Sequence record: MT129652.1
Length of the DNA stretch: 64,000 nucleotides
Source: Escherichia phage MN01
Reading direction: 5' to 3' (one strand)
The notes beneath the pieces were generated by a model that was given only the letters and a program-made list of their open reading frames with translations, had not been told where the DNA came from and did no database searches. Of this stretch, positions 1 through 64,000 are shown piece after piece (position 1 is the stretch's first letter; every line of letters begins with the position of its first letter). The translations under genes and the position numbers were made by a program.

Positions 1-5
1 CTTGT

Positions 6-224
6 TTGATACTGCAACGGATAATATTATTTATGAGCAATTTTTTAACCGGGCAGCATTTACTGGCTGTCCCTGAAATTAAACGGTATGTGTTAGTTAA
101 TACCTTTTCGAAAGATGAACACCTTGTCACTGAACGTGACTTGCAAAACGCTTTCGGTGAAGAATATGTTAAAATAATCGCGAACAGACACAATGCCTGG
201 TTCGCATATGAATACTTTGATTAA
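6..224 (+). CDS. hypothetical protein (may be 5-prime truncated at window edge)
   Basis: 72-aa track ORF upstream of gene 45 cluster; no recognisable motif. Confidence 0.3.
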   Translation: MILQRIILFMSNFLTGQHLLAVPEIKRYVLVNTFSKDEHLVTERDLQNAFGEEYVKIIANRHNAWFAYEYFD

Positions 225-656
225 TTGATAATGAATAGAGAGAATATTATGAACAACGTAACTGCTAAAGATATCCAAGTTAAAACCATCCGCACTGACG
301 CTAACCCGCATAACCAAAACCGTGTGCGCAAATCCTGGGTTCTGGCCTGTGATGAAGCATCTGCTACCCGTCTGCAGTCTCTGCCGCAAGAAATTAAATT
401 CATGCTGTACGGTGTGATTGATACTGATGTATCTGATAAGTGGATTGAACTGATGCGTAATCACTACAACGATTCACTGGCTGCTGGTGCTAAACTGGTT
501 ATCGACCGTGACGGTTCCGAACGTCTTGAAGATGATTATTGCGTTAACTCTGACGACCATCTGGTGCAAGCTGGTTCTATTATTGCTGCACAACTTCCAG
601 AGTATATTGAATCTCTTCCGGAAGCTATCCGCAAACAAATGGCAGTTGTTGCTTAA
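225..656 (+). CDS. hypothetical protein (rpbA/45.x position)
   Basis: 143-aa ORF, alternative start at 249; sits where T4 has rpbA/45.1/45.2 upstream of gene 45. Confidence 0.5.
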   Translation: MIMNRENIMNNVTAKDIQVKTIRTDANPHNQNRVRKSWVLACDEASATRLQSLPQEIKFMLYGVIDTDVSDKWIELMRNHYNDSLAAGAKLVIDRDGSERLEDDYCVNSDDHLVQAGSIIAAQLPEYIESLPEAIRKQMAVVA

Positions 657-686
657 TTAATTTTGATTTGAATAAAAGGTAATTAA

Positions 687-1382
687 ATGAAATTCTCTAA
701 AGACACTATCGCAGTTCTGAAAAACTTCACTTCCATTTACTCTGGCATTATGCTTAAGCCAGGTAATACCATCCTGACTCGTTCCGTAACTGGAGCGTCA
801 TATGGCGAATCTGAAATCAATGATACAATTGACTTTGAAGCTGCGATTTATGACCTGAACGGCTTCTTAAGTATCCTGGGCCTGGTAACTGACCAAGCTG
901 AAGTATCTCTGGCTGAAGACGCATCAAACATCATTATCAAAGACCAACGTTCAACGATTCACTGGCCTGCAGCAGACCCGAGCACTATCGTGTTCCCTGC
1001 TAAGAAGATTCCTTTCCCGGTAGCTAAGGTTATCTTCGACCTGAAAGGTAGTGACCTGCAGCAGCTTCTGCGCGTGGCTGGTGGTTTGTCTCTGGATACT
1101 TTTGCAATCACCAACAAAGACGGTAAGATTGTTATCCATGGTTATAATCAGCTCGAAGATAAAGAGTTGGCGCGTCCATTGTATTCCCTGGTGTGTGGCG
1201 ACTACGAAGGCGATGCAGCGTTTAAATTTATCATTAACAAACTGAACATGAAAATGATTCCGGCTGATTACCGTGTTATGCTTTGGGCGAAAGATGATAA
1301 ATTTGCTACGAAGTTTGAAGGCACACAAGCAAGCTATGTGATTGCAATGGAACAAGGCTCTAGCCACGAATTCCAAGATTAA
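687..1382 (+). CDS. 45: DNA polymerase sliding clamp gp45
   Basis: 231 aa; close match to recalled T4 gp45 (LKNF..I.SGIMLK, AADPST, FEGxxAxYV); synteny 45-44-62. Confidence 0.92.
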   Translation: MKFSKDTIAVLKNFTSIYSGIMLKPGNTILTRSVTGASYGESEINDTIDFEAAIYDLNGFLSILGLVTDQAEVSLAEDASNIIIKDQRSTIHWPAADPSTIVFPAKKIPFPVAKVIFDLKGSDLQQLLRVAGGLSLDTFAITNKDGKIVIHGYNQLEDKELARPLYSLVCGDYEGDAAFKFIINKLNMKMIPADYRVMLWAKDDKFATKFEGTQASYVIAMEQGSSHEFQD

Positions 1383-1385
1383 TAA

Positions 1386-1403
1386 ATGGGGCTTCGGCCC
1401 CAT
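1386..1403 (+). other. intercistronic CUUCGG hairpin (no U-tract) between genes 45 and 44
   Basis: ATGGGGC-ttcg-GCCCCAT; tetraloop stability hairpin typical of T4 mRNAs. Confidence 0.5.
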
Positions 1404-1438
1404 GGAGTACAAAGTAGAAACTAATATGAGGAAAATAT

Positions 1439-2398
1439 ATGTTAACGGTTAATGACAAAGAATTCATGTGGGAACAAAAATACCGCCCAGGTACATTATC
1501 AGAGTGTATTCTTCCTGCTCATGATAAAGAAACATTAGAGGCGATTGTTAAAAAAGGTTTGATTCCTAACTTGATTCTGGTCAGTAGTTCCCCTGGTACT
1601 GGTAAGACAACAGTTGCGAAAGCTATGTGCGCGGATACAAATTCTGATATGCTGTTTGTTAACGGCTCCGATTGCCGAATTGACTTTGTGCGTAATGAAT
1701 TGACTCGCTTTGCATCGTCCAAATCAATCGAAGGACGCCGCAAGGTAATCGTTATCGATGAGTTTGACCGTGCAGGTCTGGCTGAATCACAACGACACCT
1801 TCGCAGCTTTATGGAAGCTTATTCAAGCAACTGTTCAATCATTATGACCGCGAACAATATCGATGGCATCATCACTCCGTTGCAGTCTCGTTGTCGCGTA
1901 ATTAAGTTTGGTGAAGCAACTCCGGCTGACCAGACTACTATGATGAAAGAGATGATTCATCGCGCAGTCGCGGTATGTAAAAATGAAGGCGTTGAAATCG
2001 AAGACCTGAAAGTTGTTGCTGCTCTGGTTAAGCATAACTTCCCGGACCTGCGTAAGACAATTAACGAACTTGACCGTTACTCTGCAAAGGGTGTTATCGA
2101 TTCCGGTATTCTGAGTATCGTGACAAACAATCGCACGCCAATTGATGATGTGATTGATGCCCTTAAGGACCGCAACTTTAAAGTTCTCCGTGGTCTGGCT
2201 CCTAAGCATGCAAATGATTATTCAAACTTCATTGCAAAGCTGGCTGATGAAATGTACGGCAAACTGACTGGTGCAAGCATTATCCGTATGTATGAGATTG
2301 TGGGTGAGAATAATCAGTACCATGGCATTGCAGCCAATACCGAAGTTCACTTGACTTATCTGTTTGCTCAACTGGCTGGGGAAATGAAATGGCTGTAA
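1439..2398 (+). CDS. 44: clamp loader large subunit gp44 (AAA+ ATPase)
   Basis: 319 aa, same length as T4 gp44; Walker A SPGTGKTT, DEFD Walker B. Confidence 0.92.
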   Translation: MLTVNDKEFMWEQKYRPGTLSECILPAHDKETLEAIVKKGLIPNLILVSSSPGTGKTTVAKAMCADTNSDMLFVNGSDCRIDFVRNELTRFASSKSIEGRRKVIVIDEFDRAGLAESQRHLRSFMEAYSSNCSIIMTANNIDGIITPLQSRCRVIKFGEATPADQTTMMKEMIHRAVAVCKNEGVEIEDLKVVAALVKHNFPDLRKTINELDRYSAKGVIDSGILSIVTNNRTPIDDVIDALKDRNFKVLRGLAPKHANDYSNFIAKLADEMYGKLTGASIIRMYEIVGENNQYHGIAANTEVHLTYLFAQLAGEMKWL

Positions 2399-2967
2399 GT
2401 CTCTTTGATGATGACGTTCAATTAAACGAACATGAGGTTGCGTGGAAATCACGCGACTTTAACAAAATTCAGGAATTGTCCGATTCATACAAAGAGAAAG
2501 CAGAAAATGAATTGTTCGCGATTCTTAATGACATAACCGTTAGCAAAAAACCACGGAACCTGATTCAATCGGAAAACTACAATAAATTCTGGTTGGAAAA
2601 CGCATTGAGTCAACATGTCGATTGCATTATGCAGGTGAATGTGATGAACTTAATCGGTTCCGGGTTAACAGACCAACAGCATTATAATTATTTGCTGCAT
2701 GCAGTTCCACAAGGCAAGCGTTATGGCAAATGGGCAAAGGCTGAGCCGGATGTGGTCAACGTCCAGCTTGTGTTAAAGCTTTTAATGAAATATTATACAA
2801 TTAATGCAGATGATGCTTTGATGTATATGGAAACATTGAAAGTCAAAGGTAGTCTTAAAGATGTTTTGAAAAAGACAAAAGGTCTGGTAACGGATGAATT
2901 CTTAAAGACCGTTACCAGTAATGTGAAAGAACAAAAAGAAATTAAAAAACAAATATTGGAATGGTAA
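2389..2967 (+). CDS. 62: clamp loader small subunit gp62
   Basis: 192 aa, overlaps 3-prime end of gene 44 as in T4; synteny. Confidence 0.8.
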   Translation: MAVSLFDDDVQLNEHEVAWKSRDFNKIQELSDSYKEKAENELFAILNDITVSKKPRNLIQSENYNKFWLENALSQHVDCIMQVNVMNLIGSGLTDQQHYNYLLHAVPQGKRYGKWAKAEPDVVNVQLVLKLLMKYYTINADDALMYMETLKVKGSLKDVLKKTKGLVTDEFLKTVTSNVKEQKEIKKQILEW

Positions 2968-2968
2968 A

Positions 2969-3337
2969 ATGATTGAAATTACATTAAAGCAACCTGAAGA
3001 CTTCCTGAAAGTTAAAGAAACTCTGACCCGTATGGGCATCGCAAATAATAAAGACCGTGTACTGTACCAGAGCTGCCACATCCTCCAGAAGCAAGGTCGT
3101 TACTATATTGTTCACTTCAAAGAAATGCTGCGTATGGATGGTCGTCAGGTGGATATTGATGGCGAAGACTATCAGCGCCGTGATTCCATCGCTCAACTGC
3201 TCGAAGACTGGGGCTTAATCGCTATCAAAGAAGAAGAGCATAATGAATTGTTCGCAGTAACAAACAACTTCCGTGTTATCTCCTTTAAACAAAAAGACGA
3301 CTGGAAGCTCGTAGCCAAATATACAATTGGTAATTAA
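2969..3337 (+). CDS. regA: translational repressor RegA
   Basis: 122 aa, near-identical to recalled T4 RegA (MIEITLK.PEDFLKVKETLTRMGIANNKD). Confidence 0.92.
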   Translation: MIEITLKQPEDFLKVKETLTRMGIANNKDRVLYQSCHILQKQGRYYIVHFKEMLRMDGRQVDIDGEDYQRRDSIAQLLEDWGLIAIKEEEHNELFAVTNNFRVISFKQKDDWKLVAKYTIGN

Positions 3338-3345
3338 TTTAAAGC

Positions 3346-3369
3346 AAAGGGACTTCGGTCCCTTTTGTA
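3346..3369 (+). terminator. rho-independent terminator/hairpin after regA (UUCG tetraloop)
   Basis: AAAGGGAC-ttcg-GTCCCTTT then TTTT; next to TATAAT upstream of gene 43. Confidence 0.55.
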
Positions 3370-3427
3370 GTATAATAGCGTCAAGTCATAAAACAAAAGT
3401 CAATCACTCGACTATAAAGGAAACCAA

Positions 3428-6142
3428 ATGCAAGAATTTTATTTAACTATCGAACAAATCGGTGACAATCTGCTCGAACGATATATTGACAAGAACGGTC
3501 ATGAACGTGTTCGTGAAATCCCTTATGCTCCATGCTTGTTTATGCACGCCCGCGAAGACCAGGCTGCAAAGTATACAGACATCTATAATAAAGGTTGTGT
3601 GAAAAAAGAATTCGATTCCATGCGTGATGCATCCCAGTGGATGAAGCGAATGAATGAAATGGGTCTCGAAGCTATGGGTATGGATGACTTTAAACTCGCA
3701 TACTTGTCCGACCGTTACCCGCACGAAATCAAATACGATTCAAGTAAAATCCGTGTGGCTAACTTCGATATCGAGGTGACATCTCCTGATGGGTTCCCTG
3801 AGCCGTCTGAAGCACGTCACCCTATTGATGCCCTGACACACTATGATTCGGTAGACGATAAATTCTATGTCTTTGACCTTTTGAGCTCACCATACGCCAC
3901 TGTGGAGCAATGGTCTATCGATATTGCTGCCAAGCTGCAAGAAGATGGCGGCGATGAAGTCCCTGAAGAAATCCTGGAAAAAATTGTTTATATGGCTTTC
4001 GATTCAGAAGAAGAAATGCTCCAGCAGTATTTGGTATTCTGGAACGAGAAAACTCCGGTTATGTTAACTGGTTGGAACATCGAGAAGTTTGATATTCCAT
4101 ATATCTACAACCGCCTTAAAAATGTATTTGGTGAAGCTACGGCAAAACGTCTGAGTCCACATCGTCGTACAAAAGTTAAGGTCATTAACAACGGTTTCGG
4201 TGAAGAACAAGAAATCATTCAGATTCTGGGTATCTCTGTTCTGGATTATCTGGACCTGTATAAAAAGTTCAGCTTCACAAACCAACCGTCTTATTCGTTG
4301 GATTATGTTGCGGAATCTGAACTGGGTGTTGGTAAACTCCCGTATGATGGTCCGATTTCTAAACTGCGTGAATCAAATCACCAGCGGTATATTTCTTATA
4401 ACATCATTGACGTTTATCGTGTTGTGCAGATTGACCGTAAGCGGCAGTTTATTAACCTGAGTCAGTCAATGGGTTATTACGCAAAAATGCAGATTCAGTC
4501 TGTATTCAGCCCAATCAAAACTTGGGATGCGATTATCTTTAACAGCCTGAAGACTCAAAACAAAGTCATTCCGGAAACCAAATCGCATGTTCGTCAATCG
4601 TTCCCTGGTGCATTTGTTAAGGAACCGATTCCGAACGCATACAAATATGTAATGAGCTGTGACTTAACATCTCTGTATCCGAGCATCATCCGACAGATTA
4701 ACATCAGTCCAGAAACGATTGCCGGGTCATTTACACCAGCGCCGATGTATGAATACATTGCAGGAACTGCTGACCGCCCATCTGATACATTTAGTTGTGC
4801 TCCAAACGGTATGATGTATTTTAAAGATGTTGCGGGTATTATTCCGACAGAAGTCACCAAGGTGTTTAATCAGCGTAAAGAGCACAAAGGTTATATGCTT
4901 GCGGCTCAACGTAATGGTGAACTGATTAAGGAAGCCCTGCGTAATCCAGGAACTGGTACAACCGAGCCTGAAGTTGATTATCGTTATGACTTCGATGACA
5001 ATATGAAAACAACCTTGCACGGTCTGAATCAAACAGTTCTGAATGGTATGTTGTACAAAGCGCAGATGGAAGAAGTTGCAGGCATGACCGCACAGATTAA
5101 CCGTAAACTGCTTATCAACAGTTGTTATGGCGCTCTGGGTAATATCTGGTTCCGTTACTTTGACCTGCGAAATGCAACCGCGATTACATCTTTCGGACAA
5201 CTTGCATTGCAGTGGATTGAGCGTAAAGTTAACGAATATTTTGATAGTGTTTGCGGTACAAGTGGTGAAACATATGTATTCTATGGTGATACTGACTCCA
5301 TTTATATCCAGTGCGATAACCTGATTAAAAAGGTTGGTGGTGAATCTAAATTCCGCGATACAAACCACCTGGTTGACTTCATGGACAAGTTTGCGAAAGA
5401 CCGTTTGGAACCGGCAATCGATAAAGCTTTCCGTGAGCTGGCTGAATACATGAACAACAAACAGCACCTTATGTTTATGGACCGTGAAGCGATTGCATGT
5501 CCTCCGCTTGGTTCTAAAGGTGTTGGTGGATTCTGGACAGCGAAGAAGCGTTATGCTCTGAACGTGTACGATATGGAAGGCACACGATATGCTGTTCCGA
5601 AACTGAAAATCATGGGTCTGGAAACTCAAAAGTCGAGCACACCAAAAGCATGTCAGAAAGCTCTGAAAGAATGTATCCGCCGTATGTTGCAAGAAGGTGA
5701 AGAATCTCTGCAGACATACTTCAAGGAATTCAATAAGGAATTTAATGAGCTTAACTACATGACCATTGCAGGTGTATCATCGGTTAACAACATCCAGAAA
5801 TATAATGAAGGTGGTTTCCCTGGATTTAAGTGTCCGGCTCATATCAAAGGCGTGCTCGCTTACATGCGTGCAACCAAAGGGTTGAAGACTGTTCCACAAA
5901 TCATGGAAGGGGAAAAGGTGTATGTGCTTCCTCTTAAAGTTGGTAACCCGTTTGGCGAAACCGTGATTGCATGGCCATCAGGGATTGAACTCCCGATTGA
6001 AATTCGTGACCAAGTCTTGCAATGGATGGACTACAACACACTGTTCCAGAAGACTTTTGTTAAGCCATTGACAGGGTTCTCTGAAGCAGCTAAGGTTGAT
6101 TACGAGAAAAAAGCATCTCTTTTTGATATGTTTGACTTTTAA
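3428..6142 (+). CDS. 43: DNA polymerase gp43 (family B, 3-prime to 5-prime exonuclease)
   Basis: 904 aa; exo motif FDIE, pol motifs SLYPSII and YGDTDS; synteny. Confidence 0.95.
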   Translation: MQEFYLTIEQIGDNLLERYIDKNGHERVREIPYAPCLFMHAREDQAAKYTDIYNKGCVKKEFDSMRDASQWMKRMNEMGLEAMGMDDFKLAYLSDRYPHEIKYDSSKIRVANFDIEVTSPDGFPEPSEARHPIDALTHYDSVDDKFYVFDLLSSPYATVEQWSIDIAAKLQEDGGDEVPEEILEKIVYMAFDSEEEMLQQYLVFWNEKTPVMLTGWNIEKFDIPYIYNRLKNVFGEATAKRLSPHRRTKVKVINNGFGEEQEIIQILGISVLDYLDLYKKFSFTNQPSYSLDYVAESELGVGKLPYDGPISKLRESNHQRYISYNIIDVYRVVQIDRKRQFINLSQSMGYYAKMQIQSVFSPIKTWDAIIFNSLKTQNKVIPETKSHVRQSFPGAFVKEPIPNAYKYVMSCDLTSLYPSIIRQINISPETIAGSFTPAPMYEYIAGTADRPSDTFSCAPNGMMYFKDVAGIIPTEVTKVFNQRKEHKGYMLAAQRNGELIKEALRNPGTGTTEPEVDYRYDFDDNMKTTLHGLNQTVLNGMLYKAQMEEVAGMTAQINRKLLINSCYGALGNIWFRYFDLRNATAITSFGQLALQWIERKVNEYFDSVCGTSGETYVFYGDTDSIYIQCDNLIKKVGGESKFRDTNHLVDFMDKFAKDRLEPAIDKAFRELAEYMNNKQHLMFMDREAIACPPLGSKGVGGFWTAKKRYALNVYDMEGTRYAVPKLKIMGLETQKSSTPKACQKALKECIRRMLQEGEESLQTYFKEFNKEFNELNYMTIAGVSSVNNIQKYNEGGFPGFKCPAHIKGVLAYMRATKGLKTVPQIMEGEKVYVLPLKVGNPFGETVIAWPSGIELPIEIRDQVLQWMDYNTLFQKTFVKPLTGFSEAAKVDYEKKASLFDMFDF

Positions 6143-6143
6143 G

Positions 6144-6174
6144 TGTTTACAACGGCAAAGGACTGCCGTATGAT
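6144..6174 (+). promoter_or_regulatory. early sigma70-type promoter upstream of imm
   Basis: GTTTACA -35, about 18 bp, TATGAT -10; hairpin in spacer. Confidence 0.4.
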
Positions 6175-6211
6175 TACTCCATCAACTGATGATTAAATTA
6201 AGGATATTAAA

Positions 6212-6454
6212 ATGGAAACATTAATTGCAGGTACTGTTGTTCTTGGCGCTGGTTCTTTCTTCCTGGCTGCACTGGCATATTTTCTGCCGTGGATTATCGC
6301 ACTACTGCGAGGAACCAAAAGTAATTGCGGAATCTTCTTTGTTAACCTCCTGTTAGGTTGGACAATGGTCGGATGGTTTATTGCATTTATCTGGGCACTC
6401 GTTGCTGAGCGTAAATCAAACGCACAAGTAATTATCATCAAGGAAACCAAATGA
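6212..6454 (+). CDS. imm: superinfection immunity protein (Imm-like membrane protein)
   Basis: 80 aa, two TM helices, NLLLGWTxxGWxxAFIWAL motif; T4 imm position after gene 43. Confidence 0.65.
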   Translation: METLIAGTVVLGAGSFFLAALAYFLPWIIALLRGTKSNCGIFFVNLLLGWTMVGWFIAFIWALVAERKSNAQVIIIKETK

Positions 6455-6594
6455 AGATAATTACAATTATTGTACTGACTGCATTTTTTAGTATGTCAAT
6501 CTATTGGGCAATAATGACTCCGCATATGATTCCAACTTTAATTTTGGGTTGGGTATTTTTGGGACTCCAAGCTCGCTATGAATGTTTTAATTGA
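6451..6594 (+). CDS. small hydrophobic protein (47 aa)
   Basis: ATGA overlap with imm stop; hydrophobic; not in ORF track (below 60 aa). Confidence 0.3.
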   Translation: MKIITIIVLTAFFSMSIYWAIMTPHMIPTLILGWVFLGLQARYECFN

Positions 6595-6604
6595 GGAAAA
6601 TACA

Positions 6605-7108
6605 ATGAAAAAGTTAGCTATCGCAGCTGTTATGCTGCTATCTGGTTGTGCTTACCAGGGTGATGTTGTTAATGCCAACGAGATTGGTAAAGCGCGAATT
6701 GCTGCAGACCGTCAGGTGCATAATGGTTCCTTTGATTTCAAAGGTGGTACTGGACTTATCTACAAACGCGACAACAATCAATGTGGAAATAACTGCGCGA
6801 AATATGCTCAACGTGAAGTTGAATATCAGCGTGAACAAGCCGCGAAGCATGATGAAGTAATCGCTAAATTGGAAGCAGAAACCAAGCGACAAAATGACCT
6901 GGATACTGTTAACCAGATTTCACAGGTCTGCATGTCATATATCAATATGCAGATAAACATCATGCGTGCAGAAGCTTATCAGGCAGCGGAGACGGGTTCT
7001 CCAAAAGCCAATGAGTATCGCGATATGTATCAGCGTTCTGCTCAAAACCGTCTGAGCTATATTAATAAATGTGTAGCTAAAGAGAAAGCACGCCAAGGTA
7101 TTAACTGA
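6605..7108 (+). CDS. putative lipoprotein
   Basis: Signal peptide MKKLAIAAVMLLSGC with lipobox; SD GAGGAA upstream; track ORF 6578 trimmed to this start. Confidence 0.5.
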   Translation: MKKLAIAAVMLLSGCAYQGDVVNANEIGKARIAADRQVHNGSFDFKGGTGLIYKRDNNQCGNNCAKYAQREVEYQREQAAKHDEVIAKLEAETKRQNDLDTVNQISQVCMSYINMQINIMRAEAYQAAETGSPKANEYRDMYQRSAQNRLSYINKCVAKEKARQGIN

Positions 7109-7215
7109 TGCTATTATTACTTCTGATTGTTGGAACAGTAATTGGTTTGCTGCTATTAGAAAAGCGTAATAAGCATTTGGCTGAAGAAAACTGGAAACGT
7201 GGAAACGTTTACTAA
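7108..7215 (+). CDS. small membrane peptide (35 aa)
   Basis: Start overlaps preceding stop; single hydrophobic helix; speculative. Confidence 0.25.
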   Translation: MLLLLLIVGTVIGLLLLEKRNKHLAEENWKRGNVY

Positions 7216-7242
7216 ATTACTCTGAACTGCGAGAAAAATATT

Positions 7243-7371
7243 ATGATTGGTACGCTATTGATTAGTCTGTGGCTGTTGTCTGCATTTGGTATTGGTTTTA
7301 TGTACTGGTGGGACAAACGTCAGACCCGGAAGATTGTTGAACGTGCAATTAATCGTGGATTCAATCGTTAA
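7243..7371 (+). CDS. small membrane peptide (42 aa)
   Basis: Hydrophobic N-terminus then basic tail; speculative. Confidence 0.3.
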   Translation: MIGTLLISLWLLSAFGIGFMYWWDKRQTRKIVERAINRGFNR

Positions 7372-7397
7372 TTGCTCTAAAAATACAGTGATATAAT
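7372..7397 (+). promoter_or_regulatory. MotA-box middle promoter upstream of uvsX
   Basis: TTGCTCTAA, about 14 bp, TATAAT; T4 uvsX has a middle promoter. Confidence 0.4.
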
Positions 7398-7450
7398 TAT
7401 CCTATCTTAAACCTGTGAGAAAAATATAATGGTGCCTATGGAAAAAATGA

Positions 7451-8629
7451 ATGTCTATTGCAGATTTGAAATCCCGTTTGATTAAAGCTTCTACATCTAA
7501 AATGACTGCGACTCTTACCAAGTCCAAGTTTTTTAATGATAAAGATGTAGTTCGTACAAAAATCCCGATGCTGAACATTGCAATCAGCGGTGCACTAGAT
7601 GGTGGTATGCAGTCAGGTTTGACTATTTTTGCTGGTCCGTCAAAACACTTTAAATCCAATATGGGTTTAACGATGGTCTCTGCATATATGAACAAATACC
7701 CCGATGCAATCTGTTTGTTCTATGATTCAGAATTTGGTATCACAGAAGCATATCTTCGTGCAATGAAAGTAGACCCGGAACGTGTTATCCATACACCAAT
7801 CCAGTCGGTTGAACAATTGAAAGTTGATATGGTTAACCAGCTTGAAGCAATTGAGCGTGGTGAAAAAGTCATTATCTTTATTGACTCAATCGGTAACATG
7901 GCGTCGAAAAAAGAAACAGAAGATGCGATGAACGAAAAAGTCGTTGGCGATATGACTCGTGCTAAATCCCTGAAATCTCTGTTCCGTATTGTTACCCCAT
8001 ATTTTAGTATCAAGGATATTCCTTGTGTCGCGGTTAACCATACAATCGAGACGATTGAGATGTACAGCAAAACCGTTATGACCGGTGGTACAGGTGTTAT
8101 GTATTCTGCGGACACAGTATTCATTATCGGCAAACGCCAGATTAAAGAAACTGGTAAAGAACTTGAAGGTTTCCAATTTGTTCTGAACGCCGAAAAATCT
8201 CGTATGGTCAAAGAGAAAAGTAAATTCTTCATTGATGTAAAATTCGATGGTGGTATTGACCCGTATTCTGGTCTGCTTGATATGGCAATGGAAATCGGAT
8301 TTGTGGTGAAACCGAAAGTTGGTTGGTATAACCGTGAATATCTTGATGTTGAGACCGGTGAAATGGTCCGCGAAGAAAAATCATGGCGTGCAAAAGATAC
8401 TAACTGCACCGAATTCTGGGGTCCGTTGTTCAAGCACGAACCTTTCCGCGATGCAATCAAACGCCATTACCAACTGGGTGCAATCGATAGCAATGCTGTT
8501 GTTGATGCCGAAGTTGATGCGCTTATTGCCTCCAAGGTTGAAAAATACTCTGCTCCTGAAGGTAAGACAAAACCGTCTGCTGCAGATATCGAAAACGATT
8601 TAGATATGATGGAAGACCTTGATGAATGA
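7451..8629 (+). CDS. uvsX: recombinase UvsX (RecA-like)
   Basis: 392 aa; close match to recalled T4 UvsX (LKSRLIKASTSK, GPSKxFKSN Walker A). Confidence 0.93.
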   Translation: MSIADLKSRLIKASTSKMTATLTKSKFFNDKDVVRTKIPMLNIAISGALDGGMQSGLTIFAGPSKHFKSNMGLTMVSAYMNKYPDAICLFYDSEFGITEAYLRAMKVDPERVIHTPIQSVEQLKVDMVNQLEAIERGEKVIIFIDSIGNMASKKETEDAMNEKVVGDMTRAKSLKSLFRIVTPYFSIKDIPCVAVNHTIETIEMYSKTVMTGGTGVMYSADTVFIIGKRQIKETGKELEGFQFVLNAEKSRMVKEKSKFFIDVKFDGGIDPYSGLLDMAMEIGFVVKPKVGWYNREYLDVETGEMVREEKSWRAKDTNCTEFWGPLFKHEPFRDAIKRHYQLGAIDSNAVVDAEVDALIASKVEKYSAPEGKTKPSAADIENDLDMMEDLDE

Positions 8630-8963
8630 TATCGATTTATCTGATTTAGATAATTTCGAGAAAGATGCGGAGGGAGCTAAGGCTCCTTCTGTACCTTACT
8701 ACGAAAAAAGTTTGGAGATTATCCGGCAATCCATGGGAACTGTACGACAGGAAATTCTGTTATCACTCCCTGATGGGTCCAGTCACATCGTGTACGTAAC
8801 CGGAATTAAAATTGAACCATCTGGAAAAGTTTCAGTTGATTTCGGCACCCCTTCTGAAGACCGCAAAGCGGAGCTTGCAGTGCATGTAGAAAAGTGTGTT
8901 ACAATGCAAATACAAGATGAAATTGATAAGATTAAAATGAAAAAGAGGTGGTGGAAGTGGTAG
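8619..8963 (+). CDS. hypothetical protein at gene 40 position
   Basis: 114 aa between uvsX and 41 as T4 gene 40; no sequence recall to confirm. Confidence 0.5.
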   Translation: MMNDIDLSDLDNFEKDAEGAKAPSVPYYEKSLEIIRQSMGTVRQEILLSLPDGSSHIVYVTGIKIEPSGKVSVDFGTPSEDRKAELAVHVEKCVTMQIQDEIDKIKMKKRWWKW

Positions 8964-10387
8964 AAACTATTTTATCCCAGCTACTCTTTAACAAGGAATA
9001 TTTTGTTAAAGTCTGGCCATATCTGAATAACACATATTTTGAAAAGGGTCCAGCGAAGACCCTTTTCAATACGATTAACGAACACGTAAAAGAATATCAA
9101 GCGGTACCAACTAAGACTGCACTTGATATCGCGCTCGACAGCTCTGACCTTTCTGAAGTCGAATATGAAGGCACAAAGAAACTCTTAGGAGTCCTGGCCG
9201 ATACTCCAGAAGACCAGGAATGGTTGGTTAAAGAAACCGAGAAGTATGTACAGAAGTCTGCGATGTTCAATGCCACATCCAGGATTATCGAAATTCAGAG
9301 CAATGCCGAACTTCCGAAAGATAAACGTGATAAACGAATCCCGGATATTGGTGCTATCCCTGATATCATGCGGGATGCATTATCTATCTGTTTTGACTCT
9401 GCCCTGGGCCATGACTGGTTAAACGATTACGAAGCTCGATTCCAGACTTATCTGAACAAATCGAAAAAGGTTCCGTTTCGCATTAACATCCTGAATAAAA
9501 TCACGAAGGGTGGAGTTGAGTATGGTACAGAGAACGTTTTACTGGCCGGGACAAACGTCGGGAAATCTCTAGGACTTTGTTCATTAGCCGCTGACTATCT
9601 TCAGACTGGTCATAATGTGCTTTATATAAGCATGGAAATGGCTGAAGAAGTATGTGCCAAACGTATTGATGCCAACTTGCTGGATGTGTCTCTGGATGAT
9701 ATTGATGAAGGTCATATATCATGGGCGGAATATAAAGCTAAGATGGAAAAATGGCGTGCTTCCGGGACTCTTGGGACTCTGAAGATAAAACAATATCCAA
9801 CTGGTGGTGCTCATGCGGATACCTTCCGCGCATTGCTGAATGAATACAAACTGAAGCAGGGGTTTGTACCGGATGTGATTATTGTTGACTACCTGGCAAT
9901 CTGCGCAAGCTCAAGACTGAAAACGTTTACCGAAAATAGTTACGGTCTGATTAAGATGGTTGCAGAAGAACTTCGTGGTCTGGCAGTCGAGAAAAATGTG
10001 GTTCTATGGACCGCGGCGCAGACAACCAGGGGCGCGAACGTTGCAGCTGAGATTGATATGGCTGATATCGCAGAATCCTTTGGTATTGCTCACACGGCTG
10101 ACTTTATGTTGGGTGTTGTTGAGACCGAAGAATTCGCTCAAATGGGGCTGCAGTTAATCAAACAGCTTAAGTCTCGTTATGGCGATAAGAACTACTATAA
10201 TAAATTCAAGATGGGCGTTAAGAAAGGCAATCAGCGCTGGTATGAGGTTGATGATGATTCGGCTCCTAAACAAGGCCCTACGGTTAAAGAAGCCACCGGT
10301 GAGATGAATCGCCAGGCTGAAATGAATAGACAAACCAGGGTCAACAGGAGCGACCTGGACGACCTCGCTGCTCAAATGAAATTTTAA
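8957..10387 (+). CDS. 41: replicative DNA helicase gp41 (DnaB-like)
   Basis: Matches recalled T4 gp41 from MVExILS; Walker A GTNVGKS; GTG start chosen at 8957, track start 8948. Confidence 0.92.
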   Translation: MVETILSQLLFNKEYFVKVWPYLNNTYFEKGPAKTLFNTINEHVKEYQAVPTKTALDIALDSSDLSEVEYEGTKKLLGVLADTPEDQEWLVKETEKYVQKSAMFNATSRIIEIQSNAELPKDKRDKRIPDIGAIPDIMRDALSICFDSALGHDWLNDYEARFQTYLNKSKKVPFRINILNKITKGGVEYGTENVLLAGTNVGKSLGLCSLAADYLQTGHNVLYISMEMAEEVCAKRIDANLLDVSLDDIDEGHISWAEYKAKMEKWRASGTLGTLKIKQYPTGGAHADTFRALLNEYKLKQGFVPDVIIVDYLAICASSRLKTFTENSYGLIKMVAEELRGLAVEKNVVLWTAAQTTRGANVAAEIDMADIAESFGIAHTADFMLGVVETEEFAQMGLQLIKQLKSRYGDKNYYNKFKMGVKKGNQRWYEVDDDSAPKQGPTVKEATGEMNRQAEMNRQTRVNRSDLDDLAAQMKF

Positions 10388-10400
10388 AATATTTTTAAAA

Positions 10401-10435
10401 AAGGGGTGTACAAGCCCCTTGTCTTAGGACATAAT
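10401..10435 (+). promoter_or_regulatory. PeSL-like early promoter cassette (hairpin + promoter)
   Basis: AAGGGG-tgtaca-GCCCC hairpin with TGTACA as -35, 17-bp spacer, CATAAT -10; conserved leader CCGTACTGAGTTAC. Confidence 0.55.
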
Positions 10436-10485
10436 GATTCCGTACTGAGTTACACAATAAACCAACTGTTAAAAAGGAAAACCAT

Positions 10486-10788
10486 ATGTTTAATCAAACC
10501 GATATGAACCGTTACTATTTTGGTCAGTTCGCTCGCCGTGATGAAAACTGTGCTGCTCTTATCGCATCAGGCATTCAAACTGGTAAATTAATAAAGCTCA
10601 AAAGCGATGTTCAACCTTCATCTGTTCGCAGCTCTCTTCGTGAGTATCTGCTTGCAGGCGGTGAAGTATATGTTATCGCTGAACCTTTTGTTAACGTGTG
10701 TGATGATTACACAATTAGTGTGACTGTTATGCACCCAACTACTGGGAAAATTCGTTGTCTGACTATGCACAACTATGAGTTGGCGTAA
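10486..10788 (+). CDS. hypothetical protein
   Basis: 100 aa; preceded by promoter cassette, followed by terminator. Confidence 0.55.
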   Translation: MFNQTDMNRYYFGQFARRDENCAALIASGIQTGKLIKLKSDVQPSSVRSSLREYLLAGGEVYVIAEPFVNVCDDYTISVTVMHPTTGKIRCLTMHNYELA

Positions 10789-10794
10789 GTGAAC

Positions 10795-10817
10795 AAAGGG
10801 GCTTACAGCCCCTTTTT
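10795..10817 (+). terminator. rho-independent terminator
   Basis: AAAGGGGC-ttaca-GCCCCTTTTT; loop doubles as -35 of next promoter. Confidence 0.65.
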
Positions 10818-10830
10818 CTTATGTTATAAT
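10802..10830 (+). promoter_or_regulatory. early promoter cassette
   Basis: CTTACA -35 inside terminator loop, 17 bp, TATAAT; leader CTATCAACTACTGGAG. Confidence 0.55.
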
Positions 10831-10856
10831 GACTCTATCAACTACTGGAGAATAAA

Positions 10857-11174
10857 ATGAAAACCATTGATTGCAAGGCAGAATACAAAGTTTATTATCA
10901 TGGGTCAAGCTCTAATGCTGGAATCCAAAATATGCTTTGTCCTCCTGATGCAACTGGTGTTCTGTCAGAAGTTGGACGTAAGAAAAATTTAGGGCGTGTG
11001 TTTTTTACTGAAGATATTGGTTTGGCGCGTATCTATGCAGGAAGAGCAGCTCGCTCATATGGAGGAGAACCCCGTCTTTATCGTGTGATTGCACCGGTTG
11101 ACGTGGTTTGTTTAAATGATACTAAAGGCGCAACAGTTTATCACGCTGCCTGGGCCTTTTGTGAGGAAATCTAA
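10857..11174 (+). CDS. hypothetical protein
   Basis: 105 aa; SD GGAG; first of three translationally coupled ORFs. Confidence 0.55.
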   Translation: MKTIDCKAEYKVYYHGSSSNAGIQNMLCPPDATGVLSEVGRKKNLGRVFFTEDIGLARIYAGRAARSYGGEPRLYRVIAPVDVVCLNDTKGATVYHAAWAFCEEI

Positions 11175-11378
11175 ATGTATAAATTAGAGAACGTAGTGTT
11201 TATTGGTTGGTTTGAAAATGGTAATATGTTTACCAAAGAAACCGCCCTGGATGTCAGTGACAAAAATATGATTGAATGGGTTACAGTGCAGTATGCAGAA
11301 GTGAATAATGCGCTGGTTAAAGCCTTTGTTAATGACAATAAAGTTTTTGAATATGATGCCCGCATTGAGGAAATTTAA
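11175..11378 (+). CDS. hypothetical protein
   Basis: 67 aa; TAAATG coupling to neighbours. Confidence 0.45.
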   Translation: MYKLENVVFIGWFENGNMFTKETALDVSDKNMIEWVTVQYAEVNNALVKAFVNDNKVFEYDARIEEI

Positions 11379-11618
11379 ATGAATATCGCATTAATGAAAC
11401 CTACCCCTAGTTCTTTTTGGAATAAATCTTTTGGTAAGCATAATATGTTTATCCAACGCACCGTAAGCAGCTGGGAACTAGTTCTTTCAGTCGGCCACAA
11501 TGATTATGAACAAGAATACGTAGAGTTCTTCGATTTTCCTGTGAAACCTACCAAGCGTCAGATTCGTCAGACAAAACGCAAATTCCGCAAAATTTATCTG
11601 GAAGATGCATTAAAATAG
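11379..11618 (+). CDS. hypothetical protein
   Basis: 79 aa; basic C-terminus. Confidence 0.45.
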   Translation: MNIALMKPTPSSFWNKSFGKHNMFIQRTVSSWELVLSVGHNDYEQEYVEFFDFPVKPTKRQIRQTKRKFRKIYLEDALK

Positions 11619-11652
11619 TGTACAACAAAGGGATAATGCTGTATATTATCCC
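11619..11652 (+). promoter_or_regulatory. early promoter cassette with inverted repeat over -10
   Basis: TGTACA, 17 bp, TATATT; GGGATAAT...ATTATCCC 8-bp inverted repeat; leader CTATCAACTACTGAGGAG. Confidence 0.45.
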
Positions 11653-11675
11653 TATCAACTACTGAGGAGATTGAA

Positions 11676-11969
11676 ATGAAAAAGTTATTAATCGCGGCAA
11701 TTCTTACCGTAGCATCATGTGGTACAGCTCCAGTTACTGCTGGACTTGATAAAGACCTTTGTGAGTGGTCTATGACTGCCGACCAGACTGATGTTGAACA
11801 TCAGATTTATGCTGATATCATGAACATAACTAAACGTGACCGCCCTGATATGGTTAAAGAAGTATCTGACCAATTGACTTCTGGTGACGTTATGCAGTAT
11901 AACTATGTTCTGTATTGCGATGCTTCATTTGACAATAGCAAAATTGTTCAATGGGTTACAGGTGAATAA
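11676..11969 (+). CDS. secreted/lipoprotein, possible Spackle (Sp)-like periplasmic protein
   Basis: 97 aa, signal peptide MKKLLIAAILTVASC; same size and 41-61 location as T4 sp; identity not verified. Confidence 0.5.
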   Translation: MKKLLIAAILTVASCGTAPVTAGLDKDLCEWSMTADQTDVEHQIYADIMNITKRDRPDMVKEVSDQLTSGDVMQYNYVLYCDASFDNSKIVQWVTGE

Positions 11970-11970
11970 A

Positions 11971-12408
11971 ATGATTAACAGAAATTTAGTTATCAAAAAA
12001 CTTCGCTGTAAAAATCCAAATGCACAGGCATACCGGGTGTTTTGGAGCGATGAAATTCAATACCTGGGTTATTTTCTTGTTGATAGTGATGACAGAATTA
12101 CGTTTGCTCATAAGCTTCTTAACAAAGAATTAAACCATTGGCAAGAACTTATTGCAGTCAAGTCTAAATTATTTTCGCGCAATACAATGCACCAATTGGT
12201 TTATTTTTTCGCTGATGGTATTCCTGACAAGGTTGAATTTGATGGGTTTGAATTTAAAGACATCAACCCTGACAATGAATTGAATGACAGTATTGTTAAT
12301 ATGGGTATCCCAGGTAAGTACATTAAAAACAGTCTTTTGAAACTTCTGGAAACCCCTGTATATTCAGTAGACGACCAAATTTTTAATGCCTTTATGAAGC
12401 GAGATTAA
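11971..12408 (+). CDS. hypothetical protein
   Basis: 145 aa from internal ATG; C-terminus DDQIFNAFMKRD shared with next ORF. Confidence 0.5.
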   Translation: MINRNLVIKKLRCKNPNAQAYRVFWSDEIQYLGYFLVDSDDRITFAHKLLNKELNHWQELIAVKSKLFSRNTMHQLVYFFADGIPDKVEFDGFEFKDINPDNELNDSIVNMGIPGKYIKNSLLKLLETPVYSVDDQIFNAFMKRD

Positions 12409-12412
12409 TATG
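12370..12412. repeat. 43-bp gene-junction repeat, copy 1
   Basis: GACGACCAAATTTTTAATGCCTTTATGAAGCGAGATTAATATG; includes stop and next start. Confidence 0.7.
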
Positions 12413-12778
12413 TATATTCAAAGCGATTTATCTTATCTGAATTTTGAATTAGTTAAAAATAATGATGGTAATGCTCATTATGAATTCCGTGAACCCAGGT
12501 TTAATCAGGCGATTGGTTATATCATCGTTAAAGATGATGTTATCATAAAGGCTCGCTCATTTATGGTAATGAATGGGCCTTATGAAGATACTCGTGGCTA
12601 TCCATTTGATAAAAAGAATGTACGCGATTGTGCAGCATGGATAACCGGAAACCCTGAAATTGGGGTCATGTTATCTACTGAAGCAAATGACATTCTGGAT
12701 GCTGGCTGGGTTAAAGCTCAAGAACCGCCTACTGATATTGATGACCAGATTTTTAATGCTTTCATGAAGCGAGGTTAA
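12410..12778 (+). CDS. hypothetical protein
   Basis: 122 aa; C-terminus DDQIFNAFMKRG shared with previous ORF. Confidence 0.5.
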   Translation: MYIQSDLSYLNFELVKNNDGNAHYEFREPRFNQAIGYIIVKDDVIIKARSFMVMNGPYEDTRGYPFDKKNVRDCAAWITGNPEIGVMLSTEANDILDAGWVKAQEPPTDIDDQIFNAFMKRG

Positions 12779-12782
12779 TATG
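12740..12782. repeat. 43-bp gene-junction repeat, copy 2
   Basis: GATGACCAGATTTTTAATGCTTTCATGAAGCGAGGTTAATATG; 5 mismatches to copy 1. Confidence 0.7.
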
Positions 12783-12971
12783 ACTGCAATGTGTACGGGC
12801 TCTAAGATTTCGGTCTTCCAGATTTTTGAAGAATATGAAATCGTGTCGCAAGACCAAGAAGCAATCCATGTTATTGCTGATGATGGGGTTACCTGGATTA
12901 TTCCGTTGTATCATGAAGACACTTATGAAGTGACTGATGCAAATGGTGATAAAGCTATCTTCGTTGTATAA
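12780..12971 (+). CDS. hypothetical protein
   Basis: 63 aa, acidic. Confidence 0.45.
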   Translation: MTAMCTGSKISVFQIFEEYEIVSQDQEAIHVIADDGVTWIIPLYHEDTYEVTDANGDKAIFVV

Positions 12972-12974
12972 ATA
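12967..12974 (+). promoter_or_regulatory. TATAAATA late-promoter-like motif
   Basis: Overlaps stop of 12780..12971, 17 bp upstream of small ORF 12991. Confidence 0.3.
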
Positions 12975-12990
12975 GCGGAAAGGGGGTGTT

Positions 12991-13158
12991 ATGAAAACAT
13001 TCAAAGATTTTATCAACGAAGATATGGTTGCCGGTGATGCAGGCGGAAACCCAACTAATATCGCAACAGGTACCACTTCCGGGGCAGTTGTCAATAAAGG
13101 CCCTGAACAAATCCCATCAAAAAAGCGTAAGAACAAAGACGATAAACCTACAGTATAA
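12991..13158 (+). CDS. small hypothetical protein (55 aa)
   Basis: SD AGGGGG upstream; Gly/Thr-rich with basic tail; not in ORF track. Confidence 0.35.
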   Translation: MKTFKDFINEDMVAGDAGGNPTNIATGTTSGAVVNKGPEQIPSKKRKNKDDKPTV

Positions 13159-13190
13159 TGGTCCTTCGGGGCCATTGAAATGAGGAAACT

Positions 13191-14219
13191 ATGTCATATA
13201 TTGATAAAGAATTTGCAGTCAGAGCTTTATCGTATCAACCACGTTATAGAGAAGTCACCGGGAGCACATTTAAGGCAAACTGTCGTTGCAAGGTTTGCGG
13301 TGACTCTCAGAAAGATTCACACAAGGCCCGATTCTGGGCGTATACCAATCCGGCTGACGGTGCGGTTTACGTGAAATGTTTTAACTGTGACTACTCCACG
13401 CATATAAGCAAATACATAAAAGAGTTTGAGCCTGATTTACATCGGGAATATATGGTTGAGAAGTATAAGGAGAATGCCTTTGGCAGACAACGTAATGAAG
13501 TTGCAGAAACTCCGAAAGAACCAGAAAAAACTCCGGTTATTGAGCAACTTGCTTTTTGCGAAAGAATCGATACTTTACCAGAAGCGCATCCGATAGTTAA
13601 GTATGTAAAAAGTCGGTGTATTCCGAGCAATGTTTGGAACCGGTTATGGTTTACAAACAAATGGCCTGCATTAGTTAACTCCGTTAATCCTGGGACGTAT
13701 AAGAATGAAACGAATGAACCACGCTTGGTTATTCCTATCTTCAACGGCAAAAAAGAAATCGAATCTTTCCAAGGACGAGCTCTTCGCAAAGATGCACCAC
13801 AAAAATATATCACAATCAAAGCCCACCCAGAAGCTTCCAAAGTCTATGGTGTAGACAAGATTGACGAACGCAAGCGCGTGTGGGTAATGGAAGGTCCGAT
13901 TGATAGTTTGTTTATCCCTAACAGCATTGCGATAACCGGTGGAACATTAGCATTGGAAGCCGTTCCTTATGCAGAAACCCGAGTATGGGTAATGGACAAC
14001 GAGCCAAGACATCCTGATACGATTAAACGTATGAAGAAACTTGTTGAAGCCGGTGAAGCCGTTATGTTCTGGGACAATGCACCATGGCATACGAAAGACA
14101 TAAATGAGATGGTTAAATCAGAGGGTGCAACCCCTGAACAAATCGAATCATATATGGCCGATAACGTTACTCAAGGGCTGCTGGCGAGAATGCGACTTTC
14201 GAAGTACGCAAAAGTTTAG
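13191..14219 (+). CDS. 61: DNA primase gp61
   Basis: 342 aa as T4 gp61; N-terminal zinc ribbon CKVCGDS...CFNCDYS; synteny with 41. Confidence 0.9.
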   Translation: MSYIDKEFAVRALSYQPRYREVTGSTFKANCRCKVCGDSQKDSHKARFWAYTNPADGAVYVKCFNCDYSTHISKYIKEFEPDLHREYMVEKYKENAFGRQRNEVAETPKEPEKTPVIEQLAFCERIDTLPEAHPIVKYVKSRCIPSNVWNRLWFTNKWPALVNSVNPGTYKNETNEPRLVIPIFNGKKEIESFQGRALRKDAPQKYITIKAHPEASKVYGVDKIDERKRVWVMEGPIDSLFIPNSIAITGGTLALEAVPYAETRVWVMDNEPRHPDTIKRMKKLVEAGEAVMFWDNAPWHTKDINEMVKSEGATPEQIESYMADNVTQGLLARMRLSKYAKV

Positions 14220-14416
14220 GAAGGGATTCCGGTAAAGTAACCGATGATGGAATGGATATGTTCCATTGTGACCTGGGGTAAGTGTACCCCTTGTGATGCA
14301 GCGATAGGCACAACCAGTAAGTTCCACAGAAAAACATCAAGAGCTAAAAAGCCCATGATTAGTTTTTTGTCTTTCTTACTGGTTAATTTCCAAATCTGAT
14401 AGAATAATGTTCCCAT
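14216..14416 (-). CDS. small membrane protein
   Basis: Minus strand, 66 aa, shares LxWNxxVxPxA motif with upstream partner; converges on gene 61 stop. Confidence 0.45.
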   Translation of the reverse strand: MGTLFYQIWKLTSKKDKKLIMGFLALDVFLWNLLVVPIAASQGVHLPQVTMEHIHSIIGYFTGIPS

Positions 14417-14424
14417 AGTTCCAC

Positions 14425-14622
14425 CTATACAAGGCCGATTAATGCCAGTGAAACATCTACAACCGATTCGAGCGCGACGACTGGTAATATAATACCATAT
14501 GTCAATGCAACAGGAGCAACAATGAAGTTCCAGAGTAGAACTGAACAGAGCACCGAAAGGACCAGAATCGTTCGCTTACGACTGCCTTTGATGGCTTGAA
14601 TTAGACTAGATAGTTTTAGCAT
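14425..14622 (-). CDS. small membrane protein
   Basis: Minus strand; strong SD AAGGAGG 4 nt before ATG at 14622; hydrophobic; paralog of next ORF. Confidence 0.45.
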   Translation of the reverse strand: MLKLSSLIQAIKGSRKRTILVLSVLCSVLLWNFIVAPVALTYGIILPVVALESVVDVSLALIGLV

Positions 14623-14643
14623 ATATCCTCCTTTCTTGTATTT

Positions 14644-14668
14644 ATGCTTCAAACCAATACGATATAAT
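14644..14668 (+). promoter_or_regulatory. MotA-box middle promoter upstream of gene 56
   Basis: ATGCTTCA, 13 bp, TATAAT; in divergent region with minus-strand membrane genes. Confidence 0.45.
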
Positions 14669-14706
14669 TAACATACAAATAACATGAATTGATAAGGAAA
14701 AATATA

Positions 14707-15225
14707 ATGGCTCATTTTAACGAGTGTTCTCAACTGATTGCGGGTGTTGATAAAGCTGAAGAAGCTTATGACAATGCAATTATCGAAGGTACTGACCCGC
14801 TGCAGATTATGCTTGATATGCAGAAATCTTTGCAGGTCCGGTTGGCTACTGAAAAACCAGAATATAACTCACATCCAGATGAATTGGCTACTGCAGGTGA
14901 TGTTGTTACCTGGCTCCGCAACCAGAAAGATTATATTGATGATGAATTCCGCGAACTGATTACTGCATTAGGTGGCATGTCCAATGGCGAGAAAGCTGCC
15001 TCGGCCGTATGGAAACCATGGAAAGCACAACATGGTGAAATGCAGCAAACCCTGATTAACGATTTGTCTCCTGAAGACCAGCTCGAAATTAAATTCGAAA
15101 TGATTGATATCCTGCACTTTGTTCTGAACATGTTCCATGGTCTTGGTCTATCTGCAGAAGAAATCTTTAAACTGTATTACCTGAAAAACGCTGAGAACTT
15201 TGCTCGTCAGGACCGAGGTTATTAA
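14707..15225 (+). CDS. 56: dCTP pyrophosphatase gp56 (MazG-like)
   Basis: Matches recalled T4 gp56 (MAHFNEC, EFRELI, EIKFE, KNAENFARQD); MazG acidic motifs; adjacent to 61. Confidence 0.75.
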   Translation: MAHFNECSQLIAGVDKAEEAYDNAIIEGTDPLQIMLDMQKSLQVRLATEKPEYNSHPDELATAGDVVTWLRNQKDYIDDEFRELITALGGMSNGEKAASAVWKPWKAQHGEMQQTLINDLSPEDQLEIKFEMIDILHFVLNMFHGLGLSAEEIFKLYYLKNAENFARQDRGY

Positions 15226-15506
15226 TGGCTCGTTTAAATAAACGTCAGCTTAAGAAAGCTCGTAAGAAGCATATTAATGATATAATTGAAAACGCTAATG
15301 TTGAAATCTTTGTAGAACTTTTAGCCAATCAACTAAAAAATTTATCTAAACAAGAAATTGCTATGAATACTGAAAATGCTAAAAATGTAATCGAAACTCA
15401 TAATGTTTTTGCCCAAGCTACTGCTGAATACATTGCTAATCCTACTGCTGAAAATCTAGCTAAAATGACCGAAGCCAATAAAGCAGTCCAAGCCGCCAAA
15501 TTGTAA
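15225..15506 (+). CDS. hypothetical protein
   Basis: 93 aa, helical, basic N-terminus. Confidence 0.45.
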   Translation: MARLNKRQLKKARKKHINDIIENANVEIFVELLANQLKNLSKQEIAMNTENAKNVIETHNVFAQATAEYIANPTAENLAKMTEANKAVQAAKL

Positions 15507-15508
15507 GT

Positions 15509-15516
15509 TATAAATA
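15509..15516 (+). promoter_or_regulatory. late promoter (TATAAATA) for soc
   Basis: Exact TATAAATA about 30 bp upstream of soc ATG. Confidence 0.5.
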
Positions 15517-15547
15517 CACCTGTAATTAAACATCAAAGGAGATAATT

Positions 15548-15781
15548 ATGGGTGGTTTCGTTAATATCAAAACCTTTACGCATGCAGCTGGTGAAGGTAA
15601 AGAAGTTAAAGGTACTGAGGTTTCAGTTCCATTTGAAATCTATTCTGATGCGCATCGTATTGCTAATGCTCATTATCAGACTTTCCCTTCGGCCGTTGCA
15701 GCCTATTCTACTGTAGTGACTGATGCTGCTGACTGGAAGACCAAGAATGAGGCAATGTTTACGCCGACCGATATTGTTTAA
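15548..15781 (+). CDS. soc: small outer capsid protein Soc
   Basis: 77 aa; VNIKTF and AHYQTFPS..AAYSTV match recalled T4 Soc; TATAAATA late promoter upstream. Confidence 0.75.
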   Translation: MGGFVNIKTFTHAAGEGKEVKGTEVSVPFEIYSDAHRIANAHYQTFPSAVAAYSTVVTDAADWKTKNEAMFTPTDIV

Positions 15782-15786
15782 TTATA

Positions 15787-15810
15787 GGGACTCTTCGGAG
15801 TCCCTTTTTG
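15787..15810 (+). terminator. rho-independent terminator after soc
   Basis: GGGACTC-ttcg-GAGTCCC then TTTTT. Confidence 0.7.
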
Positions 15811-15832
15811 CTTTTAATAGAAGCGGTATAAT
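15808..15832 (+). promoter_or_regulatory. MotA-box middle promoter
   Basis: TTTGCTTTTA, 13 bp, TATAAT directly after soc terminator. Confidence 0.45.
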
Positions 15833-15857
15833 TATTTCAATTACAGAGGAGAATACT

Positions 15858-16055
15858 ATGTTAAACCGTTGGATTAAACCAAATAAAGCTTTAGATGAAA
15901 TTATTGCTCATGATGTCCATTTTAAGTATGGATTGGGTGTGTTTGATGAGGTTATCGTACATTCATTCATGATGCATGACGATGACTCTTTAGAATTCAA
16001 TATTGAAATCCGATGTGATGATGGTAAAGTTGAATTTAAACGAGGTTTCCTATGA
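15858..16055 (+). CDS. hypothetical protein
   Basis: 65 aa from SD-preceded ATG; track ORF 15723 trimmed. Confidence 0.45.
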   Translation: MLNRWIKPNKALDEIIAHDVHFKYGLGVFDEVIVHSFMMHDDDSLEFNIEIRCDDGKVEFKRGFL

Positions 16056-16393
16056 TTAGTTGGCTCAAGAATTTATTCAAGACTAAACCTGGTGAGGGTG
16101 TGGTTCCAGTTAACGTGCCAGATGTTAAGCTAAGAGAATATGTTTACATGGGCGACGGCATGATGGAAGAAGTGGTCAAATCGAAATCAAAAGACCTATA
16201 TTCTACAATGTCAGAAGAAGACTTACAAAAACGTTTAACTCGACTGCAAGAACAAAGAGCTCAAGCGCAAAGCAGTATCGATACTACTTCGATTGTGGTC
16301 ACCGCTGCTGCAGTCAGTTCGTGGACCGGTGATTCGTCTTATTCCTCCTATGATTCGGGAAGCTGTGATTCGTCTTCCAGCTCGTGTGATTAA
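16052..16393 (+). CDS. hypothetical protein with Ser-rich C-terminus
   Basis: 113 aa; C-terminal SSYSSYDSGSCDSSSSSCD low complexity. Confidence 0.5.
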   Translation: MISWLKNLFKTKPGEGVVPVNVPDVKLREYVYMGDGMMEEVVKSKSKDLYSTMSEEDLQKRLTRLQEQRAQAQSSIDTTSIVVTAAAVSSWTGDSSYSSYDSGSCDSSSSSCD

Positions 16394-16588
16394 ATGAGAA
16401 TTACAAGTTGGCTTAAAGATTGGTTGGTTACTCCAGGGATTGATGATTCCTGGGTGGCCAGAGCCGAGGAAGAAATGCAGCGCGAAGCCGAAGAATGGGC
16501 CGTTAACGGGCTTAAAGCCATGCAGGAAAAGAAGACCGAACGAGCAGCGCTTAAACTGATGCGTGATATCTACGGAGATAAATCATGA
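16394..16588 (+). CDS. hypothetical protein
   Basis: 64 aa; coupled to neighbours. Confidence 0.4.
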
Positions 16589-16734
16589 CACAAGAAGACG
16601 CTGAACGCCGGGCAAAAGAAGCGCTGGATTTGCTTTTGAAAATTGGCAGTAAAATGATGGAAGAAAACGAAAAGTACATCAAGGAAAATAAAGTTCCTGA
16701 TGGTCCATTAGTTGGTAAGAGGAAATCATTATGA
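16585..16734 (+). CDS. small hypothetical protein (49 aa)
   Basis: ATGA overlaps at both ends; not in ORF track. Confidence 0.3.
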
Positions 16735-17219
16735 AAGTATATGAATTAGAATTCTATGTCCGTGATTCCGCTGGACAGACACGACCTTACGATGCTACCG
16801 CATGCCTTATCATGGTTTACAATGGCATGGATTCGGTCACTGCATTGGAAACAAAATTAATGAACCTGACGATGCCAGAAAACGTTATGCTGAAAGTATT
16901 TCATAGAAAAAACGTTAATGTGGCCGAAGGGTGCCCGTTTACTGTTTCCGAAGCTCTGCACATCAAAGGCTATCGTTATCCGGACCATTATGCAGAAGGA
17001 ACCGCGGATATTTTCTATAAAGATACTGATAAAAATTCCAATGAACGTCTTCAGGGTCGCACTTATCTGATTTCTGCACCTGAAGACCTTACTGAAGTCG
17101 AACGTCAGATTTGGAAACACTTTGATATCGGCTTGCGCTTTACTTTAACAGAAGAAGCTCTGCGCGATACTAAAATGCGTGCTCGTATGTATGGTTACGG
17201 TCCTATCGGTGGTTACTAA
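16731..17219 (+). CDS. hypothetical protein (possible mrh-position gene)
   Basis: 162 aa; lies between soc and the mod genes where T4 has mrh (161 aa); no sequence confirmation. Confidence 0.5.
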
Positions 17220-17398
17220 TGGATTTATTTGAACTTTTTGAAGAGCCTAAAGCTCCTACGGAAGCCCGTGTTGACCTAGTTGACGAACTTGATGCGATTA
17301 TACAGAAGCACGGTTTTAGCCTCCCAATGGAAGTTCTACGCGACCTGGCCTCATATTATGACGACCCACCTCCATGGGCACCATGGGTGAAACAATGA
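17219..17398 (+). CDS. small hypothetical protein (59 aa)
   Basis: Acidic; overlapping start/stop with neighbours; not in ORF track. Confidence 0.3.
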   Translation: MDLFELFEEPKAPTEARVDLVDELDAIIQKHGFSLPMEVLRDLASYYDDPPPWAPWVKQ

Positions 17399-17649
17399 AC
17401 TGGTTAACAAATATTCCCACATCGGCGCTGGATATCGACCGTAAACATGCTCATAAGGAAATCGAGCAACAAAAAATTAATCGGTTACAAAGGCTTAAGA
17501 CTGAATCCGAGACAATTAAAGCCGAACGACCGACAGAATCGAAAAGTTCTTACTCATCATATCAATCTCCTAACTCATCATATCAATCTCCTATTGGCAT
17601 GGCCGTAGACATTGCAGTCTTTGGCGTTCCACTTGGAGTGTTTAAGTAG
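17395..17649 (+). CDS. hypothetical protein with SSYQSP repeat
   Basis: 84 aa from internal ATG; tandem 21-bp repeat encodes SSYQSPN-SSYQSP. Confidence 0.45.
   Translation: MNWLTNIPTSALDIDRKHAHKEIEQQKINRLQRLKTESETIKAERPTESKSSYSSYQSPNSSYQSPIGMAVDIAVFGVPLGVFK
17552..17592. repeat. tandem 21-bp direct repeat (coding, SSYQSP)
   Basis: ACTCATCATATCAATCTCCT twice, separated by one base. Confidence 0.7.
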
Positions 17650-17705
17650 TTTACTTACTCCCCTCCTAATGACATAATGGTCTTTCTTACAACAGAGAGA
17701 CCATT

Positions 17706-18266
17706 ATGAACATCATCAAATCTGATACCGAACCCAACCAGTTAAAATTTAGTGAAATGGAGATAGCTTCATTATTTGAATGCCGCACATCAAAGGTTGA
17801 TAAGACCTTGCATTCAAATGTCAACTCAATCATCAAGTCAAGGTTGTCTATACCCGATACAGTCTTGTGGCGCGGAGTAACCCAGCAAGAGATTGATTTG
17901 TTAGATGAAGCAAAAGAATCAATGCAACCTTTTGAATTTGGACGGGTAACCTCCTTTACAGAAGACTATGGTATTGCCAGGGATTTTGCTGCAATGGAAT
18001 ATGTGACTAGGACTATCGTCAGATTGAATCAGACCAAAGCTTTTTGTTACCATGATGCGATGCGCAAAATCGCGCTTGACGTTCCACTGGAATTCTTCAA
18101 TACAGCTTCTGGTTCCGCCCGGGCAGCTACATTAAGGCGCGAAGAATACATGGACATGATTGATTCTGAGCTTGAATGGTTTGTTCCAGTTGACCAGAAA
18201 TTCGTGGTAGTTGACGCTGGATTTGTTGGTGATTATTATGTTCTTGACTGTGTACAAGAGCAATAA
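17706..18266 (+). CDS. ADP-ribosyltransferase (ModA/ModB family)
   Basis: 186 aa; R (LWRG), S-T-S-like (TSFTED) and ExE (SELEW) ART motifs; mod position next to dda. Confidence 0.7.
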   Translation: MNIIKSDTEPNQLKFSEMEIASLFECRTSKVDKTLHSNVNSIIKSRLSIPDTVLWRGVTQQEIDLLDEAKESMQPFEFGRVTSFTEDYGIARDFAAMEYVTRTIVRLNQTKAFCYHDAMRKIALDVPLEFFNTASGSARAATLRREEYMDMIDSELEWFVPVDQKFVVVDAGFVGDYYVLDCVQEQ

Positions 18267-18279
18267 GACACGTTAAGAT
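18251..18279 (+). promoter_or_regulatory. early promoter cassette
   Basis: TGTACA, 17 bp, TAAGAT; leader CTATCAACTACTGATGAGGA. Confidence 0.45.
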
Positions 18280-18310
18280 GTTCCTATCAACTACTGATGA
18301 GGATAATAAA

Positions 18311-18925
18311 ATGCTGTACACTGATGACGTTTTGAATGGAATTATTGACACTGCCGCTTCTAGCGAGTCTTTTCGTGACCAATGTCAAGCTGAGATTGAT
18401 GCTCTTTATACAGATAATGAGCAATCAGTACTCTGGCAGTGTATGGAAAATAAACCCGACCTGATTCAAGAAGACTTGTCCAGGATTATCCGCAACAATC
18501 TGAATACTGCACCGCCGGCAGCATTGTTCCGTGGTATATCAAAGAAAACCATGGAATACCTGGAAGATTTAAGATATGTTGGTGCAATAATTGAGTTCAA
18601 CCGTGTGATGAGTTTTTCCAGAGACTGGCAGGTTGCAAGAAATTTTGCATCATACAGTTTCTATGGCACAAGGAACATTTTCTGTATAAACAATGCACCA
18701 TATGCGTATAACTATCAGGAAGCAATCTTCAAAATGATTTGCGGTGCTCCTCCCGAAGAGTTCAATGGTGCATATCCAGAAGCAACCAGGAAGTCAAACC
18801 TACACCTGGTTAATGATGAGGATGAGTTTATGTTTCCCGCTGGGACTACGCTTCGCGTAGACTTGATTGAAACTCACCCATTGAATAACCTTTATACTGT
18901 TTGGCATTTGACTGTTTTGAACTAA
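18311..18925 (+). CDS. ADP-ribosyltransferase (ModA/ModB family)
   Basis: 204 aa from SD-preceded ATG; ALFRG, SFSRD, EDEFMFP motifs; paralog of previous gene. Confidence 0.7.
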   Translation: MLYTDDVLNGIIDTAASSESFRDQCQAEIDALYTDNEQSVLWQCMENKPDLIQEDLSRIIRNNLNTAPPAALFRGISKKTMEYLEDLRYVGAIIEFNRVMSFSRDWQVARNFASYSFYGTRNIFCINNAPYAYNYQEAIFKMICGAPPEEFNGAYPEATRKSNLHLVNDEDEFMFPAGTTLRVDLIETHPLNNLYTVWHLTVLN

Positions 18926-18985
18926 CCAAAGACCTTAGAACCATTATACGCAGTAAAAATAAAAGCGTTAAAGGTGAAAAAGTAG

Positions 18986-19013
18986 TGTACATGAAAGATG
19001 AACAGTGTATAAT
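18986..19013 (+). promoter_or_regulatory. early promoter cassette
   Basis: AGTAGTGTACA, about 16 bp, TATAAT; leader CATACTGAGTTACCAAA. Confidence 0.5.
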
Positions 19014-19060
19014 AATTTCATACTGAGTTACCAAATCGTCCGTAAGATGAGAAAAATAAC

Positions 19061-19804
19061 ATGAATATGTCAAAAGAAGAGTTTGAATTAAAAGTTTACA
19101 AACGTCGCGAGCATACCAAAACGTCTGCAAAACGTCGTAACAAGGATTTCAATCTGTCTAGTAAGTATATTGCTAATCTTTTGAAACAAGAATTCTGTGC
19201 GTATTCTGGTGAACGTTTTGATGAAAATTCAACTCAAGATAAAGTTTCCTTTGAACGCTTTAACAATGATATAGGTTATATTGAAGGCAATGTTATCCCT
19301 GTCAAAACTAAGTACAACGGTTTACGTGCTGATTTATCTCTTGATGAACTTAAACGTGCACAGACTCGTTTGGCGGTGCGTATTAATGGCGGTTCTAAGA
19401 TGCCCAATAGTTTTAAAGTAACTCCTGATGGCTATTATAAAATTCGCAAAATTGTTAAAAATATTAAAGATACTGAACGTGGAATCAAGAAGCGTCAAAA
19501 ACATTTAAAAGAGCTTTATAAAAGTGGCGCTAAAGATACCACCCCTTCTGTGATTGCAGTCAAGGCTCGTATACATGGACAAATGGCTTCCATTGGAACT
19601 AGTCAACGTGGACTGAAAATGGTTATGGGTGGTCCTGACTGGCGTCTGAAAATGAAATCATCTGACGCTGAAACGCGTTACGATATGTATGATAAAATTA
19701 TTCAAGGTCTGGAGCGTTTAGATAAGTTGTCATTCATTGACCGTCTTAAACTGAAACGTGGCCTGCCTTTGAACGCGTCAATTTTTAAACTGATTAGAGG
19801 TTAA
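19061..19804 (+). CDS. hypothetical protein (srd position)
   Basis: 247 aa, basic; where T4 has srd (about 250 aa); possible degenerate HNH-like Cys motif; identity unverified. Confidence 0.5.
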   Translation: MNMSKEEFELKVYKRREHTKTSAKRRNKDFNLSSKYIANLLKQEFCAYSGERFDENSTQDKVSFERFNNDIGYIEGNVIPVKTKYNGLRADLSLDELKRAQTRLAVRINGGSKMPNSFKVTPDGYYKIRKIVKNIKDTERGIKKRQKHLKELYKSGAKDTTPSVIAVKARIHGQMASIGTSQRGLKMVMGGPDWRLKMKSSDAETRYDMYDKIIQGLERLDKLSFIDRLKLKRGLPLNASIFKLIRG

Positions 19805-19808
19805 TGTG

Positions 19809-20105
19809 ATGTACTACGCATATGTGCTGGTCCACAAAGATAAAGATGGTTTTGAACACCCATTGGAGTATAATGGAAAGGTTACCTTATACACCACAAA
19901 AGCGGGCGCAGAATATGAACTTGCCAACTATTCATATACTACAAACCGATATTTAAGTATGGGACGTATTGAAACCAGTTACATTCCCAGGAAGTGGTGG
20001 TTTGATAAACGGGAAACAAAAACAGTTTTTCCTACTGAAGAACACGCACGAGAATTGAAACAGGTTTTATATACTTTATATGTTAAGCGAGTAAAATTGG
20101 CATGA
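19809..20105 (+). CDS. hypothetical protein
   Basis: 98 aa; ends 4 nt into dda. Confidence 0.45.
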   Translation: MYYAYVLVHKDKDGFEHPLEYNGKVTLYTTKAGAEYELANYSYTTNRYLSMGRIETSYIPRKWWFDKRETKTVFPTEEHARELKQVLYTLYVKRVKLA

Positions 20106-21430
20106 TTAAATTTGAAGACTTGAACACAGGACAAAAAGAAGCTTTTGATTATATCACTGAAGCTATTCAGCGACGTTCAGGGGAATGTATCACTCTGAAT
20201 GGTCCAGCTGGCACAGGTAAGACCACTCTGACAAAATTTGTCATTGACCACTTAGTGCGTAATGGAGTTATGGGAATTGTGCTCGCTGCACCAACTCACC
20301 AGGCGAAAAAAGTTTTATCTAAATTGTCTGGTCAAACAGCGAATACAATCCATAGTATCTTGAAGATTAACCCGACCACATATGAAGACCAAAACGTTTT
20401 TGAACAGCGCGAAATGCCTGACATGTCAAAATGTAATGTTCTGGTTTGCGATGAAGCAAGTATGTATGACGGGTCTCTGTTTAAGATTATTCTTAACTCT
20501 GTTCCTGAATGGTGTACTATTCTTGGGATTGGTGATATGCACCAGCTGCAGCCGGTTGACCCAGGAAGTACACAACAAAAGATAAGTCCATTCTTTACGC
20601 ATCCTAAGTTCAAACAGATTCATTTGACTGAGGTCATGCGAAGCAATGCTCCTATCATTGAAGTGGCGACAGAAATTCGCAATGGTGGTTGGTTCCGCGA
20701 CTGTATGTATGAAGGTCATGGCGTGCAAGGTTTCACCTCACAAACTGCTTTAAAGGATTTCATGGTAAACTATTTCAGTATTGTAAAAGATGCTGATATG
20801 TTGATGGAAAACAGGATGTATGCATACACGAATAAATCAGTTGAAAAACTGAACAATATTATTCGTCGCAAGCTATATGAAACGGATAAAGCATTTTTAC
20901 CGTATGAAGTCCTGGTTATGCAAGAGCCGCACATGAAAGAGCTGGAATTTGAAGGTAAGAAATTCAGCGAAACCATTTTTAATAATGGTCAGTTGGTTCG
21001 CATCAAGGATTGCAAATACACTTCCACCATTCTCCGTTGTAAAGGCGAATCGCACCAGTTAGTGATTAATTACTGGGACCTGGAAGTTGAGTCAATTGAT
21101 GAAGATGAAGAATATCAGGTTGACCGCATTAAAGTTTTACCAGAAGACCAGCAACCAAAATTCCAGGCATATCTGGCGAAAGTTGCTGACACATACAAAC
21201 AGATGAAAGCCGCTGGTAAACGTCCAGAGTGGAAAGACTTCTGGAAAGCGCGCAGGACCTTTTTGAAAGTTCGTGCTCTTCCGGTCAGTACAATCCACAA
21301 GGCCCAGGGCGTTTCAGTGGACAAAGCATTCATCTATACTCCATGCATCCATATGGCCGAAGCTTCATTAGCGAGCCAGTTGGCTTATGTTGGAATCACA
21401 CGAGCGAGGTACGACGCATATTATGTATAA
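20102..21430 (+). CDS. dda: DNA helicase Dda (SF1B)
   Basis: 442 aa (T4 Dda 439); Walker A GPAGTGKTT, DEASM Walker B. Confidence 0.9.
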   Translation: MIKFEDLNTGQKEAFDYITEAIQRRSGECITLNGPAGTGKTTLTKFVIDHLVRNGVMGIVLAAPTHQAKKVLSKLSGQTANTIHSILKINPTTYEDQNVFEQREMPDMSKCNVLVCDEASMYDGSLFKIILNSVPEWCTILGIGDMHQLQPVDPGSTQQKISPFFTHPKFKQIHLTEVMRSNAPIIEVATEIRNGGWFRDCMYEGHGVQGFTSQTALKDFMVNYFSIVKDADMLMENRMYAYTNKSVEKLNNIIRRKLYETDKAFLPYEVLVMQEPHMKELEFEGKKFSETIFNNGQLVRIKDCKYTSTILRCKGESHQLVINYWDLEVESIDEDEEYQVDRIKVLPEDQQPKFQAYLAKVADTYKQMKAAGKRPEWKDFWKARRTFLKVRALPVSTIHKAQGVSVDKAFIYTPCIHMAEASLASQLAYVGITRARYDAYYV

Positions 21431-21668
21431 AGTACATAAAGAAGATTTAGATAATCTTATCTATGGTATTCAGGACGCGGTTGAATTTTTCGAAGATAAT
21501 CCGACTATCGTCGTGCAGGGTAATTACGTTTTGCTGGAACTGAATCTTATTCGGAAACGTATGGCCGCGATTGAATATTTTAACAATGAAGAGCCAGGGA
21601 TTTTTATCTCCGACTATGTTGCTGGTGAAATTCAGAAATTAAAAGAGATGTGCGATGGTTGCTGGTGA
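21423..21668 (+). CDS. hypothetical protein
   Basis: 81 aa from ATG overlapping dda stop; 3-prime end lies in a 40-bp tandem duplication. Confidence 0.45.
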   Translation: MYKVHKEDLDNLIYGIQDAVEFFEDNPTIVVQGNYVLLELNLIRKRMAAIEYFNNEEPGIFISDYVAGEIQKLKEMCDGCW

Positions 21669-21700
21669 AATTCAAAAATTAAAAGAGATGTGCGATGATT
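21621..21700. repeat. tandem duplication, 2 x 40 bp, at the dexA 5-prime junction
   Basis: GCTGGTGAAATTCAGAAATTAAAAGAGATGTGCGATGGTT followed by a copy with 2 mismatches; second copy carries the dexA start. Confidence 0.8.
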
Positions 21701-22378
21701 GATGCTATTATTGACTTTGAAACTCTGGGAAACGGCTCGAAGGGAGCCGTTATTGACCTGGCTCTGATTACATTCGAATCTGACCCTGCTATTGTGGAAT
21801 CATTCGAAACCCTGGTTAATCGCGGCAAACGTATTAAGTTCAGTCTCGAATACCAAAAAGGTAAGCGGTTGTTCGACACAACAACCATGGGTTGGTGGAA
21901 AAAGCAATCAGCGGAAGCCCGTGTTAACTTGGCTCCTTCTGCACAAGATGTTGATACTCTGACCGGTATCCAACAAGCAATTGATTATCTGAATGGTAAT
22001 GGAATTAACAAATACGAAAGCCTTATGTGGTGTCGTGGAATGTCTTTTGACTTCCCGTTGTTTGTTGACCTTATCCGCGACCTGCAACGCAATGAGGGGA
22101 TTCCTGAGCGCGAATTGAATACCTATGACCTGGAGCCGGTTGTATTCTGGAACCAGCGAGATATCAGGACAGCCATCGAAGCCCTATCACTCGTCCGTAA
22201 GATGTGTGAAACTCCATTACCGAAGGGGACTTTAGATGGATTTGTGGCGCATGATTCGGTGCATGACTGCGCGAAAGATATTTTGATGTTGAAGTATGCC
22301 CAGCGCTATGCTCTTGGTTTAGATGAAGTTCCTTCCGAAGAAGATGCAGACCCATTATCTTTACCGAAAAAACGATAA
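21695..22378 (+). CDS. dexA: exonuclease A DexA (DnaQ-like)
   Basis: 227 aa as T4 DexA; Exo I motif IIDFETLG. Confidence 0.88.
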   Translation: MIDAIIDFETLGNGSKGAVIDLALITFESDPAIVESFETLVNRGKRIKFSLEYQKGKRLFDTTTMGWWKKQSAEARVNLAPSAQDVDTLTGIQQAIDYLNGNGINKYESLMWCRGMSFDFPLFVDLIRDLQRNEGIPERELNTYDLEPVVFWNQRDIRTAIEALSLVRKMCETPLPKGTLDGFVAHDSVHDCAKDILMLKYAQRYALGLDEVPSEEDADPLSLPKKR

Positions 22379-22385
22379 AAAGTAG

Positions 22386-22414
22386 TGTACAAGGCCAATG
22401 GAAAGAGACATAAT
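22386..22414 (+). promoter_or_regulatory. early promoter cassette
   Basis: AAAAGTAGTGTACA, 17 bp, CATAAT; leader CATCAACTACTGATGAGGA. Confidence 0.55.
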
Positions 22415-22445
22415 TATCTCATCAACTACTGATGAGGATAACAAA

Positions 22446-22703
22446 ATGATTACTTCTTTTGAAATTGGCCAACAATATGAAATGTCTGCTCTTCAAGCTG
22501 CTGAAGCAGGTCTGACTAAAGCGTTTGAATGTGCATTTACAAATATTCGTGGTAAAATCTTTACTGTCAATAAAATTGCGGTATATGATAAAGAAACAGA
22601 CATGAACAAAGGCATCTACTTGAACGTGTCAAACGCAAAAGGTCGTCGTGAAATTATGGTTGTACAACCTAACCAACTGGCGATGTTCAATAAGGTTGCA
22701 TAA
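22446..22703 (+). CDS. hypothetical protein
   Basis: 85 aa from SD-preceded ATG; track ORF 22398 reads through the conserved leader. Confidence 0.5.
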   Translation: MITSFEIGQQYEMSALQAAEAGLTKAFECAFTNIRGKIFTVNKIAVYDKETDMNKGIYLNVSNAKGRREIMVVQPNQLAMFNKVA

Positions 22704-23458
22704 TGAAACCAGAATTTATTGACTTTGATGTTGTAAGCATGTATGTTCGCCCAATTAAACCATTAAAACTTGAGAAACAAAATATGACTATTGAAATTAA
22801 CAAAACTTATCAACTGATTGAACCTATTATTCAAAACGCAGCTATGGTTTCTGGGTATAATACTCTGACTGATGCTTTAGGCGAAGGTGAATTTATTGTT
22901 GAAACTTTTGTAAAAAGTAACTGGTTTGATAAAGCATATATTCTACATGCACGTCGCCTTGATACAAATGAAGTAGAAAAAATTACGGTTTATGAAGCTG
23001 AGATTGAACTCTTCAAAGAAGTTGAAGAAACTCCTATCAAAGTTGGTAAAACCTATCAGCTTATTGAAGATGCTAGTCAGTTTGGAAAGACCGTTGCAAT
23101 GCATGCTGGTTGGCGCGTACTGAAAGGTATTTTTGGATTTGCTCCATTTACCGTTAAAACAGTTAAGTACCACAATCACCAAAGCATCTTTGAATTTACT
23201 GCGGTCAATGAATCAGGTGACAATCTTGAAGCTATCCTTTATCCGCGTGAATCTGTACTGCTGGAAGAAGTTAGCGAACTGGGTGACCCTATTGACTTGC
23301 TGTGTAAACCAGTTCAAATCAAACGCCCATTTAACAGTTCCATTTGTGGTTGGGTAACAGACCAGTGGATTGAAGAGGGTGTTGAACTCCTGAACGTTGT
23401 TCATGCTGGTGAATTTACTGTTGTACCACGTTCCATGGTTGTTGAAATTTTTAATTAA
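22703..23458 (+). CDS. hypothetical protein (paralog family A)
   Basis: 251 aa; C-terminal TDQWIEEGVELLNVVHAGEFTVVP shared with 23538..24098. Confidence 0.55.
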   Translation: MKPEFIDFDVVSMYVRPIKPLKLEKQNMTIEINKTYQLIEPIIQNAAMVSGYNTLTDALGEGEFIVETFVKSNWFDKAYILHARRLDTNEVEKITVYEAEIELFKEVEETPIKVGKTYQLIEDASQFGKTVAMHAGWRVLKGIFGFAPFTVKTVKYHNHQSIFEFTAVNESGDNLEAILYPRESVLLEEVSELGDPIDLLCKPVQIKRPFNSSICGWVTDQWIEEGVELLNVVHAGEFTVVPRSMVVEIFN

Positions 23459-23466
23459 ATTTAAAG

Positions 23467-23500
23467 TGTACAAACTCTTGGGGTCGGAGTATAATGACCC
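23467..23500 (+). promoter_or_regulatory. early promoter cassette with inverted repeat bracketing -10
   Basis: TGTACA, 17 bp, TATAAT; TGGGGTC...GACCCCA flanks the -10. Confidence 0.55.
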
Positions 23501-23537
23501 CACTGGAGAATAAACTTATTAACCAAGAGAGAAAATT

Positions 23538-24098
23538 ATGAAAGTTGAAGCTGGCGAAATCGTTCGCGTATCCAAAAAATCTCGTTCAAGAGCTGCTGGA
23601 CGTTTTGTTGAGGTTGTCAGTATTCGTGCTGATATTTTTGTTGACCATCCTGATAATGAAGTAAAGGTGCGTATCATTCCCAAAAATGGTCAGACTGAAA
23701 CTCAATTCGCTTATGTACGTGCTAAATTCCTGGAATCAACTGCTATCACTGCCACCAACCTCCCTGTGGTTGAAGAAGTTGAATCCCATGATGGATATGT
23801 GTGCGAAAGCAATGATATTCGTGGCGTAATTGCTCAAGACGTTGAAACCATTGACCAGTCTCATGTTGGGGTTGATTTTAAATGGAAATTGGGCAAAGGT
23901 GTCTTTTTTGTTTCACCTAAACCGTTTGAATATGTTGACGAACCTTTTGGTACTTATGAAACCACTAGCATGTCTGGTTACATCACAGACCAGTGGGTTG
24001 AAGAAGGCGTTAAGCTCTATAACATCGTGTTCCTTGGAACCTTTAAGGTGGTTCCTGAAAGCTTTATCGTTGAGTATGCTGATATTCATCGTGCCTAA
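23538..24098 (+). CDS. hypothetical protein (paralog family A)
   Basis: 186 aa; C-terminal TDQWVEEGVKLYNIVFLGTFKVVP; own promoter cassette. Confidence 0.55.
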   Translation: MKVEAGEIVRVSKKSRSRAAGRFVEVVSIRADIFVDHPDNEVKVRIIPKNGQTETQFAYVRAKFLESTAITATNLPVVEEVESHDGYVCESNDIRGVIAQDVETIDQSHVGVDFKWKLGKGVFFVSPKPFEYVDEPFGTYETTSMSGYITDQWVEEGVKLYNIVFLGTFKVVPESFIVEYADIHRA

Positions 24099-24146
24099 AT
24101 TATAAAAATGATAGGGTAATTTTGCCCTATCAATGAGGAGAATATT

Positions 24147-24371
24147 ATGTTTAATGAAGATTGTGTAACCACTTCCCTGACCGCTGAAGAGTTTTGGGAT
24201 ACTGCTGAAAGTGATAAAGTGATTGTGAAGAAAAACATCAATGAATTTCTTTGCACCACTGATATCATTTATGTGTATGCAGACAAAGACGCAGAACTAC
24301 CTAGCTATGCACTGTTCCGCGAAGAATCAGAAAATGGTACAGATTTTTGGAAGGAGATTTATAATGTCTAA
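24147..24371 (+). CDS. hypothetical protein
   Basis: 74 aa; SD GAGGAG. Confidence 0.45.
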   Translation: MFNEDCVTTSLTAEEFWDTAESDKVIVKKNINEFLCTTDIIYVYADKDAELPSYALFREESENGTDFWKEIYNV

Positions 24372-24735
24372 ATTTGAAACTGATAAGTGGTATTATTTTA
24401 AAGATAATGTTGCTGAAAGCAGATTCCGTTTGTTATGCTCTGATAATGATAATATAGCCAATGCTATAATCAATGGCGAGGGATTTAGACCAGTCAGAAT
24501 TGAAGATGGTGATGTGTATAAAATGGAATTATCAACTGGTGAATTTGTGAGCCTATTCATAAAGGAAGATGAATTCCGTTTCTTTGAAGAAGAAAAAGAT
24601 GACGATACTGAAGATGAATGCGAAGACGCAGCTCCATCTGAGCCAAGCGAATTCCCTTTGACTAAAATCACCATCTCTAATAACTCCGAAGCCTGGACCG
24701 TTTACCAGATGTTGAAAGCACACTTTAAGGAATAA
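24364..24735 (+). CDS. hypothetical acidic protein
   Basis: 123 aa from internal ATG; acidic C-terminal stretch. Confidence 0.5.
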   Translation: MSKFETDKWYYFKDNVAESRFRLLCSDNDNIANAIINGEGFRPVRIEDGDVYKMELSTGEFVSLFIKEDEFRFFEEEKDDDTEDECEDAAPSEPSEFPLTKITISNNSEAWTVYQMLKAHFKE

Positions 24736-24736
24736 C

Positions 24737-24913
24737 ATGCCACTTTATGATTACAAATGTCAATCTGATGACTGCGCGAAAGAATACGAAAAAATCAAGA
24801 AAATCTCTGAAAGAGATAATGATGTTTGTCCTGATTGCCATCGGCTGGCTGTTCGGTTAGTCTCGGCTCCTAAACATGTTAATGGCGGTTTTTACGACCT
24901 GCTGACTAAGTGA
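24737..24913 (+). CDS. zinc-ribbon protein (FmdB-like CxxC...CxxC)
   Basis: 58 aa, MPLYDYKCQSDDC ... CPDCHRL; not in ORF track (below 60 aa). Confidence 0.45.
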   Translation: MPLYDYKCQSDDCAKEYEKIKKISERDNDVCPDCHRLAVRLVSAPKHVNGGFYDLLTK

Positions 24914-24919
24914 GAAATT

Positions 24920-25180
24920 ATGAAATACATTAATCGTTCTATTGCCGCGCTGGTGCTGGCGGTTTCATTGGCTGGTTGTACTGATGCAGATAACGCCATT
25001 CGTGTATTAGATGCAAACGGCTATGAGCAAATCCAAATCACCGGTTATAACTGGTTGGGTTGCTCTGAAGATGATTTTCAGCATACTGGTTTTACAGCCG
25101 TAGGCCCAACTGGTAAGAAAGTTAAAGGAACTGTTTGTTCTGGTTTGCTGTTTAAGAATTCAACCATCCGATTTGAATGA
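24920..25180 (+). CDS. putative lipoprotein
   Basis: 86 aa; signal peptide with lipobox LAGC. Confidence 0.5.
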   Translation: MKYINRSIAALVLAVSLAGCTDADNAIRVLDANGYEQIQITGYNWLGCSEDDFQHTGFTAVGPTGKKVKGTVCSGLLFKNSTIRFE

Positions 25181-25187
25181 GGCTATT

Positions 25188-25592
25188 ATGTTTAAAATTG
25201 GAAAGAGTTATTGCATTAAAGATTTAGATGGCTTCCTTAAACATGTCGGTATGCCCGGTAGCATTTTGAACCAACAAGGAACCTCTATTATTGATTTGGT
25301 TACTACCAAAGAGTTTTCAGTCACTAAGATGGAAGCAAATGTTGTTACGGAATTTAGTACTATCGATGGAACTGGATTTTCTTTCCATAGTCGTAATGGA
25401 ACCGGTCTTATTTTTGGTGATGAATTTAAATATTTTGAAGAAACCCCGATAAAGGAATGTGATTCTGAAATAACCGAACAGGAATCAAAAGAGGATATCG
25501 TTGTTACCGGTGGCGATGTTATTATTACGGTTAAAACTGAAGTCGGACGCCTACAAGCTATTAAAATGTTAGAGCAGCTTCGATTCAAATAA
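25188..25592 (+). CDS. hypothetical protein
   Basis: 134 aa (alt. start 25173); followed by CUUCGG terminator. Confidence 0.5.
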   Translation: MFKIGKSYCIKDLDGFLKHVGMPGSILNQQGTSIIDLVTTKEFSVTKMEANVVTEFSTIDGTGFSFHSRNGTGLIFGDEFKYFEETPIKECDSEITEQESKEDIVVTGGDVIITVKTEVGRLQAIKMLEQLRFK

Positions 25593-25611
25593 AAGGCCTT
25601 CGGGCCTTTTT
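25591..25611 (+). terminator. rho-independent terminator
   Basis: AAAAGGCC-ttcg-GGCCTTTTT. Confidence 0.7.
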
Positions 25612-25635
25612 GCTTTAAAATATGTGACTTATAAT
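25610..25635 (+). promoter_or_regulatory. MotA-box middle promoter upstream of gene 39
   Basis: TTTGCTTTAA, 14 bp, TATAAT. Confidence 0.45.
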
Positions 25636-25657
25636 ACCTCCATACACAAGAGGAAAG

Positions 25658-27490
25658 ATGATGATTAATAATGAAATTAAAGTACTCTCGGACGTTGAGC
25701 ATATCAAAAAACGTTCCGGGATGTATATTGGTTCCAGTTCAAATGAAGCGCATGAGCGATTCTTGTTTGGTGAATATAAGTCCGTAAGCTATGTTCCTGG
25801 TATTGTAAAACTGATTGATGAAATTATCGATAACTCTGTTGATGAAGCAATTCGCACCAGTTTTAAATTTGCCAATAAAATTGATGTCCAAATTAAAGAT
25901 AATCAGATTTCGGTTTCCGATAATGGCCGTGGTATTCCACAGGCAATGGTTACAGACCAAAACGGTGAACAAATCCCTGGCCCTGTTGCAGCATGGACTA
26001 TTCCAAAAGCTGGTGGTAACTTCGGCGATGATGCTGAACGTAAAACTGGCGGGATGAACGGCGTCGGGTCTTCTCTGACCAATATTTTCTCTGTATTGTT
26101 TACCGGGATTACCGCTGATGGTGCAAATGAAATCACCGTTAACTGCTCCAATGGTATGGAAAACAAATGTTGGTCGACTAAGAAATCAAAAGGTAAAGGT
26201 ACGACTGTTATATTTATTCCAGACTTTAGTCACTTTGAAGAAAATAGTCTGTCCCAGATTTATCTGGATATTACATTGGACCGTCTGCAGACTCTTGCGG
26301 TTGTTTATCCGGATATTCAGTTTACCTTTAATGGTAAAAAGGTTGATGGTAATTTCAAAAAGTTTGCCAAGCAATTCGGAACCGAAGTTGTTATCCAGGA
26401 AACTGATACAGTATCGATGGCCTTTACGACTAGTCCGGATGGTTTCCGTCAGTTGACTTATGTCAACAACATTCATACAAAGAATGGTGGGCACCACGTT
26501 GAATGTGTTATGGATGATATCTGTGAACATCTTCAACCAGCCATTAAACGCAAATATAAAGGCATTGAGGTGACCAAGGCACGAGTTAAAGAATGTCTCA
26601 CCATGCTTATGTTCATCCGCGATATGAGCAACATGCGATTTGATTCCCAGACTAAGGAGCGATTGACTTCTCCGGCTGGTGAAATTCGAAATCACATTAA
26701 GATTGATGCCAAGAAAATCGCGCAAGCTATTCTGAAAAATGAACCGCTGATTATGCCGATTGTTGAAGCTGCATTAGCCCGTAAATTGGCAGCAGAGAAA
26801 GCAGCAGAGACAAAGGCGAATAAGAAAGCTTCGAAGGCCAAGGTGCAGAAACATATCAAGGCAAACGAATGGGGTAATGATAAACTGGAAACGACTCTGT
26901 TCCTGACCGAAGGTGATTCCGCAACCGGTCCATTTATCAAGGTTCGCGACCGTGAATTGCAAGGTGCTTATCCGTTACGCGGTAAGTTCAAAAACACATG
27001 GGGTCTGAAAGCTGTTGACGTTATGAAGAACGCCGAAGCCTTTGATGTGTGTGCGATTACTGGTTTAACGATTGGACAACCGGCCGAGAATATGAATTAC
27101 CGAAACATTGCTATCATGACAGATGCGGATGTGGATGGTGTCGGTAGTATCTATCCATCGTTATTGGCGTTTTTCAGTAACTGGCCAGAGTTGTTCCATG
27201 AAGGACGAATTCGCTTTGTGAAAACTCCTGTTATTATTGCGCAGCTCAAAGATAAACAAGAATGGTTCTATTCTCTTCCTGACTATGAAGAAGCTAAGGA
27301 TAAACTTCCGAAGCACACCATCCGATATATCAAGGGGCTTGGTTCTCTGGAAGATGCCGAGTACAAACGCGTATTGCTCGAACCGGTATTCGAAGTTGTT
27401 GAATTACCTGACAACTGGAAAGAACTGTTCGAAATGCTCTTCGGTAAAGATTCCCAGCAGCGTAAAGATTGGATGAATGCGACACTATAA
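25658..27490 (+). CDS. 39: DNA topoisomerase II large subunit gp39 (GyrB-like; gene 39 and 60 in one reading frame)
   Basis: 610 aa; GHKL ATPase and TOPRIM (EGDSA) motifs; single uninterrupted ORF. Confidence 0.9.
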   Translation: MMINNEIKVLSDVEHIKKRSGMYIGSSSNEAHERFLFGEYKSVSYVPGIVKLIDEIIDNSVDEAIRTSFKFANKIDVQIKDNQISVSDNGRGIPQAMVTDQNGEQIPGPVAAWTIPKAGGNFGDDAERKTGGMNGVGSSLTNIFSVLFTGITADGANEITVNCSNGMENKCWSTKKSKGKGTTVIFIPDFSHFEENSLSQIYLDITLDRLQTLAVVYPDIQFTFNGKKVDGNFKKFAKQFGTEVVIQETDTVSMAFTTSPDGFRQLTYVNNIHTKNGGHHVECVMDDICEHLQPAIKRKYKGIEVTKARVKECLTMLMFIRDMSNMRFDSQTKERLTSPAGEIRNHIKIDAKKIAQAILKNEPLIMPIVEAALARKLAAEKAAETKANKKASKAKVQKHIKANEWGNDKLETTLFLTEGDSATGPFIKVRDRELQGAYPLRGKFKNTWGLKAVDVMKNAEAFDVCAITGLTIGQPAENMNYRNIAIMTDADVDGVGSIYPSLLAFFSNWPELFHEGRIRFVKTPVIIAQLKDKQEWFYSLPDYEEAKDKLPKHTIRYIKGLGSLEDAEYKRVLLEPVFEVVELPDNWKELFEMLFGKDSQQRKDWMNATL

Positions 27491-27493
27491 ATA
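27486..27493 (+). promoter_or_regulatory. TATAAATA late-promoter-like motif
   Basis: Overlaps gene 39 stop; followed by a palindrome and small ORF 27533. Confidence 0.3.
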
Positions 27494-27496
27494 GAT

Positions 27497-27516
27497 ACGG
27501 GAGAATATTCTCCCGT
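27497..27516. repeat. 20-bp perfect palindrome
   Basis: ACGGGAGAATATTCTCCCGT just after gene 39 stop, before small ORF 27533. Confidence 0.6.
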
Positions 27517-27532
27517 CTTATAGGAGAAGTCC

Positions 27533-27685
27533 ATGAAAAAGTGGTGGGTTACGTTGTCAAATGGCGAATACGGTTATCTGTGGGCCGATACTAAACCTCT
27601 GTTTGCATCCTTTGTCACCATTATGTGCGAGACTTGGGATGGCGAATACTATACCGCATATGGGCAAGTCTATAAAGTTGAGTAG
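27533..27685 (+). CDS. small hypothetical protein (50 aa)
   Basis: SD AGGAGAA upstream; Trp/Tyr-rich; followed by terminator; not in ORF track. Confidence 0.35.
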   Translation: MKKWWVTLSNGEYGYLWADTKPLFASFVTIMCETWDGEYYTAYGQVYKVE

Positions 27686-27687
27686 CC

Positions 27688-27714
27688 AAAAGGACCTTCG
27701 GGTCCTTTTTTATT
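27688..27714 (+). terminator. rho-independent terminator
   Basis: AAAAGGACC-ttcg-GGTCCTTTTTT. Confidence 0.7.
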
Positions 27715-27715
27715 A

Positions 27716-27744
27716 TGTACAAGCCACAAAAATTACGTTAAGAT
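27716..27744 (+). promoter_or_regulatory. early promoter cassette
   Basis: TGTACA right after terminator, 17 bp, TAAGAT. Confidence 0.45.
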
Positions 27745-27761
27745 ATCCTTGAGGTGAACAT

Positions 27762-28061
27762 ATGATTATGTCTGACGGAAGTTTAGTTAATCTGCAGAAT
27801 GTTGCACGTTGTATTATGGAAGCTGGTCTGAGGAAGGTACAGGAGCTCCCAGATAGCGACAGGAAGCGAAGTTACTTGTTGGCTGTAAGAGCATCAGCCA
27901 TGAGCATTAAGGCTGGCCAGAAGGTTCCTGAGGAGCGAATTGAAGCACTCCTTGCATTGATATACCATGGCCAAGAACATAAAGCTACCATGCGTAGTAT
28001 GAGAAAAATATTGCAGGAGATTGGAAATGACAAACTTCAAAGTGAATATGGAACTGTTTGA
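27762..28061 (+). CDS. hypothetical protein
   Basis: 99 aa; SD GAGGTG; promoter cassette upstream. Confidence 0.5.
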   Translation: MIMSDGSLVNLQNVARCIMEAGLRKVQELPDSDRKRSYLLAVRASAMSIKAGQKVPEERIEALLALIYHGQEHKATMRSMRKILQEIGNDKLQSEYGTV

Positions 28062-28230
28062 TAAGGCTATCCATAAAGAATACCGTGTTATCCAACGATT
28101 TTTTGATATAAGAGAAGCTGAAGAGTTTAAAGAACGCTTCAAAGAAATCCGTATTAAAATAGCTTCAGACACCGCAACAAAGGATGAACTTCTTGAAGTT
28201 GCAGAATTAATCAAACGTAACATAAAGTGA
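28027..28230 (+). CDS. hypothetical protein (rIIA.1 position)
   Basis: 67 aa, alternate frame overlapping previous ORF end; uncertain. Confidence 0.3.
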   Translation: MTNFKVNMELFDKAIHKEYRVIQRFFDIREAEEFKERFKEIRIKIASDTATKDELLEVAELIKRNIK

Positions 28231-28237
28231 GAAAAAC

Positions 28238-30472
28238 ATGATTTTAGAAACTGAAAAGGAAACAATCCTTGGTAATGGTGCCAAGGCATCAGCATTCACA
28301 ATCCAGGCATCTCCAAAGGTGTTTAAGATTCTGACCAGCGACCTTTACACAAATAAGGTGCGTGCAGTTGTTCGTGAGCTGATTACCAATATGATTGATG
28401 CTCATATGCTCAATGGCTGTCAGGATAAATTCATTGTCCAAGCTCCTGGTGAACTGGACCCACGTTTTGTGTGTCGTGACTTTGGTCCGGGTATGAGTGA
28501 TTTCCAGATTCGTGGTGATGAAAATACTCCAGGTCTGTATAACAGTTTCTTTGCATCATCCAAGGCTGAATCCAATGATTTTATTGGTGGCTTTGGTCTG
28601 GGTTCTAAATCTCCGTTCAGTTATACAGAGACGTTTAGCCTGATTTCGTATCATGATGGCCAAGTTAATGGTTATGTCGCTTATATGGATGGCGATGGTC
28701 CACAGATTAAGCCGACCTTTAGCGAACCAATGAAACCCGGTGACCGTACGGGGATTGAAGTTGTTGTCCCGGTTGATAGTAATGATTTTGGTAAGTTCCG
28801 CCACGAGATTTCATATATCATGCGCCCATTTGCTGGACTGGCTGAAGTACAAGGCGTAGGCGAAATTAATTACTTCCCGGAATTTGATGATTATTATGCT
28901 CCAGAGCGTATTGATTATAGCAGCCCAGAACGTTATGGTCTTTATGCAATTTACGGTGGAATTGTTTATCCAATTGCCGACGGTTATACAAAGAAAACCT
29001 GGATGACCGCCAAAAATGATGTTGTCTTTATTAAGTTCCCGATGGGTTCGTTGGATATTGCACCTTCTCGCGAAGCATTATCACTGGATAAACGTACGGT
29101 CGCAAATATCGTTGAACGTATTGAATCCCTTGATAAGAAAGTCATGGAAGATGATTGTAAGAAATGGCAGGAATCAGAATGTATCCGCCACACGTATCGC
29201 GAATTACAGAGTCTGAGTTATGAAGCTCGTAATTTTCTGAAAGCTCGTAATGCTGAAACGAAATTTACGAAATCGCAATTGACCTTTAACCAGATGTATG
29301 AAATGTTCGAGCTGGACAAAGACCTTATTAATGCCGGGGTTGTCTATGATATCTATAGCACTACCCGTCTGAAACGTCTGCGTAACTCAAGCTCGAACAC
29401 GAATACTGCAAGCCTGACGAGCATGTTTGGTATTCAGAATAATACCTTGAACATTGTTATTGACGATGCTAAAGGGCGAATTGCGATGATTCGGGGCATC
29501 AGTTCAATGCTGTATGACACCAGCGCGAAAGCCAAAAAGCTCAAAGCATCTGGTAAAGTCCCGACTGTACAAGGTAGTAGTCTATTGTTCGTTGACCCAA
29601 CCAGCGAAATTCAAACACGTCTGATGGTTCAACTTCAAGAACGATTTAAAGGCGATACAGTTAATATCTATCGTACGTCTGAACTGACCGCCCTTGTAAA
29701 AGACTGGATTCCGGTTGCTGACCCGAAAGCGCGCGTTAAGTCAAAGACTCCATCATTGATTCGTTGGACTAAAACTAATGGCAAATGGCAGTCTGTTGAA
29801 GAATTTACATGTGCAGCTGATGCAGAGGAAATCGATGGTTATGCTGTATTCATTAACCGCAGTAGCATTTCCCCGTTGAATCAAGAATATGGCACCACGA
29901 CCTTCGGGACCCAGACATTGTGTAAACTGGCAAACCTGTTGGAAATCAATGAATTCTGTGTTATTCGTCCACAGCTTCAGAAAAAGGTTACCAAGCTGGC
30001 GCAGTGTGATTGTTTGATTGAAGCTGCAGTCAATCGTTATGTGGAATTGATTGATTCAGTTGATGCGGACCAGTACATTGCCGCTTCAAGCCGTTCGCGT
30101 TATTATATTCCTATCCTGTCTGAATATGCGGAACTGAATTTTATGTTCAAGTATTTTTATGCAAAAGATGTTCAGAAAGATGTGAATACTGACTATGCCG
30201 AACTAATGCAGTTCAATAAGTTCTTTGCTTATAACGCATATAACAGTGGAACGGTTGATAAGACCATGCAGGAAACTCTGGTCCTTTGTAATAAGATTTA
30301 TGACGACCTGACCAAAAACGCTTCGGTAACAAGTGATAAAATGGTTTTTGAATTTGAAAAGAATCACCCGATTGTTTCACACTTTTTATATAACCGTAAC
30401 GCCATGTCAACTGAACAAGTACAGAACGTTGCTCAAATCATGAAGGCCGTGGAAGCGGCCAATAAGGAATAA
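28238..30472 (+). CDS. rIIA: rIIA protein (GHKL-ATPase-like, membrane-associated)
   Basis: 744 aa; N-terminus matches recalled T4 rIIA (TEKETILGNG, VRELITNMIDAH). Confidence 0.9.
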   Translation: MILETEKETILGNGAKASAFTIQASPKVFKILTSDLYTNKVRAVVRELITNMIDAHMLNGCQDKFIVQAPGELDPRFVCRDFGPGMSDFQIRGDENTPGLYNSFFASSKAESNDFIGGFGLGSKSPFSYTETFSLISYHDGQVNGYVAYMDGDGPQIKPTFSEPMKPGDRTGIEVVVPVDSNDFGKFRHEISYIMRPFAGLAEVQGVGEINYFPEFDDYYAPERIDYSSPERYGLYAIYGGIVYPIADGYTKKTWMTAKNDVVFIKFPMGSLDIAPSREALSLDKRTVANIVERIESLDKKVMEDDCKKWQESECIRHTYRELQSLSYEARNFLKARNAETKFTKSQLTFNQMYEMFELDKDLINAGVVYDIYSTTRLKRLRNSSSNTNTASLTSMFGIQNNTLNIVIDDAKGRIAMIRGISSMLYDTSAKAKKLKASGKVPTVQGSSLLFVDPTSEIQTRLMVQLQERFKGDTVNIYRTSELTALVKDWIPVADPKARVKSKTPSLIRWTKTNGKWQSVEEFTCAADAEEIDGYAVFINRSSISPLNQEYGTTTFGTQTLCKLANLLEINEFCVIRPQLQKKVTKLAQCDCLIEAAVNRYVELIDSVDADQYIAASSRSRYYIPILSEYAELNFMFKYFYAKDVQKDVNTDYAELMQFNKFFAYNAYNSGTVDKTMQETLVLCNKIYDDLTKNASVTSDKMVFEFEKNHPIVSHFLYNRNAMSTEQVQNVAQIMKAVEAANKE

Positions 30473-30473
30473 T

Positions 30474-31451
30474 ATGTTTAATATCAAATGTATGTCTAAA
30501 GCCGAACAAGCTGATGTGGTCCAGATGTATTCAACGGGCAATTATACCCAGCCTGAATTGGCAGAATATTTTGCTGTGTCCGTTGACACCATTCGCCGCG
30601 TTTTGAAAAATGATAAAGAATCAAAATTAGCTAGAACCATTTCCGCATCACTGAAAGCAGCTGTTGGTGTGGCGATTAATGCTCCGGTGACAGTAACGGT
30701 TGAAGTCCCGGTTGCTGATACAATCGGCGGTAGCCGCCCGGAAATCGTATGGAACGCATCAAGCAAATTCGTTTCCATCACCGAAGGCCGCACGGTCTGG
30801 AACGCAACAAAAGACCATAAACACTTTGATGATATTATTCAGGCATTGATTGAATTCCGGTATGAAGATGCTATCGAGTTTATCTCTATCAAAGCTGCAG
30901 TGCAAAAATATGTGAAAGGTGATGTGCGTATTGAAGGTGGTAGCCTGTTCTATCAGGGAATTGAACTGCGCTCTGGTTTGGTTACTCGTATCATCGATTC
31001 AATGCAAAATGGCGAAGACTTTGAATTCTATCTGCCATTCCTTGAAAATCTCCTTGAGAACCCGAGTGAGAAAGCTGTACAGCGTTTGTTTGACTTCTTG
31101 GTTGCTAACGATATCGAAATCACCGAAGATGGCCATTTCATCGCCTGGAAAATGGTTCGTTCAACCTACAAAGATTGCCACTCAAATACATTCGACAACA
31201 GCCCTGGTCAATATGTTAAAATGCCGCGCTCTCGTGTGAATGACAATGACGAACAGACCTGTTCAACTGGGCTGCACGTTTGTTCTAAAGGTTATATCGG
31301 AAGTGGCTTTGGTCATGGTGATGGGCGCATCGTATCCTGTAAAGTTCACCCGCGCGATGTTGTAAGCATCCCGGTGGATTATTCCGATAGTAAGATGAGG
31401 GTTTGCGGTTACCTGGTTCTTGAAGATGTGACCGAACGTTTCAATGATTAA
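30474..31451 (+). CDS. rIIB: rIIB protein
   Basis: 325 aa; long blocks match recalled T4 rIIB (GDVRIEGGSLFYQ, FEFYxPFLENLLENPS, VHPRDVVSIP). Confidence 0.88.
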   Translation: MFNIKCMSKAEQADVVQMYSTGNYTQPELAEYFAVSVDTIRRVLKNDKESKLARTISASLKAAVGVAINAPVTVTVEVPVADTIGGSRPEIVWNASSKFVSITEGRTVWNATKDHKHFDDIIQALIEFRYEDAIEFISIKAAVQKYVKGDVRIEGGSLFYQGIELRSGLVTRIIDSMQNGEDFEFYLPFLENLLENPSEKAVQRLFDFLVANDIEITEDGHFIAWKMVRSTYKDCHSNTFDNSPGQYVKMPRSRVNDNDEQTCSTGLHVCSKGYIGSGFGHGDGRIVSCKVHPRDVVSIPVDYSDSKMRVCGYLVLEDVTERFND

Positions 31452-31935
31452 ACAAACAATTGCTAAAGATGGCTCGGCTCGTGGTATTGTCCACGGGCTA
31501 GGTCACACGCCTGAATACATTGTATGGATTGGCATGAAAGCTCGGTGTTGCAATCCAACACATATTAGTTATTCTCGATATGGCGGTCGGGGTATCACTG
31601 TTTGCGATGAATGGCTGCATGATTTTGAAAGATTTTATACAGATATGGGGCCACGACCCACTGACAAACATCAACTTGACCGAACAGATAACGATAAAGG
31701 GTACTCTCCCGATAACTGCAGATGGGTTAGTCCAGGCGAGAATGCTTTAAATAAGCGCCCGTATAATAACAACAAGTCTGGATTTAAAGGAGTCTCGTTT
31801 GATAAACGAGCTTTGAATAAACCATGGCGAGCCACTATTATGCGAAATAAAAAACAAATTCAAGTCGGAGCTTTTGCAACTCCAGAAGAAGCAAATGAAG
31901 CTCGATTAAAATATATGGAAGAACACAATGTCTAA
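31444..31935 (+). CDS. HNH-like/AP2-domain endonuclease (free-standing homing-endonuclease-like gene)
   Basis: 163 aa; YGGRGI.VC..W, LDRxDNDKGYxPDNCRW (HNH_3-like), C-terminal AP2-like SGFKGVSF..WRA; overlaps rIIB stop. Confidence 0.6.
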   Translation: MIKQTIAKDGSARGIVHGLGHTPEYIVWIGMKARCCNPTHISYSRYGGRGITVCDEWLHDFERFYTDMGPRPTDKHQLDRTDNDKGYSPDNCRWVSPGENALNKRPYNNNKSGFKGVSFDKRALNKPWRATIMRNKKQIQVGAFATPEEANEARLKYMEEHNV

Positions 31936-32137
31936 AGAAATGTTAGGTTTCCAAGCACGTGTAGTTGAAGAATATGACCAGCTGGTTTTGAAAATCAATG
32001 CTCTTGAAGAGTTTATCAAGGGTGGAGTTTTTGAAACTCTTGATATCCGTCAACAAGGTCTTTTGATTGCCCAACTGGATGCGATGGGCGCATATGCTCA
32101 TGTACTGGCAATCCGTATCTCTTATTTTGGTGAATAA
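31928..32137 (+). CDS. hypothetical protein
   Basis: 69 aa, helical. Confidence 0.45.
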   Translation: MSKEMLGFQARVVEEYDQLVLKINALEEFIKGGVFETLDIRQQGLLIAQLDAMGAYAHVLAIRISYFGE

Positions 32138-32140
32138 ATT

Positions 32141-32410
32141 ATGATTAAGCATTTCAATGTGTCAGACCGTGACATCAAAGTTTCAAATCTCCGGGGTCAC
32201 CATTATGCAGGAATAGTTTACTGTGGTAAGCTCATCAAGCATGAAGGTGATGTTCACTATGGCTGGTTGGAATGTGATGAAGTAGTTGTTGGGGAATTCC
32301 CTGACCCGGATTCTGATACATTTGATGCTAATGACCGTTTGTACTATGGCGAGCTTCATATCCGGGGAATCGTCGGTATCGATGAGGTAAAAGATGATTC
32401 AGAAGAGTAA
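32141..32410 (+). CDS. hypothetical protein
   Basis: 89 aa, acidic C-terminus. Confidence 0.45.
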   Translation: MIKHFNVSDRDIKVSNLRGHHYAGIVYCGKLIKHEGDVHYGWLECDEVVVGEFPDPDSDTFDANDRLYYGELHIRGIVGIDEVKDDSEE

Positions 32411-32987
32411 AACATGGGAGCATCTGAAAAAGATGCCCTCCTTTCTTTATACAAAAGAAGACTTAACCCCTGAATCTCTACAAAAGATTGTAGACACAGC
32501 CAGGTATTCATTGCGTAAAGACCCAGGTCAAGACCGTGAGCAAGTCATGCAAAGATGTATGGTGGCTACAATGGCCGAACAAGCTATTGCTAAATGGACC
32601 TCCGGCTTTTTATGTGGCGGCGATGAAGATTACGATAATCCTTATTCCTTTGCATTTGATGTAGTTTCGAAGGAAGGAGTAAGAATCGAAGTCAAGACCC
32701 ATCAGTCTGGTTCCAAATGGATATCCGTGCATACTGGCCACCAGGGTGATTATCCACATGGTTACGGGATTAATCTTGGTCCTTTTATGCAGCACAAGCT
32801 TGCCGACCTTATGATTATGCTCGATGTAAAAGAGACTCTCAAAGGTTATAGATTTAAACCAAAATTCCTTGCTGGACCTGGTGCTTTCGTTCCTGAGTCT
32901 GGTCTTGTGCAGAAGTCACAAGGGGATGGCTGGTACCTCCGTTCTTGTTCAGAAGAAAAATTTCCCTATCACCGGTTTACAAGCTGA
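32394..32987 (+). CDS. hypothetical protein with PD-(D/E)xK-like motif (possible nuclease)
   Basis: 197 aa; AFDVV...RIEVKT resembles D...(D/E)xK core; near where T4 has denB; unverified. Confidence 0.5.
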   Translation: MIQKSKTWEHLKKMPSFLYTKEDLTPESLQKIVDTARYSLRKDPGQDREQVMQRCMVATMAEQAIAKWTSGFLCGGDEDYDNPYSFAFDVVSKEGVRIEVKTHQSGSKWISVHTGHQGDYPHGYGINLGPFMQHKLADLMIMLDVKETLKGYRFKPKFLAGPGAFVPESGLVQKSQGDGWYLRSCSEEKFPYHRFTS

Positions 32988-33004
32988 ACCAACCATGTAA
33001 TAAT
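32976..33004 (+). promoter_or_regulatory. early promoter (GTTTACA type)
   Basis: GTTTACA, 17 bp, AATAAT with TG two bases upstream. Confidence 0.45.
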
Positions 33005-33032
33005 GTCCTCACACCAACAAATGAGGACATTA
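33001..33032 (+). promoter_or_regulatory. perfect 11-bp stem hairpin sequestering the SD of ORF 33035
   Basis: TAATGTCCTCA-(10 nt loop)-TGAGGACATTA; GAGGA SD lies in the 3-prime arm, ATG 3 nt downstream. Confidence 0.6.
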
Positions 33033-33034
33033 TC

Positions 33035-33310
33035 ATGGAACAAGTTACTACTCAAAACATCAAACAAATTCTTATTCAAGCACTCAAAAACAACAACATC
33101 AATTTTCCAACCCATGAAATTTTTGATGTGGTATTCAACGAAGTCCAGGGTCAAGTTGCATATTATGACGTTATCATTTATCTTTCAGAATTTGAAGTCT
33201 ACCACCTGACTGAAATCGCTTTCTATCTCTATCGTGGGACTGCAGATTTTACCGGGGTCGTGAATGCAGTTGGTGCATATAAAGAAGTTAAAGAACAAAT
33301 GCACAATTAA
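33035..33310 (+). CDS. hypothetical protein
   Basis: 91 aa from ATG just after a perfect 11-bp hairpin covering the SD. Confidence 0.5.
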   Translation: MEQVTTQNIKQILIQALKNNNINFPTHEIFDVVFNEVQGQVAYYDVIIYLSEFEVYHLTEIAFYLYRGTADFTGVVNAVGAYKEVKEQMHN

Positions 33311-33321
33311 TTAAAAAGTAG

Positions 33322-33350
33322 TGTACATCAGTATGGAGTCTATGTATAAT
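33322..33350 (+). promoter_or_regulatory. early promoter cassette
   Basis: AAAAGTAGTGTACA, 17 bp, TATAAT; leader CCATACTGAGTTACCAAA. Confidence 0.55.
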
Positions 33351-33386
33351 GATTCCATACTGAGTTACCAAATACTGGAGAATAAA

Positions 33387-33542
33387 ATGAAACCTGCTCA
33401 ATATGCAATGACTTTATACCTTGAAGTTAATGGCGATATTACTGAATTTTTTAAATTAATGCAACAGCGCGGAAAAAGTTTTGCAGTTACTGAGCGTCAA
33501 TTTTACGCGTGTCGCAAAAATACATACAATCGTTATGCATGA
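33387..33542 (+). CDS. small hypothetical protein (51 aa)
   Basis: SD GGAG; promoter cassette upstream; track ORF 33321 trimmed. Confidence 0.4.
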   Translation: MKPAQYAMTLYLEVNGDITEFFKLMQQRGKSFAVTERQFYACRKNTYNRYA

Positions 33543-33552
33543 GGAAAATAAA

Positions 33553-33813
33553 ATGGATATCAAATTATATTACGCTAAACACAAAGTTACAGGTAAAGTT
33601 GTTGCTGCTATGTACGATGCATCAGGTGAAGATGTTACTACGGAATTATCCCTTTCTAATTGTAGATTTCTTCGTCCTTTGCTAGCGTCAAAAAAAGATT
33701 TACAAAAACTTATCGACGGTAAATTAGATAATGTCGATGGTATAGATATTCATTATGAACTCCGCCATGCACTGACTGATGGGTTTATGGAAATAAAAGA
33801 GATAGTATTATGA
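33553..33813 (+). CDS. hypothetical protein
   Basis: 86 aa from SD-preceded ATG. Confidence 0.5.
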   Translation: MDIKLYYAKHKVTGKVVAAMYDASGEDVTTELSLSNCRFLRPLLASKKDLQKLIDGKLDNVDGIDIHYELRHALTDGFMEIKEIVL

Positions 33814-33904
33814 GTAGCAAAACTTGGTGCCTTATCTGGATATTGTGTATCCCAGTAATTTGCGTTTGTTTTAGTTTATTATTAATGAAACTTGCATAAA
33901 AGAG

Positions 33905-33955
33905 TATACATCTCCAGTGGTTGTAGTATAATGAACCTATCAACTACTGGAGATG
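33905..33955 (+). promoter_or_regulatory. early promoter cassette with 10-bp inverted repeat
   Basis: TATACA, about 16 bp, TATAAT; CATCTCCAGT...ACTGGAGATG brackets -10 and leader. Confidence 0.4.
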
Positions 33956-33958
33956 ATT

Positions 33959-34075
33959 ATGAAAAAGTTACTTAAAGCCATTTGGAACATGTTTGTACTG
34001 TTTGTTGTCCTGAGCATTTTCCCAATTGTTTTTATGATTGACCATGTACGTGTTTACTTTAACTATTTCTTTTGA
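33959..34075 (+). CDS. small membrane peptide (38 aa)
   Basis: SD GGAG; hydrophobic; promoter cassette upstream; not in ORF track. Confidence 0.3.
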   Translation: MKKLLKAIWNMFVLFVVLSIFPIVFMIDHVRVYFNYFF

Positions 34076-34085
34076 GGATAATATT

Positions 34086-34232
34086 ATGATAGTTATGAAA
34101 AAGTTTAAAGAATATCATTGCTATGAATGTGGCAAAAAGATTGATTCTATTCATTCATTAAGCGTCTTTTCTTTTGATAATTTAAACTATGCACACATTT
34201 GGTGCCTTCGTGGAATGACTAAATTTAACTGA
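34086..34232 (+). CDS. small Cys/His protein (48 aa)
   Basis: CYECGKK ... HIWC pattern suggests a small zinc finger; SD GAGGA. Confidence 0.35.
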   Translation: MIVMKKFKEYHCYECGKKIDSIHSLSVFSFDNLNYAHIWCLRGMTKFN

Positions 34233-34242
34233 GGATAATATT

Positions 34243-34449
34243 ATGAATTACAATTCACAATTTCAGAAATCCAATCGTCGCTTTGACTTTATGTTCAAGT
34301 TTATCATGGCGATGATTATCCTGATTTTCATTGGTGCCATTGCAATGATTGGTTTCCAGCTCTGGATTGCTGCTGAAGTGTTCACACAAATCCAGGATAA
34401 TGGTTTGAAGTCTGTTGTTGATGTAATTTGGAATGGAGCTAAGCAATGA
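34243..34449 (+). CDS. small membrane protein
   Basis: 68 aa with long hydrophobic helix; SD GAGGA. Confidence 0.45.
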   Translation: MNYNSQFQKSNRRFDFMFKFIMAMIILIFIGAIAMIGFQLWIAAEVFTQIQDNGLKSVVDVIWNGAKQ

Positions 34450-34691
34450 AACTTTTTAAAGACATTGCAGTTGGTGAAAAATTTGTCCTGGGTAATGGTC
34501 AACAACTGATTCGCATTTCGCCTTTGATGGATAACAGCGAGCGCCCTGTGCGCACTGAAAACTGTTTGGATTATCCTTTTTATCAGAAGCGTTTTGCAAT
34601 TGAAAATAATACTGAGTGCTTCACAGTTGATGAACTGATGGAATCATCAGAAGAAGTTGACTTGTGGGATGGCGCAGTTGATGTAGAATAG
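34446..34691 (+). CDS. hypothetical protein
   Basis: 81 aa; ATGA coupling. Confidence 0.45.
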   Translation: MKLFKDIAVGEKFVLGNGQQLIRISPLMDNSERPVRTENCLDYPFYQKRFAIENNTECFTVDELMESSEEVDLWDGAVDVE

Positions 34692-34720
34692 TGTACAAAC
34701 TTTTGGGAGCAGAGTATAAT
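34692..34720 (+). promoter_or_regulatory. early promoter cassette
   Basis: TAGTGTACA, 17 bp, TATAAT; TGGGA...TCCCA inverted repeat. Confidence 0.55.
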
Positions 34721-34759
34721 GTTCCCAGTGGATAATAAAATTTAGCTGAGGAAATCATT

Positions 34760-35104
34760 ATGTCTAAAGTATTTTTTGGTAATCGCAACATTATGTTCTT
34801 TAAACAGATTAGCGTATCAGAAGCATTTGATTTAAGTTATTCAGGCGGTACAAAAGCTGTTAACCTTAAAAATTTGATGTCTGCAGAATTTGCATTCTAT
34901 CAGGACCCTGAAACTGGTTTCTACAAATTTATTAAGTTCCGCATGACTATGGACCGCGATTATCGTGATGTTTATTATACAAGTTATGAAAGTGTTATCA
35001 ATGCAATTCGTGAAGCTTATGGATTGGATTCGTTGTCGCTTGACCGCCTGTATAATGCAAGCCTTTACACCAGTGGATTTATTTTAGAACAGCTTCAAAA
35101 ATAG
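34760..35104 (+). CDS. hypothetical protein
   Basis: 114 aa; promoter cassette upstream. Confidence 0.5.
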   Translation: MSKVFFGNRNIMFFKQISVSEAFDLSYSGGTKAVNLKNLMSAEFAFYQDPETGFYKFIKFRMTMDRDYRDVYYTSYESVINAIREAYGLDSLSLDRLYNASLYTSGFILEQLQK

Positions 35105-35138
35105 TGTACAAACTCTTGGGGTCTGAGTATAATGACCC
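35105..35138 (+). promoter_or_regulatory. early promoter cassette
   Basis: TAGTGTACA, 17 bp, TATAAT; TGGGGTC...GACCCCA nearly identical to the 23467 cassette. Confidence 0.55.
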
Positions 35139-35177
35139 CACTGGAGCACAAAACTTTAACTTACTGAGGAAATTAAT

Positions 35178-35627
35178 ATGAATACTTACATGACCCGTCG
35201 TGACGTACTGAATGCTGGCGCTACTACTGTTGCTTATATCCATAATGGTAATTATGTTGCAGGTCGCCCGACTAAAGAAGCTATCACTCAACCAGGTTTT
35301 TATTTCGTGGTTAAAGGTGAAGGTGAATCACGTATTGTTGCCGCACGTTTTTATGTTGGTAACCAACGTTCACAACAAGGGTTTGACACTGTATTAAGTC
35401 ACATCCGCAAACAGCGTTCGCAACTGTCTCGCACAATGGCGAACAATGGGGTTATCTATGAAGTCCTGTTTGTCCCAGTTTCTAAAATGAAACCTCTGAC
35501 AACTGGTTATGGTAAAGGTCAAATTGCGATGGCGTTCACTCGCTCACATAGTTCTGATTGCCAGACCCTTTCAGAAATGAATCGCATGCTTGCTGATAAC
35601 TTTAAATTCATTCTGCAGAGTTATTAA
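35178..35627 (+). CDS. ndd: nucleoid disruption protein Ndd-like
   Basis: 149 aa (T4 Ndd 151); [29 protein letters not shown] resemble recalled T4 Ndd; between rIIB and 52. Confidence 0.55.
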
Positions 35628-35716
35628 TATGAGTAATTTCCATAATGAACACGTGATGCAATGGCATCGTCATAATCTGAAATTAACTGGCGTCTTTGGA
35701 CGCCCTTGAGGAAAAT

Positions 35717-35869
35717 ATGAAATTTGTTCATGGCGTAGCTTTTTTCTGTTGGTCATTTTTATTTGTTGGAACATTAATAACTGGAGAAACTTCAGTATTT
35801 CTGCAGTCAACAGCTCAAGGTGTATTAGCGACTTTAACACTATTTAAATTATTGGATAAAAATGATTAA
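35717..35869 (+). CDS. small membrane protein (50 aa), possible Ac-like
   Basis: Hydrophobic; T4 has the 51-aa membrane protein ac beside gene 52; not in ORF track. Confidence 0.35.
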   Translation: MKFVHGVAFFCWSFLFVGTLITGETSVFLQSTAQGVLATLTLFKLLDKND

Positions 35870-36002
35870 GAAAATCCTGGGCTACTCGTTAGCCCTTGCT
35901 GCCTTATTGGTGGCACTGTATTATGGAGTTGTGTTTGCATTAGTGCAGGTTGTGCTTTTTATTTCTGATGCTATAATGGCAGTACATTCGTTAATCTGGT
36001 AA
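35862..36002 (+). CDS. small membrane protein (46 aa)
   Basis: Hydrophobic; overlaps previous ORF end; just upstream of gene 52. Confidence 0.3.
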   Translation: MIKKILGYSLALAALLVALYYGVVFALVQVVLFISDAIMAVHSLIW

Positions 36003-36010
36003 GGTGATAT

Positions 36011-37390
36011 ATGTCTGACGTTTTAAGTATGATGTCCAAACAGTTCAGTGATTCTATGGGGACCCTTAACCCACGCAGTTTAAAAGACATTATTGATGTG
36101 GAAGCATTGTCATATGCTATCTACACTGTGGAAGGTCGTGCCATCCCAAACATGATTGATGGTTTTAAACCAGTTCACAGATTTGTTATGGCGAGAGCAT
36201 TAGACCTGGCTCGCGGTGATAAGAATAAATTCCATAAGGTTGCATCCATCGCAGGGGGCGTAGCTGATTATGGTTATCACCATGGCGAAGCATCAGCGGA
36301 AGAAGCAACTTCTGGTCTGGTCGCAACATATAAAAATGAATATCCTATGTTTGATGGGCAAGGTAACTTTGGTTCCAGAATGGTTCCAGAAGCATCATCA
36401 GCTCGTTATGTATTCGCAAGGGTTTCAAAGAACTTTTACAACCTGTTTAAGGATACAGAATATGCTCCGGTCCATCCTGATGAAGAACATAAGCCTCCTG
36501 CTTTTTATCTTCCTGTTATTCCTACTGTATTACTTAACGCCACTTCTGGGATTGCTGTTGGCTTTGCTACTGATATCCTTCCTCATTCGTTCCAGGACGT
36601 CAAGGAAGCTGTTAAAGCTATCGTGGAAGGTCGTGAGCCGGTTGCTCCGAAAGTAAAATATCCAGAATTCCGTGGTAAAGTTGTTGAGCTGGAAGAGCCC
36701 GGTAAGTATGAACTTCATGGCACGTACAAAATGACCTCCAGGACTCAAATGGAAATTACTGAAATCCCAGTTCAATGGAACCTGGAAAAGTATACAAGTA
36801 AAATCCTGGACCCGCTGGAAGAGAAAGGTTTTATCACCTGGAAAGATAACTGCGGCGAGCATGGTTTTGGGTTTAAGATTAAATTCCGCAAAGAATACAA
36901 GTTGGATGGCACTGAAGAAGAGAATCATGAGAAAATCATGAAAGACTTTGGTCTGATTGAGAAGCTCTCCCAGAACTTAACTGTGCTTAACCACAAAGGC
37001 AAATTGGCTGAATATACCAACACGCTTGACCTGATTCGCGATTTCGTTGATGTCCGTAAGACTTATGTTCAAGTGCGAATTGACAGTAAGATTAAAGAAA
37101 CTGAAGCGGCATTTAAACTGGCCCGGGCAAAAGTCTTCTTTATTAAAGAAGTGATTGATGGTAAGGTTGTTATCCAGGGGAAACCTCGTAAGAAGTTGAT
37201 TGAGGAGCTCCAGGCGAGTGAAATATATGGCGATTATGCAGAGAAGTTAGTGGCGATGAACATCTACCATATGACCTCTGATGAAGCTAAGAAGCTTGCG
37301 GATGAAGCTAAGGCTAAGAAAGCTGAGCATGAGTACTGGAAGACAACTGACGTTAAAACTGAATACCTTAATGATTTGGAGGCTCTATGA
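36011..37390 (+). CDS. 52: DNA topoisomerase II medium subunit gp52 (GyrA-like)
   Basis: 459 aa (T4 gp52 about 440); GyrA-like N-terminus IPNMIDGFKPVHR; synteny. Confidence 0.9.
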   Translation: MSDVLSMMSKQFSDSMGTLNPRSLKDIIDVEALSYAIYTVEGRAIPNMIDGFKPVHRFVMARALDLARGDKNKFHKVASIAGGVADYGYHHGEASAEEATSGLVATYKNEYPMFDGQGNFGSRMVPEASSARYVFARVSKNFYNLFKDTEYAPVHPDEEHKPPAFYLPVIPTVLLNATSGIAVGFATDILPHSFQDVKEAVKAIVEGREPVAPKVKYPEFRGKVVELEEPGKYELHGTYKMTSRTQMEITEIPVQWNLEKYTSKILDPLEEKGFITWKDNCGEHGFGFKIKFRKEYKLDGTEEENHEKIMKDFGLIEKLSQNLTVLNHKGKLAEYTNTLDLIRDFVDVRKTYVQVRIDSKIKETEAAFKLARAKVFFIKEVIDGKVVIQGKPRKKLIEELQASEIYGDYAEKLVAMNIYHMTSDEAKKLADEAKAKKAEHEYWKTTDVKTEYLNDLEAL

Positions 37391-37485
37391 GTTTTGGAGT
37401 TGAGTTTGCATTGCTTTGTATTTTCGCGGCAATCGCAGGTGTGATTGTTGGTATGTTTATTGGTAATAAGATAGATAAAGACTAG
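37387..37485 (+). CDS. small membrane peptide (32 aa)
   Basis: Overlaps gene 52 stop; hydrophobic; followed by terminator. Confidence 0.3.
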   Translation: MSFGVEFALLCIFAAIAGVIVGMFIGNKIDKD

Positions 37486-37507
37486 GACCCTTCGGGGTCC
37501 TTTTTTA
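37484..37507 (+). terminator. rho-independent terminator after gene 52 region
   Basis: AGGACCC-ttcg-GGGTCCT then TTTTTT. Confidence 0.7.
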
Positions 37508-37531
37508 TTTTAAAATATTTTAAAAAAGTAG

Positions 37532-37560
37532 TGTACATGACCCTTGACCTGATGCATAAT
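37532..37560 (+). promoter_or_regulatory. early promoter cassette
   Basis: AAAAGTAGTGTACA, 17 bp, CATAAT; leader CCATACTGAGTTACACAA. Confidence 0.55.
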
Positions 37561-37609
37561 GATTCCATACTGAGTTACACAATGAATCACAAAAACTTTG
37601 GAGAATAAA

Positions 37610-37825
37610 ATGTTTACTGCACAACAGAATGAAGGTCAAGAATACATTAACGCTAAATTCAAATCCAATAAAGAAGCTTGCTATTACTACTTTGACATGT
37701 TCAAACTGGCGAATTCTAAAGAAGAACGTAAACAAGCGATTGATGTTATTGTTTCCACTTCCCATATGAAACGTACTGTGGTACAATCATATGCATCAAA
37801 TTACATGAAATCTATTAAGGGATAA
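37610..37825 (+). CDS. hypothetical protein
   Basis: 71 aa from SD-preceded ATG; promoter cassette upstream. Confidence 0.5.
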   Translation: MFTAQQNEGQEYINAKFKSNKEACYYYFDMFKLANSKEERKQAIDVIVSTSHMKRTVVQSYASNYMKSIKG

Positions 37826-37827
37826 TT

Positions 37828-38436
37828 ATGAACAAGCTAAATTATATCGTTAAATGCTCCCAGAACGCTCTACATGAGACTGATGTTAATGCTCTGGTGT
37901 TTGTATACAAAAACAACTTCGTGAGTCCAGAGGTTGTTTTAGGCCAGCAGAACACGTCAATTGATAGCGTACAGACATTGTTGAATAACAACTATGTTGA
38001 AGCTTCTGGTGATGGTTTGATGATTACAGAAAAAGGTGTTGACCTTATTCTGGATGCAGCAGAACTGTGGGCGAATGAAAATAATCCTGACCTTCTGGAA
38101 GTGAAGAAGACAAGAACAAAACGCGGTGTGACTGATGAAATGGAAGCGACTGCAGAATATATCAAAGAGCAATTGTTGTCTATTGGTATTGACTTTAAGA
38201 GCATTTCAGAAGACCGCAGCAATCTGATTGTGAAGTTCAAACGTGTCAAGACACTAAAACAGATTGATGTGCGTCGTGATGGTCAGATTCGTGTGCATGC
38301 GTATAATACTGAACAAAAGATAGTAAAACAGTTTACAGACGTGGGATTTAGCGTTAAAGTAGGTGGATTGAATACCTACATTGACAATCATATGTCAACT
38401 GAAAACATTCAACATGTTATTAACATCTTAAAGTGA
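37828..38436 (+). CDS. motA: middle transcription activator MotA
   Basis: 202 aa (T4 MotA 211); EKSGDGL..IT and KQFTDIG-like segments match recalled T4 MotA. Confidence 0.75.
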   Translation: MNKLNYIVKCSQNALHETDVNALVFVYKNNFVSPEVVLGQQNTSIDSVQTLLNNNYVEASGDGLMITEKGVDLILDAAELWANENNPDLLEVKKTRTKRGVTDEMEATAEYIKEQLLSIGIDFKSISEDRSNLIVKFKRVKTLKQIDVRRDGQIRVHAYNTEQKIVKQFTDVGFSVKVGGLNTYIDNHMSTENIQHVINILK

Positions 38437-38446
38437 GGAAATTATT

Positions 38447-38623
38447 ATGAACATCTATCTGATTAAGTACTTAAAAGATGGTAAAGAACGTGATTACCAA
38501 ATCCCCGCAAAAAATGAATATGATGCGTGCGTTCGCCTTGGTCAGATTCATGGCGATGACCGTGAATATCGCGATGATGTTGAAATTGAAATCCAATCTG
38601 TAACTTTGAAAGTGAGAGGCTAA
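38447..38623 (+). CDS. small hypothetical protein (58 aa)
   Basis: SD GAGGAA; not in ORF track. Confidence 0.35.
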   Translation: MNIYLIKYLKDGKERDYQIPAKNEYDACVRLGQIHGDDREYRDDVEIEIQSVTLKVRG

Positions 38624-38625
38624 TT

Positions 38626-38958
38626 ATGAATAAGCTGAATATTGTTAATGAATTGCGTGCTTGCGTAGAACCTACTCAAGAGGGTTGGGATGTTTGGTAT
38701 CATGGCGCTTACCTTGGAACTATTGTCAAGGTCAAAGCTGGTCAGTATCTTATTCATCGTCAGGATGATGCAGTAGCTCCGTTTGGTGCACGCAAGAACT
38801 TCATGGCGGCGATTGGTGCCTTTGTCCCAGCAGCATATGAAGTATATAAAGCTGACTACAAAGAATACCAGGAATCACAACCAGTTATTCGCTCAATTGG
38901 TGTTAATAAAGCTCAACAGAAAAGTCTGTGGCAACGTGTTAAAGGTTGGTTCAAATGA
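38626..38958 (+). CDS. hypothetical protein
   Basis: 110 aa; SD GAGAGG. Confidence 0.5.
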
Positions 38959-39443
38959 ATCCATTAAAAGGTAAAGAATTATCCTTTAAAGACCGTATGG
39001 CTTTATTAGATAAAGCTCTTTCTCGTGAAACTCCTGAAAGTCTCGCTGCTAAATTACAGGCATATGGTGATTACGCTGAATATACAGAAGAGGATGTTTT
39101 AGAAGAAGTCCCGGAAATCTGTTGGCAGATTGCTCATTGGAATAACAATGAAAAATATCAGCGACGGATTGTATGCGCAGCCAACCGCTTTAAGTTAAAA
39201 GATGGTGGGACTCTGGTTATTCCTGGTGCCAGACATTATTCAAAAGATATGGCAGAAGTGCTTGACCAGGTAAGTGATAAACTTGTGTCAGACCATGTTT
39301 GTGGTGACGACCAAGGGTTCATTGACCAATACAGCAATTACTGGACCCGTGAAGAAGCGATGATTATTGCGACTTATGCAAATCAGGTGCGTATTGAACG
39401 TGGTGGTAGTGAAAAAGAACTTTATTCAGAGGACCTTTATTAA
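38946..39443 (+). CDS. hypothetical protein
   Basis: 165 aa; conserved-looking blocks ([24 protein letters not shown]); function unknown. Confidence 0.5.
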
Positions 39444-39721
39444 TGAACCTTAAACAACTCCAGATTGATGCAATCGAAAACCATATCAATCATATCAAAC
39501 GTCTGAACACCATGATGGAAGACAATTGGGGAACTTATGTTAACCAGCCGGCTTGGGATGCTTTAGACCATGAATATATAAAGGATATTAGTGATAACAC
39601 GTATAGAGTTAGAGAAGGTCTGAAACCCTTCCTGCGTGATATGTATATTGCAACTAATAAAGAAATTATCAGTTCTCTTGAATATCAATTAAGGAAATTG
39701 CATGAACAACCTGGTAGCTAA
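39443..39721 (+). CDS. hypothetical protein (arn position)
   Basis: 92 aa, same length as T4 Arn and in the motA-asiA interval, but not markedly acidic; unverified. Confidence 0.45.
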   Translation: MNLKQLQIDAIENHINHIKRLNTMMEDNWGTYVNQPAWDALDHEYIKDISDNTYRVREGLKPFLRDMYIATNKEIISSLEYQLRKLHEQPGS

Positions 39722-39810
39722 GCACGATTTCAATAAGGCGTCTGTCCATAAGGATAAGAAGAAAACTGAAATGCAGTCCAAACGTAAGCAGAAGCACAAG
39801 GGGAATCATT

Positions 39811-39975
39811 ATGAGTCATAACTTAGAGAACACCATTACTGGCCAGCGTACACGCGAACAGTCTTGCTTTGAGGAATTCCTTGGAGCAGATTTTAAGTTC
39901 CAGGAACCAGTTGAACAGATGTATCAGGAATATGTTGTACAGATGGAAAATCATGTGTACAACCCAGAGGAATAA
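39811..39975 (+). CDS. small hypothetical protein (54 aa)
   Basis: SD AAGGGG; acidic; not in ORF track. Confidence 0.3.
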   Translation: MSHNLENTITGQRTREQSCFEEFLGADFKFQEPVEQMYQEYVVQMENHVYNPEE

Positions 39976-40033
39976 TAGTATAATATCCTTACTGAATAAT
40001 TGAATGTCTTATTGAATACTTGAGTAAATTAAA

Positions 40034-40309
40034 ATGACTAAATTTGAAATCGTTTCTGAAATTGTTACTGTAACTTCAATTTTGATTAAAACCGACCGGG
40101 AAGATATTACGATGAAGCGTGATGTATTTATCGCGTTTTTGAATGAGTTGGGATTGAGAAATGAGAATGGGAATGAGTTAAACAATGTATCGTTTAACAA
40201 GTTGTTTAAAAGTTTATCTGAAGATGAAATTGAACAAATTATTGAACAATTTAACGAAGGATTCGAAGATATACACCGTTATCTTATGATGTATACCTCC
40301 GGATTCTAA
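40034..40309 (+). CDS. asiA: anti-sigma70 factor AsiA
   Basis: 91 aa; IxTVxSILIK and FNEGFEDxxRYLxMYT match recalled T4 AsiA. Confidence 0.85.
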   Translation: MTKFEIVSEIVTVTSILIKTDREDITMKRDVFIAFLNELGLRNENGNELNNVSFNKLFKSLSEDEIEQIIEQFNEGFEDIHRYLMMYTSGF

Positions 40310-40959
40310 CGTGTACGCCCAAGCGTACGACCTGCTTGTCCACACATAGCAGAAAGCCTATCAAAACCAAGGTTAGGTTTTTGCTTATACCAGTACAGTG
40401 AGACTGTGCCTGCATAAACGTTTTCCAAATTAAAGAACGGGCAGCTGAACATATATGCGAAGCTGCTTTTTTTCTTTGTTGGTAAGAATACAGATTCCGT
40501 ACTGGATTCAAAATAATTACCATTAACCCCCGCCAAATATTCCGCCGAAGTTTTATCTATTGGAAACCCACCTAAATTTTTTTCGTCGACTGTATCAGGC
40601 AATATCCCCTCGTATCCCACCATATCCACAAAGTAGTTAAGGTTAGTTGGTCTAAAAGAATATATTGCTGTAAAGTCTGCCCCACTTGACGAGTGGACTA
40701 TCTGGATTTGCTCGATAGCTGCAATTTTAAATCTGTTATCCTGGTCTTGCCTTATCATTTCAGTGTATGAGGCATATGAAGCATCCCTGTACGCATCTAA
40801 AAGTGCATCACCTTTATACCAGATTACCGCCATTAAAAATAATAGAACAATAACTAGTACCCGGGAAAAAACAACTTTCCCGGTCGCATTATCTTTAAAA
40901 ATTCTATCAAGAAGTCCAAAAAGTAGGTCGGGTATTGATATTCCTACTTTTGGTTCCAT
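40306..40959 (-). CDS. t: holin T
   Basis: 217 aa (T4 T 218); LLFGxLDRxFKDNATGKV and FVDxxxYEGxLP match recalled T4 holin; TATAAATA upstream. Confidence 0.9.
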   Translation of the reverse strand: MEPKVGISIPDLLFGLLDRIFKDNATGKVVFSRVLVIVLLFLMAVIWYKGDALLDAYRDASYASYTEMIRQDQDNRFKIAAIEQIQIVHSSSGADFTAIYSFRPTNLNYFVDMVGYEGILPDTVDEKNLGGFPIDKTSAEYLAGVNGNYFESSTESVFLPTKKKSSFAYMFSCPFFNLENVYAGTVSLYWYKQKPNLGFDRLSAMCGQAGRTLGRTR

Positions 40960-40977
40960 ACTTTTCTCCTTTAAAGA

Positions 40978-40985
40978 TATTTATA
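40978..40985 (-). promoter_or_regulatory. late promoter (TATAAATA) for holin gene t
   Basis: Minus-strand TATAAATA about 20 bp upstream of t start; SD AGGAG follows. Confidence 0.5.
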
Positions 40986-40996
40986 GCGCTTATGTA

Positions 40997-41779
40997 CTAT
41001 AGCCAGGAGCCGTAGATAGTGCCTGTAGCGCCCCATGAAGGAGAACTTCCGAATACAGCTCGTCCAGCTCCGCCTTGTGAGCCGTATGTAACGCTTCGTC
41101 CGTAAGCACCGCCACCAGCCCCGCCCGCATCGCCACCATTACCACCACCCCACTGTCCGCCAAAGCTACCACCGCCACCTGGGCCTGTATAACTAGCGTT
41201 GCCACCTGGGTTTACGGCACCATTAGTACCACCTAATCCATATGGTCTACCGCCACCGCCACCGGCAGTACCAGCTTCAAGCCAAGAGTTATTTGAAGCG
41301 CATCCGGCACCACCGCCACCACCTGAAGCTATAACGCCATAGTTCCAGATACGGAGTCTGCCTCCAATGTCGTTTTGAATTACATCACCGCCATTTGTAC
41401 CTGCTATCCAAACACGGGTCCCACCATTACCACCGCGTCCCCACATATGAACCCCACCATGAATATTCAAAGTAACATATTCATTAGGAGTATCACCGTA
41501 CATAAAGAACAATGGAACATCTTTAGTATAAGATACTAAATCACCTGTGATATTAAACACAATAGGGGCAGCACCGGCTTCAAAACAACGGTCTCTAAAC
41601 CATTGCCCGTTAAAGTTATGGTCGGCTCCAAGCGTGTGAATTACTTCAACAGATCGACCTATCATATTACTCATCCAAAATGGAACACCCATTCTTAATC
41701 TTACGGCTGCTCCTGCCATCCAAGGGTCTCCAGTTTGTACCCTTGCAGACCATCCTACCCACGGTCCTTCAACTGCCAT
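40997..41779 (-). CDS. 38: tail fibre adhesin gp38 (T2-type, glycine-rich motifs)
   Basis: About 260 aa from ATG at 41779 with SD GGAGG (track start 41791 is TTG); poly-Gly motifs between variable segments. Confidence 0.8.
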
Positions 41780-41791
41780 ATAAACCTCCAA

Positions 41792-41805
41792 GGGGCCGAA
41801 GCCCC
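41792..41805 (-). other. intercistronic CUUCGG hairpin between genes 37 and 38
   Basis: Minus strand GGGGC-ttcg-GCCCC immediately 5-prime of gp38 SD GGAGG. Confidence 0.5.
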
Positions 41806-41810
41806 TCTTA

Positions 41811-44800
41811 TTATTTTAACAATGATTTAACTAAAGATTTAAGTTCTTCAATCTCTGATTTCAATTCTGCTATTTCAGCAGTATGCTCATTGATTGCAGC
41901 TGTATTTAAACCAATTACACCGTTATAGTTCAAACGAAGTAAAGCTTCACCATCAGGGTCACCTTCAACCAATTCAGGTAAAATAGCTTGAACTTCTTGG
42001 GCAATTAAACCAGCATTAGGTTCCCATTTCTGATTACCTTCCTCATCTAGGCCTCGCTTCTGCATATAAGTGTAACCGTTAATTTTAGAAAGCTTCTGAG
42101 AAGCATTTTCAAATTTAACAAGGTCCTTTTTAACACGAATATCAGAGCGGACATAAACATCTCGAACATATGTAGAATAGGCATCACTTTGTTGGACTAA
42201 ATGACCGAAAGAAATAATAGCTCGTCCTGTTTCGGTCCACAAAGCACCGGTGGTATCCCAAAGACCTTCATGGATATGGTAAGAGCTAGACCATGAAGCA
42301 ATATGAACACCATTGGCAACCATATTGATTCGGCCGTCACCACCATGAACTAATCCGGTATCATTATCACCAATAACAAGACACGGGCCTGTCCATACAG
42401 GGTCACCACCACCAGCTGATAATCTTGCTCCAGTTTGAACCATGTTAGGAACATACAAAACTCCGTTATGATGGAATTCATATATAGCTTGTGGGTCGGA
42501 ACCGTTTTCCTGGTTACCTACACGAATAATACCTTGCGCCCAGTTATTAGTAATGCGTCGCATACCAAAATCAACACCTGATATGAATCCTTCACCAGTA
42601 ATACCTGATTTTCCTTTGATAATAGGATAATAACTATCATTACCAACATTACCAAAATCCACAAATACCGGTGCTTCTTGCTTCCATTGATTACCAAAAC
42701 CACCACCTTGGTGAGCCGTCCAGACAGAGCCATTAATAAAAAGCCGGTCCCTATTAAAATTAAAAGTGGCTGAACCTTGTGGGTTTAAAGCAATATCACC
42801 ACCTGCATTAATATTAACACCCGAATTAGTTTGAAAACTATAAAATGATATAGCATTATCAGCACCACCGTTACCTACATACCAGTTATCAATACCAGCT
42901 TTTTGTCCTTTCAAATAACCAGATTCGGTTGCAGCACTGTTAATAACAATAGCATCCGAGTTTACATTCAGAGTTAAACGGCCGGTCATTGTATCGCCGC
43001 CTTTACCAACACGAGTATTCACCGCCGCGTCAAGGTTAGTAGCACCGCTATACTTGTTCCAAATAGAACCTGCAATATTACCATCAGTATTCATGAAAGC
43101 TGTACCGGCATATAAGCGGTTCTGAGCCATGAAGTTACCTTCTTTGGTAAAGCGCCAATATTTTAATCCTGTAGCATCACCATCACCAAGCAAATCACCT
43201 TGAGCAACAATTCGGTATTCGCTCGTAGCTCGGTCCATACCTTGAGTAACGGTTATATTCGAATCGATATTTTTCTGCTTAGTAATAGGATAAAATGCTT
43301 GAGTTGCAGCATCGAGCGTTTGATACACCAGAGCTTTAGTCGTGTTCTGGTTGGCATAAGATGCACCGTTACTATTAGGGAATTCCAATGCACCATTACC
43401 CCTAAAATAAACCTGGTCTGCTTCTAAGTTAGGGATTTTAACACGACCAGTGTCTAACATAATACTTAATGGGCGTAATGGGCCTAATCCGCCACTTTCG
43501 CCGGCATTAACATTGGTCGGGATAATATGCAGCTGGTCTTCCGAATTTCGAAAAATAACACCGTACTTGTCGTTCCAAATACGAAGTCCACTAGCAGCGC
43601 GAACTTTAATTTCATTGGAAACATACAGATTGCGTTTTAAGGATGTATCTTGATTGACAGTCAATCCTTCAATTACATTCATGGTACCATTTAAATAGGA
43701 TTCGACTTTACCTGCTGTAGTTCGTTGAATATAATGCATCCAGCCGGTAGCATCAGATGTTTCCATTACGTTTTTACGGTCGCCATCGACACTAGTAAAG
43801 GTATTACCCCAAACGCTGATAGTCATATTATCAACTGAACTACTTCCTGTTGTATTTCCTTTAAAAAGCACTGTCGAAGCAGTACTGAGACCATCAATAT
43901 TAACCGAACCACCACGGACTTCAACGTTACCAGGAGTAACCAACAACCCACCATCGGTGTTAACGTTTGTTACACCTTTGCCACGAAAATAATGGTGATA
44001 TTTGCCGCTTTGGTGATAACCTAAAAGAGTTTGACCGTCGCCGAAGCCGTTTTTATCATTAGTAGTATTAACAATAACTAATGGATAGTTTTGAGTTGTA
44101 GGAAGAATTAAATCAGAACCGTTGGTTGAATAACCCGCAACTAACTGTTTAAGGCTTGTAACTTCAGTTGGAGTTGTAAGTAAAGTATAAGCTCCATTAT
44201 TAACTGTATGGAACTGGCCATCTTGCTTCCATTTCAAACCTGTGTTATTGTCGCCAAGTGCGATAGCAGACGGACCTAATGTTGAGTATCCTGAGCTATC
44301 CCCAGGTAGGCCAACGGAAAGAGAATTTGATGTTTTGACATCGCCATCTGCATTAAATGACCAAAGATACTTAGCTGTTCCGGCTGTAGAAATAGAATGC
44401 CATGAAATACCATTTACATTATTAAGTTCACGATACCTAATTCCATCGACAGCGTGTCTACTTATTCTAAGATAGTTAATAGCTGTTGCGCTTGAACTTG
44501 CAGGATTATTATTTGCTAATGAAGATATATCATAATCAAGAGCTGATTTATTACCAGTATCAACGGTATTAGTATAAATTACTGGAGATTTCACCGATGT
44601 TCCGCTGGAAATAGACGGAGCATAAAATAAACCGTCACCGTTGAATGCAAAAATATTAGATGTTGAATTAGTATAATCCTGGACACGAACGTTCAAGATT
44701 TGCTTGGTAGTTCCTGGGCGTGATTGTGAATAAATTATGCCTCTTTCACGTGCATCAGCCAAATCCTGGAATCGAACGTGGGTGGTTCCTGTACCCCGTA

Positions 44801-45137
44801 CAAGAACTTCACCGTTATCTGTCATTAGGCGAGATTTTGCTGTGATATCACCATTTGCTGTTACACTTCCGGATGTCGCATAACTACCTGTTTGGGTAAA
44901 AGTACCATTCAGGGCATAATCACCGGTCTGATTGTAATTTCCTTTATGAATAACATTACCATCGATATTACCACCTTTAGCAAAGCCAAGGTCGATAATA
45001 GCTCCAGTGTCGTCTTTAGTAAAAAGTAAGCGGTCTTTCAGGTTGATAGCCAGTTCACCTTCAGCAAGAACTGTTGGCGCCGGACGAACGCCGGCAACCT
45101 TACTTCTTTTAAATTGTATTTGTTTTAAAGTAGCCAT
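41811..45137 (-). CDS. 37: long tail fibre distal subunit gp37 with C-terminal intramolecular chaperone-like domain
   Basis: 1108 aa; N-terminus [13 protein letters not shown] matches T4 gp37; C-terminal about 120 aa resembles self-cleaving chaperone domains. Confidence 0.88.
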
Positions 45138-45145
45138 AATGCCTC

Positions 45146-45793
45146 TTAATAATATCCAAAATCTTGTACGGAGTCTTTAAGAACGATTTGGTCAAAACGA
45201 GGCACATGGGCCGGGTCTGATGCTGGGTTCCTAGAGAAGAAATTAGGTGCTGACAAGTTACCTGTCATTGTTTGCAATGTACTATTATTTAGTTCCACTT
45301 GTTGTTGGTTGGTTACATTACCAAGACCGACTTGAGCTTTTGATGGAGTGTTCCCTGGAGAAAATACACGACCTGTTTCATCATAAATGTGACGAGCTAA
45401 CGTATCACCCATAACAGTAAGACGTTTTGCTCCTGTCGTAGTGTCAGGGTCAAAAATAACAAATGGTGTTCCTGTTTCAGTCTCAAATCCAAACGGTCCT
45501 TTAATACGGAAAGATGCTGTAAATGGTGCTCCACCTGTTCTCGCTCCCAACTTAATCCCGTAACCATTTGAATCGTTAAATGTCAGGCCTTGTTCGAAAT
45601 ACACATTTGCTTTATAATTACCACCCAGAGCTTTAGAAACAAAATCGTTATCGACTGCTTGTGGCTTGTTATATTCGGAATAAATTTTATAAGTTTTGAA
45701 ATATAAGTCATTGCTGACTGGTGTTAATGGGAAATTACCCTGGTGCCAGAGGACCGAACCTCCGGCTGTTGAGCCTAGTTTTAAATCTGCCAT
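45146..45793 (-). CDS. 36: long tail fibre hinge/distal connector gp36
   Basis: 215 aa (T4 gp36 221), between 35 and 37; TATAAATA upstream. Confidence 0.7.
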   Translation of the reverse strand: MADLKLGSTAGGSVLWHQGNFPLTPVSNDLYFKTYKIYSEYNKPQAVDNDFVSKALGGNYKANVYFEQGLTFNDSNGYGIKLGARTGGAPFTASFRIKGPFGFETETGTPFVIFDPDTTTGAKRLTVMGDTLARHIYDETGRVFSPGNTPSKAQVGLGNVTNQQQVELNNSTLQTMTGNLSAPNFFSRNPASDPAHVPRFDQIVLKDSVQDFGYY

Positions 45794-45828
45794 TTATAAG
45801 TCCTCTTCAACCGGCATATGATATTTTG

Positions 45829-45836
45829 TATTTATA
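45829..45836 (-). promoter_or_regulatory. late promoter (TATAAATA) for gene 36-37-38 transcript
   Basis: Minus-strand TATAAATA between gene 35 terminator and gene 36 start. Confidence 0.5.
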
Positions 45837-45840
45837 ACGA

Positions 45841-45862
45841 AAAAAGGACTCCGAAGAGTCCT
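45841..45862 (-). terminator. rho-independent terminator after gene 35 (minus strand)
   Basis: On minus strand AGGACTC-ttcg-GAGTCCT followed by TTTTT; overlaps gene 35 stop. Confidence 0.6.
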
Positions 45863-46991
45863 ATTGTTTTTCTCGTAGTTCGGCTGCGTATATCTTGCCG
45901 GCTCTCGGAGCTTGTGCATCTGGGAATGTTACAATTGTATTACCTGTATTTGTTGCATCGTTTGCATATGACATCCTTATGCCGTTGACACCAAATTCAG
46001 CTGGTTTGAATGCCGAGTCGCCTCTGGTTATCTCACCAATAACAATATTACGTATTGACCCTGTTCCAGTAGCTACAGTTCTTGATGTTACTACCGTAAA
46101 GCCATCAGCTCCCGCTGGAATCTCGACATATCTTTCGAAACTCGCCCAAGCCCCGGCTGGAACGTTTGCTGCAATATCGATGTTTGTATTTGATATTGGA
46201 GCAGTGCTAGGGCTTTTAAAGAATCGAACCGAAGTCCTTACAGTTCCGGCGGCTTTCAGTTCTGCGTCAAATGACATCTGAAACTTCAAGTAAAGCACAT
46301 CCAAAGGTAAAAGGTTATAGGTATCCATAGGAGTCACCAGGTCCTCTGTGGGAAACCTTTTAATTGTGGTTGGTGTTCCATCACCTGTTGATGAATACGT
46401 GCTCTCGTCTTCCGTTATGCGCACAGGATAGCCTGTTGCCCCTATATCACTAAAGGTATCATAAACGACTTCAAGCGGAGTCGAAACATCCTCAACTAAC
46501 TTCCCGTCATTATACTTAACATGCTCCGAAACAATTACGTTCCTGCCGGTTATGTAAAAAGCCGAGTACGATGTATCAACTTTATCAATCAACCATTTCT
46601 CTGGGAATGCTCTTGAACCACATTTACGGAACCAGTCAATTAATGTCTGTGATGCATTTAGTTTCCCAGAAGAAATAAAAGCAATCAATCTTCCAGCTGG
46701 TACAGATTCCACAAAGGTGATTAATGCCTGACTGATTACATCGTGTGAGCTAGTTAATGAATAGTTTTTTGTGTTAACAATTTTATTCGTAGTTGTATCA
46801 ATTTCTAATAGAGTCAAACCATTACCAAAAGTAGTTGGTCCGATTCGTTCATCCTGGAATTTGATATACGATTTCACCGTGGAAAGAGTACAGCTCCCTG
46901 CTATACTCATTTTAAATTTAACGGCATTATTTTCTGATATAACTGGCGTTTGGACATATCCTTGTCCAAACTCTGCCATAAATTTTTCCAT
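45861..46991 (-). CDS. 35: long tail fibre hinge gp35
   Basis: 376 aa (T4 gp35 372), between 34 and 36. Confidence 0.7.
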   Translation of the reverse strand: MEKFMAEFGQGYVQTPVISENNAVKFKMSIAGSCTLSTVKSYIKFQDERIGPTTFGNGLTLLEIDTTTNKIVNTKNYSLTSSHDVISQALITFVESVPAGRLIAFISSGKLNASQTLIDWFRKCGSRAFPEKWLIDKVDTSYSAFYITGRNVIVSEHVKYNDGKLVEDVSTPLEVVYDTFSDIGATGYPVRITEDESTYSSTGDGTPTTIKRFPTEDLVTPMDTYNLLPLDVLYLKFQMSFDAELKAAGTVRTSVRFFKSPSTAPISNTNIDIAANVPAGAWASFERYVEIPAGADGFTVVTSRTVATGTGSIRNIVIGEITRGDSAFKPAEFGVNGIRMSYANDATNTGNTIVTFPDAQAPRAGKIYAAELREKQ

Positions 46992-46999
46992 ATTACCTC

Positions 47000-49900
47000 T
47001 TATTCAATCCATTCAAACTTAACGGATTTAGTGGTCGGGTCTGGGATGATACGTACGTTACCGATACGTAACCAATCGAGAATGGTTAAGTTCCCCATCG
47101 TTGTGTTGTCAGCCGGTAATGCACCAACATCCTCTGCAGACGGAGGGTTATCCGCGGTGTAAACCATTGCGAAAGTCGTCCATGCGGATTTATTTTTCTG
47201 CCATGTACGAGTATAACGAATAGTACCACCGTTCAATCCAGTTGGATAGCAAACCCAATCTTGATAACATGAATCCAGCGTATTACCAAACTGAGTCAAT
47301 GTACCAGGATATTTAATTTGTTTGTCACGAACTGAATAGTCAAACCATGTTCCGCGTAGTTTCTGTCCAGAGCTACCTAATACTTCATCACCAAGTGTAC
47401 CATCATCATTACGATAACGAATAGCAGGCGAGGCGAAAGTTCCGTTTTCAGTTAACCAACCAGAAGCATTCCAAACTTCATCAGTTACCCCAGCAGGTTT
47501 AGTTTGAACCGTATCAATGTTTACTTGACGTTTTAACTTCATTGTCCAATAACCAGGGAACTGGCTATAAGTCGCTTCATCATTGATATCGACAGACCAG
47601 AAGCCAACAGTATCAGCAGTCGGAGCTTGTGCAATAAGACTCGGTTTCGTACCAAATACACGGACCGGAGCATTCACACGGAGTACACCAGACATTGTAT
47701 CACCAGCCTGGTTAACAAAGTTTCTATCAACAATTTCTACTGCGTTTTTCTCGGTCAGAACTTTAAATGCACCGCCACCATTTGCTATGATATTGCCAGC
47801 ATCAAGAGTTTTGAGCACTAAATTCTGTGAGTTATCACCCAGAGACAAAGTTGCGCCAGAAGCTTCACCTGTTGTGGTTGCAATAGTACGACCATTTAGA
47901 ACGTAATTATTTTTGGCTTGAACATCGTTTCCGGCGCTGAGGTTGTTCAATACAGCAACATTACCCGAGGCGGTGTTTAATGTCAATACGTTAGTCGTAT
48001 CGCCGATAGTCATTGTCGTTCCAGTGGAAGGAGCAGTGATTTTCCACTTGTTAGTTCCGTTAACAACATTCACAGTCCCGAACGTCGAAGTGCCAGCCGT
48101 TACATCAGTAAACACTGCAGTGCTCGTCGATACAACCGGAGCAGAGATATTTGTCTGTTTAGTGAGAGTTAATGCACCTTCAACAGTCTGGGCAATATCA
48201 CGACGAATAAATTGGGTCGAATCGAGACTATCAAGTTTTTCAGCATTAACAGCCATCGCATTTATCGGTAAGAAGTTTTGCAATACGCGGTTTAATTCGT
48301 AAGGCGAAACTGCATATCCAGATTTTGCATAGCTAACCAGTTTACTTGGGTCCGGAGTATACACACCATTTGCATATGTAAATCCTGCACCTGTCGTTGT
48401 AGTTGCGGCCGAAGTAGCTGCACCAGAAGATAAACGAACAAATCCTCGCAGTGTTTCAGATGATTCCCAGGTGGTTTCCGTTTGTGCAATATATTTCAGC
48501 GCAGACGGACTAATGGCCAAGACTTTTGATGTACCAGCGGTTGCTTCGGCGTTTGTCGCAATGCGAACAATACCTTCGGCATTTTCAGTAGCTTTTTTCG
48601 ACATCAATTTAAGCGGGGTAACGATTGTTTTATCGTCAGTGCCGGTATTGACTTCGCCCTGAGTTGCTAATCTTGCTGTACCACGTTGAGTCTCATTTGC
48701 TTCAAGAATATTCAGGCTATAATGGTCCCAGAGCGTCCCTGTTTCTACTAAACCACTTAATGCATTAACAGAAGTACGAGCAGTATTATTAAATCTATTT
48801 TTAATTTTTAATGGAGTTGAGATACGAGTATCATCAGTTCCAGTATCAAATTCTGATTGCGTAGCAATCTCGGCTATGCCGGATAATGTTTCTGATGCTT
48901 TACGGTCATTTAACGTTTTAGGAGTTACAGCTCTGGTATAATCAGTTCCTGCATTTGTTTCCGCCTGAGTAGCAATCTCGATTAAACCAATACGGGAATC
49001 AAGAGCAGTTTTGCGATGCAACATTTCTGGAGTAACGACTGCGTTTGCCCAGTCAGATTGAGAAGTACCGGCGATTACTTCACTTTCAACCGCAAGAATA
49101 ACCGCGCCTTGCTGAGTGTAAGTAGCTTTGTACTGGTCAAGAGCTTTCGGAGAAACAACCAGATTAACCGTATTTTTATTATAAACGTTTGTACCATTTA
49201 ATTCACGCGAAGCAGCAGGAGTTGCACCAGTCGTTGAAACGTAAGTTACAATGCCGGATAGCGATTCTGAACCCTGACGAGCTTGCAGTTTCTTTGGAGT
49301 TATAATTGTGGTATCATCTACACCTGCATCAGTTTCTTGCTGTGTGGCGAGTTCTGCGAGCCCACGTCTCGTTTCTGTTGCCGTACGTTCATTGAGTTTT
49401 TTCGGAGAAATAATTACATCATCAACAAATGCAAAATCACTGTTCTGATTTACTTGGGCAGTCGTTGCGATTCTGGCAATGCCTCGTTGGTTCTCTTTAG
49501 CAACACGGTTGGCTAAAGTCTGAGGGGTAATTGCGAGTTCTTTCTCTGGGTTATTTTCATGGTCAACGTTTGCCTGAGTCTGGTTTGCCAGAGCAATAAC
49601 ACCAAGACGTGCACGCGTGGAATCATTTAATGAGTCAACTCGTTCGACAGTCGGAACGTTCTGAGCGACAACCCAATAACTTTTTCCAGATACTTTATCT
49701 TCTGCATATGACAATTCAATAACCGGAGTATAACTGATATTACCGTTAAAGGTCAATGAATCAACCAACACCCAAGTTGTATCCGGTGGATACTCGGAAC
49801 GTTTAGGGAATTGCAGTAATTTAATGTCAGATGCAATCTTATCGCCAACAGCAGCTCTTATATTAACAGTCTGTGATTTACGGAGATAGTTCAGTGCAAT

Positions 49901-50956
49901 CTTAACGATGTCACCTTGTAAAACATCAGTTGGTAAATCGATATTAATCGTTGCCGGAGTTGAGTTATCTTCGCCAAATACAATGATGCTTTCGTTTGGT
50001 AAAAGTTTAACACTATCGCGAATAATACGCAGACGAGTTTTATTATCACCGTCCCAGACATGCCAGAGTTTTTCTGCAGCATTATAAACGAAGAAACCAT
50101 CACCTGTGGTACGGAATTCCATTTGATGCTGACCAGCTTTACCAAGACTGGAACTGGTGTCAAAGGTTTCAACCATCAGGTGGAACGTTGGCCCCATGCC
50201 ATCGATATCAACAGATTTGACAATATCACCCTGGTTTGCATACTTAGGAAGAATGAAAGTAATCGGTGCACCAGTTGTATAACGACGCATAATAAAGTCG
50301 CCAGCTTGTGCATGGAAACGTCCGGTCGACGGTTCTATTCTGATACCACGTTCTTCGTTACCTGCTTCCCAAAATTGCCATAAGCGGTTTGAAAAGATAA
50401 GCATGTTATAAGAGAACGGTTTGGTAATTAAAACTTCTGAATACTGATTACCAAAGCGAACAATCTTTTGGTTACCTGCCCCTGGTACGTTGCTTGACTG
50501 GATTTTAATTTCATTATAACCAACGTTCCCACCAATATCTTTAATAACGATGGTATCGCCGTCAACCGGGTTTGCAGGCAATGTAAATGTGGTAAAGCTT
50601 GCAGCTGAGTCGACTGCGATAAATTCCCCCGAGTTAAGCTGACGGGTTGGAGATGCAACAGTTTCCCATTTAGGGTCAGTACGAGTTGCCAACCAATACT
50701 GAGGCGTAAATGCTCCAGCAGGGGCCGGAATATCACGTTGAGCAACCCAAATACGGTTATCATTAATAACTGCAAAGTTCTTTTTGTATCCGCGTGTTGC
50801 ATCATATTGTTGAACTGTGTTTTCTTCTATAAAGAAACCTACGTTAACGCCGTCTGATAAAACTGAGTAATCAGCTTTTGCGACATTAATGACTTTCTCA
50901 CCAGCAGCATCGAGACCGGATGTTGCTCTGAATGCTGGTTTTAAAATATCGGCCAT
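47000..50956 (-). CDS. 34: long tail fibre proximal subunit gp34
   Basis: 1318 aa; N-terminus (GLDAxGxKxINVA, IxENTVQQYDxTRGY) matches recalled T4 gp34; internal repeats. Confidence 0.88.
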   Translation of the reverse strand: MADILKPAFRATSGLDAAGEKVINVAKADYSVLSDGVNVGFFIEENTVQQYDATRGYKKNFAVINDNRIWVAQRDIPAPAGAFTPQYWLATRTDPKWETVASPTRQLNSGEFIAVDSAASFTTFTLPANPVDGDTIVIKDIGGNVGYNEIKIQSSNVPGAGNQKIVRFGNQYSEVLITKPFSYNMLIFSNRLWQFWEAGNEERGIRIEPSTGRFHAQAGDFIMRRYTTGAPITFILPKYANQGDIVKSVDIDGMGPTFHLMVETFDTSSSLGKAGQHQMEFRTTGDGFFVYNAAEKLWHVWDGDNKTRLRIIRDSVKLLPNESIIVFGEDNSTPATINIDLPTDVLQGDIVKIALNYLRKSQTVNIRAAVGDKIASDIKLLQFPKRSEYPPDTTWVLVDSLTFNGNISYTPVIELSYAEDKVSGKSYWVVAQNVPTVERVDSLNDSTRARLGVIALANQTQANVDHENNPEKELAITPQTLANRVAKENQRGIARIATTAQVNQNSDFAFVDDVIISPKKLNERTATETRRGLAELATQQETDAGVDDTTIITPKKLQARQGSESLSGIVTYVSTTGATPAASRELNGTNVYNKNTVNLVVSPKALDQYKATYTQQGAVILAVESEVIAGTSQSDWANAVVTPEMLHRKTALDSRIGLIEIATQAETNAGTDYTRAVTPKTLNDRKASETLSGIAEIATQSEFDTGTDDTRISTPLKIKNRFNNTARTSVNALSGLVETGTLWDHYSLNILEANETQRGTARLATQGEVNTGTDDKTIVTPLKLMSKKATENAEGIVRIATNAEATAGTSKVLAISPSALKYIAQTETTWESSETLRGFVRLSSGAATSAATTTTGAGFTYANGVYTPDPSKLVSYAKSGYAVSPYELNRVLQNFLPINAMAVNAEKLDSLDSTQFIRRDIAQTVEGALTLTKQTNISAPVVSTSTAVFTDVTAGTSTFGTVNVVNGTNKWKITAPSTGTTMTIGDTTNVLTLNTASGNVAVLNNLSAGNDVQAKNNYVLNGRTIATTTGEASGATLSLGDNSQNLVLKTLDAGNIIANGGGAFKVLTEKNAVEIVDRNFVNQAGDTMSGVLRVNAPVRVFGTKPSLIAQAPTADTVGFWSVDINDEATYSQFPGYWTMKLKRQVNIDTVQTKPAGVTDEVWNASGWLTENGTFASPAIRYRNDDGTLGDEVLGSSGQKLRGTWFDYSVRDKQIKYPGTLTQFGNTLDSCYQDWVCYPTGLNGGTIRYTRTWQKNKSAWTTFAMVYTADNPPSAEDVGALPADNTTMGNLTILDWLRIGNVRIIPDPTTKSVKFEWIE

Positions 50957-50987
50957 GTGCTTTATCCTTATTGATTTGGTATATGTG

Positions 50988-50995
50988 TATTTATA
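50988..50995 (-). promoter_or_regulatory. late promoter (TATAAATA) for gene 34-35
   Basis: Minus-strand TATAAATA about 32 bp upstream of gene 34 ATG. Confidence 0.5.
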
Positions 50996-51024
50996 TTGCT
51001 TTAAAAATTTTATGCTAATATAAT
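50996..51024 (+). promoter_or_regulatory. sigma70/middle-type promoter for rnh
   Basis: TTGCTTTAA, 17 bp, TATAAT upstream of rnh; divergent from gene 34 late promoter. Confidence 0.4.
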
Positions 51025-51052
51025 CGAGTCAACTAATTGAACAGAGGTTCAT

Positions 51053-51997
51053 ATGAATTTAGATTTTTTACTCCCTGAAGAAGACCGTCAAAAAGATGGT
51101 TTTCAGTTACTCGATTTTAGTCAGCTCATCATGGCTGCCGCCTTCCAGGAATTCGGCAAAGACGCAGGCTTTCCGAAAGTAACAACTGCAATGACCAGAC
51201 ACCTGGTTCTGAACTCCATCCGAAAAAATATTGTGCAGTTCAAAAAGCTCGGTTATACGATTCCGATTATTTGTGTTGATAACTCGAAGAACGGTTATTG
51301 GCGCCGGACGAAATCTTATTATTATAAGAAAAACCGTGCGAAAGCTCGTGAAGAGTCTCAATTCGATTGGGAAGGTCTACATGCTGCCATGCACATCATC
51401 ATCGATGAAATGGAAAAATACATGCCTTACATCGTGATGAATATGGATAAAGTTGAGGCTGATGACCATATTGCAGTATTAACGAAGTTGCTCACTGGTC
51501 TAGGACATCCGGTTATGATTGTTTCTTCGGATGGTGACTTTACGCAGTTGCATAAATTCCCTGGGGTGAAACAATGGTCCCCGATGCAGAAAAAATATGT
51601 CAAAACTAAATCAGGCGATGCCCTTATGGATTGCGTGACAAAGGTTGTTAAAGGTGACAAAAAAGATAACGTGTCAAGCATCAAAGTTCGTGGCGATTTT
51701 TATTACACTCATGAAGAAGGTGAACGTACTCCGGCGACCCGTGCTGCTGAGCTTGAACAAATTGCGCTCAATTATTACGACCATGACGTTTTGAAAACGC
51801 TTTTAACAGAAGAGCAATATAATAGATTCTGTGAAAACCAATTACTGATTGATATGGACTTTATCCCAACGGAAATATCCGCTTCAATCTTAGAACGATA
51901 TAATAACTACGTTATCCCAGCCAAAAGTAAAGTTTATCCTTACTTTGTTAAGTCTGGTCTGTCTAAACTAACTGCAAATATTGCTGAATTTTATTAA
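51053..51997 (+). CDS. rnh: RNase H / 5-prime to 3-prime flap exonuclease
   Basis: 314 aa; GYWRR, YYKKNRxKAREES, SSDGDFTQLHK match recalled T4 RNase H. Confidence 0.9.
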   Translation: MNLDFLLPEEDRQKDGFQLLDFSQLIMAAAFQEFGKDAGFPKVTTAMTRHLVLNSIRKNIVQFKKLGYTIPIICVDNSKNGYWRRTKSYYYKKNRAKAREESQFDWEGLHAAMHIIIDEMEKYMPYIVMNMDKVEADDHIAVLTKLLTGLGHPVMIVSSDGDFTQLHKFPGVKQWSPMQKKYVKTKSGDALMDCVTKVVKGDKKDNVSSIKVRGDFYYTHEEGERTPATRAAELEQIALNYYDHDVLKTLLTEEQYNRFCENQLLIDMDFIPTEISASILERYNNYVIPAKSKVYPYFVKSGLSKLTANIAEFY

Positions 51998-52005
51998 GGT
52001 ATATT

Positions 52006-52275
52006 ATGAAAGAGAAAAAAGTGAAAGTTGAATTTTGTCCTGATACTCATGGCGCTGAACTGGCCAAGCTGATTAAAGCTGCTTCCGATACCAAATTAAA
52101 AATGGAAGCATATGCAGACGAAATTAAAGACCTTAAAGATAAGGCAAAAACTGAATTAGGCGTTGACGGTAAGATGTTCAATACACAGCTCGGGCTGTAT
52201 CATAAAGGCACTCGTGAACGTTTTGAAGATGAAAAAACCGAAGCTGTGGAGCTCTATGATGTCCTCTTTAGTTAA
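52006..52275 (+). CDS. dsbA: dsDNA-binding protein DsbA (late transcription enhancer)
   Basis: 89 aa as T4 DsbA; between rnh and 33. Confidence 0.55.
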   Translation: MKEKKVKVEFCPDTHGAELAKLIKAASDTKLKMEAYADEIKDLKDKAKTELGVDGKMFNTQLGLYHKGTRERFEDEKTEAVELYDVLFS

Positions 52276-52549
52276 TTTCGATACACAGAAAACTGAATCG
52301 CCTTCCGGGGCGATTAGTAAGCAGCAAAACGGGCTTGATATTGAAGCCATGGTTGAGTCAACTGAAATGTCTTATCTGGAAGCTGCGACTGCCTGGTTGG
52401 AAGAACGTGGAATTCCTGAAGGTAATTTTGCGCGATACATTCCCGCGGGAATTGTTGATAAGATTATGAATGAAGCATATGATGATAACCTGCTTCGCCC
52501 AAGTATGTCTCGTACACAGAAAACTAATACGCTGGACTTTTTGTTATGA
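52256..52549 (+). CDS. 33: late transcription co-activator gp33
   Basis: Between dsbA and 59; start after SD GGAG chosen (track ORF 52163 is longer); acidic C-terminus. Confidence 0.5.
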   Translation: MMSSLVNFDTQKTESPSGAISKQQNGLDIEAMVESTEMSYLEAATAWLEERGIPEGNFARYIPAGIVDKIMNEAYDDNLLRPSMSRTQKTNTLDFLL

Positions 52550-53214
52550 TTACGATTCGCATGCCTCCAAATAACAACCGATACATAAATGGTAAATCAG
52601 TATATCAACTGTACTTATCCATCAAACAGCATTTTTCGGGTCGTTATGATATTATCAAATATAACTGGACCATGCGAATCTCCGATAGTGCTTATCAAAA
52701 ACGTCGCGATAAGTATTTTTTCGAAAAGCTTAGCGATAAGTACACTCTCAAAGAATTAACATTAATATTCATGTCAAACCTGGTCGCGAACCAGGATGCA
52801 TGGATAGGTGATATAAGTGATGCTGATGCTCTGATATTTTATCGAGAATACATTGGCAGACTTAAAAGAATTAAACAAGTATACGAAGATGATATAAAGA
52901 ATATCTATTACTTCAGTAAGAAAGTCGAAGTCAAATCGCTTCAAGAGATTTTCGAGTATAATACTAAAGTAAACACAAGTTATATTTTCAAACTTCTCCA
53001 ATCGAATGTTATCTCATTTGAAACGTTTTGTTTGCTTGATTCATTTTTAGGTATTATAAATAAACATGATGAACAGACCAACGACTTGGTTTGGGAAAAG
53101 TATTCAACCAAACTAAATGCCTATAAGAAAATCTTAAATATCGATTCTCTTGAAGCTCGTAAATTGTTCATCGAGACCGTTAAAAACTGTCAAATAACGC
53201 TTCAAGCACTTTGA
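52546..53214 (+). CDS. 59: helicase loader gp59
   Basis: 222 aa; long identities to recalled T4 gp59 (DIIKYNW, LVANQDAWIGDISDADAL, YYFSKKVEV). Confidence 0.9.
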   Translation: MITIRMPPNNNRYINGKSVYQLYLSIKQHFSGRYDIIKYNWTMRISDSAYQKRRDKYFFEKLSDKYTLKELTLIFMSNLVANQDAWIGDISDADALIFYREYIGRLKRIKQVYEDDIKNIYYFSKKVEVKSLQEIFEYNTKVNTSYIFKLLQSNVISFETFCLLDSFLGIINKHDEQTNDLVWEKYSTKLNAYKKILNIDSLEARKLFIETVKNCQITLQAL

Positions 53215-53274
53215 AGTATAATTAATACGTAATCAAAACAACTGCTAAAAATCAAATAATCTAAGGAAAATCAT
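53215..53274 (+). promoter_or_regulatory. gene 32 AU-rich leader (putative autoregulatory translational operator)
   Basis: Long A/U-rich unstructured leader upstream of gene 32; T4 gp32 autoregulates via such a leader. Confidence 0.3.
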
Positions 53275-54186
53275 ATGTCTATGTTTAAACGTAAAAACCC
53301 TGCTGACCTGGCCGCTTCCCTTAACGCTCTGAAAGGCGGTTCTGGTTTCTCTTCTGACGATAAAAAAGAATGGAAACTGAAAGATACTGATGGCGTCGGC
53401 TCTGCGGTTATTCGTTTCCTGCCTTCCAAGAATGAAGAAAATCCATCTCCGTTCATCAAGCTCGTTAACCATGGCTTTAAAAATGCTGGTCAATGGTATA
53501 TTGAAAACTGTACTTCTACTCACGGCGATTATGAAAACTGCCCTGTGTGTGCGTACATGAATAAGAATGACCTGTACAACACAAACGAATCCGAATATCG
53601 TAAACTGAAGCGTAATACTTCTTACTGGGCTAACATCCTGGTCATTAAAGACCCTGCTGTTCCGTCTAACGAAGGTCAAGTATTCAAATATCGCTTCGGC
53701 AAGAAAATCATGGACAAAATTAACCAGATGGTTGAAGTCGATGTTGACATGGGCGAAACAGCTATTGATGTAACTTGTCCTTTTGAAGGTGCAAACTTTG
53801 TACTGAAATCTAAACTGGTTTCCGGTTATAAAAACTACGATGATTCCAAATTCATGAACCAGTCTGAAATCGCTGGTATCAATGATGAAGCATTCCAGAA
53901 AAAACTTTGGGACGAAATGTCTGACCTGAATGAATTGCTGGTGTTTAAATCCCTTGAAGAGAATCAGAAGAAATTCTCTAAAGTAATGGGTACAGCTGCT
54001 CTCGGTGGTGCTGCTTCTAAAGCCGCTGCACAAGCTGATAAACTGGGCGCTGACCTGGACGATTTCGATAAAGATATGGAAGACTTCACTTCCAGCAAAC
54101 CTGCTAAGTCTGAACGCACTGCGACTGCTCCAAGCACTCCAGAGCCTTCCGATGATGGTCTTGACGACCTGCTGGCTGGCCTTTAA
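53275..54186 (+). CDS. 32: ssDNA-binding protein gp32
   Basis: 303 aa; [17 protein letters not shown], acidic C-terminus DDLLxxL as in T4 gp32. Confidence 0.93.
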
Positions 54187-54191
54187 TATAA

Positions 54192-54215
54192 GGGGACCTT
54201 CGGGTCCCTTTTTTA
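54192..54215 (+). terminator. rho-independent terminator after gene 32
   Basis: GGGGACC-ttcg-GGTCCC then TTTTTT. Confidence 0.7.
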
Positions 54216-54229
54216 TTTTCAAAAAGTAG

Positions 54230-54258
54230 TGTACAAGTCCTTTGAGCTAAGGCATAAT
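54230..54258 (+). promoter_or_regulatory. early promoter cassette
   Basis: AAAAGTAGTGTACA, 17 bp, CATAAT; leader CCATCAACTACTGA. Confidence 0.55.
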
Positions 54259-54296
54259 GATTCCATCAACTACTGATAACAACTGAGGAAATAAAA

Positions 54297-54659
54297 ATGG
54301 AAATCGGCAAAAAATATGAGTTCAATCCACATCGTATTAAATCTTTCATTGATATTAGTTCATCGAATGCCAGTATGGTTGACATCATCCAAGAAAATGG
54401 CGGTTGGTTTGAAGTTAAATCAATATCAAGTGCAGACGGATATGATTATGTAACCGAAATCATTTGTGCTAATGGTGCAATCTATAATGATGATGGCATG
54501 GGTGATGATTATTTTGAACTTAGTGAAGAAGAGTTTTATTGCTTCCGCGAATACTCTAATTATGCAAAAACACCTTCAGGGGCGGTTTCTATTAATTGTG
54601 TTGTGGATGCTAATAACGTTGACCAAATCATTGAACTTTTGCAAAAAGCTTTCAAATAG
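54297..54659 (+). CDS. hypothetical protein (paralog family B)
   Basis: 120 aa; paralog of 55010..55372 (DDYFELSEEEF, C-terminal LLQKAFK). Confidence 0.55.
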   Translation: MEIGKKYEFNPHRIKSFIDISSSNASMVDIIQENGGWFEVKSISSADGYDYVTEIICANGAIYNDDGMGDDYFELSEEEFYCFREYSNYAKTPSGAVSINCVVDANNVDQIIELLQKAFK

Positions 54660-54662
54660 CAG

Positions 54663-54697
54663 TTTACAACGGGTCTATGGTTGAGATACTATAGACC
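54663..54697 (+). promoter_or_regulatory. early promoter cassette with inverted repeat
   Basis: GTTTACA -35; GGTCTAT...ATAGACC over -10 region; leader CTATCAACTACATGAGGAA. Confidence 0.4.
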
Positions 54698-54721
54698 TAT
54701 CAACTACATGAGGAAAATAAA

Positions 54722-54949
54722 ATGGCTAAGGTTAATATTGATATCGTTGATTTTGAATACACTTACGAAGTTATTCGTAATCGGTATCCTTCTTTGTGTA
54801 TGACTTACATTAAAGATACTGAAGTCTTTGGTATTCAAATTGAAGTCCAAGGTCCTCTTGAAGATATTACCCGCTTTATGCAAAATGAATATTGTGACGG
54901 TATGTATCCAGAAGACACTAAATTTTATATGAATTTGATTGAAGCTTAA
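54722..54949 (+). CDS. hypothetical protein
   Basis: 75 aa; promoter cassette upstream. Confidence 0.5.
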
Positions 54950-54950
54950 G

Positions 54951-54985
54951 TATACAAACAAACGGGAACATGATAATATGTTCCC
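54951..54985 (+). promoter_or_regulatory. early promoter cassette with -10 hexamer as hairpin loop
   Basis: TATACA -35; perfect GGGAACAT-gataat-ATGTTCCC inverted repeat. Confidence 0.45.
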
Positions 54986-55009
54986 TCAATTGAATATGAG
55001 GAAATTAAA

Positions 55010-55372
55010 ATGGAAACTGGTAAATTTTACGTATTAGACCCTGCTGCCAAAAAACAATTCATCGCTGGTAGTCCTGATGATAATTCGTGCATCGTCAAGT
55101 TGATGGAACAACACGGTAATTCCTTCAAAGTCCTGGATATGTGTTATATTGAAGGTGATTATTTTGTTGAAAAAGTTGAAATGAAAGATGGTACCATTCT
55201 GAATAGTATGGGTGATTCTGATGAGTACTTTGAACTTGGTGAATGGGAATTCCAACATTTCATGGAAGTTGATGGCGATGCACCTGTTGATACCCAAACC
55301 ATTCATGTGCAGGTAAATCACAAAAATGCGGCAGAAGTTGTTGCCTTGATTAAAGCAACTTTTGGAATTTAA
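55010..55372 (+). CDS. hypothetical protein (paralog family B)
   Basis: 120 aa; paralog of 54297..54659. Confidence 0.55.
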   Translation: METGKFYVLDPAAKKQFIAGSPDDNSCIVKLMEQHGNSFKVLDMCYIEGDYFVEKVEMKDGTILNSMGDSDEYFELGEWEFQHFMEVDGDAPVDTQTIHVQVNHKNAAEVVALIKATFGI

Positions 55373-55373
55373 C

Positions 55374-55628
55374 ATGACTAAAGATGATTTCCTGGATGCA
55401 GTGGAAAAAGCCAGTGAACAATTTGAAGTGATGGGTGTGCGTTTGCATAAAGACAGAAATTATGGTCTGGATGTTCAAACCTACTCATTATGGCTTGTGG
55501 GTGAGCACAGTCTTGCAACCAATCTTGTTATGGGTGTAGATACATATCCTTTATTAGTTAAGTTCAGAAGTATGGAAAAAGCCAACAAGGAAATGATTAA
55601 ACTTGGCAAATGGCTTGATAAAATTTAA
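55374..55628 (+). CDS. hypothetical protein
   Basis: 84 aa from ATG after previous stop. Confidence 0.45.
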   Translation: MTKDDFLDAVEKASEQFEVMGVRLHKDRNYGLDVQTYSLWLVGEHSLATNLVMGVDTYPLLVKFRSMEKANKEMIKLGKWLDKI

Positions 55629-55635
55629 AAAGTAG

Positions 55636-55664
55636 TGTACAACCAAATGGGGCTATGACATAAT
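55636..55664 (+). promoter_or_regulatory. early promoter cassette
   Basis: AAAAGTAGTGTACA, 17 bp, CATAAT; leader CCCATACTGAGTTAACAA. Confidence 0.55.
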
Positions 55665-55705
55665 GGTCCCATACTGAGTTAACAACTAAAACACTGGAGA
55701 ATAAA

Positions 55706-55945
55706 ATGAAATTACAACGTGAGAGCATCAAAGATTCAGAAGTTAAAGGCAAATGGTACTTCACAATCCAAGGTAACAATCCAGAAGCTCTGGAAAAAGC
55801 TGAACAAGCTTTGTGTGAAATGGGTTGGAAAGATGAGTGTGATGGTTGCCCTCTTTATGAAGATGGTAGCTCATCCGGTTTCTGGATTTACCACTCTGAC
55901 GTTGACCAATTTAAAGCTGACTGGAAAGTTGCCAAGAAAGCGTGA
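55706..55945 (+). CDS. hypothetical protein
   Basis: 79 aa; SD GGAG; promoter cassette upstream. Confidence 0.5.
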   Translation: MKLQRESIKDSEVKGKWYFTIQGNNPEALEKAEQALCEMGWKDECDGCPLYEDGSSSGFWIYHSDVDQFKADWKVAKKA

Positions 55946-55955
55946 GGAAAATATA

Positions 55956-57731
<1,776 letters not shown>

Positions 57732-57732
<1 letters not shown>

Positions 57733-57929
57733 TGAATATTCGTATAGTAAACAATAGATACGGCACCAATGAGGTGCTGTTTGAAAAAATGAATATAAGT
57801 CTCGATGAACTGCCTAAAGAGAAAACAACTATTTTTGTTCAGGGCAAAGAACTTTATGTTATGCGCGTGATTAAATCGTATGAATATGATGATTTCAATC
57901 GGTCTATCTGGTTTATTGTCGAGGTCTAA
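57732..57929 (+). CDS. hypothetical protein
   Basis: 65 aa; ATGA coupling to td. Confidence 0.4.
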
Positions 57930-57990
57930 TGAAAATTCAAATTGCTGGTATTTTGTTTTTGGTCGTAATGGTCGGGCTTAACTTCCTACT

Positions 57991-58290
57991 ATGAAAGCCT
58001 GTCGGGTTGTTAACAAATATCAATCCGACTTTGATGTGAATATTCAACGGGGTACCATGTGGGGAAATCCATATAAAGATGGTACCCGAGAAGAAAACAT
58101 AAAGAACTTTAAAGAATATTTCATAGCAAAGATTAAATCGGGTGAAATCAAAAGAGAACACCTTGAAACCCTTCGCGGAATGCGATTAGCGTGTACATGC
58201 AAACCGAAAGCATGTCATGGCGATGTTATCGCTCTGGTCGTTAACAAACTTTTCAAAGACACCTTTTCGCTCGAGGATTTGGGTGCATAA
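57991..58290 (+). CDS. hypothetical protein with CxC..P..CH.D motif
   Basis: 99 aa; WGNPY ... ACTCKPKACHGD resembles small conserved phage/bacterial proteins of unknown function. Confidence 0.45.
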   Translation: MKACRVVNKYQSDFDVNIQRGTMWGNPYKDGTREENIKNFKEYFIAKIKSGEIKREHLETLRGMRLACTCKPKACHGDVIALVVNKLFKDTFSLEDLGA

Positions 58291-58299
58291 ATACGATTC

Positions 58300-58323
58300 C
58301 GCTTCAGGGCACCGTGATATAAT
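58300..58323 (+). promoter_or_regulatory. possible MotA-box-like promoter
   Basis: CGCTTCA (one mismatch), 12 bp, TATAAT. Confidence 0.3.
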
Positions 58324-58349
58324 TATTTAAAATTTAATGAGAGGAAATT

Positions 58350-58595
58350 ATGAATTTACGATTTAAACGCCAGTCAGGTGAAGTCATTTTTGAAATGCCA
58401 CAATTTACCGAACAGGATTTACCTGCCCCAAATTCTTATATCACTATTGACGGAATCAAATTTCTGGCCAAACGACATGAACGTGTCTACTGTCATGATT
58501 CAGCCGGTGATGTCCAGTCATATTTTGACATCACTGTTCAGTCAGAAGAAGAATATAATGATGAAATGACTTCGGAACTACCAGAGACAATTTAA
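58350..58595 (+). CDS. hypothetical protein
   Basis: 81 aa; SD GAGAGG. Confidence 0.45.
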   Translation: MNLRFKRQSGEVIFEMPQFTEQDLPAPNSYITIDGIKFLAKRHERVYCHDSAGDVQSYFDITVQSEEEYNDEMTSELPETI

Positions 58596-58628
58596 GGTTC
58601 CCAACCCTTTTGAACTATAGAGGAAAAC

Positions 58629-60884
58629 ATGCAAGTACAAAAAAGTAGTGGTGTATCTCAAGATTTTGATGGCCAAAAAATTATTAAAGTTCTTTCCTGG
58701 TCATGTGAAGGAACTAATATCGACCCATACGAATTATACGAAACAATTAAACCACATCTGCGCGATGGTATGACTACTCGCGATATTCAGACGGTTATCA
58801 TCAAAGTATCTGCTGGGCTTATCTCGGTTGAAGAACCAGATTACCAATATGTTGCAGCGAAGGCTACGATGTTTGCTCTGCGTAAAGATGTTTATGGACA
58901 ATTTGAGCCACGTTCTTTTATTGACCAGATTTCTTATTGTGTTAATGAAGGTAAATATGACCCAGAGCTATTATCAAGCTACTCGGCTGAAGAGATTACT
59001 TACCTGGAATCTCGTATTAAGCACGAACGCGATTTTGACCTGACTTATGCAGGCGCGATGCAGCTTAAAGAGAAATACCTGGTTAAAGATAAAACCACTG
59101 GGAAAATCTATGAGACTCCGCAATTCGCTATCATGGCTATCGGCATGGCACTGCACCAGGATGAACCAACGGACCGCCTGAAGCATGTTTGCCGTTTTTA
59201 TGATGCAGTATCCACGCGACAGGTTTCGTTGCCCACACCTATCATGGCGGGCGCCAGAACACCTACCAGGCAGTTCAGTTCCTGTGTGGTTATCGAAGCT
59301 GCTGACTCCCTGAAGTCAATCAATAAGACTGCTAACTCAATCATCGAATATATCAGTAAGCGTGCAGGTATCGGCATCAACGTTGGCATGATTCGTGCCG
59401 AGGGTTCGAAAATCGGTATGGGCGAAGTCAAGCATACTGGTGTTATTCCGTTCTGGAAACATTTCCAAACGGCTGTTAAATCATGTTCACAAGGTGGAAT
59501 CCGTGGCGGCGCTGCTACTGCTTATTATCCTATTTGGCATTTGGAAGTTGAAAATTTACTCGTTCTGAAGAACAACAAGGGCGTTGAAGAAAACCGCATC
59601 AGACATATGGACTATGGTGTCCAGCTGAATAACCTGATGATGGAACGACTGGCTAAGAATGATTACATCACTCTGTTTAGTCCGCACGAAGCTGGCGGTG
59701 AATTGTATTATTCATATTTTGATAACCCGGATAAATTCCGCGAGTTATATGAAGCCTTAGAAAAAGACCCGACAGTTCGTAAGAAGCGCATCAAAGCAAA
59801 AGATGTATTTGAATTATTCATGACCGAACGTTCCGGGACAGCCAGGGTTTATCCACAGTTCGTTGATAACGTGAATGACTACACCCCGTTCATCCGTGAT
59901 AAGGCTCCAATTCGTCAATCAAACCTTTGCTGCGAAATTGCAATCCCGACCACTGATGTAAACAGCGAAGATGCTGAAATCGGATTGTGCACATTGTCTG
60001 CATTTGTTCTGGATAGTTTTGACTGGCAGGACCAAGATAAAATTAACGAGCTGGCCGAAGTACAAGTTCGTGCTCTTGATAACCTGTTGGACTACCAGGG
60101 GTATCCGGTTAAAGAAGCTCTGAAAGCCAAAAAACGGCGCAACCTGGGTGTTGGGGTTACTAACTATGCTGCATGGCTGGCAAGTAATTTCGCTTCATAC
60201 GCTGATGCAAATGATTTAACACACGAACTATTTGAGAGATTACAATATGGCCTTATCCGTGCATCAATCAAGCTCGCCAAAGAAAAAGGACCTTGCGAAT
60301 ATTATTCAGACACTCGTTGGGCTCGAGGCGAATTACCTATCGACTGGTACAATAAAAAGATTGACCAAATCGCAGCTCCAAACTACGTTTGCGACTGGGC
60401 GTTGCTGCGGGAAGACCTGGTTGCACACGGCATCCGTAATAGCACCTTATCTGCGCTCATGCCTTGCGAGTCGAGCAGCCAAGTTTCCAACTCTACAAAC
60501 GGTATCGAACCTCCGCGCGGTCCAGTAAGTATCAAGGAAAGTAAAGAAGGTTCCTTTAATCAGGTTGTTCCAAATATCGAGCACAATAAAGGATTGTATG
60601 ATTACGCATGGGTGCTGGCTAAGCAAGGCAACAAACCTTATCTGACTCAAGTCGCGATTATGTTGAAATGGATTTGTCAGTCAGCATCGGCAAATACGTA
60701 TTATGACCCGCAGAATTATCCGAAAGGAAAAGTTCCGATGTCAGTTATGCTTGACGACTTGATGTACTTCTGGTATTTTGGTGGTAAAAACCTTTATTAT
60801 CATAACACTAGAGATGGTTCCGGTACAGACGATTACGAAATCGAAGCTCCTAAAGCAGAAGACTGCTCCGCCTGTAAACTTTGA
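58629..60884 (+). CDS. nrdA: ribonucleotide reductase large subunit NrdA (class Ia)
   Basis: 751 aa; N-terminal ATP-cone, catalytic NLCCEI and C-terminal Cys pair; synteny. Confidence 0.93.
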   Translation: MQVQKSSGVSQDFDGQKIIKVLSWSCEGTNIDPYELYETIKPHLRDGMTTRDIQTVIIKVSAGLISVEEPDYQYVAAKATMFALRKDVYGQFEPRSFIDQISYCVNEGKYDPELLSSYSAEEITYLESRIKHERDFDLTYAGAMQLKEKYLVKDKTTGKIYETPQFAIMAIGMALHQDEPTDRLKHVCRFYDAVSTRQVSLPTPIMAGARTPTRQFSSCVVIEAADSLKSINKTANSIIEYISKRAGIGINVGMIRAEGSKIGMGEVKHTGVIPFWKHFQTAVKSCSQGGIRGGAATAYYPIWHLEVENLLVLKNNKGVEENRIRHMDYGVQLNNLMMERLAKNDYITLFSPHEAGGELYYSYFDNPDKFRELYEALEKDPTVRKKRIKAKDVFELFMTERSGTARVYPQFVDNVNDYTPFIRDKAPIRQSNLCCEIAIPTTDVNSEDAEIGLCTLSAFVLDSFDWQDQDKINELAEVQVRALDNLLDYQGYPVKEALKAKKRRNLGVGVTNYAAWLASNFASYADANDLTHELFERLQYGLIRASIKLAKEKGPCEYYSDTRWARGELPIDWYNKKIDQIAAPNYVCDWALLREDLVAHGIRNSTLSALMPCESSSQVSNSTNGIEPPRGPVSIKESKEGSFNQVVPNIEHNKGLYDYAWVLAKQGNKPYLTQVAIMLKWICQSASANTYYDPQNYPKGKVPMSVMLDDLMYFWYFGGKNLYYHNTRDGSGTDDYEIEAPKAEDCSACKL

Positions 60885-60922
60885 TATAATTATGCTCATG
60901 GATGAGCTATTGAGGAAATAAA

Positions 60923-62101
60923 ATGAGTACAGTTTTTAATACCACTCCGGTGGATGTTTTAGCCGAGCCAATGTTCTTCGGTTCAGGATTGGGAATTGCC
61001 CGTTATGATATCCAGCGTCATAAAGTTTTCGAAGAATTAACAGAAAAGCAATTATCATTCTTCTGGCGTCCAGAGGAAGTAAACCTGATGATGGACGGAG
61101 CCCAATTTAATAAGCTTCCTGAACATCAACAAAATATTTTTACCAACAACCTGAAGTACCAATCACTCCTGGATAGTATCCAGGGTCGTGCTCCAGCTGC
61201 AGCATTAGCCGCATTAGTTTCTGACCCAAGTCTTGATACATGGATTCAGACCTGGACATTCAGCGAGACAATTCACTCTCGTTCTTATACGCACATCATG
61301 CGAAATCTCTATACGGACCCGGCGAAGGTATTCGACGAAATCCTATTAGATGATGCAATCATGAAGCGAGCAGAATCCATTGGCCATTACTATGATGATG
61401 TTCTGAATAAAACTCGTCAATGGCAAAACCAGATTGCTTTTGTTGAACTGGCCAAAGAAACTCCCGAAGCGGACGAACGTTTGGAACGAGCTATCAAACA
61501 AGAAGCTATCGCCAAACGAGCATTGATGAAGTCTCTTTATCTCTGCCTGCATGTCATTAATGCCCTGGAAGCCATTCGTTTTTATGTATCTTTTGCCTGT
61601 ACTTTCAACTTCCATAAGAACATGGAAATCATGGAAGGCAATGCGAAGATAATGAAGTTCATCGCCCGTGATGAACAGCTCCACCTTAAGGGGACCCAAT
61701 ATATTCTTCGTCAGCTGCAGACTGGTGTTGACGGTGACGAATGGGTTAAAATCGCTCACGAATGTGAAGCAGAAGCCGCAGCCATTTTCATGGAAGTTAA
61801 TCGCCAGGAAAAAGAATGGGCCGTGCATCTGTTTAAAGATGGTGGACTCCCTGGGTTGAGCGTCGAGATTCTTAACCGGTTCATCGATTACCTTACGGTT
61901 TCTCGTATGAAGCAATGCGGCCTCCCGTGTGAAATCGTGTTAGAATCTACTAAGCACCCGATTCCATGGATTCGCGAATATCTTAACTCTGACAATGTGC
62001 AATCAGCACCACAAGAAGTTGAGTTGTCTGCTTACCTGGTAGCCCAGATTGACAATGACGTCGATGAGAACGTTCTTGCTGGTTTCCGTAAATATCTATA
62101 A
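60923..62101 (+). CDS. nrdB: ribonucleotide reductase small subunit NrdB (uninterrupted)
   Basis: 392 aa; di-iron ligand ExxH motifs; continuous ORF. Confidence 0.93.
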   Translation: MSTVFNTTPVDVLAEPMFFGSGLGIARYDIQRHKVFEELTEKQLSFFWRPEEVNLMMDGAQFNKLPEHQQNIFTNNLKYQSLLDSIQGRAPAAALAALVSDPSLDTWIQTWTFSETIHSRSYTHIMRNLYTDPAKVFDEILLDDAIMKRAESIGHYYDDVLNKTRQWQNQIAFVELAKETPEADERLERAIKQEAIAKRALMKSLYLCLHVINALEAIRFYVSFACTFNFHKNMEIMEGNAKIMKFIARDEQLHLKGTQYILRQLQTGVDGDEWVKIAHECEAEAAAIFMEVNRQEKEWAVHLFKDGGLPGLSVEILNRFIDYLTVSRMKQCGLPCEIVLESTKHPIPWIREYLNSDNVQSAPQEVELSAYLVAQIDNDVDENVLAGFRKYL

Positions 62102-62103
62102 GG

Positions 62104-62123
62104 AAAGGGCTTCGGCCCTTTTT
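62104..62123 (+). terminator. rho-independent terminator after nrdB
   Basis: AAAGGGC-ttcg-GCCCTTTTT. Confidence 0.65.
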
Positions 62124-62127
62124 GTCT

Positions 62128-62538
62128 ATGAAACAAATCGCTGACGAATACAGTTTTATAAAATACGCGGAGTTAGAGTTAGTCGATGGTAAAATCCCTA
62201 TCCTTACTCTCGCAAACAAGAAAAATGTTATCTATGCTATTTCAGTTGATGATGAACTAGTGTATATTGGTAAGACGAACAACCTTAAGAAGCGTATCAA
62301 CTATTACCGGACTGCAATTAACCGAATCGAACAGACGAGTGATTCAAACAAATCCCGGATGATACATGAAGCTTTACAAGAAGGCAAAAAGGTGGTATTC
62401 TATGCACGACAATGTTTCAATCTGTCAATGACCAATGAACTTGGTACGATGTCAGTCGAAACGATGTCTCTGGAAGAGCCGATGTTCATCAAGCTTTTTA
62501 ATCCCCCGTGGAATTACCAACATAAGGTGAAGAAATGA
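62128..62538 (+). CDS. denA: endonuclease II DenA (GIY-YIG-like)
   Basis: Matches recalled T4 DenA (EYSFIKY, VYIGKTxNLxKRINYYRTAINR, FYARQCFNLSMTNELGTM); start ATG 62128. Confidence 0.85.
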   Translation: MKQIADEYSFIKYAELELVDGKIPILTLANKKNVIYAISVDDELVYIGKTNNLKKRINYYRTAINRIEQTSDSNKSRMIHEALQEGKKVVFYARQCFNLSMTNELGTMSVETMSLEEPMFIKLFNPPWNYQHKVKK

Positions 62539-63671
62539 TTGAATTATATGATAACTTAATGAAGCTTTGCGCCGAATCTGATAAAGGTAAGTTTTTCTAT
62601 ACGGATTTTGTTTCTCCATTTGAAACTAAGTTCCGCATCTTTAGCTATAACTATGCTTCCTATAGTGATTGGCTCCTTGATGATGCGCTGGAGTGCCGTG
62701 GCATTATGTTTGAAATGGGTGACAATGGTCCAGTTCGCATTGCTGCTCGTCCTATGGAAAAATTCTTTAATCTGGGTGAGAATCCAATGACCATGGACCT
62801 TAACCTTGATGAGGTTGTCCTGGTTACTGCAAAAGCTGATGGTAGCTTGGTTTCTACTTATATGGACCAGACTAATATCGCCTTTAAATCTAAAGGGTCA
62901 ATCAAAAGTTCCCAAGCTGCTGAATCCTTGCAGGTGTTTAAACAAGAGCATCGCAGTGCATTCAGGGCTCGCGTAACTGAAATTACTGAAGCTGGTTATA
63001 CATGCAATATGGAATATGTTGCACCGACCAACCGCATTGTTTTGCCTTACCAGGAACGTGACCTGATTTTGCTGAACGTTCGTCATAATGAAACGGGTGA
63101 ATATATCCCCTATCAGGAACTGTTCAAAGATGCTGCACTCCGTCCTTTCCTGGTTGAAGCATATGACCCGGCAACCATTGAGAATGTTCGCGGTATGAAA
63201 GAGATTGAAGGCTTCGTCTATGAGATGGCTAACGGTCAGAAGTTCAAGATGAAAACAGAATGGTATTGTGCTCTGCATCATACTAAAGACTCCATTAATA
63301 ATAATGAGCGACTGTTTGAAGTTGTTGTTGCTGGCGGGGCAGATGATGTTATTGCCATGTTTACTGGCGATACTTATGCTCGTGAAAAAGTTACTGCCTT
63401 TACTGTAACGCATCTGGATTATCTGTCCAATACACTGGGATTGTTGCTTGATGCTCAGAAACAATTGGCAGGAAAAGACCGACGCGAGTTTGCGATTAAA
63501 GGTCAAGAGTTATGCAAACCATACCCGGGATTGTTCTCCGTATTAATGAACACCTATCAACGCCCACAGGAAACTGAACAAACGATTGCTCAAATCAATA
63601 AAGTTTTCCTTAAAAATCATAAACTTTACATTCCGTTGGACTACCAAGCGGAAGTAATCCTTCCTGAATAA
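62535..63671 (+). CDS. rnlA: RNA ligase 1 (gp63, tail-fibre attachment)
   Basis: 378 aa; RIFSYNYASYSDWLL, ECRGIMFEM and KxDG adenylation motif (AKADGSL) match recalled T4 Rnl1. Confidence 0.88.
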   Translation: MIELYDNLMKLCAESDKGKFFYTDFVSPFETKFRIFSYNYASYSDWLLDDALECRGIMFEMGDNGPVRIAARPMEKFFNLGENPMTMDLNLDEVVLVTAKADGSLVSTYMDQTNIAFKSKGSIKSSQAAESLQVFKQEHRSAFRARVTEITEAGYTCNMEYVAPTNRIVLPYQERDLILLNVRHNETGEYIPYQELFKDAALRPFLVEAYDPATIENVRGMKEIEGFVYEMANGQKFKMKTEWYCALHHTKDSINNNERLFEVVVAGGADDVIAMFTGDTYAREKVTAFTVTHLDYLSNTLGLLLDAQKQLAGKDRREFAIKGQELCKPYPGLFSVLMNTYQRPQETEQTIAQINKVFLKNHKLYIPLDYQAEVILPE

Positions 63672-63676
63672 TAAAA

Positions 63677-63700
63677 AAGGGGTGTACAAGCCCCTTCTTT
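63677..63700 (+). terminator. hairpin/weak terminator after rnlA, fused to promoter -35
   Basis: AAAAAGGGG-tgtacaa-GCCCCTTCTTT. Confidence 0.45.
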
Positions 63701-63711
63701 CTATACATAAT
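63683..63711 (+). promoter_or_regulatory. PeSL-like early promoter cassette
   Basis: Hairpin-embedded TGTACA, 17 bp, CATAAT; leader CCATCAACTACTGATGAGGA. Confidence 0.5.
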
Positions 63712-63742
63712 GGTTCCATCAACTACTGATGAGGACCAAAAC

Positions 63743-63976
63743 ATGTTAAACTTAATTACAAATGACAGAGTTACACAGGCATATGGTGACAGAAATGATG
63801 GAATCTATGTCTACAAGGGAGACCGCCGGATTGGTTTCATTACTGACCTGAAGGCCAAATTGTTAAAAGAATTGAAAGCTCAAACAAGTGATTCTGGGTT
63901 TAGAGCAAGAGCCAAAAAGAAAGATGAGCGCCTGGGTGCCAACTCTTTTGGTCCCCGGGGTTACAACCGCTACTAA
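63743..63976 (+). CDS. hypothetical protein
   Basis: 77 aa from SD-preceded ATG; track ORF 63710 reads through the leader. Confidence 0.45.
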   Translation: MLNLITNDRVTQAYGDRNDGIYVYKGDRRIGFITDLKAKLLKELKAQTSDSGFRARAKKKDERLGANSFGPRGYNRY

Positions 63977-64000
63977 TGAGGAAAATATTATGGATATGCA

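Follow-up and report, generated by a model that had tools for sequence, protein, structure and literature searches.

A segregating 40-bp tandem duplication at the junction between a small ORF and dexA in Gaprivervirus phages

Immediately upstream of dexA, the window (the whole 64,000-nt stretch of DNA analysed here) carries a 40-bp segment twice in succession, and the repeat straddles the boundary between dexA and a small ORF of the same strand. Such an arrangement raises the question of whether we are looking at a fresh accident in one genome, an error of assembly, or an inherited variant, and of what it does to the two genes that meet there. The best explanation, and in our judgement a likely one, is a near-neutral inherited variant of single origin. 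The features discussed are collected in Table 1.

Table 1. Features at the dda - small ORF - dexA junction, in window coordinates.
Feature	Position	Strand	Remarks
dda helicase, 442 aa	20102-21430	+	Pfam Dda SH3 domain, AAA_30, PIF1; annotated dda in relatives
small ORF, 81 aa, ends ...KEMCDGCW and stop	ATG 21423 to TGA 21668	+	phrog_5263, E=2.9e-32
copy 1 of 40-bp unit	21618-21657	+	GTTGCTGGTGAAATTCAGAAATTAAAAGAGATGTGCGATG
copy 2 of 40-bp unit	21658-21697	+	GTTGCTGGTGAAATTCAAAAATTAAAAGAGATGTGCGATG
new junction, GATG / GTTGCTGG	21654-21665, break between 21657 and 21658	+	same in 16/16 two-copy loci
15-codon relay ORF	21655-21702	+	MVAGEIQKLKEMCDD and stop; translation inferred from sequence
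dexA, 3'-5' exonuclease A, 227 aa	21695-22378	+	phrog_255 exonuclease, E=6.5e-75; PF16473

The two copies stand head to tail with no spacer and, by repeat finding, are identical at 39/40 positions (98%). TRF places the array at 21618-21701, with a period of 40, 2.1 copies, 95% matches and a score of 154, the highest in the window (the runner-up scores 84). Computed from the base composition of the window, about 2.5e-15 adjacent 40-nt pairs with at most one mismatch would occur by chance at any period from 10 to 100. The only mismatch between the copies in the window is G21635 against A21675, that is, CAG against CAA, a synonymous glutamine codon. Neither the unit nor its junction occurs a second time within the window. 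The sequence-only reading had reported two adjacent copies at 21621-21700 with two mismatches (21635/21675 and 21658/21698); the repeat is real, at a chance level near 1e-15, and the count of mismatches is right for the register 21621-21660/21661-21700, which is a 3-nt rotation of the one used here.

Copy 1 encodes the conserved final 13 codons of the small ORF (VAGEIQKLKEMCD) and also holds a duplicate dexA Shine-Dalgarno sequence (AAAGAG, 21642-21647) and ATG (21655-21657). Copy 2 holds the stop of the small ORF in a shifted frame (TGA, 21666-21668), the working dexA Shine-Dalgarno sequence (GAG, 21685-21687, 7 nt 5' of the ATG) and the dexA ATG itself (21695-21697). The earlier assignment of the first copy to the C-terminus of the 81-aa ORF and of the second to the dexA RBS and start codon can be read directly from the letters, and its view of the repeat as a tandem-duplication scar at a gene boundary is borne out as well. 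We also considered a functional tandem-repeat element of the iteron or protein-binding array type, for which at least three copies, or an array kept across relatives, would be expected; among the 35 loci parsed the copy number never exceeds two, and the array is missing from two thirds of the isolates.

At its upstream end the small ORF overlaps dda, its start codon lying over the dda stop (ATGTATAA). Precomputed annotation assigns the small ORF to PF26837 (Phage_T4_Y00H_G), a local Pfam scan returned no match for it, and the records of VR7, VR20 and ECML-359 label it as similar to T4 DexA.2. Annotators differ over its start, some using ATG 21387, inside dda (93 or 91 aa), and others ATG 21423 (81 or 79 aa), and public protein collections hold both versions. 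DexA is 227 aa long in 29/30 parsable loci whatever the copy state, the exception being TH44 with 229 aa.

A megablast search with 21387-21900 as query matched 33 phage records, representing 27 unique genomes, and nearly all matched records with a full taxonomy line belong to Gaprivervirus (Straboviridae, Tevenvirinae), which are T4-like phages; the matched genomes include SP18, VR7, VR20, VR25, VR26, the TH series and UPEC01/07. Over 20 kb no matched relative exceeds about 96% identity to the window, which is therefore a distinct member of Gaprivervirus. Extra matches in VR20 and UPEC01, which had the look of second places, proved to be off-register self-matches of the repeat, with no second locus; the search reported a second place in DCP80 too.

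Comparison with related genomes, which the sequence-only reading had proposed as the way to find the ancestral copy number, gave a consistent answer. A single unit is present in 18/27 unique relatives, where the small ORF is 79 aa long, ends in ...KEMCDD and stop, and has its TGA overlapping the dexA ATG by 8 nt (ATGATTGA), as annotated in SP18, VR7 and others. All members of the most divergent clade in Gaprivervirus (VR7, VR25, VR26, TH15 and TH40) have one copy. The order dda - small ORF - dexA is found as well in the Karamvirus CC31, with a 4-nt overlap at the dexA start; outside Gaprivervirus the small ORF has at most 33% protein identity, and the junction has no nucleotide-level outgroup. 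Judged by the state of most isolates, the deepest clade and the layout in CC31, the one-copy state is ancestral.

The two-copy allele is present in 9/27 isolates (about 33%), namely TH54, TH57, TH22, TH55 and TH41, all from sewage in the USA, UPEC01 and UPEC07 from Uganda, VR20 from Lithuania, and ECML-359. Two copies are likewise found in each of six other Logan or metagenome contigs (6/6), which come from SPAdes, MEGAHIT and Logan assemblies. The flanks of SRR11772948, one of the six, match those of TH57 exactly, and this contig may stem from a sequencing run of that isolate. The window, the nine isolates and these six contigs make up the 16 two-copy loci referred to below. At the protein level, about 30 blocks of public assemblies record the exact 81-aa two-copy form; counted by contig, the exact 81-aa product is found on 14 and the matching 79-aa form on 19. 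In the protein cluster as listed, two-copy forms account for 18/89 contigs (about 20%) and one-copy forms for 71. A scan of IMG/VR with the two-state pattern found nothing beyond the VR20, VR25 and VR26 genomes again, a scan of JGI metagenomes matched a single contig, with one copy, and a scan of bacterial and archaeal genomes found no match. Of the Gaprivervirus genomes sampled, between about a fifth and a third carry the two-copy allele. Public records already contain it, VR20 having been deposited with the 81-aa ORF, and a literature search for Gaprivervirus together with tandem duplication found the genus name in no paper among the matches listed.

As 40 is not a multiple of three, the duplication replaces the terminal D of the small ORF with GCW. 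The two-copy ORF ends GAT GGT TGC TGG TGA, everything upstream of the changed tail is intact, and the stop now lies 27 nt before the dexA ATG. Because the duplicated Shine-Dalgarno sequence and ATG open an ORF that ends at the ancestral TGA, a relay of overlaps results, from the small ORF to a 15-codon relay ORF and from there to dexA. The relay ORF runs from the duplicated dexA ATG through the old C-terminal codons to TGA 21700-21702, overlapping the end of the small ORF by 14 nt and the dexA ATG by 8 nt, and the GAG at 21685-21687 lies inside it. Creation of a tiny ORF had been noticed before; it is this one, and its conceptual translation is confirmed.

This layout is that of coupled genes, with an upstream stop overlapping a downstream start and a Shine-Dalgarno sequence inside the upstream coding sequence, and the relay ORF probably preserves termination-reinitiation coupling into dexA. 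The one-copy state, with its 8-nt overlap ATGATTGA, has exactly the form of the ATGA-type overlapping coupled pairs of T4-type early operons, and the relay ORF of the two-copy state retains an 8-nt overlap with dexA; the difference from such pairs is that a 15-codon ORF with a duplicated dexA RBS sits between the two genes, coupling being predicted. There is also some likeness to bacterial leader peptides and upstream ORFs, in that a short ORF with its own Shine-Dalgarno sequence ends over a downstream start codon. Unlike those, however, the relay ORF is a by-product of duplication, its peptide is the old C-terminus of a neighbour and is unconserved, with an A to V change in three contigs, and attenuator structure is absent by folding analysis. 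RNA folding of the two-copy and one-copy states gave no structure beyond shuffled controls (z = 0.46 and 0.01), and a scan for promoters and terminators found none within the repeat.

Given these consequences, the duplication might be an adaptive regulatory variant or toggle, in which DexA translation is uncoupled from the 79-aa ORF and placed behind a private 15-codon leader, with selection keeping both states; we regard this as unlikely, though it is the strongest of the alternatives. It would be consistent with the persistence of two copies (in 9/27 isolates and 18/89 listed contigs) despite copy-number change on near-identical haplotypes, described below, and with the wide geographic spread of the allele. 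If copies are precisely lost as often as those near-identical haplotypes suggest, an allele that persists at about 20-33% could be a hint of selection over neutrality. The reading also draws on RegA, of which the T4 dexA mRNA is a target, with an A/U-rich operator at the AUG (PMC3014915). The unit contains an A/U-rich, unstructured stretch, AAAAAUUAAAAGAG, located 8-21 nt before the dexA AUG and having a 5' A tract. As a comparable A-rich tract lies within the unit, a candidate RegA-type operator may have been doubled, which we offer as a lead only: the likeness is compositional only, the sequence differs from that of the T4 operator (AAAAUUUAAUGUUU), and the A-rich tract is followed by an internal AUG, which stands 7 nt before the true start.

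Several observations weigh against regulation as the explanation. The 40 nt upstream of the dexA ATG are the same in the two-copy window and in one-copy relatives, and the duplication should therefore leave de novo initiation as it was. The relay peptide varies, as noted, and the duplication makes no structure, promoter or terminator. A neutral allele, moreover, can spread by frequent recombination alone. We give a little less weight still to a selected reversible switch, in which exchange between copies and re-import would toggle dexA between two modes, one coupled directly to the 79-aa ORF and the other to the private 15-codon leader, possibly with a RegA-type operator in double, thereby tuning the DexA level; if that were true, balancing selection would hold both states in Gaprivervirus populations worldwide.

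We return, then, to an inherited near-neutral variant and to the evidence on its origin. At least five two-copy haplotypes can be told apart, their copies differing at 0-3 positions. In haplotype a, copy 1 has CAG and TGC and copy 2 has CAA and TGC (one difference); it is found in the window, in seven isolates (TH54, TH57, TH22, TH55, UPEC07, ECML-359 and TH41) and in the Logan contigs L033 and L036, the run behind L036 matching no isolate. Haplotype b, in VR20 and UPEC01, has CAG and TGC in copy 1 and CAG and TGT in copy 2 (one difference), while haplotype c, in L039, has TGT in both copies (no differences). Haplotype d, in L035 and L041, has GCT, CAG and TGT in copy 1 against GTT, CAA and TGC in copy 2 (three differences), and haplotype e, in L038, has GCT and GGC against GTT and GGT (two differences).

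Throughout this diversity the junction, GCGATG / GTTGCTGG, is identical in 16/16 two-copy loci. The two ends of the unit have no more than TTG in common (GTTG on the left side, ATTG past the right end), offset by one mismatched base. Pairing on this TTG predicts an A where G21658 stands at the junction (GCGATGATTGCTGGTGA), and a small ORF ending ...MCDDCW; pairing on a nearby ATG predicts an in-frame 39-bp duplication (GCGATGTTGCTGGTGA). On the commonest protein background, neither the ...MCDDCW product nor the 39-bp product is present in a collection of 15 billion proteins. In experimental evolution of T4, independent duplications formed at microhomologies of 2-10 bp and their boundaries differed from line to line (PMC9391042). 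Since the junction is shared, and the boundaries of independent T4-type duplications normally differ, a single origin of the duplication is most likely, and the identical, non-canonical junctions point to identity by descent. Formation could possibly have taken two steps, a duplication followed by an A-to-G change at G21658.

The contrary possibility, a hot spot at which the same 40-bp duplication arises independently in different lineages, we consider improbable. It would account for the presence of the duplication on several flank haplotypes, including those distinguished by SNPs 4-7 nt to the left of the repeat, with which four-gamete violations are seen, and for L039, whose identical TGT copies on a TGT-type background have the look of a fresh independent duplication; the TTG microhomology at both ends of the unit could favour recurrence. 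Recurrence would not, however, be expected to yield the same junction 16 times out of 16, with G rather than the A that TTG pairing predicts, nor to leave the ...MCDDCW product missing from the protein collection or the boundaries invariant when those of independent T4 duplications differ. In UPEC01 and VR20, TGC of copy 1 is paired with TGT of copy 2, a combination not to be expected had one allele or the other been freshly duplicated. The region, furthermore, is visibly mosaic.

If the duplication arose once, its age is of interest. Within 500 bp on either side of the repeat, the median difference among two-copy loci is 33 of 1,040 nt and the largest is 51 (4.9%); among one-copy loci the median is 45 of 1,040 nt. 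Diverse flanks alone are no proof of great age, given the frequent recombination of T4-type phages. The copy-2 change of GCT to GTT, however, is found in no one-copy locus and in none of the 11 listed one-copy-form proteins, and its confinement to two-copy genomes implies that at least one mutation arose and spread within the two-copy lineage. Taken with the single junction in 16 loci, the isolates among them coming from at least three countries, with the five or more haplotypes, flanks differing by up to 51/1,040 nt, the four-gamete violations close to the repeat and the near-identical haplotypes that have one copy or two, this does not support the word 'recent', which the sequence-only reading had used; the duplication is, on these comparisons, neither recent nor private. 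Slippage confined to the genome of the window, as that reading envisaged, agrees with the window copies differing at just one position, but it retains next to no probability, being refuted by the same CAG/CAA allele in seven isolates and in L033 and L036 and by the existence of other two-copy haplotypes. Least credible of all is an assembly artefact through spurious repeat expansion, raised earlier as a possible outcome of resequencing: the 16 two-copy loci come from de novo assemblies of different laboratories, samples and assemblers, the 40-bp repeat, and even the whole array of 80 bp, is shorter than a typical read, and the differences between copies are consistent across genomes, so that artefact is excluded for the two-copy allele as such.

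One-copy and two-copy genomes can be nearly or entirely identical around the locus. EAWsc9, with one copy, matches TH22, TH55 and UPEC07, which have two, at every one of 1,040 nt, where the median pairwise distance is 41. Two further one-copy genomes, pEC-M719 and YenP8, lie 3 and 5 nt from the TH22/TH55/UPEC07 haplotype, and the single copy of pEC-M719 has CAA, elsewhere seen only in copy 2 of two-copy genomes. These near-identical haplotypes fit precise loss of one unit by exchange between the copies, with the crossover to the left or the right of the SNP, although the same pattern would be seen if a short recombination patch had been imported or exported. Copy number is therefore unstable among close relatives, as is characteristic of T4-type tandem duplications.

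The surroundings of the locus deserve separate comment. The srd-dda-dexA-motB region (window 19387-23900, compared across loci L001-L027) is an extreme recombination mosaic with haplotype blocks of about 100-300 bp, and clustering over the whole 4.4 kb is uninformative on origin for that reason. For EAWsc9 and TH22, identical over the central 1 kb, neither ranks among the nearest neighbours of the other over the 4.4-kb locus, in which close neighbours are already some 65-150 positions apart. In one of the records, PQ671644.1 (L013, Escherichia phage DCP80, 140,978 bp), the gene after dexA is followed directly, within 3020-4474, by genes for a 'terminase large subunit' and a 'tail sheath'; motB.1 and motB are missing at that place, which suggests a large deletion or a misassembly in the deposited genome.

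Tandem duplications and amplifications are familiar from T4, examples cited in PMC9391042 being the rII duplications, Hp17 and dmd-tifA (Kumagai 1993, Wu 1991, Srikant 2022). The repeat described here is like them in being a head-to-tail direct repeat derived from a one-copy ancestor, with little or no homology at its ends and with unstable copy number. It differs in size, the unit being 40 bp instead of 0.5 to several kb, and no dosage effect arises, because no whole gene is duplicated. It differs also in its junction, which offers only a TTG offset by a mismatched base instead of a clean microhomology of 2-10 bp, and, unlike the laboratory-selected mutants of T4, it is a natural and geographically widespread polymorphism.

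Two other short tandem repeats were seen in the window. A perfect 21-bp repeat in two copies at 17552-17593, inside a 91-aa ORF (17374-17649, + strand) adjoining the modA.2 region, is an in-frame duplication of seven amino acids (...SSYSSYQSPNSSYQSPIG...). The matched span at that locus is 327 nt in ECML-359, which is identical, and about 321 nt in pEC-M719, TH22, TH55 and UPEC07; in SP18, VR20, TH54, RZ and others it is shorter by one unit, at about 305 nt. With length polymorphism at this locus too, short segregating tandem duplications seem to be recurrent in Gaprivervirus. The other repeat, at 15418-15463, is an imperfect one of 24 bp x1.9 (81% matches, TRF score 64).

On the reading we prefer, the 40-bp duplication would go back to a single event in some ancestor from the SP18-like section of Gaprivervirus, either illegitimate or minimal-microhomology recombination or a template switch, spanning the 8 nt by which the small ORF and dexA overlap. 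Both genes survived the event because the duplicated segment contains the last 13 codons of the small ORF together with the dexA RBS and ATG, and the duplication would be tolerated because one good copy of the critical end of each gene remains. Homologous recombination would later have carried it onto many genetic backgrounds, and changes between one and two copies on a single haplotype would reflect precise loss by exchange between copies or the import of a short patch.

The event is genuine but of an ordinary kind, a short stretch duplicated in tandem where two genes overlap. For those working with these phages, the 40-bp indel is a handy marker for population studies of Gaprivervirus, and annotators should expect both 79-aa and 81-aa forms of the small ORF. 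The variant would gain in importance only if the one-copy and two-copy states differed in DexA expression or in fitness. As it stands, the locus is a natural example of a short tandem duplication that separates two overlapping genes with damage to neither, that persists while T4-type phages, with their very high recombination, shuffle it, and whose copy number flips on otherwise identical haplotypes.

Follow-up and report, generated by a model that had tools for sequence, protein, structure and literature searches.

Two adjacent early genes of Escherichia phage MN01 are best explained as motB.1, in an enlarged 251-aa variant, and motB, both encoding chains of predicted beta-barrels that share the C-terminal barrel of Pfam family PF17613, a reading to which we assign a probability of roughly 80%. 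The DNA analysed, called the window here, is a stretch of 64,000 nucleotides from sequence record MT129652.1. On its + strand, the motB.1-family gene spans positions 22703-23458 and motB (186 aa) spans positions 23538-24098, with a spacer of 79 bp between them; both reading frames lie where an earlier, sequence-only reading of this DNA had placed them. The pair is embedded in a run of + strand genes that begins with dda (20102-21430, from the ORF list), a 93-aa ORF, dexA (21695-22378) and a 101-aa ORF (22398-22703) directly 5' of the 251-aa ORF, and continues with cef (24147-24371), a goF-like ORF, gene 39.2, gene 39.1, a 139-aa ORF and gene 39, which starts at 25658; the ORFs were identified by Pfam and PHROG matches. 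From dda to gene 39 the order is that of the T4 early region. At the DNA level the window shares 96% identity with phages TH40 and vB_EcoM_RZ and 93% with Shigella phage SP18, a member of the genus Gaprivervirus. It comes from a T4-like phage to which these three are closest.

By profile and alignment, the 186-aa protein is MotB. It scores 193.8 bits against PF17613 (E 2.3e-57), for which the gathering threshold is 25 bits, matches phrog_1671 over positions 1-166 of 166 (E 4e-69) and aligns from end to end with T4 MotB at 51% identity (E 6e-60). The two-domain architecture of MotB, a KOW-like N-terminal domain followed by the C-terminal domain, is recovered in the phrog_1671 match, the AF2 model and the alignment, and the gene sits between dexA/motB.1 and cef, as in T4. 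The 251-aa protein passes the same Pfam threshold (33.3 bits, E 5.5e-8), but only over profile positions 118-154. Because it retains only the last ~40 positions of PF17613 and does not have the two-domain architecture of MotB, it is taken to be a MotB.1-type relative rather than MotB itself. Its membership in the MotB.1 family follows from the same kind of comparison: it matches phrog_2333 with E 1.4e-77, its residues 112-223 align by BLASTP with residues 2-115 of T4 MotB.1 (37% identity, E 2e-16), a match that takes in the N-terminal barrel and the beginning of the module, and its SP18 counterpart is also 251 aa long and annotated motB.1. The gene lies directly 5' of motB in the window, as it does in T4 and SP18, and both SP18 and JS98-type records annotate motB.1 at this place. 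The E-values and the gene order together exclude that the matches to PF17613, T4 MotB and T4 MotB.1 are artefacts. Pfam matches to BRICHOS, Peptidase_S74 and DUF4299 fell far under threshold and were set aside.

These assignments overturn two statements of the sequence-only reading, namely that the proteins are orphans and that no T4 protein matches their common module. That reading had gone on to propose an uncharacterised, novel domain family duplicated within the early region, a proposal we consider very improbable. Two observations would be in keeping with it: the family is confined to T4-like phages, and there is no relative with a solved structure. A profile search of the PDB with the module and MotB profiles returned no match at E up to 10, and a PDB sequence search with the 186-aa protein gave one meaningless match (E 0.57) and no usable relative. 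Against it stand the existence of a Pfam model (PF17613) and of PHROG families with a MotB-like annotation, proteins already in databases that are 98% (251-aa protein) and 95% (186-aa protein) identical, and the literature. Patterson-West et al. (2021; PMC7827196) described the C-terminal domain shared by MotB and MotB.1 together with its swapped N-terminal domains, used the N-terminal domain to divide 102 phage homologues among four categories, and tabulated the SP18 counterpart (gp012, YP_003934637). Novelty is rejected on the strength of the PF17613 match, this publication and the SP18 entry in its table. The duplication itself stands, and gene duplication was likewise proposed for MotB and MotB.1 by those authors; what falls is the novelty of the domain, which is already named and in print. 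The refutation envisaged for the sequence-only reading, a well-characterised domain of known function, is thereby borne out only by half. In short, there are earlier descriptions of both genes, of their common domain and of the promoter cassette, near-identical sequences are on record, and the additions made here are minor: the SH3-like fold prediction, the barrel duplication, the hairpin covariation and a frameshift in the T4 motB.1 reference.

The shared module is nonetheless well defined. When the two proteins are compared by BLASTP, only one segment is significant: it pairs residues 202-248 of the 251-aa protein with residues 128-179 of MotB, 25 of 52 positions being identical (E 6e-13). 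The N-terminal parts show no similarity, just as expected of the paralogues with a common C-terminal module and divergent N-terminal parts that had been read from the sequence and that are published as MotB and MotB.1. The module covers 23288-23455 in the 251-aa protein (residues 196-251) and 23919-24074 in MotB (residues 128-179, the BLASTP segment), both on the + strand. Its core reads G(W/Y/F)(V/I)(T/S)DQW(V/I)E(D/E)G.(K/E)L(Y/L)N(V/I)V, and eight columns (D, W, E, G, L, N, V, V) are invariant over 23 non-redundant C-termini from both families. The motif as originally written down agrees at all but one position, the 186-aa protein having S-F-I-V-E in place of S.VVE. This is the most conserved part of both proteins and is retained while the N-terminal domains swap. 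That two unrelated small proteins match here by chance or composition is practically negligible as an explanation: the short length of the matching segment (~50 aa) is in its favour, but the pairwise E-value, the eight columns invariant in 23 diverse sequences, the recurrence of one module behind three kinds of N-terminus across many phages, and the one strand pattern given by both AF2 models all speak against it, and it was rejected on these four grounds. By sequence comparison the likeness is far beyond chance.

The association with motB is also regular. The gene directly 5' of motB ends with the module in 19/19 related loci, the co-occurrence check that had been suggested for T4-type phages, and in each of the 16 loci (16/16) bearing the promoter cassette described below the upstream gene has the module at its end. 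In RB69-like loci the gene 5' of motB is a second copy of motB. The family is narrow: a search with the module profile, run with HMMER exhaustively over 1.84 billion cluster representatives, found only 32 clusters at 50% identity. All convincing matches are small phage proteins with a KOW-type or MotB.1-type N-terminus. Three tail-fibre-like proteins (P0259, P0263 and P0264) that carry the repeat SGYATEQWVEDKGYLTEHQSL reached module-profile E-values of 1e-6 to 3e-4, summed over 4-5 repeats; they were rejected as cases of short-motif likeness, not homology. P0259 has a phage tail-tip domain and scores under the PF17613 threshold.

What distinguishes the 251-aa protein from T4 MotB.1 lies ahead of the module. 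Homologues of ~180 aa align with it twice, at ~60% identity to residues 4-109 and at ~45% to residues 112-251, and a profile-profile comparison by hhalign relates residues 30-109 (barrel copy A, 22790-23029, + strand) to residues 112-192 (barrel copy B, 23036-23278, + strand) with a probability of 99.8% and E 8e-28. Together, the double alignment and the hhalign result indicate that the protein consists of an N-terminal motif, barrel A, barrel B and the module. Copy A is the counterpart of the one N-terminal domain found in MotB.1-like proteins of ~180 aa, and copy B that of the N-terminal domain of T4 MotB.1, so that the MotB.1-type N-terminal barrel is, as judged from these alignments, duplicated in tandem. 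In terms of the published T4 MotB.1 and MotB.1-like proteins (categories 2-4 of PMC7827196; LSm-like in PMC12152347), residues 112-251 correspond to a full-length MotB.1, to which the window protein adds an extra N-terminal barrel and the motif IDFDVVSMYV.PIKPL to reach 251 aa in total; its relatives measure 143 aa (T4T), ~180 aa and ~248 aa. Other arrangements occur among the relatives. Those of 143-144 aa (T4T, P0242) comprise barrel B and the module, those of ~165 and ~180 aa have the module behind the N-terminal motif and a single barrel, and those of ~248 aa have an additional N-terminal domain in front, while relatives of 126-199 aa in distant phages join a KOW-type N-terminus to a MotB.1-type module. 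One of these distant relatives (P0258) passes Pfam KOW (PF00467), at its N-terminus only.

The fold of the two N-terminal barrels is predicted to be LSm-like/SH3-like, a prediction carried over from T4 MotB.1. Kim et al. (2025; PMC12152347) modelled residues 1-82 of that protein with AlphaFold3 as an LSm-like/SH3-like barrel, along with GoF and Frd.2. A link at the sequence level between the GoF-like neighbours and the MotB.1 barrel, which would parallel this structural claim, was not detectable by hhalign: the neighbouring ORFs (101-aa, GoF-like 123-aa and 139-aa), T4 GoF and T4 MotB.2 gave probabilities of at most 1.1% against the MotB.1 N-terminal barrel. The sole PHROG hint of a GoF-type relation to this barrel is a weak match to phrog_622 (E 0.007). 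The pair of genes probably arose by tandem gene duplication with exchange of the N-terminal domain, followed by a further, internal duplication of the barrel in the lineage of the window.

For the module itself, SH3-like and OB barrels both come into consideration, as both are small and five-stranded. An OB fold had been proposed for the C-terminal domain of MotB from HHpred (PMC7827196). Structure prediction, which had been proposed together with a profile-profile search, points elsewhere. The AF2 model of residues 182-251 of the 251-aa protein has a mean pLDDT of 80.7, rising in blocks to 87-94 across the C-terminal 50 residues. It shows five strands in antiparallel order, the fourth and the fifth being joined by a short helical turn. 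The AF2 model of MotB has the same strand order with a longer first hairpin; the two models come from shallow alignments (23 and 45 sequences), with mean pLDDT values of 80.7 and 72.6. The module model superposes on known SH3-like small barrels, with structural-match values of 7.8 for the 53BP1 Tudor domain, ~7.5 for BAH cores, 7.5 and 7.3 for the Tudor domains of PHF19 and ERCC6L2, 7.0 for an Spt5 KOW domain and 6-7 for PWWP domains. Neither an OB topology nor an OB similarity of the kind seen in the eIF5A C-terminal domain was found in it, and the module is therefore predicted to be an SH3/Tudor-like small barrel, not an OB fold. Sequence identity to SH3-like barrels (Tudor of 53BP1 and PHF19, KOW of Spt5 and NusG, PWWP, BAH) is only 8-17%, and a Pfam scan found no KOW, Tudor or PWWP domain in the module; the resemblance to these domains is one of fold, not of family membership. 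The choice between an SH3/Tudor-like barrel and an OB fold alters which surfaces would be mutated.

MotB of the window is predicted to consist of two such barrels separated by a linker. Its N-terminal KOW/SH3-like barrel (23538-23738, + strand; residues 1-67) is basic, with a net charge of +4 and a pI of 9.9. It is followed by an acidic linker (23742-23858, + strand; residues 69-107; net charge -8, pI 4.05) that is predicted to be disordered (AF2 pLDDT <50), and by the C-terminal barrel, with predicted strands over residues 121-180 and the module inside. The module is acidic in both proteins, with a net charge of -6 and a pI of 4.35 in MotB and -2 and 5.06 in the 251-aa protein. In its two-domain layout and its position between motB.1 and cef this MotB resembles that of T4; it differs in an acidic insertion of ~21 aa within the disordered linker, which the alignment shows to be absent from T4 and SP18 MotB, and in its overall pI, which is 5.1 (acidic) as against 9.2 (basic) for T4 MotB.

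For T4 MotB (Patterson-West et al. 2018, 2021), functional results are published. It binds DNA tightly and non-specifically, protects DNA almost completely at ~2.4 monomers per bp, converts an H-NS footprint into a MotB-like one, and co-purifies with H-NS and StpA only if DNA is present; 75 host genes are up-regulated by it, roughly a third of which belong to the H-NS regulon, and it confers a twofold benefit in burst size (PMC6070864, PMC7827196). An interaction of MotB with H-NS independent of DNA was not detected by Patterson-West et al. (PMC7827196). In the window, MotB would run from a basic KOW-like barrel through an acidic disordered linker to the module, and the 251-aa protein from a conserved N-terminal motif through two MotB.1-type (LSm-like) barrels to the same module. 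The domain charges would place DNA binding in the KOW-like N-terminal barrel rather than in the module. Taken with the conservation of the module under exchange of the N-terminal domains, they lead us to suggest, tentatively and at odds somewhat short of even, that the N-terminal barrel or barrels supply nucleic-acid binding while the module provides a common protein-contact surface. Such a surface might serve cooperative self-association and coating, pairing of MotB with MotB.1, or docking on a shared partner.

The alternative, which follows the OB fold of the literature, is that the module is itself a DNA-binding, cold-shock-like domain to which the N-terminal barrels add specificity or partners, so that DNA or RNA binding through the module would be common to MotB and MotB.1-type proteins. 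Many Tudor, KOW and PWWP barrels are nucleic-acid binders, and the C-terminal region of T4 MotB is approximately neutral (+1), which both favours this alternative and means that acidity of the module is not universal; we consider it unlikely. A protein-contact role for the module can also be taken a step further, into more doubtful territory: as an acidic SH3/Tudor-like docking or oligomerisation unit, and not an OB fold that binds nucleic acid, it might link the nucleic-acid-binding N-terminal barrels, KOW-like in MotB and LSm-like in MotB.1-type proteins, with each other or with a single shared host partner. MotB and the MotB.1-type protein would in that case form a hetero-oligomeric system for remodelling the nucleoid or RNA rather than acting independently.

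As the sequence-only reading held, motB has a promoter of its own with an inverted repeat, which lies around the -10 box. The early sigma-70-type promoter of motB (23467-23495, + strand) has TGTACA at 23467-23472, a 17-nt spacer and TATAAT at 23490-23495, which a promoter scan scores at 10/12 consensus matches. An AT-rich stretch (23445-23466, + strand) lies on its 5' side, and a Shine-Dalgarno sequence, GAGAG (23527-23531), precedes the motB ATG (23538-23540) on the + strand, both being conserved in related loci. The arms TGGGGTC (23479-23485) and GACCCCA (23496-23502) enclose the -10 box and define a stem-loop (23479-23502, + strand) with a stem of 7 bp and a loop of 10 nt that holds the box. 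The -35 element, spacing and -10 element are identical ahead of motB in T4, SP18 and 13 IMG/VR loci, which adds to the likeness between the window and T4 motB genes. The fold energy of the hairpin is only marginally better than that of shuffled sequence (z -1.7), so that stability alone is insufficient to show a hairpin. Covariation is more telling. Across 15 sequences, three different stems occur at one position (GGGGTC/GACCCC, GGGACC/GGTCCC and GAGAGCC/GGCTCTC), all 100 of 100 cells are paired, and four of the seven pairs are altered on both sides, whereas slid partners used as a control pair in at most 51% of cells. Compensatory changes have preserved the hairpin that surrounds the -10 box.

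In layout this is a PeSL (promoter-early stem-loop) cassette. An AT-rich stretch, a sigma-70-like promoter with ~17-nt spacing, a stem-loop in or next to the promoter, and then a Shine-Dalgarno sequence and start codon are all present, and the arrangement is repeated in the variable early region of the genome: three further cassettes in the window have their TATAAT at 33345, 34715 and 35128, making four copies in total. PeSLs were defined in RB49/phi1, PST/T4 and nt-1/KVP40. Arbiol et al. (2010; PMC2839356) counted stem-loops overlapping the -10 box among the commonest layouts and demonstrated that RB49/phi1 copies act as promoters and attenuators, recombination between copies being likewise shown for RB49/phi1 cassettes; PeSLs of T4-type phages are also treated in Comeau et al. 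(2014). The stems of PST/T4 PeSLs are drawn just 5' of the promoter, whereas those of the window and of T4 motB bracket the -10 box. A transcript starting ~7 nt past the -10 box would not contain the 5' arm of the stem, and the hairpin should therefore be confined to read-through RNA from motB.1 or to single-stranded DNA.

That position invites the reading that the repeat is an intrinsic terminator of motB.1 transcripts, or else an accident of the promoter spacer, and we regard either as rather improbable. Termination would fit both the location of the hairpin 3' of the motB.1 stop codon and the reporter assays in which RB49/phi1 PeSL stem-loops cut read-through (PMC2839356). A terminator of the canonical kind was nonetheless rejected, since no U-run follows the stem on the + strand and the scan did not list the hairpin, and an accident of the spacer is excluded by the covariation, with its three stem sequences, all of them paired, at one position. 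A PeSL cassette, as recognised from its layout, remains the preferred description.

The by-products of this analysis may be of help to workers on T4 early proteins, while carrying little weight as discovery. One of them concerns the T4 reference for motB.1. In that reference one additional G, found in none of the other T4 records examined, appears to truncate the protein to 119 aa, so that it lacks the second half of the module; without this G, MotB.1 would have 143 aa. Experiments that used the 119-aa MotB.1 may thus have tested a protein missing half of its conserved domain, and under the hetero-oligomeric reading given above, constructs of this form, if they were the ones used, would go some way to explain the negative findings published for T4 MotB.1.

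The T4 reference sequence appears to carry a frameshift in motB.1, at 3719-3810 of the T4 reference locus L001 (minus strand; about 7218-7309 of NC_000866.4; compare positions 50-481 of L020). Its annotated product is 119 aa long and terminates in ...WVTDQWIGRWR*, and the gene contains one surplus G (ATTGGAAGA versus ATTGAAGA). The extra G is missing from T4T (HM137666), and all other T4, RB55 and RB59 records among the matches listed agree at 200 of 201 nt. Without the extra G, MotB.1 is 143 aa long and has a complete module, the C-terminal domain that it has in common with MotB; the 28-aa tail is still intact in the T4 reference, shifted to the next frame. In published work on T4 MotB.1 the protein is given as 13.8 kDa and the mutagenesis coordinates are those of NC_000866.4, with no mention of a frameshift.

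N-terminal to the first LSm-like barrel, barrel A, MotB.1-like proteins bear a short motif, (I/V)D.D(V/I)..MY...(I/L).P(L/I), which occupies residues 6-22 of the 251-aa protein (22718-22768). Comparison of this protein with the database relatives P0248, P0254, P0255, P0256 and P0245 located the same motif in the linker of distant KOW-plus-module proteins, immediately ahead of DPTDLLC. Its presence in both settings suggests that an ancestral KOW-linker-module protein acquired the LSm-like barrels by insertion within its linker. The MotB linker itself (23742-23858, MotB residues 69-107) contains an acidic insertion, VESHDGYVCESNDIRGVIAQD, that is shared with some close relatives and missing from the MotB proteins of SP18 and T4. 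This indel splits the DNA matches to SP18-type phages into two pieces. The linker with its insertion is predicted to be disordered, with pLDDT below 50.

P0260, a metagenomic protein of 43 aa, joins a MotB.2 N-terminus (MKIYRVESSFSIL.YED) directly to the module tail GVELLNVVHAGDFSVVPRSAVVAILN; it looks as though a deletion had brought motB.2 and the end of motB.1 together in one gene, and the protein is comparable to the 29-aa RB69 'category 3' peptide (PMC7827196). Three tail-fibre-like proteins of 601-862 aa (P0259, P0263 and P0264) contain many copies of SGYATEQWVEDKGYLTEHQSL, a repeat that resembles the module core GYITDQWVEDGVKLYN. Their summed matches to the module profile are weak, and the resemblance probably reflects a beta-hairpin motif that arose convergently.

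The interval from the stop codon of motB to the start codon of cef contains an 8-bp hairpin, TGATAGGG...CCCTATCA (24109-24132), which scores as a terminator of the non-coding strand since a T-run follows the stem on the minus strand only. Farther downstream, two phrog_622 ORFs (24364-24735, 123 aa; 25173-25592, 139 aa) both show partial goF matches, so that the region holds several GoF/Frd.2-type small proteins besides the pair of MotB.1-type barrels. By hhalign, the two groups showed no detectable relationship in sequence.

Three additional promoter-plus-hairpin cassettes are found on the plus strand, with TATAAT at 33345, 34715 and 35128. Each has a GTGTACA -35 region, as at motB, and a -10 box enclosed between the arms of a stem. 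This stem is 13 bp at 33345, and at 35128 it is TGGGGTC/GACCCCA, identical to the motB copy. The cassettes look like copies of the promoter-early stem-loop (PeSL), and such copies could mediate recombination in this variable region.

At the motB hairpin, GGAG, the target sequence of the T4 endoribonuclease RegB, occurs twice: in the loop (23486-23489) and 3 nt past the stem (23505-23508). Among the related loci compared, the downstream copy is conserved in T4 and most relatives, and is replaced by GGAT in two JS98-type loci (L006 and L007). Processing of read-through mRNA at these motifs is possible.

Follow-up and report, generated by a model that had tools for sequence, protein, structure and literature searches.

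The rIIB–ndd interval of Escherichia phage MN01: a probable Gaprivervirus version of hyperplastic region D

Background

All T-even-type phages carry a 'region D', which extends from rIIB to gene 52. In T4 this region (denB.1, denB, ndd.6–ndd.1, ndd, stp, ac and 52.1) is non-essential and can be deleted (PMC12115623). DenB degrades host dC-DNA, and both its function and its functionally important residues have been described (PMC1635256, PMC2175332, PMC12916289). The family PF21825, which includes the 64-amino-acid T4 member (Y16O/DenB.1), sequesters 3'cADPR and blocks type I Thoeris (2025; bioRxiv 10.1101/2025.07.12.664507).

The promoter cassettes known as PeSLs have been defined together with subclasses that include a 'stem-loop overlapping the -10 box' (Arbiol et al., 2010; PMC2839356), and crossovers have been measured between the -10 box, the Shine–Dalgarno sequence (SD) and the ATG (PMC2839356). 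At the locus considered here, a PeSL-mediated ndd.4/ndd.5 exchange has been described between T4 and PST (PMC4122927).

Gene content of the interval

The window (the whole stretch of 64,000 nucleotides analysed from Escherichia phage MN01) belongs to a Gaprivervirus, with 93–96% nucleotide identity to deposited genomes over 62–90% of the segment at 31444–35177. In our view this segment is very probably what region D, non-essential and hyperplastic, looks like in a VR7/SP18-like Gaprivervirus. The rIIB stop is at 31451 and the ndd start at 35178, and the segment indeed holds 13 ORFs (the earlier note had counted about 13), all on the forward strand and with plausible starts.

rIIB, 30474–31451, + strand: left border; 325 amino acids, 61% identical to T4 RIIB, full length
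o01, 31444–31935, + strand: free-standing HNH/AP2-type endonuclease, facultative (mobile) insertion
o02, 31928–32137, + strand: DenB.1 orthologue, Pfam PF21825 ('Sequestin' 3'cADPR sponge family)
o03, 32141–32410, + strand: DUF7418 protein (PF24193, E 3.4e-33)
o04, 32394–32987, + strand: DenB, endonuclease IV (dC-specific ssDNA endonuclease; PHROG 1360, E 3.4e-80, full length)
o05, 33035–33310, + strand: 91 amino acids, Gaprivervirus-restricted (PHROG 17571, E 2.8e-59)
o06, 33387–33542, + strand: 51-amino-acid facultative cassette ORF
o07, 33553–33813, + strand: 86 amino acids (PHROG 2390, E 1.3e-34)
o07b, 33810–33899, + strand: 29-amino-acid hydrophobic peptide, Ndd.6 orthologue (46% identical to T4 Ndd.6 over 28 residues)
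o08, 33953–34075, + strand: 38–40-amino-acid membrane peptide, Ndd.4 orthologue (61% identical to T4 Ndd.4 over 36 residues)
o09, 34086–34232, + strand: 48-amino-acid CxxC...HxxC protein, facultative (PHROG 25572, E 1.5e-31)
o10, 34243–34449, + strand: 68-amino-acid membrane protein, DUF7248 (PF23906, E 6.5e-25)
o11, 34446–34691, + strand: Ndd.1 orthologue (51% identical to T4 Ndd.1 over 72 residues; PHROG 2183)
o12, 34760–35104, + strand: 114 amino acids, narrow T4-like-phage family, between two paralogous PeSLs
ndd, 35178–35627, + strand: right border, nucleoid disruption protein (PF06591, E 1e-68; 61% identical to T4 Ndd)
stp orthologue, 35629–35709, + strand: 26 amino acids, just beyond the segment (translation set against T4 Stp)

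The Ndd and Stp genes lie directly downstream of the interval.

Position, orientation and gene order are like those of T4 region D. The earlier note had held that the T4 interval contains essentially only denB and that no ORF matches a known T4 protein. Neither statement is correct, as the T4 record has nine ORFs in 1.9 kb (denB.1, denB, ndd.6, ndd.5, ndd.4, ndd.3, ndd.2a, ndd.2 and ndd.1), and six of the 13 found in this phage are orthologous to T4 proteins and colinear with them (DenB.1, DenB, Ndd.6, Ndd.4, Ndd.2a and Ndd.1; 45–61% identity). Orthologues of T4 Ndd and Stp are also retained beside these six, whereas ndd.2, ndd.3 and ndd.5 are lacking. As a set, then, the genes are no orphans relative to T4; the other seven (o01, o03, o05, o06, o07, o09 and o12) have no homologue among the T4 proteins and are extra here. 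The 'expansion' is modest. Every other sampled genome has a shorter interval than the 3726 bp here: 12 Gaprivervirus-type relatives span 2808–3535 bp, and Dhakavirus MX01 and T4 have 2295 and 1936 bp, respectively.

Assignment of o01 to the HNH endonucleases, as claimed earlier, is supported by PHROG 374 (E 8e-59) and 15 more HNH families, with the Pfam AP2 match (21.9 bits) below its cut-off of 33.3. Among T4-type records the gene is found only in DCP80, TH54, VR7, phage 212, where it is in two pieces and probably decayed, and Morganella phage MP1 (70% identity), where it is likewise adjacent to rIIB. The inserted segment is 31438–31939, and the insertion has changed the last bases of rIIB, in which homology to relatives without the HNH gene ends at 31437. 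We suggest that the arrival of this gene was a separate event, in which a free-standing endonuclease of the homing type inserted just after rIIB.

The o02 product matches PF21825 with E 6.9e-19 and 67.9 bits (cut-off 24.8) and is 51% identical to T4 DenB.1, which itself belongs to PF21825 and is encoded at the same locus. The Arg/Glu/Gln/Arg positions reported to contact the ligand are kept, R11/E15/Q49/R63 aligning with T4 DenB.1 R7/E11/Q45/R59 (an alignment made via T4 DenB.1, not via the published SequestinA/B sequences). In relatives the start is the ATG at 31940; compared with the T4 member, o02 may have a four-residue N-terminal extension made by the HNH insertion. Given the activity known for T4 DenB.1, o02 would form a dimeric sponge that takes up 3'cADPR, the signal of Thoeris. 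The 'PD-(D/E)xK-motif protein' of the earlier note is DenB itself (o04), which is 46% identical to T4 DenB over 178 residues and conserves the equivalents of G71, S176, G180 and W181. It is predicted to cut dC-containing single-stranded host DNA.

The remaining products are small. Three are strongly hydrophobic, in agreement with the membrane peptides noted earlier, and o07b, o08 and o10 would insert in the inner membrane. The start of o07b, which has a Kyte–Doolittle 19-residue maximum of 2.89, overlaps the o07 stop (ATGA), and the C-terminal 42 residues of o10 are the orthologue of T4 Ndd.2a (45% identical), also a DUF7248 protein. The small Cys/His protein of the earlier note corresponds to o09, for which zinc-ribbon matches were weak and sub-threshold. 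Matches in Pfam, PHROG and NCBIfam gave no annotated function for o03, o05, o06, o07, o09 or o12; o05 has no match in Pfam, NCBIfam or the PDB, and o06 has no family match in Pfam, PHROGs or NCBIfam. Structure prediction on two ORFs yielded no usable model, and the AlphaFold model of o11 has a pLDDT of 45.

Promoter cassettes

The core TACA-N16/17-TATAAT occurs eight times in the window, where 0.58 copies are expected (14-fold over shuffles). All eight are on the + strand, and four lie within 33324–35133. Five early-promoter cassettes, where at least five had been proposed earlier, are recognizable in the interval as predicted promoters, four with strong consensus matches (P33322, P33905, P34692 and P35105) and one, P32976, weaker.

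P32976, 32976–33031, + strand: weaker promoter-like site TTTACA-N17-TG-AATAAT, then a 9-bp hairpin holding the o05 SD (z -3.2)
P33322, 33311–33386, + strand: PeSL-type; AT-rich leader, TGTACA-N17-TATAAT, 13-bp hairpin over the -10 box, then SD
P33905, 33893–33952, + strand: PeSL-type; TATACA-N16-TATAAT in a 15–18-bp hairpin, o08 SD in the 3' arm
P34692, 34681–34759, + strand: PeSL-type; paralogue of the ndd cassette (57-nt direct repeat, 81% identical to 35100–35156; family D2)
P35105, 35094–35177, + strand: PeSL-type, serves ndd; near-identical copy at 23467

The P33322 cassette (hairpin z -3.5, 0/200 shuffles) belongs to repeat family D1 and has a paralogous copy at 18986; P33905 (hairpin dG -13.7, z -4.9) has a paralogous 3' half at 10802. 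The hairpin on the P35105 -10 box is kept in Dhakavirus and in the paralogues by compensatory changes, with 100% of cells paired and four of the seven pairs changed on both sides.

These cassettes resemble published PeSLs (PMC2839356, PMC4122927) in their AT-rich leader, sigma-70-like -35/N17/-10 elements, -10-overlapping stem-loop, SD and ATG, as well as in clustering in the hyperplastic region, flanking differential ORFs and having crossover points in the -10-to-ATG stretch. They differ in the -35 hexamer, which is TGTACA here compared with TTGACA (RB49) and TTTACW (T4/PST), and in their partly A/T-containing stems, compared with polyG/polyC. Judged by sequence and by analogy with RB49/phi1 and T4/PST, each PeSL would direct early transcription by the host sigma-70 RNA polymerase, and its hairpin may attenuate or insulate read-through.

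Thermodynamic folding models suggest an additional role for two of the hairpins. The probability that the SD is unpaired is 0.02 in the read-through RNA and 0.59 in the own-promoter transcript for P32976, and 0.00 and 0.70, respectively, for P33905, so that in the o05 and o08 cassettes the hairpin may mask the ribosome-binding site, and would do so only in RNA that reads through. In T4, ribosome-binding-site-sequestering hairpins of genes e, soc, 49 and I-TevI control translation from late versus early transcripts. The modelled arrangement for o05 and o08 is similar, with the promoter in or just before a hairpin that carries the SD in its 3' arm, but the internal promoter is of the early sigma-70 type here and late in T4.

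Variation among relatives

A presence/absence matrix of 13 relatives and T4 was compiled. Nine to ten of the 13 ORFs recur in all sampled Gaprivervirus relatives, including o08, whereas the HNH gene, o06, o09 and o10 are facultative; universal conservation of the gene set, which the earlier note had named as an argument against its own reading, was therefore found in part. Every ORF is present at 93–100% identity in at least one deposited Gaprivervirus record, and the deposits (VR7, SP18, VR20/25/26, UPEC01, EAWsc9 and others) already annotate the genes, with denB, denB.1, ndd.4, ndd.3 and ndd.1 among them. No single record examined combines the HNH gene, o06 and o09 in this arrangement, and the mosaic here is the largest sampled.

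The ORFs differ widely in distribution. While o03 occurs in 673 phage records and o07 in 662 from throughout the Tevenvirinae, most of which have it at the same place on the map (T4 itself lacks o07), o05 is limited to 34 phage records, all with at least 92% identity. The o03 slot of VR26, VR20, EAWsc9, YenP8 and M719 holds a second DUF7418 allele (106 residues, 29% identity), o07 has several alleles among close relatives (41–98%) and o11 has two (at least 89% and about 51–55%). Fifteen Gaprivervirus records have o06 at 98–100% identity; it is missing from VR7, SP18, VR25, VR20 and P479, and VR26 and phage 212 have other ORFs in its place. Only 13 records have o09, with VR26 and DCP80 at 98–100%, and o10 is missing from phage 212, P479, fDHCT2 and MX01. 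Homologues of o06 in four unrelated 46–48 kb coliphages (53%), and of o09 in Klebsiella and Edwardsiella T4-likes, RaK2, 71-kb coliphages and a Pseudomonas phage (48–60%), suggest that both were horizontally acquired.

Breakpoints relative to these genomes are at 31437/31940, 33389/33550, 34089/34230 and 34681/34746. The boundaries of indels and allele swaps lie on repeated regulatory sequence, either a PeSL of ~50–85 bp or a 17-nt SD/ATG repeat at the PeSL 3' end. The clearest layout is that of the o09 cassette.

o09 cassette, 34073–34246, + strand: between perfect 17-nt direct repeats TGAGGATAATATTATGA at 34073–34089 and 34230–34246

The TGAGGATAATATTATGA repeats (family D4) have a spacing of 157 nt, and relatives without o09 have a single copy, with breakpoints at 34089/34230. 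Similarly, o12 is flanked by 57-nt, 81%-identical promoter cassettes; P34692 is missing from VR7, VR25 and VR20, and an extra ORF takes its place in EAWsc9 and M719. The o06 breakpoints fall inside the repeated AATAAAATG SD-ATG motif, but only about 6–9 nt of sequence are shared at this junction, which could also fit illegitimate recombination. By analogy with RB49/phi1 and T4/PST, homologous recombination at PeSL/SD-ATG repeats would account for the gain, loss and exchange of cassettes, as in the published PeSL model. We take this to be the shuffling mechanism that Arbiol, Comeau and Krisch described for the same locus.

Alternative interpretations

Read strictly, the earlier note describes an expanded island that is specific to this lineage, made up of orphan early genes without T4 counterpart and probably devoted mainly to new anti-defence or takeover functions. 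Consistent with this are the seven ORFs without T4 homologue, six of which (all but o01) lack an annotated function, the length of the interval, and the deep divergence of the o12 and DUF7418 alleles in otherwise near-identical genomes, a pattern frequent in host-interaction genes. However, a core of nine to ten ORFs recurs in every close relative sampled, o03 and o07 each occur in more than 660 Tevenvirinae-type records, and the sole member of a demonstrated anti-defence family, o02, is common to T4. We consider this reading unlikely, and in its strict form it is refuted by the nine ORFs of T4 and the six colinear T4 orthologues.

The variability could also come mainly from homing-endonuclease double-strand breaks with co-conversion of flanking markers, the second source of plasticity according to Comeau et al. 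(PMC4122927), instead of PeSL/SD-ATG recombination. The HNH gene at the left edge is sporadic in relatives, occupies the same site in the Morganella phage and sits in a mosaic, with rIIB closest to UPEC01 (98%) and the HNH gene to VR7 (99%). Relatives without it, the majority, nevertheless share the cassette polymorphisms 2–3.5 kb away, with boundaries on direct repeats, and no endonuclease gene adjoins o06, o09, o10 or o12, which makes this explanation improbable. Less probable still is that o06, o07b, o08 and o09 are chance reading frames in AT-rich DNA between promoters. They have only 29–51 codons, belong to the section with the highest A+T content (GC 0.30–0.34) and, for o06, lack a family match, but the protein identities of o07b and o08 to T4 Ndd.6 and Ndd.4 and of o06 and o09 to proteins of unrelated phages (48–59%) argue against this, GGAG/GAGGA stands at a suitable distance upstream of each, and the ORF limits coincide exactly with the cassette boundaries.

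Conclusions

The rIIB–ndd segment is real, but it is a hyperplastic region of an ordinary kind that has been described before, and not a gene island unknown in T4; both the locus and the shuffling mechanism have been published, including an example at the same ndd.4/ndd.5 site (PMC4122927). The most consistent interpretation is of a backbone probably shared with T4 by inheritance (denB.1, denB, ndd.6, ndd.4, ndd.2a and ndd.1, then ndd and stp), with lineage-specific small genes (o03, o05, o07 and o12) between the backbone genes and three or four facultative cassettes (the HNH endonuclease, o06, o09 and o10) added on top. The anti-defence reading is backed for one gene only, o02. The general idea survives that host takeover and counter-defence are served here by small early genes, each promoted individually, in a locus that varies; DenB, DenB.1/Sequestin and, downstream, Ndd and Stp bear it out, and the seven functionally unassigned products may, as a class, be accessory host-interaction factors.

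Gene content and comparison with T4

The stretch from the rIIB stop to the ndd start contains 13 forward-strand ORFs with plausible starts (o01–o12 and o07b), in agreement with the figure of about 13 in the earlier note; the HNH protein, the Cys/His protein and the membrane peptides that it described are likewise all real. Nucleotide identity of the segment to Gaprivervirus phages of Escherichia, Shigella and Yersinia (VR7, SP18, VR20, VR25, VR26, UPEC01 and others; 84 records matched) is 93–96%.

ORFs of the interval and flanking genes (window positions; identities are to the T4 protein)
28238–30472, rIIA, flanking gene
30474–31451, rIIB, flanking gene
31444–31935, +, o01, putative HNH/AP2-type endonuclease (PHROG 374)
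31928–32137, +, o02, T4 DenB.1 orthologue (51% over 63 aa), PF21825
32141–32410, +, o03, Pfam DUF7418
32394–32987, +, o04, predicted DenB, endonuclease IV (PHROG 1360; 46% over 178 aa)
33035–33310, +, o05, found in Gaprivervirus records only
33387–33542, +, o06, facultative
33553–33813, +, o07, PHROG 2390
33810–33899, +, o07b, T4 Ndd.6 orthologue (46% over 28 aa)
33953–34075, +, o08, T4 Ndd.4 orthologue (61% over 36 aa)
34086–34232, +, o09, facultative, 48 codons
34243–34449, +, o10, C-terminus orthologous to T4 Ndd.2a (45% over 42 aa; Pfam DUF7248 in both)
34446–34691, +, o11, T4 Ndd.1 orthologue (51% over 72 aa)
34760–35104, +, o12, 114 aa
35178–35627, ndd, flanking gene (Pfam Phage_T4_Ndd, E 1e-68)
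35629–35709, stp orthologue, 26 codons, beginning 2 nt past the ndd stop
36011–37390, topoisomerase gene 52, flanking gene

The stp orthologue is unannotated in most relatives, VR25 excepted. In T4, Stp is the activator of the host PrrC anticodon nuclease.

The interval had been described as an island of orphan genes, with essentially only denB in the corresponding part of T4 and no ORF matching a known T4 protein. Neither statement is correct. The T4 record carries nine ORFs in the 1.9 kb from rIIB to ndd (denB.1, denB, ndd.6, ndd.5, ndd.4, ndd.3, ndd.2a, ndd.2 and ndd.1), and direct comparison with the T4 proteins indicates six orthologues among the window ORFs, in T4 order (o02, o04, o07b, o08, the C-terminus of o10, and o11). 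In the same comparison o01, o03, o05, o06, o07, o09 and o12 had no T4 counterpart. The interval is an ordinary hyperplastic region D (in T4, rIIB to gene 52) of a T-even-type phage. Its sequence and annotation were already available from close relatives, and the mechanism of its plasticity has been published for the same locus.

Variability among relatives

The interval was fetched from 13 relatives and from T4, and the ORFs were compared by tblastn. The earlier note had called the locus variable, which is true of part of the gene set: the HNH gene, o06, o09 and o10 are facultative, while nine ORFs (denB.1, DUF7418, denB, o05, o07, ndd.6, ndd.4, ndd.1 and o12) are present in all sampled Gaprivervirus-type relatives. 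Within the sample the HNH gene is found in VR7 and phage 212 (TH54 and DCP80 were added by a record search), o06 in four of the 13 relatives and o09 in VR26 only; o10 is missing in four. At 3726 bp the interval is longer here than in T4 (1936 bp), Dhakavirus MX01 (2295 bp) or the Gaprivervirus-type relatives (2808–3535 bp). The co-occurrence of the HNH gene, o06 and o09 makes the window's mosaic larger than any other in the sample, and each of its components has a 93–100% identical counterpart in some deposited genome.

The shared ORFs vary in sequence. DUF7418 exists as two alleles of only 29% identity, the 106-aa form, labelled YopX in one record, also being DUF7418; o07 has several alleles (41–98% identity), and ndd.1 and o12 have two each among the relatives sampled. 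Their distribution across deposited sequences is equally uneven, with o03 in 673 phage records, o07 in 662 Tevenvirinae-type records (mostly at the same map position), o12 in 92 (essentially all Gaprivervirus and Dhakavirus), o05 in 34 (exclusively Gaprivervirus), o06 in 19 and o09 in 13. The sole record with the HNH gene, o06 and o09 all present is DCP80, but there they lie in differing places. We note that in this record (PQ671644.1, 141 kb; 45500–51500) pieces of the region are scattered and the o09 area runs into an exonuclease (gene 47-like) gene, which suggests that the record is rearranged or misassembled; it was therefore left out as a reference.

Breakpoints in blastn comparisons with relatives place the HNH segment at 31438–31939, between the last rIIB codons and the denB.1 start. 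The o01 product strongly matches PHROG families that carry an HNH-endonuclease annotation (PHROG 374, E 8e-59); no Pfam HNH model matched at E 0.1, the sole Pfam appearance being AP2, below its cut-off, and an NCBIfam scan returned no HNH match. The gene is sporadic, occurring in four Gaprivervirus-type phages (DCP80, TH54, VR7 and phage 212), and in phage 212 it is broken into two pieces. Morganella phage MP1 (NC_031020.1, 161501–161989) carries a 70%-identical HNH copy overlapping the rIIB 3' end; since this distant T4-like phage uses the same site, the insertion site appears to be conserved across genera. Sporadic occurrence, one fixed site and a split copy form the pattern expected of a putative free-standing homing-type endonuclease.

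DenB and the Sequestin orthologue

The protein previously described as carrying a PD-(D/E)xK motif and having no T4 match is o04, which we identify as DenB because direct comparison shows its orthology to T4 DenB. It matches PHROG 1360 over its full length (residues 1–196, E 3.4e-80). Pairwise alignment shows that T4 DenB positions Ser176, G71, G180 and W181 are all kept in o04 (TSGF, KSQGDGWYL); Ser176 matters in T4/T2 DenB (PMC2175332), and G71, G180 and W181 are sites mutated in retron-Eco2 escapers (PMC12916289). Judged from its sequence, o04 is DenB, endonuclease IV, and would belong to the class of enzyme responsible for dC-specific cleavage of single-stranded DNA.

The neighbouring o02 matches Pfam PF21825 with E 6.9e-19 and 67.9 bits (cut-off 24.8; residues 8–65 of 69); on this model T4 DenB.1 (64 aa) obtains 68.6 bits. 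This family was named "Sequestin" in a 2025 preprint, which describes an antiparallel homodimer with two inter-protomer pockets that binds 3'cADPR and cancels type I Thoeris (10.1101/2025.07.12.664507). According to the same preprint, ten of 13 members tested block type I Thoeris via 3'cADPR sequestration, a 64-aa T4 member, "Y16O", turns a Thoeris-sensitive phage resistant, and the ligand contacts are R8/E12/Q47/R61 in SequestinA and R7/E11/Q45/R59 in SequestinB. We infer that Y16O is T4 DenB.1 because the two agree in length (64 aa), in PF21825 membership and in their location by denB and rIIB. T4 DenB.1 has R7, E11, Q45 and R59, and in the pairwise alignment their o02 counterparts are R11, E15, Q49 and R63; the correspondence of o02 to the SequestinA/B columns comes from the identical numbering of T4 DenB.1, to which o02 was aligned. 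As a PF21825 member and a stand-alone protein within about 60–80 aa, o02 has the sequence characteristics of a Sequestin and is probably an anti-Thoeris sponge of this family. The expectation that the locus would hold host-takeover and counter-defence genes is thus satisfied in part, by DenB (o04) and the Sequestin orthologue (o02).

Promoter-early stem-loop cassettes

A consensus scan located five promoter-like sites, at 32976, 33322, 33905, 34692 and 35105, which bears out the count of at least five early-promoter cassettes in the earlier note. The site at 32976 reads TTTACA-N17-AATAAT with TG upstream; the other four read TGTACA/TATACA-N16-17-TATAAT, each preceded by the AT-rich AAAAAGTAG or AAAAATAG. 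The core TACA-N16/17-TATAAT occurs eight times in the 64-kb window, compared with 0.58 expected from shuffles, always on the + strand, and four of the eight matches lie within 33324–35133. The cassettes consist of an AT-rich leader, the -35 and -10 hexamers separated by 16–17 nt, a stem-loop with the -10 box as its loop and then a Shine–Dalgarno (SD) sequence and ATG. The stems around the -10 box are of 7–18 bp, with z scores of -3.5 and -4.9 in two cassettes and weaker values of -1.5 and -1.6 in two others.

These are the parts of the promoter-early stem-loop (PeSL) as defined by Arbiol et al. 2010 (PMC2839356), for which "overlapping the -10 box" is among the commonest stem-loop positions. 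The cassettes share with that definition the σ70-like hexamers at about 17-nt spacing, the AT-rich stretch and the stem-loop over the -10, as well as the hyperplastic setting in which neighbouring ORFs differ between relatives and crossovers fall inside the cassette. PeSLs were reported to have promoter and terminator activity, with mini-circle crossovers between the -10 box, SD and ATG (Arbiol et al. 2010, PMC2839356), and were later extended to T4/PST with the ndd.4/ndd.5 exchange, at this same locus, as an example (Comeau et al. 2014, PMC4122927). On these sequence features we class the window cassettes as PeSLs.

The hairpin was further investigated in an alignment of eight ndd-type cassette copies, both orthologous and paralogous (Gaprivervirus, Dhakavirus MX01, fDHCT2, and the o12 and 23467 paralogues). 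Standard pairs occupy each of the 54 pair cells (100%), compared with 37–56% when the partner columns are slid, and four of the seven stem pairs are compensatory, being altered on both sides, within an alignment that contains only about three independent stem types. The 7-bp ndd stem (window 35117–35140) is rebuilt with different bases in MX01 (3171–3220), in fDHCT2 (6281–6330) and in the paralogous cassettes. Retention of the stem through compensatory changes implies that the -10-box hairpin is under selection as a structure and not just as a promoter. No Rfam RNA family was found in 30400–36100.

In the o05 and o08 cassettes (33003–33031 and 33909–33955) the SD lies inside the 3' arm of the hairpin. 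Its unpaired probability in a modelled read-through RNA is 0.02 for o05 and 0.00 for o08, and rises to 0.59 and 0.70, respectively, in a transcript begun 7 nt past the -10 box of the cassette itself; in the same RNA model this switch is absent from the other three cassettes. Such masking would limit the translation of o05 and o08 to promoter-proximal transcripts. It resembles a known device of T4 by which the ribosome-binding sites (RBS) of several genes (e, soc, 49 and I-TevI among them) are hidden in read-through RNA.

Outside the interval, the window has further copies of these cassette subfamilies at 10802, 18986, 23467 and 39956. We note another type of cassette at 10785–10835. Its terminator hairpin is rich in G+C (GGGGC-TTACA-GCCCC, then TTTTT), the loop contains the -35 hexamer, and TATAAT comes next; it belongs to the PeSL subclass whose stem-loop overlaps the -35.

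Boundaries of exchanged segments

The blastn breakpoints against relatives coincide with repeated regulatory sequence. The o06 segment (33390–33549) has both edges inside the motif AATAAAATG, which comprises the SD spacer and start codon, and in VR26 and phage 212 its slot is occupied by other ORFs. Perfect 17-nt direct repeats, TGAGGATAATATTATGA, containing a stop codon, SD and ATG, flank o09 at 34073–34089 and 34230–34246; relatives lacking o09 have one copy. Gain or loss of the cassette has left a very clear trace here. Related RBS/ATG motif copies (families D4 and D5) lie upstream of o12 and ndd, where allele-swap boundaries are also found. Fixed directly upstream of ndd, o12 is flanked by two paralogous PeSLs (57 nt, 81% identity; 34687 and 35100), the left of which is missing in VR7, VR25 and VR20 and gives way to an extra ORF in EAWsc9 and M719.

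Candidate effectors

Searches for function yielded little. NCBIfam and PADLOC gave no meaningful matches for any ORF, and a sequence search of the PDB with o05, o07, o11 and o12 found nothing below E 0.2. Structure prediction, proposed in the earlier note, was carried out on o12 and o11 and gave no usable model; for o11 (AlphaFold2, nine sequences) the pLDDT was 45. A homologue search for o07, o11 and o12 recovered only 5–11 close relatives each, sets that are too shallow for good models.

The record of EAWsc9 (PQ341120.1, 2702–5713) labels ORFs of this region as MafI immunity, KTSC, DUF2829/Tad2-like, COesterase and YopX. Pfam searches taken as far as E 5 bore out none of these labels, and the 'YopX' ORF is really the second DUF7418 allele; the product names appear to be over-annotations. 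As the labels were not reproduced by Pfam, a Tad2-like reading of Ndd.1 was abandoned. All of the o11/Ndd.1 homologues (P0017–P0026) bear the precomputed Pfam accession PF26909.1, an entry that the Pfam copy used here did not contain, and the family seems to have been given this entry recently.

An exhaustive HMM profile search placed the o12 family in only about five sequence clusters among 1.8 billion proteins; a 482-aa match to the profile was rejected as spurious, being a tail-fibre-like DPDTGxY repeat protein. The two o12 alleles are approximately 55–60% identical and are swapped between genomes that are otherwise at least 95% identical. Compared with EAWsc9 and two further relatives' loci (L012 and L005), alleles of both o12 (34760–35104) and DUF7418 (32141–32410; 29%) are exchanged among genomes with 95–99% identical flanks. 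Because such deeply diverged alleles swap between near-identical genomes, o12 is the best candidate for a host-interaction effector and the two-allele DUF7418 protein the second. It is possible, although we regard it as rather doubtful, that at least one lineage-specific product serves in anti-defence or host takeover as a so far uncharacterised effector kept under diversifying selection and that the PeSL and SD–ATG repeats form a dedicated allele-exchange device.

As a discovery the interval matters little, since the literature and GenBank already cover the locus, its shuffling mechanism and most of its genes; its practical value is a corrected annotation. DUF7418, o05, o07, Ndd.1 and o12 are a reasonable set of conserved small proteins for anti-defence screening, and o09, with its exact repeats, and o12, with its paralogous PeSLs, are natural substrates suited to testing the PeSL mini-circle model. 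The interval also contains DenB, a trigger of retron Eco2 that in addition lowers transduction, and a probable Sequestin sponge; both are relevant to the host range of Gaprivervirus phages and to their use in therapy.

Follow-up and report, generated by a model that had tools for sequence, protein, structure and literature searches.

A putative HNH-AP2 homing endonuclease gene at the rIIB/denB.1 junction of some Gaprivervirus phages, with proposed PacI-like catalysis

The 64,000-nucleotide stretch of Escherichia phage MN01 analysed here (sequence record MT129652.1; the window) comes from a member of Gaprivervirus (VR7/SP18 T-even phages), to whose members the region of interest is 94-96% identical. 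It carries, in order, rIIB, an endonuclease gene, denB.1, a DUF7418 gene and denB (Table 1). The 163-aa endonuclease ORF was confirmed from both the ORF listing and the sequence. As a preliminary description of the window had stated, its start precedes the rIIB stop by 8 nt, and all three protein motifs quoted there are present. In Morganella phage MP1, the rIIB stop and endonuclease start overlap by 1 nt, and the start/stop overlap in both phages suggests that the endonuclease may be translationally coupled to rIIB; RNA structure around the endonuclease start codon was not significant. At the other end of the gene, carriers have an upstream denB.1 ATG at 31928 that overlaps the endonuclease stop, the ancestral ATG being at 31940. 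The protein is 100% identical to its counterparts in TH54 and DCP80 and 98.8% identical to that of VR7, for which RefSeq gives the name "HNH endonuclease"; a literature search covering VR7, MP1 and the YGGRGI motif turned up nothing specific to this endonuclease gene. An Rfam scan of 30400-33100 returned no match and no intron was detectable in the window, so this copy is free-standing; no second copy occurs within the window. A foreign base composition was considered and rejected, as the GC content of the gene (0.41) matches that of the window (0.405). Inside the ORF, at 31741-31767 on the plus strand, lies a motif resembling a T4-type middle promoter (MotA box AATGCTTTA, 12-nt spacer, TATAAT). 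Its MotA box is the sole one in 28000-33400, and the motif is one of five of its type on the window's plus strand; denB.1 and denB could be transcribed from it. The MotA/TATAAT motif is not conserved in the MP1 endonuclease copy.

Table 1. Features of the rIIB-denB region in the window
Feature	Coordinates	Strand	Basis or remark
rIIA	28238..30472		
rIIB	30474..31451	+	phrog_609, E 8e-103
Carrier-linked substitution block, rIIB 3' end, 52 nt	31383..31434	+	five occupied loci aligned with five empty ones
Inserted segment relative to empty-site relatives	31435..31939	+	505 nt in place of 41 nt (same alignment)
Putative homing endonuclease gene, free-standing, 163 aa	31444..31935	+	orthologue of VR7ORF292c / YP_004063973.1
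Atypical His-Me (HNH-like) nuclease domain, N-terminal, aa 17-108	31492..31767	+	
C-terminal AP2 DNA-binding domain, aa 112-161	31777..31926	+	
denB.1 homologue	31928..32137	+	Pfam crAss001_48, E 7e-19; VR7 annotation
DUF7418 gene	32141..32410		between denB.1 and denB
denB (endonuclease IV)	32394..32987	+	phrog_1360, E 3.4e-80; denB in annotated relatives

The preliminary description read the ORF as a free-standing HNH-like/AP2 endonuclease gene, and the protein analysis bears this out, with the nuclease half proving to be an atypical His-Me domain. PHROG "HNH endonuclease" families match the protein at E = 8e-59, and the AlphaFold2 model is confident (pLDDT 88), with a beta-beta-alpha(-metal) fold present in its N-terminal domain. 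Comparison with HNH_3 and AP2 profiles, proposed in the same description, gave a divided result. The N-terminal domain has no Pfam or NCBIfam HNH match (HNH_3, PF13392: none at E <= 1). The C-terminal AP2 domain is confirmed: the Pfam AP2 match falls below threshold (E = 2e-4), the family profile matches the AP2 domains of WRI1 (E = 2.2e-9) and TEM1 (E = 1.4e-5) in the PDB, and aa 112-161 adopt the three-strand-plus-helix fold. A single-sequence search against solved structures gave nothing meaningful, a domain-only profile of the N-terminal half found no nuclease among PDB sequences, and the family profile gave among PDB nucleases a weak match only, to the HNH core of I-HmuI (E = 0.44).

The N-terminal domain presents D79-R80, Y87, N91, N100/N103, a GGRGI loop and Cys35, Cys54 and Cys92. 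Among the 121 homologous sequences examined, R80, Y87, N91 and N103 are each found in all, position 79 is Asp in 110 and Glu in 9, position 100 is Asn or Gln, the cysteines are kept in 120 (C35), 117 (C54) and 117 (C92), and the GGRGI loop is nearly invariant. Strand 1 ends without the general-base His, whose position is taken by Arg80. That the first His is replaced (D-R rather than D-H) had been noted at the outset, with a doubt about activity; the replacement stands, whereas degeneration of this single copy can be rejected. With Arg80 in 121/121 homologues, the missing His is a conserved family trait, which does not by itself argue for inactivity. In canonical HNH_3-AP2 proteins of T4-related and other phages (comparison set GAP161, PHB13 and CHB7), the pair at positions 79-80 is D-H and there is no Tyr at position 87, while Asn occupies positions 91, 100 and 103 in both groups; the canonical T4-related HNH-AP2 proteins match Pfam HNH_3 at E = 2e-12 to 8.5e-6. 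Across seven aligned canonical and atypical proteins, D79, N100 and N103 are invariant and N91 is present in six, position 91 being Tyr in ICP1 gp59. The Arg/Lys-type proteins (the 163-aa ORF, MP1, G1 ORF058 and ICP1 gp59) all have Tyr87, which the His-type proteins lack. Judging from these alignments, the domain retains the metal-binding Asp, structural Asn and helix Asn of a His-Me finger.

Overall, the protein is an ordinary member of the "IPA-HNH"/HNH-AP2 class. IPA-HNH homing endonuclease genes combine an atypical HNH missed by Pfam with AP2, and ICP1 gp59 is a founding member (Barth et al. 2023, PMC10448857). This protein is homologous to the 163-aa family (hhalign 97.5%, E = 5e-12; BLASTP E = 3e-6). 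As in ICP1 gp59 and gp209, an N-terminal HNH-like domain too divergent for HNH_3 is joined to a C-terminal AP2 domain and encoded by a free-standing gene. In ICP1 gp59, too, the His is missing and is replaced by Lys while the Tyr is kept, but that protein is longer (272 aa) and has no GGRGI loop. T4 has no IPA-HNH genes and other phage groups are named as enriched (PMC10448857); VR7 and MP1 are absent from the supplementary tables of that study, which reports no biochemistry for the class. HNH-AP2 endonucleases had already been counted in T4-related phages (Petrov et al. 2010, PMC2993671) and the orthologue already carries its RefSeq label, so the gene itself adds little. RB16/RB43/RB49-type HNH-AP2 proteins share the two-domain layout, are free-standing in T4-like genomes and align with the 163-aa protein from the D-H/D-R strand through AP2, but they have the canonical D-H, no loop Tyr and an HNH_3 match, and they lack the N-terminal helical "RC...YGGRGI...C..W" part. 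Nicking HNH homing endonucleases such as I-HmuI (PDB 1U3E) likewise pair a monomeric HNH with a separate DNA-binding module; I-HmuI differs in being intron-encoded, keeping the catalytic His and using other DNA-binding modules. T4 MobE, SegF and SegG exemplify "intronless homing", in which free-standing genes between conserved genes are patchily distributed and their flanks travel along. The present gene resembles them in its free-standing place between conserved genes, its patchy occurrence among relatives and its linked flank, although MobE, SegF and SegG belong to other nuclease families or subfamilies (canonical HNH, GIY-YIG).

The domain family has tblastn matches in 1,978 phage records, and the N-terminal domain profile matches 126,772 clusters at 50% identity. 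The best matches to this profile (P0121, P0122, P0125, P0138, P0158) hold 2-4 tandem copies of the domain per protein, with CapR-like Cys motifs and HTH-like segments between them; R, Y and N are kept in most copies, and in one copy the Tyr has become Phe. Such tandem copies could yield double-strand cuts from nickase units, or could be the sign of a DNA-binding module. The 163-aa protein starts just before the nuclease-like domain and has no N-terminal CapR zinc-ribbon domain, the C.C.CG...SCGC motif of longer homologues being absent from it.

The unusual feature of the protein is a nuclease domain without the usual catalytic His which, in the predicted model, appears most like PacI among solved structures. 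PacI is the known active His-Me enzyme without a general-base His; its metal is bound by Asp and Asn, and a loop Tyr is positioned as the base (PMC4081073, PMC5714182). A "DR" motif with the Tyr after it has been described as belonging to its catalytic residues (PMC11529989). D79-R80 followed by the invariant Y87 fits these descriptions. Foldseek searches against the PDB gave weak matches only, among them PacI (E = 3.9). PacI is the best structural match of the N-terminal domain, which at the level of the model points to a similarity of fold; with the domain profile against PDB sequences, PacI was absent at E <= 10. PacI (PDB 3M7K/3LDY; His-Me group 20) differs in having two Cys4 zinc sites, where the 163-aa family has only three conserved Cys, and an extra His that is not conserved in the family. 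It is also a homodimer acting on a palindromic 8-bp site, has no AP2 domain, and is a chromosomal restriction enzyme rather than the product of a phage homing gene. An active enzyme with PacI-like chemistry is plausible but unproven. More tentatively, and at a little short of even odds, we suggest that the Arg80/Tyr87 branch of "HNH" proteins cuts by PacI-type tyrosine chemistry, with PacI a domesticated relative. If so, Arg80/Tyr87 would be no defect but the mark of a very large, biochemically unstudied "HNH" branch, and PacI would be a domesticated relative of phage homing endonucleases, not a one-off oddity. Thousands of phage proteins annotated as "HNH endonuclease" have no catalytic His and share the conserved PacI-like D-R...Y...N...N set. 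Were these proteins active, tyrosine-based HNH chemistry would be common in phages; were they inactive, a large share of "HNH endonuclease" annotations would denote DNA-binding proteins.

The 163-aa protein could instead be a nuclease-dead, sequence-specific DNA-binding protein, that is, a repressor or silencer made from endonuclease parts and encoded by an accessory gene spread by ordinary recombination, on the model of the CapR or CapR-AP2 "CasPR" anti-CRISPR repressors. A catalytic His missing from every homologue and the absence of a Pfam HNH match would fit such a protein, as would the co-option of endonuclease AP2 and CapR modules as transcriptional silencers (bioRxiv 10.64898/2026.02.23.707548; PMC10448857), the CapR-like Cys motifs of longer homologues and the existence of tandem multi-copy proteins. 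However, active-site residues are lost in His-Me derivatives that have become inactive, Smad MH1 for example (PMC5714182), whereas here D79 (at the frequencies given above), N91 and N103 are strictly conserved together with an Arg/Tyr pair as described for PacI. The 163-aa protein also has no CapR domain, and its gene follows the population pattern of a homing gene described below (linked tract, identical gene in divergent backgrounds, decayed copy, intron-borne homologue). We regard a dead nuclease as unlikely and favor a homing endonuclease.

In T4, the gene order is rIIB, denB.1, denB, with nothing between rIIB and denB.1. The preliminary description proposed either a mobile insertion or a replacement of denB. 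Replacement is rejected, since denB.1 and denB both lie downstream in the same order as in T4, and insertion is borne out by empty sites and sharp boundaries: judging from the alignment, the endonuclease gene is an insertion between rIIB and denB.1. The occupied state was found only in the window, VR7, TH54, DCP80 and phage 212, and the intact empty junction in 29 records (about 24 distinct phages). Among the roughly 28 related phages of the collection, carriers number only 4, and the gene is thus not a conserved syntenic core gene. When the rIIB 3' junction was compared with that of relatives lacking the gene, the inserted segment was seen to replace 41 nt that read AATTCTAA-ATTAAT-CGGGGCTTCGGCCCC-TAATGAGGCTTT in the empty site. 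These comprise the last rIIB codons with the TAA stop, a GC-rich hairpin with a UUCG loop (CGGGGCTTCGGCCCC) and the Shine-Dalgarno/ribosome-binding site of denB.1. The right edge of the insertion falls exactly at the ancestral denB.1 ATG, and the left edge lies somewhere within 31435-31451.

Several signs of mobility accompany this junction. The nucleotide identity of the endonuclease gene is 99.2-100% among the window, TH54, DCP80 and VR7; in the carrier flanks, rIIB is 85-93% and the right flank 94-96% identical. The flanks do not group the carriers together: rIIB of the window is nearest to that of non-carriers, and DCP80 and 212 are nearest to SP18, itself without the endonuclease gene. 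The history of the gene differs from that of its flanks. The copy in phage 212 is 95.5% identical and has decayed, a 2-nt insertion inside the GGRG codons breaking the reading frame. At the left edge, each of the five carriers has the changes that make up the substitution block at the rIIB 3' end; of the five empty-site genomes, four have the alternative at every position and one, CJ20, is mosaic. These changes include a three-base switch of a Ser codon (TCC to AGT) and Asp to Glu in carriers, and both the AGT Ser codon and the LVLED motif recur at the rIIB end of MP1. We read the block as a putative co-conversion tract and/or an altered target that may be immune to cleavage. MP1, of the genus Gualtarvirus, has a 70%-identical endonuclease copy at the same site, directly 3' of rIIB. 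Outside T4-like phages, the nearest homologue (48% identity) is in Streptococcus prophage Javan129, where it sits between two halves of a lysin gene with group I intron matches on both sides (RF00028, E = 3.5e-6, below the gathering score). Taken together, the insertion polymorphism, linked flank tract, decayed copy and discordant histories support what appears to be a mobile insertion next to rIIB. At the Javan129 locus (L017, 2552-3525), the protein encoded by the group I intron that splits the lysin gene is 230 aa long and consists of a CapR-like motif, an Arg/Tyr HNH-like domain and an AP2 domain.

Patchiness of this kind might also record loss, if an ancestral accessory gene that was never actively mobile had been deleted in most lineages. 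The early region is variable, the GC content matches the genome, and the same position in MP1 could reflect ancestry. However, separate deletion events would not produce one and the same 41-nt junction, hairpin and ribosome-binding site included, in about 24 phages, the carriers are not each other's closest relatives, and an old gene would diverge as its flanks do, which differ by 4-15% while the gene stays 99-100% identical; we consider loss very improbable. Movement of a defunct endonuclease gene in trans, as reported for T4 I-TevIII and MobE, here by another phage endonuclease or by general recombination, is very unlikely: the missing His could mean inactivity and T-even genomes carry several other endonuclease genes, but the ORF is intact with all family-conserved residues kept in four of the five carriers, the sole truly broken copy, that of phage 212, shows the pattern that decay takes here, and PHROG annotation of the neighbours placed no other endonuclease gene next to the ORF.

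Our preferred reading, to which we assign a probability of about 0.7, is that an HNH-AP2 (IPA-HNH) homing gene invaded the rIIB/denB.1 junction of some Gaprivervirus phages, with PacI-like catalysis proposed. We speculate that the endonuclease is synthesized at a low level through translational coupling to rIIB. During mixed infection, the AP2 domain would recognize a co-infecting relative's empty allele, binding it close to the rIIB 3' end or the intergenic hairpin, and the N-terminal beta-beta-alpha-metal domain would nick or cut the DNA of that allele. Recombinational repair from the carrier genome would then bring across the gene and some 50 nt of its left flank. Carriers would escape cleavage themselves, since in them the hairpin is gone and the end of rIIB is recoded as a result of the insertion. 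Catalysis would be of the HNH kind, modified as in PacI. D79 and N100/N103 would serve as metal ligands, with N91 bracing the loop; R80, which stands where the His usually is, would touch the scissile phosphate, and the general base or nucleophile would be Tyr87. Intronless homing in Gaprivervirus would then have a clear natural case in this locus, for which occupied, empty and decayed alleles all exist.

The hairpin that the insertion removes from the rIIB/denB.1 junction is not the only one of its kind: GC-rich hairpins with the GGGGC-loop-GCCCC pattern recur at window positions 1388, 10798 and 41792. The GC hairpin is doubtful as the sole target because similar hairpins occur at 1388 and 41792.

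The DCP80 record (PQ671644.1, 140,978 bp) holds the occupied rIIB-endonuclease-denB.1 locus at 46747-47238 and also, at 97% identity, an empty-site junction at 37078-37217 on the other strand; the assembly is probably chimeric or mixed. Downstream of denB, window positions 33035-33307 on the plus strand are the orthologue of VR7ORF288c, annotated in GenBank as [quoted passage not shown]. This likeness was not reproduced (BLASTP E = 1.4); G1 ORF058 is instead homologous to the endonuclease at 31444-31935 (36% identity), and, from these comparisons, the GenBank note may be attached to the wrong gene. In phage pEC-M719-6WT.2 (L003, 2181-2501), where identity to the window drops to about 84% in the right flank, a different gene of 321 nt lies between denB.1 and denB, compared with the 270-nt DUF7418 gene of the window, and the denB.1-denB interval is a second variable spot of the region.
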